A stretch of 64,000 nt of DNA from assembly GCF_964204645.1 (NCBI RefSeq), contig NW_027437439.1, positions 75,001-139,000 of the forward strand, in the 5' to 3' direction. The stretch's first letter is position 1, and each line of letters starts with the position of its first letter. The notes beneath the pieces were generated by a model. That model worked only from the letters and a program-made list of their open reading frames with translations, ran no database searches and was not told the origin of the DNA. Below are positions 1-64,000 of this stretch, one piece after another. The stretch is from Tubulanus polymorphus (taxonomy: Eukaryota > Animalia > Nemertea). The position numbers were made by a program, and so were the translations under genes.

Positions 1-992
1 AATTAGATTATTATAACCAATTATATTTCCCATCTTTAATACTAAATCATTAGAAATAATTAATAGATTAGGGCCTATACAATAATTAAGTCTTACATGA
101 GATTTATCTAAATAATTTTGATATCTTATAATGTTTTCTGGAATCGATCTATTTTTATCATTATGAATTGAATCTTCAAATAATACTTTGAATTGTTTTT
201 GCGCATCGAATGAAGTGTTATCATTTCCAATTATTGGGGATCTTGTTTCAACTTGAGCGCCTAAAATACATATCAAATAAATTCTAATAGATTGATTTAT
301 TCTTTGTATACCTGATTTTGTAAAACCTTCACCATTTTCTAAAATGAAATTAACCCAACCATTATTATTATCAATTTTATAATTATGATAAGCTGAAATT
401 CTATGCATATAATCAATTCTTTTTATTTCATACTCTTCACCAACACCTTGCAATTTACCATGCGCTCTAAAATCGGAATTAATATTTATATTAAATTCAT
501 TACATATTTTATAAAACTTGGATATATTAATATTATTATCCAATTCTTTAAAATATTTAGACCCGAGAAAGGACATTCTAATTCATTTAATATTATTCTG
601 ATTTGAAAATATGTGTGAAATCTAAATATTGTGTGAATTAATTTTAAATCAGAATACTTCAAATTTTTATCTAAGTTATTTAAATGATCATTCCAACTAA
701 TTCCGCATCCTGTTGTTGCACAATAAACAGCAAAATTTAATTGGTTCTGCCAATATTTCATATTAGATTTTACTTTATATATATGATATTCATCTCGAGT
801 AAAAGTAACTTCATATGTATTAAATATATTTTCCATTTTAGAAATAAAAAACTGTGATTCATAAACATAAATTTCTAAATTAGTTAATGAATTTAAAACT
901 ATATTTTTATATGTAATATTTTTCTTAAAATCTATTGCTGGAATATTATATTTAATTGATTTATTATATTGGAAAGCTTTTGGAAACCCCAT
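1..992 (-). pseudogene. Duplicate of the frameshifted 3733-5027 gene; runs off the left edge
   Basis: The 168-aa ORF differs by one residue (Y/N) and has the same frameshift. Confidence 0.65.
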
Positions 993-1008
993 TTATATAA
1001 TTAAAAAA

Positions 1009-1443
1009 TTAATAATTTATTAATTCTTTTAATAATTTATCTTGTTCTTCAACTGTTATATGACCATTTAAACTTATTATATAATCTAGTGTGTTCTTTA
1101 ATTTATTAATTTCTTTTATATTAGTTTTGATTTTTTCTTTATTACTTCTTATATTTAATTTTGAACTTATACCAGTTAAAACACTTGAACTTAATCCTAA
1201 TACACCAATTGATATAGCTAAAGGTGTTAATGGACTGAATATTGCTAAAAATGTTATTACAGAACTAATTGTAACCGAACCACTTATAATCAAATAATAT
1301 ATAATTTTACTTTTTAAATATTTTTTCTTTTTTATCTTTAAGTCACTTTCAAATTCTAATATTTGTTTTTCTAAATATGTTTTTAATTTAGTTTTATTTA
1401 TATCATGAGGAATAATATCAATACTATCAACTTTATCTTCCAT
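1009..1443 (-). CDS. Duplicate of the 144-aa viral 2-TM protein
   Basis: One amino-acid difference from 5043-5477. Confidence 0.7.
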   Translation of the reverse strand: MEDKVDSIDIIPHDINKTKLKTYLEKQILEFESDLKIKKKKYLKSKIIYYLIISGSVTISSVITFLAIFSPLTPLAISIGVLGLSSSVLTGISSKLNIRSNKEKIKTNIKEINKLKNTLDYIISLNGHITVEEQDKLLKELINY

Positions 1444-1462
1444 TTATTTAGCAAAAAAATTA

Positions 1463-1885
1463 CTAATTAGTAAACTTATAAGCAACAAATATAACAATAA
1501 CAGTTCCACCTAAAATCCAAATTATTTCATATTTCTGTTGTTCTTTACTTGGGGTATAATAATCTGATAATTTAGGTTTGTATAGATGTAATTTTTCTTT
1601 ATTGGTTACTGCGTTATATAAACTCATTGCATCATCAACTGATTGAAAATCTCTGTGTGAAATCTTCTGATTATGTAATTCTTTATTGATGTAATCCATA
1701 TAGTTTTGTCTCTTTTCTCTATATTCTTCTGCAGCTTTATTGTATTTCTCTAACGCTAAGTTATGTCTTCTTTGTTCTCCTAATGAACTATTTTTATCAA
1801 TATGTTTAAATAAATATCCACCACCAGTAAATGCTAAAGCGTTAACAATTGCTGATCCTATAATAGTTATAATTGCAGAAGCCAT
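1463..1885 (-). CDS. Duplicate of the 140-aa viral membrane protein
   Basis: Identical translation to 5497-5919. Confidence 0.7.
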   Translation of the reverse strand: MASAIITIIGSAIVNALAFTGGGYLFKHIDKNSSLGEQRRHNLALEKYNKAAEEYREKRQNYMDYINKELHNQKISHRDFQSVDDAMSLYNAVTNKEKLHLYKPKLSDYYTPSKEQQKYEIIWILGGTVIVIFVAYKFTN

Positions 1886-2076
1886 TTATTTAACAAAAAA
1901 ATTGTGTATTTATATGGGAGGAATATATTTTTGTTTTTCCAAATAATCAATAGTTAAATTAGATAAAGTAACTGCTAATGTTAACTTTAAAATATCATTT
2001 ATATCAAATCTATCAACATTAACACTTCCCATTTTGAATACTTTTTTTAATACCATTGAATAACCAACAGTTCCAA

Positions 2077-2214
2077 TCGAGGGATTCTAACGTATAAAGT
2101 TTCATCGGAATTAATATTTGAAGGGTTATGAGTAATTATATGATGTGATCTTTCTGCTTTAATAGCATTAGATATTCTATGATTCTTAGAAGGATTGATA
2201 TAACTCCCACTCAT
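2077..2214 (-). pseudogene. N-terminal 46 codons of a probable major capsid protein, cut by the duplication junction
   Basis: MSGSYINPSKNHRISNAIKAERSHHIITHNPSNINSDETLYVRIPR with a perfect T7-GT-TAAATAAATG start; not in the ORF track. The MCP call rests on recalled similarity to invertebrate PLV capsid N-termini. Confidence 0.5.
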
Positions 2215-2238
2215 TTATTTAACAAAAAAATTAATTAT

Positions 2239-3710
2239 TTATTTTTTGATATTTTTTGATATCATATTTACTAAACCAAAAATAATAGCACTTACAACTG
2301 TAATTAAAAATAAAATAATATGTTCAGCAGCAAAGTTAAGAATATTACCTGCAGATTTCAATATAAAACCAACAATTGAAGCAATAACTCCTGGCAATGC
2401 TGCAGCAGATTTTTTAGATATTTCCCATAAATATTTTGCTAATTTCTTTAAACCATCCTTAACTTTATCTTGTATAGAATTATTACTTGGAGGTTTATTA
2501 GGAGTGGGAGTAGGAGTAGATTTCAAAGCATTTTAAATAGCTAAACCTATTATTGTAAATAACATAGTAACAGCTGTTAGAATTGAAAGAATTGTTATTC
2601 CTTCTAACTTAAATAATAACTTTATTCTGTCTTTTAATGATATTTCAGAATTTGGTTTAATCAACAAATCTTTAAAAATAACTTTTAATCTATTTATATT
2701 ATAATCATATGATTTTAATAATAATTTAATTTCTTCTTTCTGTACTTCTAAATTATCTTTTAAATTACTAATTTCTTTTTCTAAATATGCATTTCTTTTT
2801 TTAAATTCAATTTCTTCAATAACTTTATTATCTCTATCTAATTTAGGTGTTCTATTTCTTTATTTTTATCAGCTCTATCTTTTTCTAAAGTTCTAATTTT
2901 AAAATCTCTTATACTTTTATCATACGCAATTTTATCAGATGCAAGTCTTATACTAATAATTTCTCTAATTGCTTTATCAGAAAACATATCTAAATCTTCT
3001 AATTCTTGATCTGTTGCATCAAGTAACCCATTCGGTAAAAGTTTTTCAATTGGAACTTTATTTGATTTAAGTTTACTAGTTTTGGAAGTTATATTCTGTT
3101 CAGAAGTTGTTTCTATTCGATCACTAAACTCTTCATTTGTTATTAAATTATTTTCGATTGTTTTAAATAATTTAATAACATTACATTTAAATGTTATAAA
3201 ATTTTCATCTCTTTCTTCTTGTGTAACATCAGTTATTTCATTACTATTACTTATTCTTTTAATTTTAGATAGTTCTACCCTCGACAAAGTTGATTCTGCT
3301 AATAATCTATTTCTATAAGTGATCTTAATATAATAATCCGAATTATCTTTCGCACGATAATAAAATTCACCATTTAAATATTTTAAATCTGGCGCTAAAA
3401 GGTCGGCGCCTTCATCATTGACTAAAATTCCAGATCTTTTTAAAATTGGTTTAATTTCATGAATAATTTCATTATATTCGTATTCTTTTCCTGTTAATTC
3501 TGATACTTCATTTTCAGTACTTATCTCTGAACGTGCATTTTTAACAAAATCATTAGTATCAGGTCTTGTTAAATTAGAATTATATGCTGATTCATCATCA
3601 TTATCAATATTAGTTTTATTAAAATCGGTTTGTGGTTCATCATCAATATATCCTTCATTATCATTGTCCATGTCATCCAATGGAATATCTTCTCCACCTT
3701 CTACATCCAT
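2239..3710 (-). pseudogene. Single viral gene (~490 aa): acidic N-terminus, coiled coil, C-terminal hydrophobic/amphipathic helices; frameshift near 2845 and in-frame TAA at 2533-2535
   Basis: The frame of the 2239-2526 ORF stays open upstream through ~2859 apart from one TAA (SLKDRIKLLFKLEGITILSILTAVTMLFTIIGLAI*NALKSTP). Confidence 0.75.
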
Positions 3711-3732
3711 TTACATAATAAAAAAATTAAAA

Positions 3733-5027
3733 TTAAAAATATAATATTCCTCCGATTACAATTCCTATACAAGTTATAGCTAATTTAGTATTTTCATGGG
3801 ATTTATTATCATCATTTAGTTTAATTATATCATGTTGAATTTTATCAGTTCTATTATTTTCTGATGTATTGTAATCTTTTATTTTAGAATCATTATTTAA
3901 TTTAATATTCTTAGTTTTAGTTTCTGTTGATTGAATGTGTTTTTTATTTTTTTCACCTTCCATTAATTTTGGAGCAGTAATTATCTTTTTATTTATATCA
4001 TTCAATCCAAATGAATTATTTATTGTTGCAGTTTTAATTAGATTATTATAACCAATTATATTTCCCATCTTTAATACTAAATCATTAGAAATAATTAATA
4101 GATTAGGGCCTATACAATAATTAAGTCTTACATGAGATTTATCTAAATAATTTTGATATCTTATAATGTTTTCTGGAATCGATCTATTTTTATCATTATG
4201 AATTGAATCTTCAAATAATACTTTGAATTGTTTTTGCGCATCGAATGAAGTGTTATCATTTCCAATTATTGGGGATCTTGTTTCAACTTGAGCGCCTAAA
4301 ATACATATCAAATAAATTCTAATAGATTGATTTATTCTTTGTATACCTGATTTTGTAAAACCTTCACCATTTTCTAAAATGAAATTAACCCAACCATTAT
4401 TATTATCAATTTTATAATTATGATAAGCTGAAATTCTATGCATATAATCAATTCTTTTTATTTCATACTCTTCACCAACACCTTGCAATTTACCATGCGC
4501 TCTAAAATCGGAATTAATATTTATATTAAATTCATTACATATTTTATAAAACTTGGATATATTAATATTATTATCCAATTCTTTAAAATATTTAGACCCG
4601 AGAAAGGACATTCTAATTCATTTAATATTATTCTGATTTGAAAATATGTGTGAAATCTAAATATTGTGTGAATTAATTTTAAATCAGAATACTTCAAATT
4701 TTTATCTAAGTTATTTAAATGATCATTCCAACTAATTCCGCATCCTGTTGTTGCACAATAAACAGCAAAATTTAATTGGTTCTGCCAATATTTCATATTA
4801 GATTTTACTTTATATATATGATATTCATCTCGAGTAAAAGTAACTTCATATGTATTAAATATATTTTCCATTTTAGAAATAAAAAACTGTGATTCATTAA
4901 CATAAATTTCTAAATTAGTTAATGAATTTAAAACTATATTTTTATATGTAATATTTTTCTTAAAATCTATTGCTGGAATATTATATTTAATTGATTTATT
5001 ATATTGGAAAGCTTTTGGAAACCCCAT
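3733..5027 (-). pseudogene. Single viral gene (~430 aa, C-terminal TM anchor) split by a 1-nt frameshift near 4603
   Basis: The 168-aa and 292-aa ORFs overlap, and only the first has the TAAATG start motif. The join would read ILNELECP|FLGSKYFKEL. The same split is present in the duplicate near 568. Confidence 0.65.
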
Positions 5028-5042
5028 TTATATAATCAAAAA

Positions 5043-5477
5043 TTAATAATTTATTAATTCTTTTAATAATTTATCTTGTTCTTCAACTGTTATATGACCA
5101 TTTAAACTTATTATATAATCTAGTGTGTTCTTTAATTTATTAATTTCTTTTATATTAGTTTTGATTTTTTCTTTATTACTTCTTATATTTAATTTTGAAT
5201 TTATACCAGTTAAAACACTTGAACTTAATCCTAATACACCAATTGATATAGCTAAAGGTGTTAATGGACTGAATATTGCTAAAAATGTTATTACAGAACT
5301 AATTGTAACCGAACCACTTATAATCAAATAATATATAATTTTACTTTTTAAATATTTTTTCTTTTTTATCTTTAAGTCACTTTCAAATTCTAATATTTGT
5401 TTTTCTAAATATGTTTTTAATTTAGTTTTATTTATATCATGAGGAATAATATCAATACTATCAACTTTATCTTCCAT
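5043..5477 (-). CDS. Viral 2-TM protein flanked by coiled coils (144 aa)
   Basis: Hydrophobic hairpin IIYYLIISGS...VLTGI; start motif; copy at 1009-1443 differs by one residue (N/S). Confidence 0.7.
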   Translation of the reverse strand: MEDKVDSIDIIPHDINKTKLKTYLEKQILEFESDLKIKKKKYLKSKIIYYLIISGSVTISSVITFLAIFSPLTPLAISIGVLGLSSSVLTGINSKLNIRSNKEKIKTNIKEINKLKNTLDYIISLNGHITVEEQDKLLKELINY

Positions 5478-5496
5478 TTATTTAGCAAAAAAATTA

Positions 5497-5919
5497 CTAA
5501 TTAGTAAACTTATAAGCAACAAATATAACAATAACAGTTCCACCTAAAATCCAAATTATTTCATATTTCTGTTGTTCTTTACTTGGGGTATAATAATCTG
5601 ATAATTTAGGTTTGTATAGATGTAATTTTTCTTTATTGGTTACTGCGTTATATAAACTCATTGCATCATCAACTGATTGAAAATCTCTGTGTGAAATCTT
5701 CTGATTATGTAATTCTTTATTGATGTAATCCATATAGTTTTGTCTCTTTTCTCTATATTCTTCTGCAGCTTTATTGTATTTCTCTAACGCTAAGTTATGT
5801 CTTCTTTGTTCTCCTAATGAACTATTTTTATCAATATGTTTAAATAAATATCCACCACCAGTAAATGCTAAAGCGTTAACAATTGCTGATCCTATAATAG
5901 TTATAATTGCAGAAGCCAT
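5497..5919 (-). CDS. Viral membrane protein (140 aa) with hydrophobic N- and C-termini and a central coiled coil
   Basis: Intact ORF with start motif; identical protein at 1463-1885. Confidence 0.7.
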   Translation of the reverse strand: MASAIITIIGSAIVNALAFTGGGYLFKHIDKNSSLGEQRRHNLALEKYNKAAEEYREKRQNYMDYINKELHNQKISHRDFQSVDDAMSLYNAVTNKEKLHLYKPKLSDYYTPSKEQQKYEIIWILGGTVIVIFVAYKFTN

Positions 5920-5943
5920 TTATTTAACAAAAAAATTGTGTAT

Positions 5944-6165
5944 TTATATGGGAGGAATATATTTTTGTTTTTCCAAATAATCAATAGTTAAATTAGATAA
6001 AGTAACTGCTAATGTTAACTTTAAAATATCATTTATATCAAATCTATCAACATTAACACTTCCCATTTTGAATACTTTTTTTAATACCATTGAATAACCA
6101 ACAGTTCCAACTGATAGTAATGCACCATTATATAATCCAGTTATTATCCACTTATTATCACTCAT
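5944..6165 (-). CDS. Small two-helix membrane protein (73 aa); its 3' part is duplicated at 1910-2076
   Basis: Start motif T7-GA-TAAATAAATG; two hydrophobic segments. Confidence 0.65.
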   Translation of the reverse strand: MSDNKWIITGLYNGALLSVGTVGYSMVLKKVFKMGSVNVDRFDINDILKLTLAVTLSNLTIDYLEKQKYIPPI

Positions 6166-6507
6166 TTATTTATCAAAAAAATTACTATCATCAAAATATT
6201 TAGTTAACTTATTTATGATTAATTCAACATTTATTTTATTACTAGTTTTATGATTATCATATATTTTGGATAATATGTTTTTAATATCATCAATAATTCC
6301 ATCTTCATTTAATTCATAATATTCTAAAGGTGATTTAATTAAATCAATTACTTTTTCTATATTATACTTTTCTTTATCAATCATTGATGCATTGTTAAAT
6401 GATTTACTTTTTATATCAGTAATTACATCATTTAGTTTAATTCTCATTTCTTTACCATGTTTAAAATCAAACCCAAAACATATACTCGGTCCAACAGTTA
6501 TATTCAT
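6166..6507 (-). CDS. Hypothetical viral protein (113 aa)
   Basis: Intact ORF with T7...TATATAAATG start motif. Confidence 0.6.
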   Translation of the reverse strand: MNITVGPSICFGFDFKHGKEMRIKLNDVITDIKSKSFNNASMIDKEKYNIEKVIDLIKSPLEYYELNEDGIIDDIKNILSKIYDNHKTSNKINVELIINKLTKYFDDSNFFDK

Positions 6508-6524
6508 TTATATAGTGAAAAAAA

Positions 6525-7283
6525 TTACTCTCTACATCTTATAACTAATTCATAAATTACAGGGAAATTATTTAAATCAATTAAGTATCCATTATGATTT
6601 CTAATTTCTAATCTAAAATTATTAAATTTAGGAATGCAAGGTTTGAAATCACATTCTGTTAAATTATAATTTATTTGCGTTCCAAATTCTTTAACATTCT
6701 TCAATGGTAAAATGTTTAGTAAACCAGAATTACAAGTTATATCTTTAGTTGCTTCAAATGTTTTTGTAGGATCGATTAAATTGCAATAAATATAAAAATG
6801 TGTAAAAGGCATTATATTTGGTGTAGCATCAGCATTGAGTATCCTTATATCTGGGGTTATTCCTAAAATTTTAGCTAAAGGTTTTTTAACTAGAAATTGA
6901 TGTTGATCTTCATTACCTAATTGTATTCTTATTTTATCAGAACTATCACTTTTAATCAGTCTTAATCCAAATCCAGCAGATGCACCCATTTTTAACCGAG
7001 CTCTTCTATTAATTTCTTGAGCTAATGTATCTAAATTATATAATCCTGGTTTAAGATAAAGATGAAACCATTTACTTTTATTTCTATCATGAATTAAAAA
7101 GACTCTATGTTCAATAGACTTATCCGATACATTGTAAAAAGAATTACATAAACTTATATTTACTAATTTTAAATCAACACAATTTTTGAATTCTCTGTCT
7201 AATTGTACTAATAAATTATGTGATTTATAATTTGTAAGTTTTCTAGAATCAACAAATATTCTGTATTCTTTTAATTCCGCCAT
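6525..7283 (-). CDS. Minor capsid (penton-like, single jelly-roll) protein
   Basis: Pattern IFVDSR...LxL..SFYNV...GLYN..LAQEIN...FYIYCNLI...NILPL...FRLEIRNHNGYLIDLNN..ELVI resembles Polinton/PLV pentons. Confidence 0.7.
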   Translation of the reverse strand: MAELKEYRIFVDSRKLTNYKSHNLLVQLDREFKNCVDLKLVNISLCNSFYNVSDKSIEHRVFLIHDRNKSKWFHLYLKPGLYNLDTLAQEINRRARLKMGASAGFGLRLIKSDSSDKIRIQLGNEDQHQFLVKKPLAKILGITPDIRILNADATPNIMPFTHFYIYCNLIDPTKTFEATKDITCNSGLLNILPLKNVKEFGTQINYNLTECDFKPCIPKFNNFRLEIRNHNGYLIDLNNFPVIYELVIRCRE

Positions 7284-7300
7284 TTATTTTACATATTTTC

Positions 7301-7642
7301 TCATTCGAAATCTATTTCATGGTGTCCTTTTTCATTCTTACCTTTATATACGAAATAGAAATCTCCAGAACATAATTCTTCTAGATCTTCACTTGATAAT
7401 CTATGAAATCTATCTGGTAAATAAGTTCTGAATTTATGTGTATTTCCTTTTAATCCTTCATATTCTAAGTGTATAACTAATTTATCTCCATATTTGTTAG
7501 TAACTGTAACAATATTTGTAATTAAATATTTCTTGTGAATTGTTAATTCTGTTAACTTTTTGAATTTATAATCTACAGATTTTACATTTGTGGTATCTTT
7601 AATTCTATCTAAGAATTCACTGTGTACTTGTTTACTCTCCAT
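7301..7642 (-). CDS. Small viral protein, possibly OB-fold ssDNA-binding (113 aa)
   Basis: Intact ORF next to polB with a TAAATG start; beta-rich pattern KKLTEL..KKYLI...TNKYG...TYLPDRF. The fold is an inference. Confidence 0.5.
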   Translation of the reverse strand: MESKQVHSEFLDRIKDTTNVKSVDYKFKKLTELTIHKKYLITNIVTVTNKYGDKLVIHLEYEGLKGNTHKFRTYLPDRFHRLSSEDLEELCSGDFYFVYKGKNEKGHHEIDFE

Positions 7643-10493
7643 TTATTATACAAATTTTTATTGAAATTTATTAACACGTTAGAATCCTTTTCATAATTTC
7701 ATTTTCTTTTGTTTCTTCTCTTTTGAATTTCATATATTCATCTAAATTACAACCATAGGCGACTGTGTGGATTCCATCATCTAAAATATATCTTTTATCA
7801 TCAAATGGGTTTAGACTTATCTTCTCTATCTCTTCAATATACATTTCATGATCTTCAGATCTTAAACATTTCATTTTATGTTTTCTAACTTCTTCATTAA
7901 ATATACAATTGATGTAATCTTTGAAATGAATATTCTTTTCTACTACACTTTTAGTAATTCCTTTTAACTTTTTAGCTTCATGTTCTTTAGTTTTATAACT
8001 ATACATTTTAGATCTAATAACAATGAACTCTATCATTTCTTCACCACCTAATTTATCCTTAAACTTCCCTGGAACTTTTTTATTATCATTGCTAAACAAT
8101 TCATGATTTTTTGGATAGTTACTAAAATCAAAATGATGTTTTAATGATTTTAAATCATCTTTTATATTATCACTTTTTATCTTTAATATATAACTGTCAG
8201 TATCTAGATATAATATTTCTATATTTTTTTCTCCAAAATGGGGTTGTAATATGTTATAGTAAAATTGATACATTAATAATTTTGAAATTTCTAGATGCAC
8301 CAACATAAATAGGTTTATTGAACTTCATAGAAGTTCTCCTCATTTTAACTGCTGCTAAATTTTCATCAAATATTCTGTTGCCTATGAATTTCGGATACGA
8401 TTGTAAATGTCTAATTCTTTTACCATTACTAACTAACTCAATATCACTTCTATTTCTTATGTTTTCACATGTTTTTCCATAAAATGCATTATTCATTAAC
8501 TTAAAAAAATCCTTCTCAAAATCAGTTTTAGCTTCAGTTCTCTGTGTAGTATTAAAATCTATATATTTTTCTAACCACTTAGATTGATTAAATGAAATAT
8601 ATCTATGTACTTTTTTTAATATCATTCCTTGATTCAAATAAAACTTCAACATTCTATAATGTACTACATAATTATATTTATCTTCTTGAGTTACCATTAA
8701 CTTTTCAGTATGAACATGATTATCGGGTTTAATTCTTTTTTGATAATTTGATAATTCTTCATGTTTAACAATTTTATGTTCGGGACAATATGCTAAATTT
8801 CTAGATTTGAATTCAATATTTTCGGGGTATTCTAAATCTACAACAAAGAAGTAACCAATATCTGAATCATCTGCAATATCTAGGATTCTTTTCTTCCAAT
8901 CAAATTTATCAATTTGTAAAACTTCAGTTATTTCAAACATCCCATAAGGTTGTGGTTCCATCATTGCCCAACCATAAAGGTTATTTGCATCTATGTATAA
9001 TAATTTATATCCAGGATTATCATTTACATTGAAATATCTATCACCCAATACACCTGAAACACCTCCTCTTATAGATTTTTCAAATAATAGTAATTGATCT
9101 ATATTTGTTAACAAATCCATTTTTATATCTGTAAATTTTAATCCACAATCCCATGTTAATCCTGGTGATGAATAACAATGACAAGGATCAATATTGAAAT
9201 ATTTTAGGTTTACATCTCTAAACCTTTCGAATATATCGGTTAATAATAATACATCTGATTTTAAATATAAATCTACTAATTGTCCATGATTTTTAATTTC
9301 AAAATGATTCCAAATATTCAATGTTCTATTATAAACTTCATCTTTAACATATTCATTTTTTAATTCATCATAGAATTGTTCTTTCAATAATTCAGTTATT
9401 TTAAAATCATTATGATTTTTATAGAAAGAATATGGAATTGCTCCTTTATATCTCATTAATTTAAAATCATCATAATTTGGGTAATATTCTTTTAATATTT
9501 TTAATTCATCATCAACTAATGATTTTGATAAGTTATCTAATGAACTATTTAAAAATCTATATGAATCTATAAATCTTAGACAACCAAATTGGAATATATA
9601 ATTCTCAGATGTTTTAGCTAACATTCTAAATTTATAAGTTGGTATTTTATCTTTTGATCTATTTGAATTTAATATTTCTATTTCATTATTGATTTCTTCT
9701 ATTTTATGACATAGTTGCTTAATGAATAAATGCGCGTCATATCCTGATAGATTATGAAATATAACTGGTACAAAATTAATTTTCTTAGCTTGTAAGTTAC
9801 AATTCTCATGTGCAGCGCCTCTAAACTTTCCGTTCAAATGATCATGGTCTCTTACTTTTTTATCTTTATAATTAAATATCTTTTCACAATAATAACATTT
9901 ATCTGTAAACTCAAATACTTCTTTATCTTCTTCTGTCATAATTATTTCTTTATTTTCATTTAACTTTTCATTAAATTTTATTTCATATTCAATTAATAAG
10001 TCACAAAAATGATTGATAACATTTTCATTTCTATAATGATAATATTCACTTTCAATTAGTTCTGGATAATCAGATTTTATATATAACCCGAAAGCAGCAG
10101 CTGATTGATGAATCTTTTTAATAGTATTTGTTTTTGGTGGTTCTTCTGAATAATCACTTTCATTAGAATTTAATTTCTTTCTTTCATAATATATATCTTT
10201 TCTATCTTTATCTGTTAATTCTTTATTTAATGATTCAAAATCTCCATATATTACAAATGGTACTTTATTTTTGTAATCATATTTTTTGAATTCTAATATT
10301 TTATCCTTTTCATTTGGTAAAACTAATTTACAATAATCATGATTATCACATAGTTGTTTATGATTTAATAATGTACTTTCATTACTAAATTTATGTAAAC
10401 ATTTTCTACATAGATATATTTTATTATCCGAATAACCATAGAAGCGATAACATTAAAAACCTCATTTTCTAATGAGTAACTACAGTTTATTAA

Positions 10494-10530
10494 CACGAAC
10501 GTTTTCGGGATCATATCCCCTCATCAGGTG
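10494..10530 (-). ncRNA. Second copy of the hammerhead in the inverted pLTR
   Basis: Exact reverse complement of 11672-11708. Confidence 0.8.
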
Positions 10531-10540
10531 AAATACAAGA

Positions 10541-11558
10541 GTTAGGCCCAACCTTAGCGAACTTTTGTCTTGCCCATTTTGAAAACTTGCTCCTCTCCAA
10601 AACTAATTACAAACCGACATTATACCTGAGATACGTGGACGATATTTTCGGCATATTTCGAAATGTATCCAGTTATAAACTATTTTTTGAAGAATTGAAT
10701 CGCCTCCATTCTAACCTTAAATTCACTTTTGAACTAGGTCCTAATCTATTACCTTTTCTCGATACCGAAATACAAATTCCGTTAGAAACCGGTAGTGACT
10801 TTATATCTCGAGTGTACAGGAAAGCTTCCAACACAGGCCTACTTTTGAACTTCAACGCCATGTGTCCGTATAAATGGAAAATAGGACTCATCAATACCAT
10901 GCTTTTTCGTGCCTACAATATTTGCAGTGATTGGACCATCTTTTCAGAAGAAATCAATTTCTTGAAAAATCTGTTTAAATCTAATGCGTTTCCTATTCAT
11001 GTCATCGATCAATGTATTAATAGATTTTTGAAATCAAAACAGAACTCAGAACCTCAACCGAAACCTGTTGAAGATGGAATTGATCTATTCATTTCATTAC
11101 CGTATATTGGTAACCCGTCAATCCTATTTGCCCGAAAATTAAAATATCTATTTAAAAGGAATTTTGAAATCAACTTGAAATGTGCATTCACTACGACCAA
11201 AATTAAGAATTTTTTCTCTTTGAAATGTGCTACCCCTAAATCGCTGAAGGCTAAAGTCATATATAAATTTAATTGTTTATGTGATATAAACACTTCCTAT
11301 ATTGGGAAAACTAAACGACATTTGGCCATCAGGATTAAGGAACACAGATCAAAGACTTCTGCGATTGGACAACATCTCGCAATTTGTCACACTTGTGATC
11401 AGGAATTCAGTAACAACAAATTCAAAATTCTAGACAAAGGTTCATCTGATCTCGACTGTAAAATTAGGGAGGCCCTGTTTATTAAAGCGCAACGACCCTC
11501 TTTAAATCAACAATTATTTCAAAACGGCTCATCCTTTATCCTAAATGTATTCAAATAA
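10541..11558 (+). CDS. Penelope RT C-terminal half plus GIY-YIG endonuclease (5'-truncated)
   Basis: LGPTLANF, YLRYVDD, LPFLD, VYRK, LPYIG, then VIYKFNC..SYIGKTKRHLAIRIKEH...REALFI...PSLN. Confidence 0.92.
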
Positions 11559-11671
11559 TTAGTTTGTAATTAAATACTTGGTTTGTAATTAGCTTAGAAT
11601 TTAGCACTTGTAATTTTGTAACTTATGTTGTATATAAACCTGTAGTTTAATCATTTGATCCACTTGTATTT

Positions 11672-11708
11672 CACCTGATGAGGGGATATGATCCCGAAAA
11701 CGTTCGTG
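11672..11708 (+). ncRNA. Minimal hammerhead ribozyme in the Penelope pLTR
   Basis: CAC-CTGATGA-g-GGGAT(atg)ATCCC-GAAA-ACGT-TC-GTG: conserved core, stem II, palindromic stem III and UUC cleavage triplet. Confidence 0.8.
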
Positions 11709-13157
11709 TTAATAAACTGTAGTTACTCATTAGAAAATGAGGTTTTTAATGTTATCGCTTCTATGGTTATTCGGATATTTGAACTCTCTTCCTAAGATAT
11801 ATTTTATTATGGTGATCACTTTCTGTTCTAAAAAATAAATCTATTTGTTTAATCCACATATAATGATTCTCATAATATAGTATATCTATAACATCATTTG
11901 AATCATAATCTTTTGATAGGTATAAAGGTTCTAATGTATAATGTTTAATATTATTTCCTTTTGTATTTGGTAATTTAATTAAATCAAATACATTTATCTT
12001 TAAATTATTATCTCTTTCTATTTTGGGGATGTTTTTAATTCTAACAGGATACTTATCTATCTTATAATTATTTTCAAATGGTTTATAATGAGTTAATCTA
12101 AAACTATGTGTAATATCTTCTGTTGGATGTAAACAACTTATTATAGCCCATAGAAAACATTTATCATCTTCATTTTGTATATTTATTACAGCATTAGTTT
12201 TAAATGGTAGTTTAATATAACTTGATGCTTCAATATCTGGTTCTTTATAAAATGATACATTATTTTCATCAATTGGTTTTGATTTAGTTAACTTATTATA
12301 TTTTGTGTTATAAACATGTAAAGTTATAAATATTATCTCATCAAATATTAAACCAGATCCTTCAAAATATTTCTCTTCTATTTTAGTTTTTATTTCATTA
12401 TAACATTTATTTAATTTATCATCTATATGTTGTTTAGATATAATATGTTGTGAATGAGAATTTATATTATATATTGGTTTATCTTCAGATTTTATAAACT
12501 TTACTTTAACTGATATACTTATTTTAGGATATTCAACATCTGTAATTATTTTTATTATTTCTTTCATATTTTCTAAATGTTTTTTATTTTCTTCTATTGT
12601 TTTACTTTTATGAAATTTAAACTCAATAGCTGCTGGACCAATATCACTTTTAAATGCTTCGGTTATCTCTATATCTTTTTTATTATCTAATGAATTAATA
12701 TAATTTCTTACATCTTCCATATATGGTCTTTTATTGTTTAATTTATTTTTTATTCTTTTAATTGTCTTCTGTTTCTTATCGTTATCATTATCAAAATAAT
12801 CTTCACCTAAAATATCATTATTCTTATTTCTAATATGACTTATAGATTTTAAATGTTCTTTATAATATCTTTTATCACTGAATGATTGATTACATGTATC
12901 ACATTTATATGTTTCTTTTTCATTCTTTAATTCTTCTAATTTAGTTTCTAATATATCATCCTTATATTCTAGTTTCAATTTATTCTCTAAATGTGTTCTA
13001 GTTTTATTGTGTCTTGCTTTTTGAGACTTGTCTATATCGATATTACATGTTGGGCAGTAGTATTTATTTGCTACCATTTTAATACTATATTTTTTATTAA
13101 AATTGATTTTAGAAGTTCAATGATTTAAATGTTATTCATATATGTGAATATTTTAAG

Positions 13158-13338
13158 AGTAATAGGGATAATAGGCTTTCGTATCAAAGGTCGAAGGGGT
13201 GAGTGAGTAAAAATGAAAATAATAATTTACAGTTGAATTAGGAGTGTGCGCGACTAATTCAACTGTAAATTATTATTTTCATTTTTTACGAGCTCGACCG
13301 TTCGACCTTTGGTATGAAAGCCTATTATCCCTATTACT
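13158..13338. repeat. ~180-bp imperfect palindrome (hairpin) at the virus/host junction
   Basis: Outer arms AGTAATAGGGATAATAGGCTTTC / GAAAGCCTATTATCCCTATTACT; inner arms AAAAATGAAAATAATAATTTACAGTTGAATTAG / CTAATTCAACTGTAAATTATTATTTTCATTTTT; short asymmetric centre. Confidence 0.95.
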
Positions 13339-13897
13339 TCCATTCTAACAACAATTTACATCGCCCGCTAGAAATCATGAATTCATAACCTGCTTGAGTT
13401 GGTAATTCTTTTACTGCATGTTTGTGACATCTATGTAAGATTTTCGAGCGTTCTTCAAAACGATATATGATATAAACCCGACTACCTCGCACTCCATCGA
13501 CGTTACTCCTAAACAACAACGAAATCAAACCATTACTGAGGATATCAAGTCGTTTTCTTCCGGTAGCGCAGAGTTTGTTGTCGGACTCACCGACGAGAAG
13601 GTAGTTTTCGTTACAGAATATCGACGGCTCGATGTCGTAATAAACGTGAACGAGAAAACTTCCCGGTAAAGAGCTGTTGACGAACCAACGACATTCAACA
13701 CCGCGAACTAACGACGGATAGTTCGGTGAAACGATGTAACCAGACGTAGAATCGACGGAGTATTGAGTGTTGTTAGATGATGAACTGACTGTAACAGACG
13801 CGGCTTCCTCGACAGAGTTTGCGCGATCAGCCCGCGTAAATATACAGTCTCCGCAAGCGATCAGTAAAACTACGAACAACGCTTTCATTCGCTGCAT
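13339..13897 (-). pseudogene. Truncated exon 1 (signal peptide plus CUB) of a GRL101-like GPCR copy
   Basis: Near-identical to exon 1 of the full copies; homology stops at KLLLEW, exactly at the hairpin. Confidence 0.9.
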
Positions 13898-16469
13898 ATT
13901 GAACACAATTCACGCATTAAAACAAACACATTTCTAACTATTTCCAAGTTTGCGCGATATTTCTCATAAGAGTCGTTGCAAAGTAATGACAAGTTGTCAG
14001 AATGTCAGAAGTTGACGAATTGATCGAGTCCAATTATTTTGTATAAAGATCTCTCATCAAACTGGCACCAGACTCGTATTTCTGTTACTTTCATCTGTTC
14101 TCGGTTTCCCTGTAATTACCGCGGTTTCTAAATTTAGACGTGTTTCAATATATCGTGTTTATAATCGTGTGCAATTATTTCTCTAAAAATATATTTACTG
14201 TCGCTCCCGAACTGCGTTCAGTTTGTGATAATATTCTATGACATTTTCTATCTTTACCTCAAAATATTCTGCGTCTCTGTAAAACACTTCGTCAATATCT
14301 GTTTTGACTAAATTCGCTCTACAGTCAATATAATAACTGAGTTGAAGCTAAGTGAAGCGCGTGGATATCTGATTGTGGTGGGGAAGAAGTCTTTCGGAAC
14401 AGATTGTTTTGAAGAAACAACAGCAACCAAGTAAGACGGGGATAACAGTTGTAGAATAGAAACAAAGAAATGTTTGGAATCTTTAGTTAGGAAACGGTTA
14501 CAATTACCCCGGCGAGAATCTGACTCGCGCACTCTGATTCGCTCCGTTTTAAATTTGTCCCGTTCCAGAGCTGGACCCGTTTAGAACGGTCTAACTGGTT
14601 CGTACTGTGAACGCGACGAAATTCAAACCAATAATAAATGAGGTGAATTGATAATTCCTAAACTTATGATCATCATTTAAAAACGTTTGATTTCACTCAA
14701 TCTATGTACATTACAGTCCGTTTGGCATTTTTACTTGGATTTTACGGATCAGTAAAATTCATCGTACTGAATTGTTTTTTATTCCTCCTTCCTCTTTCGG
14801 CACAATTTTTCAACAAAGAAAATTCTGTTATTCCTTCTCAGGTTTCAATCCAGTTACTTATAAAAGTTATGTTCATCTTAATTTTCAATCTCATGATTTG
14901 CGAAAACTAGTTCTTTTTTCATTTTTCCCATTGTTTGAATCAACTTAATCACAATTTCCAATTATTTCCGTTTTTTTGCGGTCCTTTGATGTTTTTTGTG
15001 TCGAATACTCTAATAATAAAAAAACTTCATTTTGATCCAATTTGTCTCCCTCTGTTTTGGAGCGCCTACATGTATGAAGGCAAAAAATGATGATCTTATA
15101 TGTTCGGTCACCGATAGTTGTGGAAATGTTTGTGTTTGTGTTTCTTAATAATGATTATTGAGAATAAGTTGGCGCCAGCGGCAGATTCAACTTTTAAGTA
15201 TCTGATATAATTTGCTCTTCTGGTACGAAATTAGCATCTTTTGATAATAGGTTTAACTCAGATATATTAAAGGACTTTAAAATATTGTATTATTTCAACA
15301 CTGGTGTATAATCGGTCCGTGAAAAAGAACATATTTCAATATTCCCCAATCAACTGTGTTTATGCATTATGGTGTTATATTTTTGGTAGGAGGTGCTTCG
15401 TCTCTCGTGGTAGAGACTGTTATATAATGATGATTTTCTTAATAGCCTGTTTAGTAATCGCTTCAAATGCTAGTTCATAATCCACTATAGGCCTATCAGT
15501 CGATTTACCAAGGTCAAAGCATCTGTTCTAATCACCTATGGTTTGGATAAAGTAGGCCAGATTGACTGTTTGTAGTCCTTCCTTTTATAAAACCGTGTTG
15601 ACCGTTGAACAGGATTCTAAATTCCCTTCATTTTCAATGATATGGTGCGGATGCGTCAGCGTACGCGCTATCGTGGTCAACACGGTACAACAACAAGAAT
15701 ACGCGCCTAATTCCAATATTCAAATGGCAAAATCTAAAACAACACATCAAACTCTCAACTTCGATCAATTCAACGAAATCTTGATTTAAAAAGTGGACCA
15801 TAAACAACTATCAATCATAAAACTAGTTTATTTGTTGATTGTAATCTGCTTGTAATTGTTACATATGACATCCATCCGCCTTTGATCTAATGTTATTTGT
15901 TATATGAATCTGTATGCGAGGGGAATGAATGATGTGTGATGTGTGTTTTAAGGTGGCCCAATGCTCCAAACAAGCATTCGTGCTTTCTATTGGGCTATCC
16001 TTCACTACATATTATAACATCTTGTCGACTCTTTATTCATATTTATATCTGTTATAATTTCTCTTGAAAATAAACTAGTATATATATAATACGAACAAGG
16101 CTGTGCAGAAAATCCGTTATCGCTGCCTTGCAGCTATATTTACTATCGCTATTAACTTGTTAATAATATCGTTTCGGCAATGTAGACAAATAAAATACTT
16201 ATTCCATTCTATTCTGCAATAGCTACGGTACGCCAACGAGGAAGAGATGACCTCCAGTGCGCCAGTAGAAGCTGTATAACGTCATCAATATATCGCGACT
16301 GGACTGGTTACTGGTCAATTCAATAATCGATTTTTTTTAATCCAAAATTACTTTATTGATCCTAAATACTAGCTAACTTAATATCATGTTTTTCATTGTC
16401 GACAATATAACGCAATATATGTGTTATTTCTAAATGCGTCTAAACTTTCAAGTTAGTTTTCTTGTTTAC

Positions 16470-17391
16470 CTGTGTTGTTGAGATCCGCTGAAATGTGTTC
16501 CTGATATTCGTAAAACCTGACATGCGGCATCAACATGAACAGCATGAAAATACACAATCTAAAAGCGCTTCCCAGACAGTGCACGTATTTACTCCTAGCC
16601 CAAATCAGCTTCGACCAGGCCTCGATCGACGGGTTCTTCAAACAGGCGCTGGCGTGCATCTTCTCCAGCACCGAATCGGCGTCGTTCAAGACGAAAAACC
16701 AGTGCGGCGATTTATCGTAACGATCGCCGTCCGCATCGTAAACCCCGAGATCGTACGAGTATACGACCTTCATGCCGTGATCGGCGGTCATCGTGCGGTA
16801 GACGCCCTCCGTGTTCAAAATAACCGAAAACAAACCGAACGTCCCCACGCGGGCGGCGAACTCTAACGGTCGAAGTTCTAGTTTATTCTCGTCCGTCAGT
16901 AGAACTGCCATATTCGGCGATATTTGGCGGTATACGAGGCGGTAGATTTCGACGAGTTTTGACTCGAGACGCGGGCACGCGGCCGCCGCCGAGACCAGCG
17001 CGTGAACGACGTTGTTACCGTTAACGTCCTTGACCAGCACGTCTGCTCCCTCGGCGATGAGATACCAGACGACATCCGAGCTGCAGAAAATACAAGCCAG
17101 AAACAGCGGGTTCGAAACCACCGACTTGTCGGCTATCTCGTCCGGGTAGCGCCGCTCGGGAACGACGACGCTAGAATCGTCGGTTAGATTTACGGTTAGA
17201 TCTGAATCGATCAAATCCGATCCTCGCTCGAGTTTGAAGAATTCGTCGCGCGTTTTCTTGACGACGCCGAGGTCGTTACGTTTGATGGCGTCCCGGAATT
17301 CGCGGGTTACACGCCTTTTATCGCTTTCCATAATTCGCGGATAAATTCTCCTGAAAAGTTCGCTCCAGTCAACTTGATCGCGAAGTGGCAA
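16470..17391 (-). pseudogene. TRPV-like ankyrin-repeat exon (ankyrins to the first TM), probably an orphan or pseudogenised fragment
   Basis: NPLFLACI...LIAEGADVLVKDVNGNNVVHALV...ENKLELRPLEFAARVG...YSYDL; donor-like AG|GTAAAC near 16469; upstream frame broken by stops. Confidence 0.6.
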
Positions 17392-18209
17392 TCAGCTTGG
17401 AATGATTTCGCTTCAAAATCACGATTAGTTTCCGATGATTTGGCAAGAATGTCACAATCAGTTTTCAATGTGTCAATTTCTAAAGAATTTCAAATTCAAT
17501 TTTCCAACGATTTACTAGAACTTACAATCAGATTTCATTTTTCACAATCATTGTCCAACGATAATATCTGTAATGTCACAATCAGTTTTAGCACGTCACT
17601 GTTAAGTTTCTTCCGATTGTTTCGCAATAAATTCAAAATCAGTTGTCAGTTATTCCCTCCGAGATTCCGATCAGTTTTCAATATATGAATCACTCGTCAT
17701 TATCCAGTTTCCAATGTAGTCGCCATAGAAAGTTTAGTTCCTTTCGTATCATATACGATCAAGATTAAGTTGTTTTTTTTAACATTCATAAATTCAACAT
17801 AATCAAATTGTAACGGCAAATATGGAACTGGGTTCGACCGGCTCCCGAAGTTGACGAAATGCTAGCGATGATAAAGTACAACTGGTTGCCAGATCCCAGA
17901 ACTGTGTGACAAACATTCACTGATGAAAAACGCGATTAAAATGACTGTTCAAGTACGTCGCGCACTGGTACGTACATACGAGCTGACGTGTGGAGAGGTG
18001 TTGTATCGATACAGATTCGTTTCAAACGTATTTTATAACTCATCATCGCGGTTTTATTTGCATTTATTACGAGTAATTTATCCGCTGATATGATCGCCGG
18101 CTCGCTGGTGCGTTCGTATAATATGTGGTAAAATATTTATACATCGCTATGAAACGATGTATCTAACCGTGATGTTTATCACTGGCTGTGATATTTGTTA
18201 TTGGAGAGG

Positions 18210-18325
18210 GAAAGGGAGAGGGGGCAGAGGGAGAGGCAGAGGCAGTGGTAGAGGCAGAGGCAGGGGCAGAGGCAGGGGCAGGGGCAGGCACAGAGGCAGG
18301 GGCAGGCGCAGAAGCAGAGGCAGGG
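18210..18325 (+). repeat. (GGCAGR)n simple repeat
   Basis: Hexamer repeat that explains the GR- and AE-rich ORFs. Confidence 0.9.
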
Positions 18326-19556
18326 TCAAGGGCGGTTTGCTATCATCAAAACTATGAACAAATGAAAGTTAGTATTAATAAACTGTGAATCTGTTTCTGA
18401 GATTAAAACTGAAATATATTTTTGAACCAGAGGTCACCCCGGAAACAATGAACTGCACCAGACGTTAGATACATTCAATCAGCAGCCTTTCAATAGTGAT
18501 CGCTTGAAGCGATGTGGTTCCATGGATACAAAATGATACCCGCATTAAGCGTACGTAATACAATGGATACTCGGTACCGGCAACGCCCCAATATACTCGA
18601 ATATAGTCAACTTTCGAAATGAAATCTGATAAAACATGATTAATTTGTGAGAGAAATAAATAGAGAAATAGGGAAATCCACTATTCTGTTTAAATCACAT
18701 ATCGCGTGGTATATCCGTTGAGAGTCTGTCTCATCGGTAGCGATCATATTACACAAGTGCATATCAGTTTTTGATACTTTGATAATATGACTTCGAAATA
18801 AAACATTTGATTTTCAAGGATTTAATCATGCAAGGGAAGAGCAAGTAGATAAAAGTGATAGTGAATATATATAGTCTATTAAGCATTAAACTTGACTTCG
18901 TATTCTATAGAAAATTGATTGCATATATCGATTATTATATTCAATGCTTCTGATATTTTGCATGAGGTATATTGCACTCTATTTTACTTGGCAATTTCGT
19001 TAACCCGAATCGGTCACCATACGATTCGGTGGTGGCTGAAAAATACTTTCATCCGGTGGCACATTTGGTATAATAGTATAGTATTTATTTTTCATTAGGT
19101 CGTTACATTATTACATTATTGATATCGCATGATATACAGTGACAAAAATGTAACAAGAAAATGTGGGCTACACGAAGAGACCACAAAGATCTATCGGAGC
19201 CGTGCCGCCCTAAAAAAAAAATCAAACCAATCACTCTTACACACACGCTCACACTATCTCAATTTCACTGGTCAGTAAAGGGCTCACCGAGCCCCTTAAA
19301 TCCACATCCTGAAGTAAATACTATTGCATTTAACAAACAATCTACAATTAATCTAATAGCTACGAAAATAACACTATTTCATATGAATTGTTCAGATAAA
19401 GTAGTGATGAAAAAACTGAATGGACCACGGGCCCAAAGGTCGTCGTTAATATCTTTCCTTTGTTCTTTAGATTCATTACTAGAGTTTGGTGCGCGACCAT
19501 GAACATTAAAACGATTCGTTTCAAAGCTCATTTATTGCTACTGAAGTTTTCTTAAT

Positions 19557-22500
19557 CTACTTCTTTTGTTGACGTTTATATCTCGTTCTAATTGATTTCA
19601 TATCGATAGTTAGTATTGTATATAGAAGCGGATTCAGAGACGAGTTGATCGGTAAAAATAGAACGGCCAGCCAAGCGGCCACCTGGTTCGGTATGTCGAC
19701 CGAAAATACTGCGCAAAACTGAACGATTATTATCGGTAGCCAGCAAAATAAATTACAAAGATTGATTACTAAACTCCTTCGAGCTAAAACCAGTTCGGTA
19801 GGATCGGCTCTACCCGAACCCGACCTACTTCCAGATACGAGTCTATACATCTGAGCGTACGTCGTCATTATCGCAGCCAATATGGCCGCATTGAACAAGG
19901 CAAAAATAGCGAATGAATAGTGCCAGCCATTGACGTCGATCGTCAGTAAATTCATAGGCAAACAAACTCCGGTTGTACCGTAAAAATTGTCTCCGAAGTA
20001 AGACGACGATGACAGCGGTAGAATAGAAACTGTGCTTATAACGAGCCAACAAATACAGCAAATACCGATAACGTATTTCGGAGTTATAATCGGACTTCTA
20101 GAAAACGGGTTGACGATATTTGAATATCTCTGACGCGTTAGAATTAAGAGAAAAGTTAAGGAACCTTCGCACGAAACGGTGACAATAACCCCGGCGAGAC
20201 GACATAATGAGCTATCCGTCCAGGCTTCAGAATTCAGATAATAAACGCCTTTGAACGCGTGGTCAGCTCCTGCGATCAAAAACAAATAGACCGACATCAG
20301 AAAATCACAACCGGCAATATTTATGATGAGGACATCTGAAGATGTGTTACGTGTTCCGGAGGATTCCATCCGCAAAGCTTGAACGCGAAATAAAATAACG
20401 ATACTGTTAGCGAGAAAACTGAAAGATGCGATCATCCAGATGATGGCCCTCAGTACAGCGTTACCCATCAGGTCAGAGCAGGTCGAAAATTGATCAGCTT
20501 CGGGAAGACATCGGTCAACATTCGGTGCCATGCAGCAAAATTTGTAAGCATCCGAAGCGAGGTATTTCAATGATGTAAGATCGCCAAGAACGTTTCTTTT
20601 TACAAATATTACTTCGGCATTTTTGACGAGGTCTAGAATTTCTAGTTTAGCCAGTCCAGAAAAAGCATAGCTAGAAATATAATGTATTCTGTTACTGCTG
20701 ATATTTAACGACTGTAATGCGGATAAACCTTTAAATACATTTTTACCGAGAACCGATATAGAAAGTCCGTGAAGATCGAGAACAGTAAGTGACGTCAGAC
20801 CTCGAAAACTACCGTCTTCTAAATGTTGCAGCGGATTTCCGATAAGAAATAGTTCTTTTAAACCGATCAAACCTGCGAATGTATTAGCAGATAACGATGT
20901 TATGCGGTTGTGAGTAAGGTCTAATGTGTATAGATTGTTTAGATTAGAAAACGCGTTGGGAACGATGTAAGACAAATTATTGCCCGAAATATCGAGAAAA
21001 CGAAGATAAATGAAAGAGTTGAACGTCGACTCGTTAAATACGACTCGGTTATTCGACAAAATCAAAACCCGATTTGATTCTATAAAACGACCAGTAATAT
21101 CTGATAAAAGAGCATTTTCACAATCGATGAAATGACCCCGGCAATTACAAAACTCAGGACACGTGACCTTACAGTATGACTCGTCATCCGAGTTATATTT
21201 GCAATTTACGACACCATCGCAAACTTCAGATTGCGGAATACATCGATTTTCCTGGCCGCATTTAAACATTCCCGGACACGACCAAGTCTCGCAGTTTCGT
21301 TCATCTTCTGAATTAGGACAATCGGATCGACCGTCACAAACGTGTCTGATTGGTATACAGTAAGATGCCGGACATTTTACAGTACCAGCCGCGCATTCGA
21401 AGTCATTACACGCGAGTATATGTTCAAGATTTCTACATACCGGGAAACCAATCGGCATCCTTTCTAAAATACACCTTTCGTGTCGGGAATAACAGCGAGG
21501 AGAATTGAACGAACATCTTTGTTCATTTGATTCCTTACACAGATCTGTGAAACGAGTCGTACAGTGATTGTCATTATTACAGTAAACCTCGGGATTCACT
21601 GTCATATTAGTGACCAATTCGTCTTCTTCGAGACTTCCGCTGCAATCCACGACACCATCCCGATACAACTGAGAACTAATACATTCACCGTCCGCGCACG
21701 AGAACCCCTGACAAAGTTCGGAAGTGCATCCAATCTCATCGGAGCCGTCTTTACAGTTGGTTAGTCCGTCACATCGTTTATAACTATCGATACATTGGTG
21801 ATTGGAACAGCGATATTGCGTAGATAAACACGGTGGATGATAGCACGAGTTCTCATCCGAGCCATCGACGCAATCTCTCATAAAGTCGCAGAAACCGCTA
21901 ATCGATATAACCTGTCCATCGTTACAGCGGAACTGACTGTGTAAATTGATATCCGTACAATCGAGTTCATCTTCACCGTGTTGACAGTCGTGTCTGGTAT
22001 CACATACGCGATGGTCGCTGATACATCTTTGATCGTTACATTCAAACTGCCACGATTTACAACCGCTTATAGAAGCTAACTCTTCACCAGTTACATTATA
22101 GGTACACAACACGGAATGCACTTTATCTTTTGTATCATCGAAGGCAGTCACTGACCATTTCACTGATTGAATATAAGTAATTTTATTTCTGGTCACCATT
22201 GGTTTGATGACTTTAAATCCGCCGCGGTCCATTGTCAGTATAGCGCCATATTGATGTCGATGTTGAAATTCGCTGACCAAGTTTTTATCGTCACTTTCTG
22301 TATTTGAGGTGATTTTTACTATTTCGGCGCGGAAACTGTGACACATTTCTCTGGCACTCCGAATATTCAAACCTCGATTGTTTTTCCAGTCGGTTAGTAT
22401 TTGATAACATTGTCCCGAAATAGTTACCCAACCTCTTGGACAGGTTGAATTTATCAAAGTAATATCGGGAATCGTTTGATCTATTATTTTATTTAAGTCT

Positions 22501-25500
22501 GTATTTGTTGAATTGTTTTCGACGTTTATCGTTAAATTCTGTTTGTTTTTGATATCGATTCTCTCAGATTCACAAATGAATGTCGTGTGCGTCTCCTCGA
22601 TTTGACACGGGAATCGAACCCAGTTCGCTGATCCTCGTGGATTATTCAGTATCATCGCCGTACACGGCATATTGACGTCATTTATCGGTTGTTTTCTTAG
22701 CGGAGATATCAATCCTCGAATAACTTCTGGTATCGTTTCATTAATAACAGGTTTATACCACTCTGTGTAGCTCAATGGTTTACCGTCAGTCCACGTGTAA
22801 TAACCATCATTCTGTTTCGTGAAGAAAATGAAATATATCACTTCTTTAAAAATCTTTCGATTTTAATTCATCTTTACATTAGTCTTACCTTCCATTTTAA
22901 TCCAATCATCATTATGAGCGCTTTTAATGTGTACGCCATTCGGCGAAGTTCTGTAGCGAATAATCTTTTGATGGAAATCATTTCCTGTTCTGAGTTGATA
23001 CTGAGTAGATGTCCCGCGTACTTCTGTCTACAGTATATTTCAGCGTTCTCCCAATTCAGACGTTCATCTCTGATGAATTTGATGCAAGAAATTCCGGAAT
23101 CCAGAAATCCTTGTTTACAGTAGAAATCATCGAAATGTTTAATCGGTAACGACTCGTGTAAAGTGTATTGTATTTGAAATGTCGGGATATGATTATTAAC
23201 TTCAAAACGCAGAGTATTATCTGTTAAACTATGAAATATAAATCCACGAACCGCGTTATTTTCACATATTTTAGTTTCATGTTGGTTACTAATAATTTTA
23301 GATATTTTTCCATTTAGGAAAAGGTTGAAAATAATAATCTGCATCAATATGATCGGATCATTTCGACGGGCATTGTTTGTTTCACATGAAACTAGTCCAA
23401 TAGATTTGACAATAAATCTGTAATATTGAAATATATTTTGTTGTATCGGGTTTTCAAATTTATATGAAATAGATTTTAATGTACCTCCTGCCTCACCCGG
23501 GTAGTTCGGTGACTGCACGAGTCCACATTGATCTTTAGTAGTAACTGGAAGACGGGAACCGGCAAATCCAAAACTTTCCGCTTTTTTCACTCCTAGACAT
23601 TTACGACGTAGTTTAACTATTAGTGGATACTGCCAGAATCCAATCTCATAAACTGTGAAATCTACAGTGTTTAATACGAGACTGTTATTAAGAAACTGAT
23701 TACTCAAACTCAGAAACTGATCACATCGCCATGACATCTTGAGAAAACATCGGTCAATTTGATATTCGTGTTCTGATAATATGTGAATATTTTTCGAGCG
23801 AAGGCGTCGATTTTCAGGTGTAATCACGAGACAGTGTGACGTCATATTGATCTGACGTTCTTCATCCTGTAGAACGTAACCGTCACAATCAGTAGGAGCT
23901 AATTTAAGATATGACCTGCTGGGATCACCAACTGTTAACTGATTGTTATAGTAATAAGCGTATGCTACTACAGTAACCGGTCCACCTGATGTAATCAGGC
24001 TGACGACAGATCGACCGTAGTATGAACCAGGACAATACGGACCATAGCGTCTAGCTGTGAAATTACTACCATCAAATATATAAAAACCAGCTCGATCACA
24101 GTTTTCTGATAACACTGTTAGTTTCAACTGTTCTTCATAGATGTTCACTTTCCAGTTTAGTTGTAATGTAGTTACACGATACAATGTATTCTTTGTTCTC
24201 GGGAACAATCGATTATCTGATATTGAGTTTGTGAGTGAATGCTGGAATATAAGAGAATTGATTACAACATTGAACGTTTACAATACGACAATTTCAAACC
24301 AATCACAACCTGAAAATATCGATGATAGTTGTAATCCAAAATAAATTTAAATTCTTACACAAATCATCATAATTACTCTGCGTAAACAACAAGTGCGTCC
24401 GAATATATTGTAATTTGGGTCACACATAACATTGTTATTCCAATTTTTTCGATAAAGTTTCGCTGGTCAATATCGCCATCAAAATCATAGATTATTACAA
24501 TGATTCTATTACACGAACCTAATTTACAAATTCACTGTAATAAACTTACCGATATCTGTGGCTTGTTGACGTAGACGTCTGATATTGTCATCGATTTCGC
24601 TTCAAATTCTATTTTCAAATTCGATCTTAAATAATCCGATGTCGTTAAAACGCACAGAATCACGAGAAATCCGTCTGATTTTACACTCAGGGATTTAAGA
24701 TGGTTAAAACTGAGTAAAATATCAGTTCTCACAATACGTAACCCTTCCTGTTTATATACACCAACGACACCTGGTGACGAGACGAGATCACGTGTCCAGT
24801 TGAAGACGACGTACTGCAGAACATCGATAGTGATAGACCAGCAGTATAAGTCTTTAGACTGAGTTACTATAGGTGGTATTCCATCAATTGTAGTGAGCAG
24901 TCCTGATTTATTGTAGACTTGAATTAACGGGTTAGAGATGTTCCAATCTGATATTTGGTAAACTTGCACGAGTAACTGTGACTTAAACGACAGTTTATTT
25001 GAAATGAATTCAATACGTGCTTTATTAGTTTTAGTATAAAACGATGAAGGCGGATGTCCGGTTTGTTCTCGTATAAGAGCTATAGGTTCACTGGTTCTGT
25101 TCCATCCGTCGTAAATTTGAGGACGAGTTTTCATCGGATCCTCACCTGGTCTTAATCTGAAATCTATCTCTATAAACGTTAAATTCATTGCAAACCTGTC
25201 TGGCATCTCGATCCATTCAAACAACAATTTACATCGCCGAGTAGAAATTGTGAATTTATAACCTGTTTGAGTTGGTATTTCGTTTACTGCACGTTTTGAG
25301 CATTTATGTACAATTTTCAAACGACTCTGTTCTTCAAAACGATATATAATATAAAGCCGACTACCTCGCACTCCATCGATGTTACTCCTAAACAACAACG
25401 AAATCAAATCGTTACTGCGGATATCTAGTTGTTTTCTTCCGGTAGCGCAGAGTTTGTTGTCGGACTCACCGACGAGTAGGTAGTTTTCGTTACAGAATAT

Positions 25501-25776
25501 CGACGGCTCGATGTCGTAGTAAACGTGAACGAGAAAACTTCCCGGTAAAGAGCTGTTTACGAACCAACGGCATTCAACACCGCGCACTAACGACGGATAG
25601 TTCGGTGAAACGATGTAACCAGACGTAGAATCGACGGAGTATTGAGTGCTGTTACAAGATGAACTGACTGTAACAGACGCGGCTTCCTCGGCAGAGTTTG
25701 CGCGATCAGTCCGCGTAAATATACAGTCTCCGCAAGCGATCAGTAAAACTACGAACAACGCTTTCATTCGCTGCAT
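19557..25776 (-). CDS. GRL101/LGR type C2-like GPCR, copy 1 (~1,944 aa); exons 25776-24550, 24241-22889, 22811-19557
   Basis: Both introns are GT-AG, phase 0 and frame-preserving. Signal peptide, CUB-like domains (GYIVSPNYP, GLVQSPNYP), two C-type lectin domains, ~6-7 LDLa repeats, LRRs, hinge YKFCC...CSDLM, 7TM with GVCLP, CWLP and NPLLY. Confidence 0.9.
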
Positions 25777-26319
25777 ATTGAACACAATTCACGCTTCAAA
25801 ACAAATACATCTCTAACTATCTCCAAGTTTGCGCGACATTTCTCATAAGAGTCGTTGCAAAGTAATGACGAGTTGTCAGAATGTCAGAAGTTGACGAATT
25901 GATCGAGTCCAATTGTTTTGTAAAAAGATCTCCCATCAAACTGGCGCCAGTGTCGTATTTCTGTTACTTTCACCTGCGCTCGGTTTCGCAGTAATTACCG
26001 CGGTTTCTAAATTTAGACGTGTTTCAATATATCGTGTTCTATAATCATGTGCAATTATTTCTCTAAAAATATTTACTGTCACTCCCGAACTGCGTTCAGT
26101 TTGTGATAATATTCGACGACATTTTCTATCTATACCTCAAAATATTCTGCGTCTCTGTAAAACACTTCGTCAATATCTGTTTCGACAATTCATACTCTAC
26201 AGTCAATATGATAACTGAGTTGAAGCTAAGTGACGCGCGTGGATATCTGATTCTGGCGGGTGAGGACTGGTTCGGTACTAACTTTTCGCAGAGCCAACGC
26301 CAACCAAGTAAGACTCGGA

Positions 26320-26465
26320 TGACAGCGGTAGAAAAGAAACTGTGCTTATAACGAGCCAACAAATGCAGCAAATACCGATAACGTATTTTGGAGTTATGAT
26401 TGGACAGCTAGAAAACGGGTTGACGAAATTTGAATATCTCTGACGTGAAAGAATTAAGTGAAAAA
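26320..26465 (-). pseudogene. Displaced TM3-TM4 fragment of the same receptor, upstream of exon 1
   Basis: ILSRQRYSNFVNPFSSCPIITPKYVIGICCICWLVISTV; related pieces at ~14430-14520, ~28340-28400, ~40865-40890 and twice at ~58860-59170. Confidence 0.8.
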
Positions 26466-26548
26466 TCAAAGCAGTCTCTATTCATCACTCTTGATGGCTA
26501 GAATTTATGAATACAAATAACAGTATTTCCTGCTGCTGCTGCCGCTAC

Positions 26549-26584
<36 letters not shown>

Positions 26585-26939
26585 ACACTACTACTGCTGC
26601 TGCTAAGATCGTTCTAAGATTATTCTTCGAATTCAGTGATAATTCGAGTGACAGACAATGGACATTTGATTAATTGAATTTTTTGTATATTTCCTATGTT
26701 GATATCATCTTAATTTATTTTAGGTGATAATCAATTGCAAATAGTTCTAAGATTTGTGCTTTATTCCTGTGACAATTCGAGTGACAATTCAATAATGGAA
26801 ATGTGATTGATTGTGTTGCAAATTTATATTTATTTTAATTCGATTTTGAAAGGATTTAAATTACTGCATAGAACTATCATTTTAACGAGGACTGTTAGAG
26901 AATATCTGATATTATATCTACTTCATATATTAGGTAGGA

Positions 26940-28330
26940 TATTGAAGTGCACATATGTCTCTCACGTGAGGTTAGGTTAGTAAAAAGGGTGATCTATAAT
27001 ATTTTTATCAATTAGGTCCACTAATCTAAATAGTAATATGCGAAGTTGCCGAGGGATGCTTTCGACAGTTCACATCTCGTGTATGAATTAGTATAGTTGA
27101 CTCCCTGTCTCTGGGATCTCACTCGGGAATCCAACCTAAACTTAAACATTGATTCTTCCAGTCAGAATAGAAATATGAAATTGTTGTTTTTCAGATTAGC
27201 CATTCCTCACTAAGGACCTGATTGCTGCCAATATCACGAGGCTGACTAAACCAATGCTGTGAACTCCAGGCTTTTCTAGATAATCCATGATGCTCCACAC
27301 AGAAATTAGTGGTGAGTAGATTTGTTATTTTTAATACTAACTATAACAGATTACAATGTGCATGTATCGAGCCAAATAAGAAATTATTATTGAGATCAAT
27401 ACTTTTTTCAGATAAGCTCTACATCCTCAGGACCTGATTGCTGCTGTCAATGCTTGCTGAATAAACCAACAAGACCGGACCGATATTATTCCCGTTGCTT
27501 GGGTGTCACATCTCCCAATGAAATGATAACTGATCGAAAAAATTCATGAAGTTCCACTCATGAATCGATGAGCAGACATTTTTATTTGAATTCTAAATGT
27601 CAAACTTAAGTTAGGCCGGATTCAAGCTGATTCAAGTCTCATTAAACACTTAAGTTGCTTTCTCAGAGACGATCTTCCTGTGCAGGATCTGATTGCTGCC
27701 AATGCGCGTTGACTAAACCGACAAATACAGTTTCCAGATTCCAGACCTTCCTCACTTCATCAGGACCTGATTGCATCGAGTACGTCCCGACTAAAACAAC
27801 CTGGTCTGATAGGGGACTCCTGTGAGCTGAATGTTAAATCCCTTCGAGGAAAAGATGATCTAAAACTGTTCGCATAAATCGGTGAGTAGAAATGATAAAT
27901 TATTTCTCTATAGGAAACTGAGGTGAGGTTAGATCTTAATTTTAACAGGGAATTTCGTGTTCACTCACGGGTGACGAGGGTGGATATACAAACTACCATC
28001 GTCACGCATTGAATCATCCATTAGAATTTCAAGTATTGGTTTTTTTTTAAATAATGCACTTTCGCCATTTCTCTGGATCTGTTTGCTACCGTGTCGATTG
28101 GACCAACCCAAATCGACTGGAGGACTCAAACTCTTCCGGAATAAACTAAGGAGCTCCACGAGTCGCATGAATCATGGCGAGTAGACATTTTGTGGAGTCA
28201 AAATGTCTAATCACCATGATTTAATTTCAATACACTGCATAGCTATGTGATGTCCATTCAAAACTTGTGTTTCAAAAATGAGCGCAAATTATCGCAACAA
28301 TGGGGACCTCGAGGGACCGCCACAAAATGG
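26940..28330 (+). ncRNA. Putative spliced non-coding unit, copy 1
   Basis: Successive ttttcag acceptors and gtgag donors; exons carry the repeated motif GGACCTGATTGCTGYCAAT...GACTAAACC; 9-nt microexon at 27914-27922; no conserved ORF. Confidence 0.45.
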
Positions 28331-28450
28331 AAACGACTTTTAGAAAACGGGTTGGCGATATTTAGATATATACGATATTTAGAATTGAGAGATATGTTAA
28401 AGCAGCCTCTATTTATTACTCTTGATGATTTGAATAAATAAAAATAACTC

Positions 28451-28674
<224 letters not shown>

Positions 28675-28780
28675 ACGATATTTAGATATATACGCGATAG
28701 TTCTAAGAAATTCGAGTTTCAGACAATGGACATTTGATTAATTGAATTTATTGCATATTTACTATGATGATATCGTCTTA

Positions 28781-28987
28781 TAAAAATATGTATTATAAAT
28801 GGAGAGTAAACAAGCACACAGTGAGAACAACAAATCATTCCTAGATAGAATAAAAGATACTTCAAATGTCAAATCAGTAGATTATAAATTTAAGAAGTTA
28901 AAAGAATTAATAATCCATTATAAATATCTAATTACAAATATTGATACAGTTACTAACAAATATGGAGATAAATTAGTTATACACTAA
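28781..28987 (+). pseudogene. Isolated fragment of the viral 113-aa gene from a related variant
   Basis: MESKQAHSENNKSFLDRIKDTSNVKSVDYKFKKL versus MESKQVHSEFLDRIKDTTNVKSVDYKFKKL at 7642; retains TATAAATG. Confidence 0.9.
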
Positions 28988-29361
28988 TTAATTTTAATTT
29001 CATTTGTTTATGATAAGATTCGTGTTTAATTTCAGCGACGATTCGAGTTATAGACAATGAAAATGTTATTTATATTACAGACAATGAAGATTTGATAAAT
29101 TGAATTTATTGCATATTTCCTATGATGATATCATCTTAATTTATTTTAGGTGATAATCAATTGCAAATAGTTCTAAGATTCGTGGTTGATTCCTGTGAAA
29201 ATTCGAGTGACAATTCAATAATTGAAATGTGATTGATAAATTGTGTTGCAAACTGATTTTTCTTTCAATTCGATTTTGAAAGGATTTAATTTACTGCATA
29301 GAACTATCATTTTAACGAGGACTGTTAGAGAATATCTGATATTATATCTAATTCATATATT

Positions 29362-31435
29362 CTACTTCGAAACTCGGAATTGCACTTGCGCGAAACGACG
29401 CAAAATCGTTCTGGCGTATTCTAAAATCCACCCAGGAAAAAAACGAAAGAAAGGGTAATAAACCGACATTAAATGAATTCGAAACTTATTTTGCCGGCCT
29501 GGGCGAATCCGTGAACAATGCTACTATTGATCCCGACCTCCAACTTAATAATCGAGACCAATTAAAGTCGCAGGAGCCACGTGATTTAGATTTTCCTGTT
29601 ACGATAGAGGAAGTGAAATTTGCAATAAAAAAACTGAAACGCGGAAAATCGCCTGGATTAGATGATATACTTCCTTTGTACTATGTTTGTAGCAGCAGTT
29701 GATACCTTGGCGCCTACCCTGACTATACATTTTAATGCCATTTTAGAAACCGGTTTGTACCCAAGCGACTGGTGTGAGGGTTGTATTACTCCGATCTATA
29801 AAAAGGGCTCCGTATCAGATCCCAATAACTATAGAGGGATAACTGTGCTAAGCTGTTTCGGAAAGGTCTTTTCTACCATTATTAACACTCGTATAATTCA
29901 GTGGACAGAAACATATATCATATCATAAACGAATGTCAGGCTGGCTTTAGGCCAAACAACGGTACTACGCAACAATCGTTTGTGATATCATCCTTAATTA
30001 ACCATTGTCTTCAGTCGAAAATGAAAGGTGTGTGCTTTGCGTTTATCGATTTCTCTAAGGCCTTCGATGTTCTAAATCATGAGATATTATGGAAGAAATT
30101 AATCCAATCGGGAATTACAGGCAAAGTTTATAATATGTTGCGCTCAATGTATGCTAGTAATAGATCCTGTGTAAAAAGTGATGGTTTCCTATCTCGGTTT
30201 TTTAACTCTGATACTGGAGTGAGACAGGGGCGGAATGCATTTCACCAGCTCTTCGTAATCTCTATATAAATGATATGGAAAATTTCATTATTGAAAACGG
30301 TCACACTGGTGTAGATTTTGAATTCTTTAGAATATACCTCTTGCTCCATGCTGATGACACTGTCATCGTGGCTAAATCACCCACAGAGCTGCAGAGATCT
30401 CTAGATATACTTAACCAATATTGTACAAAAATGAAACTATCAGTCAACACTGAAAAAACCAAAGTCATGAAAGTATGCTATCGTAGGTCTGCATTTCAAC
30501 CACTTAGGTGTGTCTACGATGGTAATCAGCTTGACGAGGTATCTGTGTTTAAATATCTAGGATTGATTACACAGGGTAATGGCTGTCTCAGACATTCAAT
30601 AGAATCTTTAGCTGATCAAGGATTAAATGCTATGTTTGCAATGAAGAAGTATTTGCTAAGTGCAAGACTCTTGACCCCAAAAGTAAAGGGGGATATTTTT
30701 GATAAACTTGTAAAATCAGTCTTAATGTATAGTTCTCCGGTATTGGCATTCCAGAACTTAGAGGCTATTGAATCTGTACACCTTAAATTTTGTAAATATG
30801 TGCTAAGACTAAGACGTTCTACTCCTAATGTAATGGTCTATGGAGAACTGGGCAGGTATCCCATTAGCGTTGACGTTGCTATTTCTGTTTGTAAGTTTTG
30901 GGTAAAAATATTAGATTCCCCTGCCTGGACAAGCTTGAGAAAAACTTACGATCTGTTACTAATGGACTCGAATAATGTTCCAAATGCAAAAAACTGGGCA
31001 ACAGATATGCGAGATTTGTTGAACCGCCTAGGTTTAGGTAATTTTTGGCTAGACTAGGCTATATACAATAAAACTCTGAGGGATATTTAGATATCAGCGA
31101 CCATCATTTGGTTAACATTTTAAGTAAATTTAGGTGTAGTAATCATAACCTGCATGTTGAAACTGGAAGATGGGCCCGACCCATCACACCCAGAGAACAG
31201 CGTATATGTAGCCTTTGTAACACTGACCAAGTAGAAGATGAGTACCACGTATTGAAATGCTTACAGTGCCCTGAGAAGCAATCTTCTTTCGAACTATTAT
31301 GTTCACCATCCATCTGTCTTCAAATTTATTAACTTATTATCTTCCAACTCTCCTGCCACCATTATAAAACTAGGCAAGTGTTTATATCAATTATTTAAAA
31401 GAAGAAAATTGCTACTCAGGGACGATAATCTCTAA
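29362..31435 (+). mobile_element. 5'-truncated, frameshifted non-LTR retrotransposon ORF2 (RT; clade uncertain)
   Basis: KSPGLD, NYRGITVLS, QAGFR, FIDFSKAFD, GVRQG, LHADD, FKYLG, ELGRYP and C-terminal ETGRW..RICSLC..EDEYH. Confidence 0.9.
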
Positions 31436-31504
31436 ATCGCATAAACCGTCATGGGAGATATTGTTGTTTTGCTTTATCCCGTATTGTAATAAAATTAGTA
31501 TAAC

Positions 31505-32328
31505 TGTTATAGACTGATCTTAAGAATGATAATGGATAATAATGAAGTTCCGAAGCAAAAGTACTTTAAATAATTCAAAAAAAGAAACAATGAGCATTAC
31601 CGTAATTTGAGACGAATACTTAAGTTTTAAAAATATATTTAATTTGAGTATCCTGGATGTTAATTAAGAACAAAGTCTCTATAATCGCTAAAGTTTTATG
31701 AAAATTAATTTCTGTTAAATGATAATACTAGCTCTCTAAAGTTTCTCTTGTTGTATACGTCTGTTGGTAACTCGCAGAGAATAGCTGTTCTCTCAACGAT
31801 AAGCAAGGAGTGAGTAAATCATTCCGCGTCATGACAGGAGGGTTGGAAAGAAAAAGTTAGTTTAGCAAATCAGTTTCCCAAATAAATTTAGATTAGCGAA
31901 TCATTAGGGCTAAATTTTACATGACCAAAGCAGTCATGACAGTTAGGTTGCTGCTCCTTGCCAAAAGTCGAGTGGGAGAGTCGGTATTTTACGAATGCCG
32001 ATTCTTTCTATAAAAGGGATCCGCAGTCTTGGGAGAGCAGACACTCGATAGAGATTCGGTAGATACTTGATAGAAGCTTGTTTGGGACTTGATTCAGGAC
32101 AGTTACCAGCAGGAGAGTCCAATAGGAACTTAGAGTTAGGAACTGGACTGTGTTTTAACTGGAAAGCTTAGATTAATTATAAAGGTAAATACAATTCGTT
32201 TTACTATCATTATATTCATTCAAATTTTCGGCATTCTAGTTTTTTCTTGGGTTCGTGCACGGACACATTCTCTTGCCAGGGACCTATCATCGCTTTTATT
32301 AAACAACGGCTAAGGAGAGGATTGTGAC
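31505..32328 (+). mobile_element. Possible solo LTR
   Basis: Starts TGTTAT, has an internal TATAAAAG at ~32008 and ATTAAA near the end, ends ...TGTGAC; interrupts the repeated unit. Boundaries uncertain. Confidence 0.3.
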
Positions 32329-32579
32329 CGATGTATCACTATGATGATATCAACTTAATTTATATTAGTTGATAATCAATTGCAAATAGTTCTAAGATTC
32401 GTGCTTGATTCCTGTGAAAATTCGAGTGACGATTCAATGATGGAAATGTGATTGCTAAATTGTGTTGGAAATTGATTTTTCTTTCAATTCGATTTTGAAA
32501 GGATTTAAATTACTGCATAGAACTATCATTTTAACGAGGACTGTTAAAGAATATCTGATATTATATCTACTTCATGCAT

Positions 32580-33920
32580 TAGGTAGGATATTGAAGTGCA
32601 CATATGTCCCTTACGTGAGGTTAGGTGAGTAAAAAGGGAGATCTATTAGCTTTTTATCAATTAGGTCTACTAGATCTAAATTCTAATATGCGAAGTTGCC
32701 GAGGAATGCTTTCGACAGTTCACATCTCGTGTATGAATTAGTATAGTTGACTCCCTGTCTCTGGGATCTCACTCGGGCATCCAACCTAAACTTGAACATT
32801 GATTCAATCTTCCAGTCAGAACTGAAATATGAAATTGTTGTTTTTCAGATCAGCCATTCCTCACTGAGGACCTGATTGCTGTCAATACCCGGAAGCTGAG
32901 TAAACCGACGCTGTGAACTCCAGACATTTTTGAGATAATCCATGATGCTGCACACAGAAATTGGTGGTGAGTAGATTTGTAGGTTTTTATTACTGGCTAA
33001 AACAGATTACAATGTGCATGTATCGAGGCAAATTAAAGGTTATTATTGAGATCAATACTTTTTTCAGATATGCTCTACTTCCTCGGGACCTGATTGCTGT
33101 CAATGCGTGCTGGACTTAACCAACAAGACCGGACAGATATTATTCCTGTTGCTTGGGTGTCACATCTCCAAATGAAACGATAACTGATCGAAAAAATTCA
33201 TGAAGTTCCACTCACGAATCGGTAAGAGACATTTTAATTTCAATTCTAAATGTCAAACTTAAGTTGCGTCGGATTCAAGCTGATTCAAGTCTCATTAAAC
33301 TGTGGTTGCTTTTTCAGAGAAGACCTTCCTGTGCAGGATCTGATCGCTGCCAATGCGTGTTGACTAAACCGACAAATACAGTTTCCAGATTCCAGACCTT
33401 CATCACTTCATCATGACCTGATTGCATCAAGTGTGTGCCGACAAAAACAACCTGATCTGATAGAGAACTCATGTGAGCTGAATGATAAATCTCTTCGAGG
33501 AAAAGATAATCGAAAACTGCTCACATAAATCGGTGAGTAGACATTTTAAATTTTTTCACTATAGGAATCTGAGGTTAGGTAAGGTTTAATTTTAATTTTA
33601 ACAGGATATTTCGTGTTCACTCACGCGTGACGAGGGTGGATATACAAACTACCATCGTCACGCATTGAATCATCCAAGAGAATTTCAAATATTGGTTTTC
33701 TAAATGATGCACTTTCACCATTTCTCGGGATCAACCCAAATCGCGACCGGTAGACTCAAACTCTTCCGGCTACGGTCTCCACACGTCACATGAATCTAAT
33801 GTCTAATCACCATGATTTCATTTCAATAAACTGCAGAGTTATATGATATTGAATAACTACTTATGTTTCAAAAATGAGCGCAAATTATCGCAACAATGGG
33901 AACCTCGAGGGACCGCCACT
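32580..33920 (+). ncRNA. Putative spliced non-coding unit, copy 2
   Basis: Colinear with 26940-28330; microexon at 33565-33573. Confidence 0.45.
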
Positions 33921-34097
33921 AGATGGCGCCTAGAAACTGGAAACTTCTTTATTATGAATGATACAATGAATCATTGTATTCGTTAAACTTATCAGGTCGT
34001 GACCCCAAACGAACTCAACCAAGTTTTAGGATTTCGAGGTTCAAATCCAATTTATAGATAGGCAAATATTATAAAGTGACTCTTGTCAAACTGTTGT

Positions 34098-37000
34098 TTA
34101 TTTACTAGATGTCGTCAATCCTAGTCGTCGTTTATTGCGTTCACGAATAGATTTCATATCGATATTTAGTATTGTATAAAGAAGCGGATTCAGAGACGAG
34201 TTGATCGGTAAAAATAGAACGGCCAGCCAAGCGGCCACCTGGTTCGGTATCTCGACCGTAAATACGGCGCAAAACTGAACGATTATTATCGGTAGCCAGC
34301 AAAATAGATTACAAAGATTGATTACTAAACTCCTTCGTGCTAAAACCAGTTCGGTAGGATCGGCTCTACCCGAGCCCGACCTACTTCCAGATACGAGTCT
34401 ATACATCTGAGCGTACGTCGTCATTATCGTAGCCAATATGGCCGCATTGAACAAGGCAAAAATAGCGAATGAATAGTGCCAGCCATCGACATCGATCGTC
34501 AGTAAATTCATAGGCAAACAAACTCCGGTTGTACCATAAAAATTGTCTCCGAAGTAAGACGACGATGACAGCGGTAGAATAGAAACTGTGCTTATAACGA
34601 GCCAACAAATGCAGCAAATACCGATAACGTATTTCGGAGTTATAATCGGACTTCGAGAAAACGGGTTGACGATATTTGAATATCTCTGACGCGTTAGAAT
34701 TAAGAGAAAAGTCAAGGAACCTTCGCACGAAACGGTGACAAAAACCCCGGAGAGACGGCATAATGAGCTATCCGTCCAGGTTTCAGAATTCAGATAATAA
34801 ACGCCTTTGAACGCGTAGTCAGCTCCCGCAATCAAAAACAAATAGACCGACATCAGAAAATCACAACCGGCAATATTTATGATGAGGATGTCTGAAGATG
34901 TGTTACGTGTTCCGGAGGATCCCATCCGCAAAGCTTGAACGCGAAATAAGATAACGATACTGTTAGCGAGAAAACTGAAAGATGCGATCATCCAGATGAT
35001 GGCCCTCAGTACAGTGTTACCCATCAGGTCAGAACAGGTGGAAAATTGATCAGCTTCGGGGAGACATCGGTCAACATTCGGTGCCATGCAGCAAAATTTG
35101 TAAGCATCCGAAGCGAGGTATTTCAATGATGTAAGATCGCCAAGAACGTTTCTTTGTACGGATATTACTTCAAAATTGTTGACAAGGTCTAGAATTTCAA
35201 GTCGAGCCAATCCCGAAAAAGCATAGCTAGAAATATAATGGATTCTGTTACTGCTGATATTTAATGTCTGTAATGCGGATAAACCTTTAAATACATTTTC
35301 ACCGAGAACCGATATAGAAAGTCCGTGAAGATCGAGAACAGTAAGTGACGTCAGACCTCGGAAACTACCGTCTTCTAAATGTTGCAGCGGATTTCCGATA
35401 AGAAATAGTTGTTTTAAAGCGATCAAACCTGCGAATGTATTAGCAGATAATGATGTTATGCGGTTGTGAGTCAGGTCTAATGTGTATAGATTATTTAGAT
35501 TAGAAAACGCTTTTGGAACGATGTAAGATAAATTATTGCCTGAAATGTCGAGAAAACGAAGATAAATGAAAGAGTTTAACATCGATTCGTTAAATACGAC
35601 TCGGTTATTCGACAAAATCAAAGCCCGAGTTGATTCTATAAAACGACCAGTAATATCCGATAAAAGAGCATTTTCACAATCGATGAAATGACCCCGGCAA
35701 TTACAACGCTCAGGACACGTGACCTTACAGTATGACTCGTCATCCGAGTTATGTTTACAATTAACGACACCGTCGCAAACTTCAGATTGCGGAATACAAC
35801 GATTTTCCTGACCACATTTAAACATTCCCAGACACGACCAAGTCTCGCAGTTTCGTTCATCTTCTGAATTAGGACAATCGGATCGACCGTCACAAACGTG
35901 TCTGATCGGTATACAGTAAGATGCCGGACATTTTACAGTACCAGCCGCGCATTCGAAGTCATTACACGCGAGTATATGTTCAAGATTTCTACATACCGGG
36001 AAACCAATCGGCATCCTTTCTAAAATACACCTTTCGTGTCGGGAATAACAGCGAGGAGAATTGAACGAACATCTTTGTTCATCCGATTCCTTACACAGAT
36101 CTGTGAAACGAGTCGTACAGTGATTGTCATTATTACAGTAAACCTCGGGATTCACTGTCATATTAGTGACCAATTCGTCTTCTTCGAGACTTCCGCTACA
36201 ATCCACGACACCGTCCCGATACAACTGAGAACTAATACATTCACCGTCCGCGCACGAGAACCCCTGACAAAGTTCGGCAGTGCAGCCGATCTCATCGGAG
36301 CCGTCTTTACAGTTGGCTAGTCCGTCACATCGTTTATAACTATCGATGCATTGGTGATTGGAACCGCGATATTGCGTAGATAAACACGGTGGATGATAGC
36401 ACGAGTTCTCATCCGAGCCATCTACGCAATCTCTCATAAAGTCACAGAAACCGCTAATCGATATAACCTGTCCATCGATACAGCGGAACTGACTGTGCAA
36501 ATTGATATCCGTACAATCGAGTTCATCTTCACCGTGTTGACAGTCGTGTCTGGTATCACATACGCGATGGTCGCTGATACATCTTTGATCGTTACATTCA
36601 AACTGCCACGATTTACAACCGCTTATAGAAGCTGATTCTTCACTAGTTACATTATAGATACACAACACGGAATGTACTTTATCTTTTGTATTATCGAAAG
36701 GTTTTAATAACCATTCAACTGATTGAATATAAGTAATTCCATTTCTGGTCACCATTGGTTTGATAACTTTAAATCCGTCGCGGCCCATTGTCAGTATGGC
36801 GCCATGTTGATGTCGATATTGAAATTCGCTGACCAAATTGTTCAAGTCGCTTTCTGTATTTGAGGTGATTTTTACTATTTCGGCGCGGAAACTGTGACAC
36901 ATTTCTCTAGCACTCCGAATATTCAAACCTCGATTGTTTTTCCAGTCGGTTAGTATTTGATAACATTGTCCCGAAATAGTTACCCAACTTCTTGGACAGG

Positions 37001-40000
37001 TTGAATTAGTTAAAGGTACATCGGGAATCATTTGATCTCTGGTTTTATTTAAGTCTGTACTTGTTGAATTGTTCGCGTCGTTTATCGTTGAATTGTGTTC
37101 GTTTTTGACGTCGATTCTCTCGGATTCACAAATGAATGTCGTGTGCGTCTCCTCGATTTGACACGGGAATCGAACCCAGTTCGCCGATCCTCGTGGATTA
37201 TTCAGTATCATCGCCGTGCACGGCATATTGACGTCATTTATCGGTTGTTTTCTTAGCGGAGATATCAATCCTCGAATAACTTCTGGTATCGTTTCATTAA
37301 TAACAGGTTTATACCACTCTGTGTAGCTCAATGGTTTACCGTCAATCCACGTGTAATAACCATCATTCTGTTTCACGAGGAAAATGAAATATATCGCTTC
37401 TTTAAAAATCTTTCTATTCTAATTCATATTTGTATACATTAGTCTTACCTTCCATTTCAATCCAATCATCATTACGAGCGCTTTTAATGTATATGCGATC
37501 TGGAGGAGTTCTGTTGCGAATAATCTTTTGATCGAAATCATTTCCTGTTCTGAGTTGATACTGAGTAGATGTCCCGCGTACTTCTGTCTACAGTATATTT
37601 CGGCGTTCTCCCAATTCAGACGTTCATCTCTGATGAATTTGATGCAGGAAATTCCCGAATCCAAATATCCTTGTTTACAGTAGAAATCATCGAAATGTTT
37701 AATCGGTAACGACTCGTGTAAAGTGTATTGTATTTGAAATATCGGAATGAAATTGTTCACTTCAAAACGCAGAGTGTTATCTGTTAAACTGTGAAATATA
37801 AGTCCACGAACCGCGTTATGATCACATATTTTAGTTTCATATTGAGAGTCAATAGTTTTGAAATATTCACCATTATGAAAAGGTTTATAATTCATTAGTT
37901 GTATTAGAATAATCGGATCATTCGCTTTATTGTTGTATTTTTCACATGAAACTGGTCCAATAGATTTGACAATAAATCTGTAATATTGAAATATATTTTG
38001 TTGTATCGGGTTTTCAAATCTATATGAAATAGATTTTGATGTACGTCCTGCCCGACCCGGGTAGTTCGGTGACTGCACGAGTCCACATTTATCTTTAGTA
38101 GTAACTGGAAGAAATGAACCGGCAAGTCCCAAACTATCCGCTTTTTTTACACCTAGACATTTACGACGTAGTTCAACTATTAGTGGATACCACCAGAAAA
38201 CGAACCCATCACCTGTGAAATCTACAGTGTTTAATACGAGACTGTTATTAAGAAACTGATTACTCAAACTCAGAGACTGATCACATCGCCATGACATCTT
38301 GAGAAAACATCGGTCAATTTGATATTCGTGTTCTGATAATAAGTGAATATTTCTCGAGCGAAGGCGTCGATTTTCAGGTGTAATCACGAGACAGTGTGAC
38401 GTCATATTGAACTGACGTACTTCTTCCTGTAGAACATAACCATCACAATCAGTAGGAGCAAATTTAAGAAATGAGCTACCAACTGTTAACTGATTGTTAT
38501 AATAAGCGTATGCTACTACAGTAACCGGTCCACCTGATGTAATCAGGCTGACGACAGATCGACCGTAGTATGAACCAGGACAATACGGACCATAGCGTCT
38601 AGCTGTGAAATTACTACCATCAAATATATAAAAACCAGCTCGATCACAGTTTTCTGATAGCACTGTTAGTTTCAACTGTTCTTCATAGATGTTCACTTTC
38701 CAGTTTAGTTGTAATGTAGTTACACGATACAATGTATTCTTTGATCTCGGGAACAAACGATTAGCTAATAATGACGTCATGCTTACATAATTCTGAAATA
38801 TTAGAGGATTGATTACAACATTAAACGTTTACAATACTACAAATTCAAACCTTGTACGAGCTCGATATTTTGATAATGGTTCAAAATGTTGCAATCAAAT
38901 ATTAACTTAAATTCTTCCACAGATCATCATAATTTCTCTGCGTAAACAACGAGTGCGTCCGAATATATTGAAATTTGGGTCGCACATAACGTTGTTATTC
39001 CATGTTTCTTGGTAAAGTTTCACTGGTCATAATCGCCATCAAAATCATAGATAATTACAATGATTCTATTACACGAACCTAATCTACAAATCATTGTTAT
39101 TACATACCGATATCTGTTCCTTGTTGACGTAAACGTCTGATATTGTCATCGACTTCACTTCAAATTCTATTGTCAAATTCGATCTTAAAAAATCCGATGT
39201 CGTTAAAACGCACAGAATCACGAGAAATCCGTCTGATTTTACACTCAGGGATTTAAGATGGTTAAAACTGAGTAAAATATCAGTTCTCACAATACGTAAC
39301 CCTTCCCGTGTATATACACCAACGACACCTGGTGACGAGACGAGATCACGTGTCCAGTTGAAGACGACGTACTGCAGAACATCGACTGTGATAGACCAGC
39401 AGTATAAGTGTTTAGTCTGAGTTACTATATGTGGTATTCCATCAATTGTAGTGAGCAATCCTGATTTATTATAGACTTGAATTAACGGGTTAGAGATGTT
39501 CCAATCTGATATTTTGTAAACTTGCACGAGCAACTGCGACTTAAACGACAGTTTATTTGAAATGAATTCAATACGTGCTTTATTAGTTTTAGTATAAAAC
39601 GATGAAGGTGGATGTCCGGTTTGTTCTCGTATAAGAGCTATAGGTTCACTGGTGCTGTTCCATCCGTCGTAAATTTGAGGACGAGTTTTCATCGGATCCT
39701 CACCTGGATATAATCTGAAATCTATCTGTATAAACGTTAAATTCATTGCAAACCCGTCTGGCATCCCGATCCATTCTAACAACAATTTACATCGCCAGGC
39801 AGAAATCATGAATTCATAACCTGTTTGAGTTAGTAATTCTTTCACTGCATGCTTGTGACATCTATGTAAGATTTTCAAGCGACTCTGTTCTTCAAAACGA
39901 TATATGATATAAACCCGACTACCTCGCGCTCCATCGACGTTACTCCTAAACAACAACGAAATCGAGCCGTTACTGCGGATATCTAGTTGTTTTCTTCCGG

Positions 40001-40334
40001 TAGCGCAGAGTTTGTTGTCGGACTCACCGACGAGAAGGTAGTTTTCGTTACAGAATATCGACGGCTCGATGTCGTAGTAAACTTGAACGAGAAAACTTCC
40101 CGGTAAAGAGCTGTTGACGAACCAATGACATTCGACACCGCGCACTAACGACGGATAGTTCGGTGAAACGATGTAACCAGACGTAGAATCGACGGAGTAT
40201 TGAGTGTTGTTACAAGATGAACTGACTGTAACAGACGCGGCTTCCTCGACAGAGTTTGCGCGATCAGCCCGCGTAAATATACAGTCTCCGCAAGCGATCA
40301 GTAAAACTACGAACAACGCTTTCATTCGCTGCAT
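34098..40334 (-). CDS. GRL101/LGR type C2-like GPCR, copy 2 (~1,946 aa); exons 40334-39108, 38792-37449, 37367-34098
   Basis: Same architecture and phase-0 GT-AG introns as copy 1; one LDLa Cys is replaced by Gly (QYRGSNHQC). Confidence 0.9.
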
Positions 40335-40984
40335 ATTGAACACAATTCACGCTTCAAAACAAACACATTTCTAACTATTTCCAAGTTTGCGCGACATTTC
40401 TCATAAGAGTCGTTGCAAAGTAATGACAAGTTGTCAGAATGTCAGAAGTTGACGAATTGATCGAGTCCAATTATTTTGTAAAAAGATCTCCCATCAAACT
40501 GGCGCCAGTCTCGTATTTCTGTTACTTTCACCTGCGCTCGGTTTCGCAGTAATTACCGCGGTTTCTAAATTTAGACGTGTTTCAATATATCGTGTTTATA
40601 ATCAAGTGCAATTATTTCTCTAAAAATATTTACTGTCGCTCCCGAACTGCGTTCAGTTTGTGATAATATTCTATGACATTTTCTATCTTTACCTCAAAAT
40701 ATTCTGCGTCTCTGTAAAACACTTCGTCAATATCTGTTTTGACTAAATTCGCTCTACAGTCAATATAATAACTGAGTTAAAGCTAAGTGAAGCGCATGGA
40801 TATCTGATTGTGGTGAGTAAGGTCTTGTTTGGAACAGATTGTTTTGAAGAAACAATAGCAACCAAGTAAGACGGGGATCACAGCGGTAGATCCGGAATCT
40901 ACACCTCGGAATACATCTTCCTACCAAGTTTAGAAGGAATCAGAGAAAAAAATTTTTTCGCCGAAAAAAAACTCCTGGACTTAC

Positions 40985-41415
40985 ACCTTAGATTTTTGCC
41001 GTTTTTAGCCAAAAAATCGAATCTGTTCGATTTGCTTAAAATTTAAGTCCTAAATATTTTCGGGGGTGCTGATTCCAAATCTGCAATCAGATTTTAAATA
41101 TCTCAAAAACCCTGGGGTCCAGGGCCTTTTTAAAATTTAAGGGGTACCCCTAAGAATTCGAATTTCTCATTTTTGAGGCCTCGGATCCTAAGAATTCTTT
41201 CAGATTTGTGATCAGCACCCCAGAATACATGTCTATACTAAATTTCTCCGAAATTGGAGACAAAAAATATTTGACCCCTAACCATCGTTTTGGGGGGTAC
41301 CTTACATTGCCATTTCTCTGATACACCAGTAACTAGACTTAACTCTAACATAACTCAAATTTATTAAGTTTCATGTATATTTTTAGGATGTTTGTCATCA
41401 ATATGGCGGAACTAT
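40985..41415 (+). repeat. Dispersed MITE-like repeat; second copy at ~45011-45452
   Basis: Both copies start CCTTAGATTTTTGCCGTTTT and have internal inverted motifs GGTGCTGAT / ATCAGCACC. Confidence 0.7.
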
Positions 41416-41510
41416 TGACGGTTGTTATGGTGGTGACGATTCCCCCTTTACCTACAATCAGTAGAGAATTGATTTGAACATTATACAGACATTGATGCAG
41501 TGGAGCAGAT

Positions 41511-41588
41511 GGACCAAGATGAACCAGGACGAACCCCAATAAACCAGGATGAACCAGGACGAACCCAGATAAACCAAGATGAACCAAG
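41511..41588 (+). repeat. 10-bp tandem repeat (GAACCAGGAT-like)
   Basis: About 8 units. Confidence 0.85.
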
Positions 41589-41823
41589 TAGAGTTGTGAC
41601 TTGGAAGAAATGCTAGAAATTGATGTCTCATTTTAATAGTTATCAATAGGTACGTAGGCAATCGAGGCTGGAGACATGCTAGTACAAAGGGAATCGGATT
41701 TCTATTCTTAAGCCTAGTTACTGTGTGAAACTCCCTGGCCCTGCTCCCTCTCTCTATCAATCCCTAGCCTAGCATCTAGAATGATGTTACATTGTTTACA
41801 ATGTTATTACATGTATATTGTAG

Positions 41824-42469
41824 ATAACAATGATCTGTACGTGTGGGGTAGAAATAAACATGGCTCCTTATGTTTAGGAAACATGGACGATCAATTCTTT
41901 CCGTTTAAGGTAAGTCTCAATTTCTCTAGATTTAAAACACTCCTAAAGCACCACTCACTCAAAATGTTTGGTTTATTTCTACTAGACGGTGCAAAGAGTT
42001 GTCGGCTTTTAACTCAAAAACAGTAAACCTTGTCTTACTGAAATGGAGACTTGCAAAATTTATACTGAAATGGAGACTTGCAAAATTTATACTTGCTAAG
42101 CAAAAATCTGAGTTGAGGATCAGAAAATTCCATTAGAAAGTCAGAAAATTTCATTTCCGTCTGAATTCGACAAAAGTCCAGGAGTTTTTAGACATTTCCG
42201 AATTAGATTGCTAGGTTTTAATTCTCGACCACAGAACTTGAATCATCAGTCAATGGGATATCACTGGTATCACATTGATTCAAGTTAGGAACAGACTCTA
42301 CTGTATTGTAATAACATAGCGCACCAGAAACAACATGTGTGATACTGATGCATCATAAATCTGATATCTGATATTGTAAATATGATTTCAGGTTTCGATT
42401 CCTGGGTTAGTTCAGTCAGTTCATTGCGGAGTTGATCACATGTTCGCTTTATGCAAGACTTTTATTTGA
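41824..42469 (+). CDS. RCC1L: Last two coding exons (41824-41909, 42392-42469) of RCC1-like protein RCC1L/WBSCR16
   Basis: Spliced product NNDLYVWGRNKHGSLCLGNMDDQFFPFK|VSIPGLVQSVHCGVDHMFALCKTFI* matches the RCC1L C-terminus as recalled (VWGKN...DQYFP.RV...CGVDHM...KSFI); GT-AG intron; AATAAA at 42500. Confidence 0.8.
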
Positions 42470-44504
42470 TATTTAACTCTGATGCACATTTTTCACTGAA
42501 ATAAATAAATTTCACAATGAATTGATTATTCACTAATTTTGTGGTGGTTGTAACTGATTTTCTGTTCTAGTTTAAGTGGAATCTCGTTGATATGAATCTT
42601 GTGGGATGCAATTGTTGAATCAAACTGGTTTCGTCTTTACACAGATTTGTCGTATTAACGATGTTCAACTGAAGTTTTTCCAGTTGTTTGCACCAATTTG
42701 TGGTTGGGAGAGTTTGATTTTAACCCTGACCAAGAAGGGTCGACCTTAATAGGAGGTTTAATGGTTCACGTGCTGCAACTTTGATGATAGCGTTGGATGA
42801 ATGCACTTTTTTGGAGAATAAAATTTAATTTGCTTTAGATTCTGTCTGTGGCATGTGAGTCTACCTCTTTACCGCTTTATGCAATTAGATTCCGTTTACA
42901 GAAGAGTTCTATCAAAAATGGCTTGAAAATCGTTTTAAAAAGAAGATCCCCTTTCAAAAAGCTTAAAAATTAATTGAATTATTCATAGAAAACGGAATCG
43001 TGGTGAATAATGAACGAAATTCGGCTAAAAAATATCTGTATTACTTGCATGCCACAGTAAGATTGCGAGGCTGGGTTAGATATCAACCGTACAGTGCTGC
43101 CCCTATGAATAACGACAGCGGAATTTCTGTGAACTAAAATAGCGCCGCCGGAATATGAATTTCCCAATTACGTACAATACGGACCAGTGTGGCGCCTAAT
43201 TCTGATTAAATATGATACTATGAATACTTTAACTTTTTAATGAAATTTTCTTATTTTTTAGGGAACGATATTCAATTTTGATAGCTAAAATTCACTTTCT
43301 TATCAATTAATTAGTATTTATATTCAGAATAAGTTATTCAGTTATATTTTTGAATGATAATTTATCATCTGAATTGACAAAATTTCCATATTTTTTCTTC
43401 GATATATTTTAATTGCGCGCAAATAATCAGGGAACATTCAAACACCTGTCGCTCTCTGCCAGACGATACTAAAAATATCCCGATTCAAATTTACTCTTTT
43501 AAGGTTAATTCTCTTATAGAATAATTGTTTGGTTCAAACGTTTTAGAGCAGTTGTAAGATTTGGAGAATTCCCTCCGAATCCGGCCCGCAAATCGGTAAT
43601 TAGTTCGTCCACTACGGCCGTCCGAAGACTCTGGCAAGCGAGTATTAAGTTAGTTCACGTTTTCCCCGCTATCGTTATATGTAGGGGCAGCACTAGACGG
43701 TCGATATGGAAATCGTGCACTGTGGAGCGCGCTCAATTCAATCTCTAATTCTTTATTTACAATGAAACTAAGTCTCTCAATTGATAAAGACTTTAAAGCC
43801 ACAATGATTCCCAACGTACGAACTTTGATATTGGTTTAAAAGATAAGAATTCATGAGATATCGTGCCCTCACAGACACAGGGACTTTACAGACACGTCCA
43901 TCCACCACACAGGGACCTGGAGTCAAGTGTTTAACGCCAACGGTAACCTTGCTGTGGCCGTGGTCACTTTCACTTGGCCGTTTAAAGTAAGACATACGTA
44001 AGAATAAGAATTCACAAGATTTCATGTCCTCAGGGGCACACAGGGGGACCTCACAGACACAGGGACCTCGGCACTCAGTGTCAATAACCACTTTCACTAG
44101 CCAGGCGGCGCCGCATGCACGACATGGTGCAGGTGATAGTTTCACAAATCTTGATGAGCTGTTGTTACAATTCCTGTTAATTCCTCCTCTTTTCCACATG
44201 TTCAGCAGGTTACCATCACCAGCTGACTCAACCAGTTTCACCATCTTACTCCCACAGTGGCCGAGTATATCAGTTACGTAAAAACAATCTGTTAATCCAG
44301 TAAAGTTGTGAAAACTTTTGCATAAGCCTTTACTAGTATGTCTGAGAGTTTGAGTTTGAGTTTGTTAATGTGTTTCTCTAGAGACTGTTTCAATTTCATA
44401 TTTCAGGTTTTCCTCTCTGGACTGTCGTTGGTAAACTTCATCACAAATACTGGATGTGGACTTCGTCTGAAATTCTTCAGTTTTACTTCTTCAGTCAACT
44501 TCTT

Positions 44505-44800
44505 CCGGACTAGTGAACTTACCGGACTACTAGTGAACTAACCGGACTATACGTGAACTTACCGGACTACATGTGAACTATATGTGCACTAACTGGACTA
44601 CTTGTGAACTAACTGGACTACATGTGAACTTACCGGACTACATGTGAACTATATGTGCACTAACCGGACTACTAGTGAACTAACTGGACTACATGTGAAC
44701 TTACCGAACTACATGTGAACTATATGTGCACTAACCGGACTACTAGTGAACTAACTGGACTTCATGTGAACTTACCGAACTAAATGTGAACTAACTGGAC
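44505..44800 (+). repeat. ~20-bp minisatellite (ACCGGACTACATGTGAACT variants)
   Basis: Degenerate tandem units. Confidence 0.9.
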
Positions 44801-45010
44801 TAAAAGTGGATTGATACTCAGTATCAAAAAATAATCTGTGGTTGACTCCTGAAGGTGTGGAACTCTGTATGTGGAATTGTGGAACTCAGTGGACTATTAT
44901 TACTGCTAGACAAGGGAGGAGAGACTTGTGTGAGTAGAATTTCTTTTATGTTTCAAAAACAATTATGAGAGAGCAGTTTATCTGTAAACATAGTGTTTAC
45001 TGAGTGTCAT

Positions 45011-45452
45011 CCTTAGATTTTTGCCGTTTTTGGCCAAAAAATCGAATCTCTTCGATTTGCTTAAAATTTTAGTCCTTACTATTTTCAGGGGCGCTGATTC
45101 CAAATCTGCAATCAGATTTTGAATATCTCGAAAATTCTGGGGTCCAAGGCCTTTTGACAATTTAGGGGTCCCCCAAAAATTAGAATTTCTCATTTTTGGG
45201 GCCTCGGATCCGAAAAATTCTTTCAGATTTGTAATCAGCACCCCAGAATACATGTATATACTGAATTTCATTGAAATCGGAGACAAAAAATATTTGACCC
45301 CTGACCCTCATTTTGGGGGTACCTTAGATTGCCATTTCTCTGATACACCGGTAACTAGACTTAACTCTAACTCTGTATGTTTGATTGATGGCCTTAAATC
45401 TATTAAGTTTCATGTATATTTTTAGGATGTTTGTCATCAATATGGTGGAACT
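45011..45452 (+). repeat. Second copy of the 40985-41415 repeat
   Basis: Colinear, high similarity. Confidence 0.7.
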
Positions 45453-45689
45453 ATGATCAGGACTACATCAGATGGTGTGGGCAGTGTTCAAACTCAGCGA
45501 CAGGATAAACAAACAAACGAACTCATATTGGGAGAACTTGACTTCAGTTATAGTGAACTTTATGTCCACGAGGACAAAATAATAACATTACTGCTGATGG
45601 GATAAATATCTGTTTGAACTAGTAACTTTTAGATAGAAAACAAGAGGAACATAGAAGAAGTTCAGGTGATATGCCATCCTATCCTCTCT

Positions 45690-45845
45690 ATCTCTTTCTA
45701 TCCTCTCTCATTCTCACTCTCTCCTCACTCTGTTTCACTCTCATCTCTCCTCACTCTGTTTCACTCTGTTTCACTCTGTTTCACTCTCATCTCTTACTCT
45801 GTCTCTGCCCACTCTTGTCTGTCTCCGCCCACTCTTGTCTCATTC
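45690..45845 (+). repeat. CT-rich low-complexity repeat
   Basis: TTTCACTCTG-like units. Confidence 0.8.
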
Positions 45846-45964
45846 TCTATTATTACCATCTACCGGGTTGAAATGGGAACTAGTTCCTGCCTCGCCCGGT
45901 AGATGGCATTATTTTTTTGATAAAATTTGCTTAAGCAATGAGTTCCTCTGTGTGCTGCCGGTAC

Positions 45965-46030
45965 GTCCCTATAGCGTAGTGGGTAGGGTGCTGGACTGCT
46001 AGTCCAATGGTTGGTGGTTCAAATCCCATT
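45965..46030 (+). mobile_element. tRNA-derived SINE head or tRNA pseudogene
   Basis: A box TAGCGTAGTGG, B box GGTTCAAATCC, anticodon-like stem; acceptor stem does not pair. Confidence 0.55.
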
Positions 46031-46347
46031 TTAGTTGATATTAAATATTGATGTTTCAATAAAATGTTGAATTTTACTTTTGCAAACAAGCTGTAAGAAA
46101 TTCCTACTTTGAATTTGGAATAAATTCTTTGATTTGTACTTTGCGTTTGTCCTTTCCTATTTGACTTTGTCCTTTCCTTGATTGTGTGAGAAGTTGTAAG
46201 CGGAAGAGTTCTTTCCGGAGCAGTGTCGAGTATGAAGTTGTGAGGGGAAGAGTCCTTTCCGAGATTTTTAGTAAGACGAGCATTTTATGTAGATGGACGT
46301 TTATTTATTTACGTTACTTTATAACATGCGGCAAAACGAAATAATGA

Positions 46348-47285
46348 CGGAGTAGAGTCTGCGTCTCGAGGTTTGGAGATGTTGCTTTACTCGGAGTAGA
46401 GTCTGCGTCTCGAGGTTTGGAGATGGTGCTTTAGTCGGAGTAGAGTCTGCGTCTCGAGGTTTGGAGATGGTGCTTTAGTCGGAGTAGAGTCTGCGTCTCG
46501 AGGTTTGGAGATGGTGCTTTAGTCGGAGTAGAGTCTGCGTCTCGAGGTTTGGAGATGGTGCTTTAGTCGGAGTAGAGTCTGCGTCTCGAGGTTTGGAGAT
46601 GGTGCTTTAGTCGGAGTAGAGTCTGCGTCTCGAGGTTTGGAGATGGTGCTTTAGTCGGAGTAGAGTCTGCGTCTCGAGGTTTGGAGATGGTGCTTTAGTC
46701 GGAGTAGAGTCTGCGTCTCGAGGTTTGGAGATGGTGCTTTAGTCGGAGTAGAGTCTGCGTCTCGAGGTTTGGAGATGGTGCTTTAGTCGGAGTAGAGTCT
46801 GCGTCTCGAGGTTTGGAGATGGTGCTTTAGTCGGAGTAGAGTCTGCGTCTCGAGGTTTGGAGATGGTGCTTTAGTCGGAGTAGAGTCTGCGTCTCGAGGT
46901 TTGGAGATGGTGCTTTAGTCGGAGTAGAGTCTGCGTCTCGAGGTTTGGAGATGGTGCTTTAGTCGGAGTAGAGTCTGCGTCTCGAGGTTTGGAGATGGTG
47001 CCTTAGTCGGAGTAGAGTCTGCGTCTCGAGGTTTGGAGATGGTGCCTTAGTCGGAGTAGAGTCTGCGTCTCGAGGTTTGGAGATGGTGCCTTAGTCGGAG
47101 TAGAGTCTGCGTCTCGAGGTTTGGAGATGGTGCCTTAGTCGGAGTAGAGTCTGCGTCTCGAGGTTTGGAGATGGTGCCTTAGTCGGAGTAGAGTCTGCGT
47201 CTCGAGGTTTGGAGATGGAGTGGAGTCTGCATCTCGAGGTTTGGAGATGGTGCTTTAGTCGGAGTTGAGTCTGCGTCTCGAGATT
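46348..47285 (+). repeat. 44-bp tandem minisatellite, about 21 copies
   Basis: Unit CGGAGTAGAGTCTGCGTCTCGAGGTTTGGAGATGGTGCTTTAGT; no unique spacers. Confidence 0.97.
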
Positions 47286-48651
47286 TGAAGATGTTGCTGT
47301 AACTCAAATATAGCCGGCTGAAAAACGGAAACGAAAATCGGATAATCGTCAAGCTATTGAAGAAGATTGAATATGCAAAATGTAAGGATGGGTGTAGTTT
47401 AATATAATTACCTTATCTTAATGTACAGATACCGAAACAGCAAAATGTGGGTTGATGCGGTTCCCAATGCAGCAGCAGCAGCAGACTAGTTAGGACGTTG
47501 CGACAAACGAGTTGTGTACATGTAGTTGTCAGTAGTAGCGAACTGGTTTCGGTTTAACCCTAAAAAGACACAATATTCATAATGTATGAATGTGCGCGAA
47601 ATAGAACATCGGAAATCAGCGACAACAGCAACTAGTCTTCATCAGCAAATTAGCCGTAATCTGTTTGTAGTTGAAATCAGACATCAACAGCAGCAGCAGC
47701 AGTATCGGGATCTCCACCGCAATCATCAGCATCAACAGCCGCCAGTCTCATCTTGCGTTCTCAATCGCTAGGCGTCACAAATTCCTTCACGTTCCAGTCT
47801 CTCCTAACATCATCAGCCGCTTATCAGTAGGTTGTTTGCTTAAAGCCACACGTTCTTCACGCCTTGTTGCAGAGCTCTTATAGGTCGACCTTCATCACTG
47901 GACATCGGTTCTCGGACTGGCACCGGGCGGCTCGAAACGCGCTTCTAATACCTACGTCAACCAATCAACGACGGTGCATCATCGATGCGACCGGAATGGG
48001 TCAATCAGAAAGCTCGATCGCGCATTCCTGTGACAGACCCGAGTCCGTGACGCTAATCCGAAAGAACTATTCAATTCGTGCCAAACATTTTCAATGGGGC
48101 CTACAGGTCATCGAGTTTAATTCGACTATTCATAGAGGCACATATTGTTTAAGATAGAAATATCGAATGCTACGATTTTTGCCTAAAATTGTAAGCTGAA
48201 ATTTTATCTAAACTATCCAACAAACTTTAGTGTAGATTTCCCTTCTATTTACGTCTTGTTTTAAACTATAATACCGGCTCAATTTTACTATTTTCGAGTT
48301 TTGCTTTAGGATATCGAAGTTTGCTTAAGGGTTTGTGCAGTGACGCGGCACTATTGTGTAGTAGAGCGTATGGCAGGTCTCCAGTGAGTAATTCTCTATT
48401 GGATAGAGTCGTTTTGAATCCGAATTTATACACAAGTTCACCAGACATCGCCGCGTACACATCTTCTTTAACCGAAATCTGGTGAAGTTAAAAAAATTAT
48501 CAAAGTTTTATCATCAGTTGAGAAAGAACTGTGATTGATCACCGCGCGCCAAATAGTCGCTTGGATTTCTTCAGTCTGAGGAATTGAATAAATATAAAAA
48601 AATTTCCCAAACCCTCACCACTAAACTTAAAATAACAAACTAATATTGTAA

Positions 48652-48933
48652 AAAAGTCGAAGGTCCCTGGGGGAATTACTCCGCAGCCTGGACCGGTATT
48701 GTGGGATAAATAAATAATTCAGCCAGAAACGACTGAATTAAACATAATTTACCCCACACCAGTTATTTTGTAGGACTCACGCATTAGCAACCTCATTCCA
48801 GGGAGGACAGTACTCTCGACTCGCCCGCTTACCGGAGATCATTTGCCACATCCTGACCCGCCTCCTCCGAGACTCGAACCCGGGCCACAGCGGTGACACG
48901 CTAGTCGCCGACCGACTAAGCCATCCGGTCCGC
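48652..48933 (-). mobile_element. tRNA-derived SINE
   Basis: A box TGGCTTAGTCGG, B box GGTTCGAGTC, body, T-rich end. Confidence 0.65.
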
Positions 48934-51900
48934 CCGATTGTGATAGGAAAACATTCTAACATGTAACTACGTGTAACCATGTTACATGTACATATACCAT
49001 GTACATGTAACCATCGATTTCAAATTTGATTCATGCAACTGATTTCATACGTCATCTGATGCTGTATTTTGTCGAGATACATTTGGTTGACGAAAAGTGG
49101 CTTAATTACATCAGCAAACTGCAGAATTTCTTTTCTATTGCGTCTGGCAAATCCGGTAAAATCCACCGAATTACTCATTAATTCGTTAAATTTGTATTTA
49201 TCTCGGATTTAGCTTTAACTCACAACTGTGCCACCGGGTGCCACCGTATCAACGCGGCGAACCATTCGTTTCAGGATTCGAACCCAACGGCAGAGTAGAA
49301 ATTTTGAATTATTTCTGTTTAGGAAATTAAGGTTAGGTTAGGTTTAAGCTTAGTCGAACAGATGACGGACCCTAGTTATAGCAAACTGAAAAACAGTAGA
49401 CTCAATCGTAACTCGAATCGATTGTGATCTCAGTGATTTGTGTTTGAATTCCAATTAAACAACGGAAATCTGATTGCCAGCATTGAATGTAATGATTCCA
49501 ATATTTGTTTTCGGAGTTTCAATGCTTATTCGACTTGAAGAGATTCGAGTAACGAGTAATCTAACGATTTATCAGATATAAACAATCGAAAACATTTGCT
49601 TCATTGCATATTGGGTCATACAATCCACATCGTATATGTTGTAACCCGCTTTAATCGTCTGACACTAAAACCGTTCTAGATTCTGTATTTAGACGCGAGA
49701 CAAATATGAAAATTATTGAGAAATAACTAAAATTGTGGCTTCGTCACCTGACGCTCAATAACACAAAACTTTTGCAGGGATTTACTGAAACTGAAGTGTC
49801 CGTTCAAACTTTTAAATTGGCATTAAGTGCAAAATATAAAACCAATTCTAAACACATTTGACCTGGTCCTGAGTTGATACGGGCAATTCGGCAGTATAGG
49901 AAGGTGGGCTAGACTATAACGGGCACCGAGGAGTCGAGTAAAGGTTTGTGAAAGGTTGCCAAAATATATATATTTGAATGAAGTGTGGGTTTGACTATTT
50001 CACGGAATGGCTTCTTATTGTAATAATGTTTTAAATGTGTAAGTCACCGGTTCCGGAGATTGTGGTTCTAAACAACGCAACAGATGTCGCCTTCGCTTAA
50101 TTTACACTCGTCGTATAGTTTTCTCAGGAGACCGAGGAGGTTAGCTCGGTGGGAACAGGACGGCGCTCCGGCCCACAGACTGATGGAGGTTAGAAACTGA
50201 CTTTCACCGAGATGGTTATTGCGCTTTGCGTCCTGTCAGACGTCAACTTCGCTCACAAATCCTCAAGCTCGTGCCACTAATTTCCCTATTTACTGAATTA
50301 CTGTAGAGATTGATTTAAAAGTTGAAAAATAATGTGCTTTTAACTGGTATCTGGCTGATGAATGGAGATGTCATTAACTTTAGCGAGTAGAGCCTCATCA
50401 GAAATGATTTTGTCCCAGAAACCGTTTTTACATTCGAATAAACTTTGTACAATTTTGAATAAAAGTCATGTAGGAATCAAGGTTTCAAATTTGTCATTTT
50501 ATTTAAATCTGCAACAAGTGTAAATTACGAGTCTCCTTTATTTTAATAATTCTTGCTCAGTCACACGTATAAAACCAATAAACCAAATACAATACATCGG
50601 AATAGTGAAGCTGATCTTTGAGTGAATACCTGGGTTAGTTGAATAAAAAGTTTTATAATCAGTTTATTATCTTCGGTTATAAATATATCCGAAAAATGAC
50701 ATCTGTTGCGTTTTCTAAGAACCACCCAGTAGAGTTTGGATGCTGTAACGACGCTTTGCTCATATGCTGGTGCTGTATAAGGACTTCTCTCCGCTGCTGG
50801 TTCAAGGTTCCGATAACGATATACATTTGACAATGTCGCGTTCCTCTAGGTAAGTGAAGTGTTTAGCGATTTGAAATAGTCAAAACCAAGATAGAAACTT
50901 TCGAAATAATGCATTTATTAATAACCATTTCGAATTCTCTTGAACTTCGAGCGTTTGGTGTGTTGACGAAACCCATTATTTCGGTATTTCTATGAAAAGT
51001 TCTTAAACCCGACCTAAATTGCAGAAATCGAATTCTTTATTTCAAACACTTTATTTTCATTGAACACACACGCAATGAATTTCAGTATTTACACCTCGCA
51101 TATCTTCAGGTATTCCACCTCCTCACAGCGTTATTCACTTATACTACGACACCCTACAAAACAAATAGCATCAACATTTTAAAAATATGCAGGGCATATT
51201 TATGAAAAGGTTGTTGTGGTTGTTAGGCTTTATAGACACGTCAGTGATACCTTTTCAACGTGTATTTCTAACTCAAATTCGTTTTAACAGTGTCTTAATC
51301 TCTAAACCTAACCCTAAGCAGAACGCCGTCCCCAAATATGTGGAACTGCATCACGAAACGGCCTAGATAGTGGAAGGCTATGGAGGGAGACGTGTTCGCG
51401 CTGGTGGAGGGAGACTCCGACTATTTCGTGTTCACTCAAGGAACAACTCGAAAAAACTTTGTATCAATTGCATCAAGCTTCACTTCAATGTATTTTACTG
51501 TTTTTACACGTGTGACTGAGCAAGAACAATAAGAGAATAAGTAATTTACACTTGTCGCAGATTCAACCAAAATTACAAACTTAAAACAGAACACAATAAC
51601 ATGATATGATTTATTTTTCACTTAAAGATAACAATGAAATAAAGAATGCCGAGTGAGGGTGCAGTCACAGCGCTCACAGGCTGTAACAACTTTGGACCAA
51701 GCCAAGTGGTTTCCGCAATGGTTTCCACGATAATGTTATTCAAAATCTGCCATCATTTTTCCAAGAACCAGGAAGGGCCATCACAAAATAGCTATGTCTT
51801 CATTCATTCGGCTCGGAGAAAGTACAGTCAACATCGCTTAAGTCTTCTTCAGTTGGGAGAATCGTTAAGATGATGACTTACCGAAAGAACGTATTACAAA

Positions 51901-52759
51901 TTACTCCAGAGAATTGTAATTAGAAATACTGATGTAGTGTGATGATTATCTGATAATGACTTAAGCGAGGTTGAGTGTGTAGTGGCAAGGTGTTAGGTCT
52001 GGTAAACGAGGGGATCATCTGTTGGTCGGAAATTGAAAAAACCATTTTAGTAAAAAAGTCTATTTCTGTCATGAATTCGCCGTTGGGCCGGAGCGCCGTC
52101 CTGTGCCCACCGAGCTTACCTCCTCGGTCTCCTGAGAAAACTATACGACAAGTGTAAATTAAGCGAAGTAACTCACACATTTATAACATTATTACAATAC
52201 GAAGCCGTTCCGTGAAATAGTCAAACCCGAACTTCATACCACTCGTCATAACCGGATTAATCGTCCTTGACCGATCAGAGATTACATTCATAATTCCAGG
52301 CAAGCAGACGATCGAAACTAATTTGAATCAATGATTTAGGACAAAATTGCGATCTATATTTAATAATTGCGACCACCTTCCCAAGCCTATAGCTCGACTA
52401 CTCTCAGGTGCTGTATACATGTCTCGGACGATTGAACCGGTTACAAGTTGAATTTACAAGTAATATTTCATTGTCCAGTTTTATGGAATAAGTTTCTTTT
52501 ATCTGATAAATGGTTTTACATAGGACTCCTCTTAACTCAAATTTGTCAAAACCGGCAAGTGGAATTATCATTTCAAACTTTAATACAGATTTAGAACCAT
52601 TACAACAAAAGAATAATCAAGAATATCAATCAGGTTTTTCTAACACCTCAAACATTTAACACTGGTCAGAAATTAATTCGAGTTAAGAGGAATGTTAGGA
52701 GTCTAATGTATCTGAAATTGCTGTAACGAGGACCAATCTGTTTGATAGATAGGCTTAAA

Positions 52760-53620
52760 CCCGACCTAACCTAAGTTTCCTATACGAAAAACTGTTAGAA
52801 ATTCTACTCACCAATTCATGGATTACTTCGATCAGTCTTCTGTTTGTTACTTAGAAGATAAGACATCCAAGCAGGCTACAGCACTGAGCTCTGTTGGTCC
52901 AGGTTGGTAAAGTCCAGCACGCAGACAGCAATCGGGTCTGGAGTAATCGAGGAATGTCTGATCCAAATATGCATTTGTTGATTCAGTCCGCAGCAGGTAT
53001 TGACAGCAAACATGTCCTGAGTAAGAGAAGAAGGCCTGAAGTCCACTGTGTATTTGTTGATTAAGTCCAGCACGCATTGACAGCAATCAGAGGAAGTAGA
53101 GCTCCTCTGAAAAAAAAACGTAATGATCACCGTTATGATTTTTAATTTGACTCCATACAATCCGTTATATCCAGTATTAAAAAACCTACAAATCTACTCA
53201 CCACCAATTCAATTCTGTGTGGAGACTCATAGATTATTTTGAAAACAGCGTTGGTTTAGTCAGCCCCGCGGTATTGGAAGCAATGAGGTCCTCAATGAGG
53301 AATGGCTGATCTGAAAAAGAAGACAATTTCATATTTTTTACAGGTTTCAATTCTGACTGATGAATCAATATTCAAGTAAAGAAGCCCGAGCCCTTATAGC
53401 TTATAGATTTACAAAATCCCGTTTAAGATTCAACTCACCTAACCTCACGTAAGGACGTATATAGTGAATTCAACGTGTGTTAAGAATTAATCCTCAAAAC
53501 TGGTTCAATTCAAATCGAACACGTATTACACGATTTCAAAGACCGACCACAATAACAGGACACAATATGAACTGAGTTTGTCATAATGCGGTTCAATGGT
53601 CACGAGCACCACTGGCTACA
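52760..53620 (-). ncRNA. Diverged inverted member of the same unit
   Basis: The reverse complement contains CAGCCATTCCTCATTGAGGACCTCATTGC, CTGATTGCTGTCAATGCGTGCTGGACTTAA and tag-GAAACTTAG-gt. Confidence 0.4.
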
Positions 53621-53952
53621 AAATACCACTGAACTACAAACGCGTGGTTCTATGATAATACGTACCACACCCTCTGTACTATTCTTACAAACTGAAACAT
53701 GTTCATTTCAAATACAATGAATAAGAAGTTGACCAGTGGGTATCAATAATTCATTAGCTGGAGGATACATCGGTCAAATATAAGAAGTGGACCAGTCCTC
53801 ATTAGAATGCACAAGAAATATCTTAGAACAGTTCGCACTACATTTCAAAAAATCAAATTTCCATTGTGTATGAATTGTCGCTGAATTCGAAGAAAATTCT
53901 TAGAACTATTAGCGATAGACTGTAAACTAATGCCTCGATCAAAAATCATTCC

Positions 53953-54220
53953 CAGGCCTAGCTCATTCTCAGACCTAGCTTATTCCTAGACCTAGCTCAT
54001 TCCCACCACACCTAGCTCATTATCAGACCTAGCTCATTCCCGCCAGACCTAGCTCATTCCCAGACCTAGCTCATTCCCGCCAGACCTAGCTCATTCCCGC
54101 CAGGCCTAGCTCATTCCCAGACCTAGCTCATTCCCAGACCTAGCTCATTCTCAGACCTAGCTCATTCCCAGACCTAGCTCATTTCCAGACCTAGCTCATT
54201 CTCAGACCTAGCTCATCCCG
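53953..54220 (+). repeat. 17-21-bp minisatellite (CAGACCTAGCTCATTCC)
   Basis: About 14 tandem units. Confidence 0.92.
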
Positions 54221-54804
54221 CCAGCCCACGAATTGTTATCGCGGGATAAAACGAAAAACAACCGTTTTATCGCGAAAATGAACCCACAACATTTCGGTTT
54301 TTACTGACAGCCATCATCAGGAATCTGTTAGAAATAAAGAGATGTTGCGCACGTAATGTCGCGCTAGAGAGTCGCCATATTACGTAAACAAAAAAAAGAT
54401 AACCACAGTATTTACGAACGTTCTTAGTTAAGTTCGACTACCAGAGTTAAGATCAGTATTTCGATACATGGATTGTCAATGTTCGAACTCAGTATGCTCG
54501 CGTTCCCAGCGGTACATGCACTGGCGGTTCTCAATGAAAGTTCTGTTCTGGTTGGTGTAATAGGCCAAAAACACCGGGGTGCCTTTTGCTCAAAAGTTGA
54601 TTACATTTAACCAATGGATAGTCAGGCGTCCCGAGGAATTTTCATAGGGGTTCAAATTAGCATCAATCCAGCATCCGAACACAATGTCTGGTGTTTGGTG
54701 GACATGCCCCTCAGTAACTGGCCCCGGAATGTTCTCTCTCCTCTCCGATGACGAACTAATGAGAAATACACGTCTTGTCTTTCGTGAATTAGTATTTATT
54801 GATA

Positions 54805-56300
54805 TCAGTCAGTATCGGGAGTCGTTTGAATGCAAACTGCTGGCTGCTGAACGCCGAAATCTTGGTAATCCAAATCTACAAAAAAAAATTAATTGAAAAT
54901 TAACATACCGGTACGTGAACTGTACAGAGCAAGGCGCATCTTTGAAAGATGGCCGAAGGTCGACCTTGCGATGCGACGCGATCGTCGCGTTGCGTCACAA
55001 GTGGCTGCACAAGTCGGTTGCGACGCGATTGTCAGCGACTGTGTGCGACTAGTTGCTCTCCAGTCGCAAGAGCACGTTGATCGGTTGCGATGGTCGCGTC
55101 GCGTCGCAGAAAGTAGAACATGTGCGACTCATTGCGACTGACGTTGCTGGCAGTCGCAAACCGTCGCTGGCAGTCGCAAGGTAGCGTAGGTCGGTTGGTC
55201 GTTGCGACGCGATCGTCGCTGGCGGTCGCAGTAAGTCGCGTCGCAGTGAGTCGCAAGCCGTCGCAAGGCCGACCTACGCCCGGCTTTAGATAGCTGGGCG
55301 TAGGTCGGTCGTATTTGCCAGCGTAGTAATTAAGAATGGTATTTCCATCGAAATTGTGTTAAATCGGGTGGTAGATTTCTGACGGATTCCTGTAAGATCC
55401 GCCTACACTCACTCCAGCCGGTAGTACGGCCGACGACGTCGTAGTTGAAGATGGACTTGACCTTGACCTCGATGACGCCGTCTGCGGGTGCGTCCTTCAT
55501 TATGAAGAACGCGCCGTATTTAGCGCGTTCGGTCGTTCGCCACGCCTCTTCTCCCGGCCATCGGTAATTCACTTCGTAAATGGCATTTCTAAAGATAAAA
55601 AGAAAACTGACTTGAAAGTTTATTGACGTCTTGAAGAATAACCCACATATTGCTCGATATTGTCGACAACGAATGATATACTATGAATGATATATTATCA
55701 AGGATCAAGAAAGTTATTTCTAATTTGAATATATCGACAATATTGAACGCCAACCAGTCCAGCCCCAATATCAATGACGTAGTACACACATCCACTCCCA
55801 CAATATCCCGATTACCATTAAAATTCGCTATCATAAGGGTCATCTTGGTTCTATAACCAATACAATAACTTAAGGCTAGTCTCAAGATTTAGGAACACTT
55901 GTACTGAAGGTACGATGCGCAACTGATCCCGGAACGCCCCAAAATTTTTGTTGTAAAAATCTTCTTTCTTTGAATATGCTTCTACGTAAAAAATAAAACG
56001 CACAGTTATATGAAGAAAAGTCTATTTTCTAACTGCTTCGGGGTTACTCCTAAAACTCCATCATCAAAGAAACTAAAAACAAAAATGCTTCTACGTGCAT
56101 CCCTCGGAAGAACTATTTCCATACCTGTAATTGTGAAATGTTAATTGCGTCCAGAATTTGTTTTTTTCGGTGAATCGGTACTGTATGTTACCGCGAACAG
56201 GACAAGGCACCATTTTCCACGAATTCGGGATCCAGCCCGACGGAAGCTGCATCGCGATATTGAAACCACCTTCAACAAAAACGAAATAAACATCATCGAT
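54805..56300 (-). CDS. 3' three exons (56300-56125, 55588-55413, 54875-54805) of an expansin-like (DPBB-end plus CBM63) gene
   Basis: GT-AG introns with matching phases (2, then 1), stop codon followed by AATAAA. Product: ...GWIPNSWKMVPCPVRGNIQYRFTEKNKFWTQLTFHNYRNAIYEVNYRWPGEEAWRTTERAKYGAFFI...IEVKVKS...YQDFGVQQ. Confidence 0.72.
54957..55275. mobile_element. MITE in the last intron of the expansin-like gene
   Basis: Terminal inverted repeats AGGTCGACCTTGCGA / TCGCAAGGCCGACCT; GTCGC/GCGAC-rich interior. Confidence 0.65.
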
Positions 56301-56422
56301 CTATAAAACCAGGGTAGTCTCATTACACTTCCCTGATAAAACCAACGAGGGATTTCTGGTTAATTTTATGGGCCCAAGAGACCGGTTCCGTAGTCAGGAC
56401 TTCAGACCAAAAGTGGTCATAA

Positions 56423-56805
56423 CCCTTTGGTGCCCAACCGTTTTTCCCTCAAAAGGTCTTTTGTGCCCAAGGTATATGGCCGATGCAATTAAACAACGAG
56501 CTAGGATACTACTAAAATCATCATAACTTTTTGAATTATGAAGATAGACAGATAATCTTTACACCAAATGAAAGGTAACTTTCACAGCTATCAGATAATG
56601 CAGAATAACATATTCCATATATATGATTACCCCAAAAATAATGACAAATCACACCTCATAAAAATTTTTAAACTTCATGAAGAAAATACAATATTTTTTT
56701 GGCAAAAGTATATCTAAATGTCAAATAAAGAAACAAATCACACAAAATGGTATATTTCCTAAGTTATATCCAAAAATCAAGCCATTTCCTCAATAAAGAA
56801 AAGGG
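56423..56805. mobile_element. Possible piggyBac-type MITE
   Basis: Ends CCCTTT / AAAGGG with TTAA on the right flank and ATAA on the left. Confidence 0.35.
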
Positions 56806-57425
56806 TTAAACCTTAACACTGGTCTTAAATTATTAGATTGGCTATAGAATTAAGTTTGTCTTGGAACTGTTGTGGAGTTGCTTTCGGTTCTCCAACAATG
56901 TTGCGGGGTTGAATTTCTCAACCAATTGTTGTGGGGGCCACGTTGCGTTCTCCCCTCGTGTTGTCGTTGTTGGTTCCGATTAATCCGATAAGTGATATCC
57001 CTCTGACTCCGGAATAATAACAACTCTTCTCGTGGGTCTACGTTCTTTCTTTATTTTCCCGCACAATTCTTATTCCTTCCTACAGCTCGTATTTTTAGGC
57101 TTCTTCGCCACTCTCGCATCTCTCTTCCCCTTACTGTGCTGACCCTCCCTTTTTATCTTATTTCATGTTACTCGTGACGTATACTTCTACATATGTTATA
57201 CGTCACGAGTTTATTATACTTGTTTACTTCCTAGCCATACCAGAGCTCAAGGCTGCCGCTATAACCAGCAACCCTACGCAGATACTCACGTCACTTTCAC
57301 CTATCTTCTATTCAGTGTCTTGTGTGCGACGTAAGCATCTACGTAGTTTGTTTACTAACTTCAGCCACAGCCCTGAACTCTGGCTTCCCTCCCTCTATGC
57401 AAACTACTAATTTATCACCCCAATA

Positions 57426-58317
57426 GTATTCCATCAATTGTAGTGAGCAGTCCTGATTTATTATATACTTGAATTAACGGGTTAGAGATGTTCCAATCTG
57501 ATATTTTGTAAACTTGCCAGAGTAGCTTCGACTTCAAACTACTTTCAATTTCAATACGTGCTTTGTTAGTTTTAGTATAAAACCATGAAGGCGGATGTCC
57601 GGTTTGTTCTCGTATAAGAGCTATAGGTTCACTGGTGCTGTTCCATCCGTCGGAAATTTGAGGACGAGTTTTCATCGGATCCTCACCTGGTCTTAATCTG
57701 AAATCTATCTGTATAAACGTTAAATTCATTGCAAACCCGTCTGGCATCCCGATCCATTCTAACAACAATTTACATCGGAGAGTAGAAATCATGAATTCAT
57801 AACCTGTTTGAGTTTGTAATTCTTTTACTGCATGCTTGTGACATGTATATACAATTTTCAAGTGACTCTGTTCTTCAAACCGATATATGATGTTAACCCG
57901 ACTACCTCGCGCTCCATCGACGTTACTCCTAAACAACAACGAAATCAAACCGTTACTGCGGATATCAAGTTGTTTTCTTCCGTTAGCGCAGAGTTTGTTG
58001 CCGGACTCACCGACTAGAAGGTAGTTTTCGTTACAGAATATCGACGGCTCGATGTCGTAGTAAACTTGAACGAGAAAACTTCCCGGTAAAGAGCTGTTGA
58101 CGAACCAACGACATTCAACACCGCGCACTAACGACGGATAGTTCGGTGAAACGATGTAACCAGACGTAGAATCGACGGAGTATTGAGTGTTGTTACAAGA
58201 TGAACTGACTGTAACAGACGCGGCTTCCTCGACAGAGTTTGCGCGATCAGCCCGCGTAAATATACAGTCTCCGCAAGCGATCAGTAAAACTACGAACAAC
58301 GCTTTCATTCGCTGCAT
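57426..58317 (-). pseudogene. Truncated exon 1 (signal peptide plus CUB) of another GPCR copy
   Basis: Homology to exon 1 ends at TTIDGI, followed by unrelated sequence and a stop. Confidence 0.88.
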
Positions 58318-59589
58318 ATTGAACACAATTCACGCTTCAAAACAAACACATTTCTAACTATTTCTAAGTTTGCGCGACATTTCTCATAAGAGTGGCTGCA
58401 AAGTAATGACGAATTCGCAAATGTTTAAAGTTGACGAATTAATTGAGTCCAATTATTTTGTATAAAAACTCTCCCATCAAACTGGCGCCAGTCTCGTATT
58501 TGTAAAACTTTCATCTGTTTTCGGTTTCGCTGTAATTACCGCGGTTTCTAAATTTAGACGTGCTTCAATATATCGTGTCTATAATCGTGTGCGATTATTT
58601 CGCTAAAAATATTTACTGTCGCTCCCGAACTGCGTTTTGATAACCGAACCAGTTTTTGATAATGTTCGATGATATTTTCTATATTAACTTCAGAATATTC
58701 TGCGTCTCTGTAAAAGACTTCGTCAATATCTGTTTTGACAATTCACACTCTACAGTCAATATAATAACTGAGTTGAAGCTAAGTGAAGCGTATGGATATC
58801 TGATTGTGGCGGGTAAGGTCTTGTTCTGTGCAGACTTTTTGAGGAAACAACTCAATCCAAGTAAGACGACGATGACAGCGGTAGAATAGAAACCGTGCTT
58901 ATAACGAACCAACAAATACAGCAAATACCGATAACGTATTTCGGCGTTATAATCGGACTTCTAGAAAACGGGTTGACGATATTTGAATATCTCTGACGCG
59001 TTAGAATTAAGAGAAAAGTTAACAGTGGTAGAATAGAAACTGTGCTTATAACGAACCAACAAATACAGCAAATACCGATAACGTATTTCGGAGTTATAAT
59101 TGGACTTGTAGTAAACGGGTTGACGATATTTGAATATCTCTAACGCGTTAGAATTAAGAGAAAAGTTAAAGTAGCCTATATTTATTCATCTTGACTTGAA
59201 TTCATAAATACAAATAACAGTATTTCCTGCTTGGCTGCTGCTGTTGCTGCTGTTGCTGGTGCTAAGACAGTTCTAGCAAGTTACAGACAATGGGTATTTG
59301 ATTTATTGAATGGATTGCATATTTCCTATGATGATATCATCTTAATTCATTTTATTTGATGAAATCAATTGCAAATAGTTCTAAGATTCGTGCTTGATTC
59401 CAGTGACAATTCGAGTTATAGACAATGGAAATGTAATTAACAGATTGTATTGCAAAGTGATTTTTCTGCTAATTCAATTTTGAAAGGATTTAATTTACTG
59501 TATAGAAATATCATTTTAACGAGGACTGTTAGAGAATATCTGATATTAAATCTACTTCATATATTAGTTAGGTTTCTGAAGTTAAGATA

Positions 59590-61100
59590 CTAACAGGGCC
59601 AGTCTGGTATTATCTAACCAGTGGTGCTCGTGTCCATTGAACCGCATTATGACAAACTCCGTTCATATTGTGGCCTGTTCTTGTCCTCGATCTTTGAAAT
59701 CATGTAATACGTGTTCGATTTGAATTGAACCAATTCTGATGATTCATTCGTAACATACGTTGAATTCACTATACACGCGCATATATGTCCAGTCCTTATG
59801 TGAGGTTACGTAAGTGAAAAGGGAGATCTATAAGTTTTTTTCCACTAATTTAGAGACTAATTTGCGAAGTTGCCGAGGGATGCTTTCGACAATTCACATC
59901 TCGTGTAAAATTAGTCTACTTGACTCCCTATCTCTGGGATCTCACTCGGGCATCCAACCTAAACTTAAACATTGATTCTTCCAGTCGGAACTGAAATATG
60001 AAATTGTTGTTTTTCAGATTAGCCATTCCTCACTCAGGACCTGATTGCTGCCAATACAAGACTCCAGGCTTTTCTAAAAAATCCATGATGCATAACACAG
60101 AAATTGGTGGTGAGTAGATTTGTGGGTTTTTGATAATGGATATAACAGATTACAATGTACATGTATCGAGGCGAATTGAAAATTATTATTGAGATCAATA
60201 CTTTTTTCAGATAAGCTCTACTTCCTCGGGACCTGATTGCTGTCAGTGCGTGCTGGACTTAACCAACAAGACGGGACATATTTTGGTGCTGTAACTTGGG
60301 TGTCAAATCTCCCAATGAAACGATAACTGATCGTTATAATCCATGAAGTTCCACTCATGAATTGGTGAGCAGACATTTGAATTCCAATTCTGAATGTCAA
60401 ACTTAAGTTAGGTCGGATTCAAGCTGATTCAAGTCAAATTAAACACTTTAGTTGCTTTTTCAGAGAAGATCTTCCTGAGCAAGATCTGATTGTTGACTAA
60501 ACCGACAAATACAGTTTCCAGATTCCAGACCTTCATCACTTCATCAGGACCTGATTGCACCAAGTGTGTGCCGACAAAAACAACCTGATCTGATAGAGGA
60601 CTCATGTGAGCTGAATGATAAATCTCTTCGAGGAAAAGATATTCGAAAACTGCTCACATAAATCGGTGAGTAGAAATTATAAATTATTTCTCTCTAGGAA
60701 ACTGAGGTTAGGTTTAATCTTAGGGTATTTCGTGTTCACTCACGCGTGACGAGGGTTGATATACAAACTACCATCGTCACTAATTGAATCATCCAAGAGA
60801 ACTTCAAATATTGGTTTTTTTAAATGATGCCCTTTCGCCATTTTCTCGGGACATGTTTGCTACCGTTTCGATTAAACCAACCCAAATCGCGACCGGAAGA
60901 CTCAAACTCTTCCGGAATAAACTAAGGAGCTCCACACGTCACATGGATCATGGCGAGTAGACATTTTGTGGAGTCGAAATATCCAATCACCATGATTTAA
61001 TTTCAATACACTGCAGAGCTGTATGATATTGTATAAAAACTTATGTTTCAAAAAATGAGCGCAAATTTATCGCAACAATGAGGACCTCGACGGACCGCCA
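59590..61100 (+). ncRNA. Putative spliced non-coding unit, copy 3
   Basis: Colinear with the other copies; microexon at 60698-60706. Confidence 0.45.
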
Positions 61101-61273
61101 CGAAATGACAACAAGAAACTGGAAACTTCTTTATTGTGAATGACACAATAAAAAAATTAAACTAATTCGGTCATGCGATTTCAAACGAACTCAACTAAGT
61201 TTTAGGATTTCGAGTTTCAACCCCGATTTATAGATAGGCAAACATTATACAGGGACTCCTGTCAAACTGTTGT

Positions 61274-64000
61274 TTATTTACTGGATGTCGTCAATCCTAG
61301 TCGTCGTTTATTGCGTTCACGAATAGATTTCATATCGATTGTTAGTATCGTATAAAGAAGCGGATTCAGAGACGAGTTGATCGGTAAAAATAGAACGGCC
61401 AGCCAAGCGGCCACCTGGTTCGGTATCTCGACCGAAAATACGGCGCAAAACTGAACGATTATTATCGGTAGCCAGCAAAATAGATTACAAAGATTGATTA
61501 CTAAACTCCTTCGTGCTAAAACCAGTTCGGTAGGATCGGCTCTACCCGAGCCCGACCTACTTCCAGATACGAGTCTATACATCTGAGCGTACGTCGTCAT
61601 TATCGTAGCCAATATGGCCGCATTAAACAAGGCAAAAATAGCGAATGAATAGTGCCAGCCATTGACGTCGATCGTCAGTAAATTCATAGGCAAACAGACT
61701 CCGGTTGTACCGTAAAAATTGTCTCCGAAGTAAGACGACGATGACAGCGGTAGAATAAAAACTGTGCTTATAACGAGCCAACAAATGCAACAAATACCGA
61801 TAACGTATTTCGGAGTTATAATCGGACTTCTAGAAAACGGGTTGACGATATTTGAATATCTCTGACGCGTTAGAATTAAGAGAAAAGTTAAGGAACCTTC
61901 GCTCGAAACGGCGACAATAACCCCGGCGAGACGACATAATGAGCTATCCGTCCAGGTTTCAGAATACAGAAAATAAACGCCTTTGAACACGTAGTCAGCT
62001 CCCGCGATCAAAAACAAATAGACCGACATCAGAAAATCACAACCGGCAATATTTATGATGAGGATATCTGAAGATGTGTTACGTGTTCCGGTGGATTCCA
62101 TCCGCAAAGCTTGAACGCGAAATAAGATAACGATACTGTTAGCGAGAAAACTGAAAGATGCGATCATCCAGATGATGGCTCTCAGTACAGCGTTACCCAT
62201 CAGGTCAGAACAGGTGGAAAATTGATCAGCTTCGGGAAGACATCGGTCAACATTCGGCGCCATGCAGCAAAATTTGTAAGCATCCGAAGCGATGTATTTC
62301 AATGATGTAAGATCGCCAAGGACGTTTCTTTGTACGGATATTACTTCATAATTTTTGACGAGGTCAAGAAATTCAAGTCGAACTAATCCAGAAAAAGCAT
62401 AACTGGAAATATAATGTATTCTGTTACTACTGATATTTAACGACTGTAATGCGGATAAACCTTTAAATACGTTTTTACCGAGAACCGATATAGAAAGTCC
62501 GTGAAGATCGAGAACAGTCAGTGACATCAGACCTCGGAAACTACCGTCTTCTAAATGTTGCAGCGGATTTCCGATAAGAAATAGTTGTTTTAAACCGATC
62601 AAACCTGCGAATGTATTAGCAGATAATGATGTTATGCGGTTGTGAGTAAGGTCTAATGCGTATAGATTGTTTAGATTAGAAAACGCATTTGGAACGATAT
62701 AAGACAAATTATTGCCCGAAATATCGAGAAAACGAAGATAAATGAAAGAGTTGAACGTCGACTCGTTAAATACGACTCGGTTATTCGACAAAATCAAAAC
62801 CCGAGTTGATTCTATAAAAAGACCAGCAATATCTGATAAAAGAGCATTTTCACAATCGATGAAATGACCACGGCAATTACAACGTTCAGAACACGTGACC
62901 TTACAGTATGTCTCGTCATCAGAGTTATGTTTACAATTTACGACTCCGTCGCAGACTTCAGATTGCGGAATACATCGATTTTCCTGGCCACATTTAAACA
63001 TTCCCGGACACGACCAAGTCTCGCAGTTTCGTTCATCTTCTGAATTAGGACAATCGGATCGACCGTCACAAACGTGTCTGATCGGTATACAGTAAGATGC
63101 CGGACATTTTACAGTACCAGCCGCGCATTCGAAGTCATTACACGCGAATATATGTTCAAGATTTCTACATACCGGGAAACCAATTGGCATCCTTTCTAAA
63201 ATACACCTTTCGTGTCGGGAATAACAGCGAGGAGAATTGAACGAACATCTTTGTTCATCCGATTCCTTGCACAGATCTGTGAAACGAGTCGTACAGTGAT
63301 TGTCATTATTACAGTAAACCTCGGGATTCACTGTCATATTGGTGACCAATTCGTCTTCTTCGAGACTTCCGCTACAATCCACGACACCATCCCGATACAA
63401 CTGAGAACTAATACATTCACCGTCCGCGCACGAAAACCCCTGACAAATTTCGGAAGTGCATCCGATCTCATCGGATTCGTCTTTACAGTTGGCTAGTCCG
63501 TCACATCTTTTATAACTATCGATACATTGGTGATTGGAACAGCGATATTGCGTAGATAAACACGGTGGATGGTAGCACGAGTTCTCATCCGAGCCATCGA
63601 CGCAATCTCTCATAAAGTCGCAGAAACCGCTAATCGATATAACCTGTCCATCGTTACAGCGGAACTGACTGTGTAAATTGATATCCGTACAATCGAGTTC
63701 ATCTTCACCGTGTTGACAGTCGTGTCTGGTATCACATACGCGATGGTCGCTGATACATCTTTGGTCGTTACATTCAAACTGCCACGATTTACAACCGCTT
63801 ATAGAAGCTAACTCTACACCAGTTACATTATAGGTACATAACACGGAATGCACTTTATCTTTTGTATTATCGAAAGGTTTCAATAACCATTTAACTGATT
63901 GAATATAAGTAATTTCATTTCTGGTCACCAATGGTTTAATAACTTTAAATCCGTCGCGGTCCATTGTCAGTATAGCGCCATATTGATGTCGATATTGAAA
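61274..64000 (-). CDS. GRL101-like GPCR, copy 3, last exon (LDLa-LRR-7TM); 5' part lies beyond the window
   Basis: Open frame highly similar to exon 3 of copies 1 and 2. Confidence 0.9.
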   Translation of the reverse strand, partial: FQYRHQYGAILTMDRDGFKVIKPLVTRNEITYIQSVKWLLKPFDNTKDKVHSVLCTYNVTGVELASISGCKSWQFECNDQRCISDHRVCDTRHDCQHGEDELDCTDINLHSQFRCNDGQVISISGFCDFMRDCVDGSDENSCYHPPCLSTQYRCSNHQCIDSYKRCDGLANCKDESDEIGCTSEICQGFSCADGECISSQLYRDGVVDCSGSLEEDELVTNMTVNPEVYCNNDNHCTTRFTDLCKESDEQRCSFNSPRCYSRHERCILERMPIGFPVCRNLEHIFACNDFECAAGTVKCPASYCIPIRHVCDGRSDCPNSEDERNCETWSCPGMFKCGQENRCIPQSEVCDGVVNCKHNSDDETYCKVTCSERCNCRGHFIDCENALLSDIAGLFIESTRVLILSNNRVVFNESTFNSFIYLRFLDISGNNLSYIVPNAFSNLNNLYALDLTHNRITSLSANTFAGLIGLKQLFLIGNPLQHLEDGSFRGLMSLTVLDLHGLSISVLGKNVFKGLSALQSLNISSNRIHYISSYAFSGLVRLEFLDLVKNYEVISVQRNVLGDLTSLKYIASDAYKFCCMAPNVDRCLPEADQFSTCSDLMGNAVLRAIIWMIASFSFLANSIVILFRVQALRMESTGTRNTSSDILIINIAGCDFLMSVYLFLIAGADYVFKGVYFLYSETWTDSSLCRLAGVIVAVSSEGSLTFLLILTRQRYSNIVNPFSRSPIITPKYVIGICCICWLVISTVFILPLSSSSYFGDNFYGTTGVCLPMNLLTIDVNGWHYSFAIFALFNAAILATIMTTYAQMYRLVSGSRSGSGRADPTELVLARRSLVINLCNLFCWLPIIIVQFCAVFSVEIPNQVAAWLAVLFLPINSSLNPLLYTILTIDMKSIRERNKRRLGLTTSSK

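Follow-up and report, generated by a model that had tools for sequence, protein, structure and literature searches.

A vaccinia-like late promoter motif fronts nearly all genes of a defective germline Polinton in a nemertean genome

Nearly all genes of a small endogenous virus in the nemertean Tubulanus polymorphus begin in the same short cassette, a T-run followed at a near-constant distance by TAAATG overlapping the start codon. We analysed a 64,000-nt window of the genome (contig NW_027437439.1, positions 75,001 to 139,000), to which all coordinates below refer. The element within it is a defective germline Polinton, present at high copy and inserted in an animal gene repeat, and the cassette motif is real, not chance. 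Judging from sequence, we place at roughly 0.6 the probability that the cassettes are promoters for a cytoplasmic RNA polymerase of pox type that is provided in trans.

AA-T7-N6/7-TAAATG occurs on the minus strand at the starts at 6507, 6165, 5919, 5477, 3710, 2214, 1885 and 1443. The start at 5027 has a run of T5 and that at 992 one of T6; no T-run precedes the TAAATG of the starts at 7283 and 7642, and the start of the protein-primed DNA polymerase (pPolB) at 13077 reads TAAAATG. Every one of these sites lies where an earlier, sequence-only reading of this DNA had placed it. Three of the sites, 1885, 1443 and 992, are not independent: positions 1 to 2076 are a copy of 4036 to 6110 (99.8% identity over 2076 nt). 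With duplicates removed, six T7 sites and nine TAAATG starts remain. Intergenic spacers measure 0-28 nt rather than the ~15-30 bp first given. The T-run lies 15-17 nt from the next ATG, and its distance from the previous stop ranges from -16 to +8 nt. It tracks the next ATG, not the stop, and is thus likelier to be a promoter core than the poxvirus early terminator it had been taken for.

Among non-duplicated starts, 9 of 10 carry TAAATG, compared with 17 of 229 among the element's remaining minus-strand ATGs (Fisher p 5e-9), and 7 of 10 carry TTTTT-N6-8-TAAATG, against 0 of 229; the control set takes in ATGs that lie inside frame-broken fragments (4611, 8306, 9939). The window contains the pattern TTTTTN{6,7}TAAATG 10 times, every one at a listed start, where 0.60 are expected, and none of 100 shuffles reached 10, with the whole window, GC-richer than the element, as the control. 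A better AT control is the syntenic relative L001 (GC 20%). Its 12 matches, at 8 distinct sites of which 7 are gene starts, compare with 0.49 expected (0/200 shuffles), which bears out the suggestion of enrichment over an AT-rich background. T5 runs are depleted within window ORFs (12 vs 20.9 expected), as are A5 runs (75 vs 109); T-run depletion is also seen in motif-less relatives, and we rejected it as a trait of the motif lineage.

Table 1. Features of the element and its surroundings in the window.
Feature	Position	Strand	Remarks
Element end, begins AGT	13158..13338	-	181-nt imperfect palindrome, one long hairpin
Protein-primed DNA polymerase B (pPolB)	7671..13077	-	PF03175 E 3.5e-17, PF02945; TAAAATG start
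Truncated Penelope-like retroelement (GIY-YIG)	10425..11777	+	Within pPolB; 115-nt inverted repeats
113-aa ORF, no assigned function	7301..7645	-	TAAATG, A-rich upstream, no T-run; 34% to L001 homolog
252-aa minor capsid (penton) candidate	6525..7286	-	TAAATG without T-run
113-aa ORF	6166..6524	-	T7-N7-TAAATG
73-aa conserved small protein	5944..6181	-	T7-N6-TAAATG; 90% to L001
140-aa protein, two hydrophobic segments	5497..5935	-	T7-N6-TAAATG
144-aa membrane protein, weak SLATT-like match	5043..5493	-	T7-N6-TAAATG
~440-aa clade-conserved gene, C-terminal hydrophobic tail	3733..5042	-	T5-N7-TAAATG; frame-broken near 4600
~485-aa coiled-coil gene, C-terminal hydrophobic segments	2240..3726	-	T7-N6-TAAATG; frame-broken near 2840
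Double-jelly-roll major capsid, first 46 codons	2077..2230	-	T7-N6-TAAATG; severed by duplication junction
Tandem duplicate of 4036-6110	1..2076	-	Carries copied motif sites 1885, 1443, 992
Host flank, CUB-domain gene repeat	13339..14460	-	Interrupted at insertion point
Isolated relic of 7642 ORF start	28780..28985	+	85% over 206 nt; TAAATG kept

The view of the element as a Polinton-like endogenous virus of an animal was upheld by its pPolB, capsid genes, hairpin end and CUB-domain gene flank (Table 1). Its end appears in reads as a sharp AGT boundary with varied flanks, and one end only lies inside the window. The terminal palindrome folds as DNA at -66 kcal/mol (z -17.75, 0/200 shuffles). 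Loose read ends fall at 13338 (2186 of them, agreement 0.34) and at 13123, and the terminal repeat probably continues to about 13123. Empty copies of the interrupted CUB-domain gene repeat lie at 25212, 39770 and 57753. The pPolB comprises zinc fingers, an endonuclease-VII-like insert and PolB2, and is interrupted by the inserted Penelope element, its frame being broken as well near 9.9 kb and 8.3 kb; it aligns with relative L047 either side of that insertion, which some reads skip. The 252-aa protein is probably a minor capsid (penton) protein, as predicted from a low-confidence model (pLDDT 37.5) with the mavirus minor capsid among its Foldseek matches (E 4e-6), alongside a DUF5901 match (E 0.03). 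The T7 of the 73-aa gene falls within the last codons of the upstream ORF, and the severed capsid fragment is 76% identical to the N-terminus of the L001 capsid.

Other Polinton features were found in relatives. L001 encodes an rve integrase (E 1.5e-10) with a chromodomain, which has no counterpart within the window but is found also in L016, and an A32-like packaging ATPase (PF04665, E 4.6e-11) that is absent from the window. Its major capsid has no Pfam match, and a structural model (pLDDT 75) finds only distant Foldseek matches to PBCV-1, iridovirus and mavirus capsids (E 4e-15 to 4e-11); PBCV-1 and iridovirus rank above Sputnik and mavirus, a ranking at ~10% identity throughout, and we do not assign the element to the virophages proper (Lavidaviridae/Maveriviricetes). 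No maturation cysteine protease was matched by Pfam in 16 L001 and 13 L016 proteins, from incomplete contigs. Most ORFs of the family have no family match, and several encode membrane proteins. A hairpin end common to the relatives was not supported: the palindrome of L040 adjoins TTAGGG repeats, and that of L001 is a weak AT repeat (z -2.35). Searches of viral contigs with the penton, a 168-aa fragment, protein alignment A1 and capsid alignment A2 returned no relatives. A search for longer homologs with a 292-aa fragment found none, the ESM Atlas gave no usable match for protein P0002, and neither PHROGs nor a PDB sequence search with A1 gave anything informative.

Across 49 related loci the TAAATG signal is lineage-specific. 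Looked for in homologous elements, as the earlier reading had proposed, the motif is present in 13 loci, with TAAATG at 64 of 70 conserved starts, and lacking in 30, with TAAATG at 0 of 165. Every positive locus falls within one 26-row clade of a quick tree, on which the labels change 4 times, against 15.7 when shuffled. We rejected GC content as the cause, since the positives span GC 20-39% and seven of the 30 negatives lie at GC <=37%. In the near clade, T occupies -10 at 20 of 21 starts vs 25 of 58 non-start TAAATG; in the far clade, at least 3 T in -12..-9 mark 48 of 62 starts vs 27 of 106. Distant relatives retain the T peak at -10/-11 and back-to-back pairs of 14-15 nt, with CATTTA-N8/9-TAAATG pairs in L027, L029, L030 and L032. 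In AT-rich relatives that lack the motif, TAAAA lies close to 21 of 27 starts, which may point to a continuum of signals. In motif-less relatives head-to-head starts lie 3-37 nt apart or overlap. Short spacers therefore prove little, and the argument that Pol II promoters would not fit between the genes has no discriminating power.

In vaccinia late promoters a T-rich core is followed, after a spacer of 5-7 nt, by TAAAT(G) that overlaps the start codon, and the T at -10 is conserved (PMC5294985, PMC11980589, in the portions available). The TAAATG had been called poxvirus-late-like; the match is closer than was argued, extending to the T at -10, the 5-7 nt spacer and the back-to-back arrangement, and the CATTTA-N8/9-TAAATG pairs of relatives resemble poxvirus bidirectional promoters (PMC3185747). 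Unlike in vaccinia, the cassette fronts nearly all genes of a small element in which no polymerase gene was seen. The accompanying proposal of an asfar-like helper polymerase fits the cassette poorly, because the African swine fever virus (ASFV) late initiator is TATA (PMC7163114).

If a pox-type polymerase reads the cassettes, it would be that of a co-infecting large cytoplasmic DNA virus, and the integrated element would be silent until such a helper infects the cell. Element DNA would arrive at the helper's factory. There the late machinery would initiate within TAAAT, slip and add a 5' poly(A) leader in place of a 5' UTR, and the element would replicate with its own pPolB, package and re-integrate. 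With T at -3 the starts have a poor Kozak context. A poly(A) leader added by slippage would take its place (PMC6211774). There is precedent in EMALEs with subtype-specific helper promoters (PMC8547959) and in polinton-like viruses (PLVs) inside entomopoxvirus occlusion bodies (PMC11296320), as far as the available parts of these sources go. A motif scan of viral contigs returned 36 loci; in none of them did most starts have the cassette, and no helper candidate emerged. A single contig of run X8, presumed to be RNA, matched within 12001-28400 and covered neither host nor element, which carries no information on expression. With many insertion sites in the genome, the element must enter the germline nucleus, which is harder if its life is purely cytoplasmic.

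The leading alternative is an element-specific nuclear promoter that host RNA polymerase II or III would use, possibly together with a factor encoded by the element and so far overlooked, its pox likeness being convergent. High copy at many sites (the 2186 loose ends) is explained most simply by nuclear transposition. Motif-less relatives somehow express equally compact genes, and adintoviruses have been proposed to be autonomous (PMC8502044, in the part available). Against this, a TATA-like box abutting the ATG would set the transcription start ~25-30 nt downstream, within the ORF, and spacing of this kind has been described as too tight for a TBP-TFIIB-Pol II complex (PMC7163114). A scan of 16 L001, 24 further and 17 window proteins revealed no RNA polymerase, capping enzyme or TBP; the contigs of the relatives are partial and may miss a factor that the element encodes. 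Conserved family 5 shows, on inspection, no TBP-like traits. The sister locus L006 has a weak VLTF3-like gene (E 6e-4), but neither the window nor any of the other 80 loci has a homolog of it. We regard a nuclear promoter as unlikely, though a serious contender.

Less probable again is a trans-acting polymerase from a non-poxvirus source whose enzyme is pox-like, such as a pGKL2-type cytoplasmic linear plasmid of yeast or another nucleocytovirus order, or a motif that is the relic of a past partner. TAAATG is not confined to poxviruses: two giant-virus bins have it at 6/14 (L114) and 3/7 (L111) ORFs. Yeast linear plasmids, which derive from polintons (PMC11071308), use a TAAAN initiator with slippage and their own polymerase, but pGKL promoters have been likened to early poxvirus promoters, not to a T-run at -10 (PMC6211774). 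As for a relic, the motif is near-perfect across deep branches, which favours current selection. Finally, we reject as the main cause, and hold to be very improbable, stop-start coupling through TAA-ATG on a polycistronic RNA, in which T7 would terminate the transcript upstream: T7 does contain TTTTTNT, the TAA at 6165 doubles as the stop of the preceding gene and T5 is depleted in ORFs, but only 1 of the 9 TAAs truly ends a gene, it is the ATG to which the T-run keeps a fixed distance, the depletion extends to A5 and to motif-less relatives, and the motif is kept where divergent starts leave no gene upstream on the same strand, as at the start of the L001 dNK gene.

If the pox-type promoter reading is right, a pox-like virus of this host group awaits discovery. 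A broader proposal is that a widespread animal Polinton branch consists of germline virophages of poxvirus-lineage viruses of non-insect invertebrates, with sister branches tuned to other helpers (the ASFV-like TATAGA in L006, TAAAA elsewhere), and that the family was captured during replication in sample S1, which has element DNA at ~25-fold enrichment over host repeats; we offer this tentatively, as possible but doubtful. The parasite-of-a-virus lifestyle has so far been shown mainly in single-celled hosts, and it is debated if animal Polintons should be counted as autonomous viruses, transposons or satellites that depend on a helper. In animals, the case for such dependence has to date consisted solely of co-purification. 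The presence of a vaccinia-type late promoter motif at nearly every gene opens it to direct test, and promoter words may offer a means of matching endogenous elements to helpers.

Among known systems, adintoviruses and animal Mavericks-Polintons share with this family a pPolB, an rve-chromodomain integrase, an A32-like ATPase, a major and a probable minor capsid protein, probable terminal repeats and an animal germline location (PMC8502044). Their adenain protease was not found in the proteins scanned of the window family, whose capsid lacks a Pfam match; they are presented as autonomous, and the word 'promoter' does not occur in the available text of that paper. The entomopoxvirus-associated AHEV_PLV1/2, CBEV_PLV1 and Ca_PLV1 are likewise polinton-like viruses of animals, proposed to be poxvirus parasites (PMC11296320). 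These were physically found in occlusion bodies. They encode a protease, of which none was found in the window family, and three also a phospholipase; they have a tyrosine recombinase or no integrase, where the integrase of the window family is of the rve type and several proteins of that family are membrane proteins. Inspection of unaligned proteins showed no evident link to the window element, and the available text of the source contains none of 'promoter', 'motif' or 'transcription'. Mavirus and EMALE04 of Cafeteria burkhardae are integrated small dsDNA viruses with pPolB, rve integrase and capsid, and one subtype there has a helper-type late promoter, other subtypes having other motifs (PMC8547959, in the portion available). 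There the host is a protist, the signal is the CroV TCTA and the capsid lineage differs; here the host is an animal and the signal a vaccinia-type TAAATG. Virophage promoter mimicry is already known, and the cassette described here would be a new form of it.

The cassette of this animal Polinton, a T-run followed by TAAATG over the start codon, is real, conserved, lineage-specific and of poxvirus-late type. Every T7/TAAATG start site listed by the sequence-only reading is present. Once a duplicated block (1-2076 equals 4036-6110, 99.8% identity) is excluded, 10 minus-strand gene starts are left; these were chosen from ORFs, and all 10 were afterwards matched by a homolog in the related element loci L001 or L047. 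TAAATG precedes 9 of the 10, compared with 17 of the 229 other minus-strand ATGs of the element, and TTTTT-N6-8-TAAATG precedes seven, compared with none of the 229. The whole window holds 10 matches to the cassette pattern against 0.60 expected, all 10 at starts that the reading had listed, which bears out enrichment over background. Eight of the nine T7 runs on the element coding strand lie at gene starts. Upstream of the three genes nearest the element end (7283, 7642 and 13077) the DNA is A-rich, not T-rich; this upstream DNA is loosely like vaccinia intermediate promoters, and the three genes possibly form a second temporal class.

The family can be assigned to the Polinton lineage from its relatives. 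A 168-aa query fragment retrieved nine proteins of ~440 aa, whose alignment was used to find further loci; the relatives are the best 80 of 96 confirmed metagenome loci, drawn from 47 of 64 parts of the metagenome collection, plus one genome-bin locus. In L001, the gene order of the window is followed by a full capsid gene, an rve-chromo integrase, an A32 ATPase and a deoxynucleoside kinase, and the capsid model (pLDDT 75) is similar to double-jelly-roll capsids. The flank encodes an LDLa-LRR-7TM receptor together with ankyrin and CUB proteins, which identifies the host as an animal. The family genes (pPolB, capsid, integrase, ATPase) and this flank thus uphold the earlier claim of a Polinton-like element in an animal. 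The L001 kinase gene (10340-10981) has a full T7-N6-TAAATG start and was not found in the other 80 loci. The proteins scanned in the window and its relatives, which are partial contigs, gave no protease, RNA polymerase, capping enzyme or TBP hit. About five proteins with hydrophobic segments (window 1009-5919 and L001:2014-5785), together with no detected protease, suggest that the particle may contain a membrane.

Features of the element, genes in order from the terminal hairpin
Feature	Window position	Description	Fold z
Terminal hairpin	13158-13338	Last 181 nt; single hairpin, perfect inner stem	-17.75
pPolB		Split by Penelope-like insertion and frame breaks	
Probable penton		Follows pPolB	
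Five small/membrane-protein genes		Follow penton	
Two longer genes		Frame-broken	
Major capsid gene		First 46 codons	

The window copy is dead. GC across 1-13338 is 20-25% outside the Penelope insert (~30%), compared with 34-47% in the remaining window, and the element ends sharply at 13338 within one copy of a host CUB-gene repeat, the three remaining copies carrying no insertion. The host tandem array (13339-64000) consists of ~12-18 kb units, three to four of them in the window and many more among the reads, comprising CUB, ankyrin and a 1037-aa single-ORF LDLa-LRR-7TM receptor. Reads reveal length variants inside the hairpin, which may be a replication origin. In raw genomic reads of run X6 (a subset of ~12%), most of the element has a depth of several hundred-fold, and 2186 loose read ends at 13338 agree at 0.34, which indicates many insertion sites. 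Some X6 reads lack the Penelope insert, and in 91 reads the element end runs straight into the 7642 gene (joint 7659/13100), which suggests a polymerase-less non-autonomous derivative. The many germline copies are also what ordinary nuclear transposition would produce, which counts against the helper reading.

The X1:X6 depth ratio has a median of 209 (131-454) in 24 element bins, compared with 7.3 (2.4-17.5) in 27 host bins and 6-14 in the Penelope insert; the GC trend of the host bins, extended to 23% GC, predicts ~19. The element stands ~25-fold above host repeats in X1, evenly along its length, with little or no excess in X2 and X3, from another sample. X1 depth is summed contig depth, not copy number, and element variants look mixed rather than clonal. 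The even excess would fit extra element DNA copies in S1, the sample of X1, and may be amplification or library bias; we give it no evidential weight.

The set of conserved genes comes from clustering all proteins against one another, blind to the motif, with 13 antisense-shadow clusters removed; the longest ORF per family was kept and its start taken as the first ATG after a stop, so some starts are misplaced. At least three conserved genes occur in 49 of 81 loci. The expectation that homologous elements share the motif holds for 13 of these 49 (64 of 70 conserved starts; background 2-11%) and fails for 30 (0 of 165); six are intermediate. Base composition is contradicted as the source, since positive loci span 20-39% GC and seven negative loci lie at or below 37%. 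In a quick tree of 60 rows, all 18 motif-positive rows fall inside one 26-row clade, with 4 label changes compared with 15.7 in shuffles, although near-copies make such grouping look stronger than it is. L005 and L006, the motif-less loci closest to the window, also belong to that clade, so at least one loss or replacement of the motif took place. TAAAA occurs near 21 of 27 starts in AT-rich motif-less loci, where it may be either a related initiator or simply an A-rich context for translation.

L006 is a close sister element (GC 49%) whose contig accession begins with the same prefix as those of L001 and L004, both motif-positive. TATA or TAGA lies within 20 nt of 8 of its 11 starts, compared with 28 and 22 of 391 other ATGs, resembling the ASFV late initiator; its genes also include a Bcl-2 gene (E 2e-18) and one weakly like VLTF3.

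TTTTTNT is the poxvirus early terminator, a role earlier considered for T7. However, the run always starts 15-17 nt before the next ATG, whereas its offset from the preceding stop ranges from -16 to +8 nt; this assigns it to the downstream gene. T5 depletion in ORFs comes with A5 depletion and is also present in motif-negative loci. In GC-rich motif-less relatives (L009, L016, L019, L040, L052 and others), coding-strand T5 runs number 9 compared with 32 expected and A5 is not avoided, hinting at possible poly-T termination across the family. Because motif-less relatives are as compact as motif-bearing ones, short spacers alone cannot exclude host polymerases, and the argument that they leave no room for Pol II promoters does not discriminate.

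We consider it probable (roughly 60%) that a pox-type RNA polymerase supplied in trans reads the element promoters. The integrated element would be silent without the helper, its DNA would enter the helper's factory, initiation within TAAAT with slippage would place a 5' poly(A) leader on its transcripts, and the helper may be harmed. Such a leader would explain the dispensable leader sequence and the T retained at -3, where a purine is a Kozak feature. Starts inside TAAAT with slippage give poly(A) leaders (PMC6211774), and PLVs co-purify with entomopoxviruses (PMC11296320). A motif scan of viral contigs gave no helper candidate; some starts in giant-virus bins have TAAATG too (6 of 14 in L114). 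The proposed "asfar-like" helper does not fit TAAATG, because the ASFV late initiator is TATA (PMC7163114). Virophage promoter mimicry is already known; a poxvirus-late-type cassette in an animal Polinton, with a putative helper as its reader, appears new. We found no earlier report of the motif or of promoters in this lineage in the accessible parts of the literature on animal Polintons and helper promoters.

In vaccinia late promoters, a T-containing core is followed, after a spacer of 5-7 nt, by TAAAT(G) overlapping the start codon (PMC5294985), and a T ten positions upstream is conserved (PMC11980589). The proposed likeness is supported by this geometry: T occupies -10 at 7 of 9 window starts and at 20 of 21 near-clade starts, compared with 25 of 58 controls. 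In distant clades the T peak is kept, at -11 (90% T), with at least three Ts in -12..-9 at 48 of 62 starts compared with 27 of 106 controls. Divergent genes 14-15 nt apart read CATTTA-N8/9-TAAATG at four loci, and at nine loci head-to-head starts overlap, with TAAATG on both strands; bidirectional back-to-back promoters occur in poxviruses (PMC3185747). The motif-bearing elements share with vaccinia late promoters the T at -10, TAAATG over the start codon and back-to-back pairs, the promoter function of their cassette being predicted. Helper promoters differing by subtype are known in protist EMALEs (PMC8547959; 10.1101/2025.10.09.676808; 10.64898/2026.07.28.741278), which resemble the element family in having a subtype-specific promoter type, with the helper of the element predicted.
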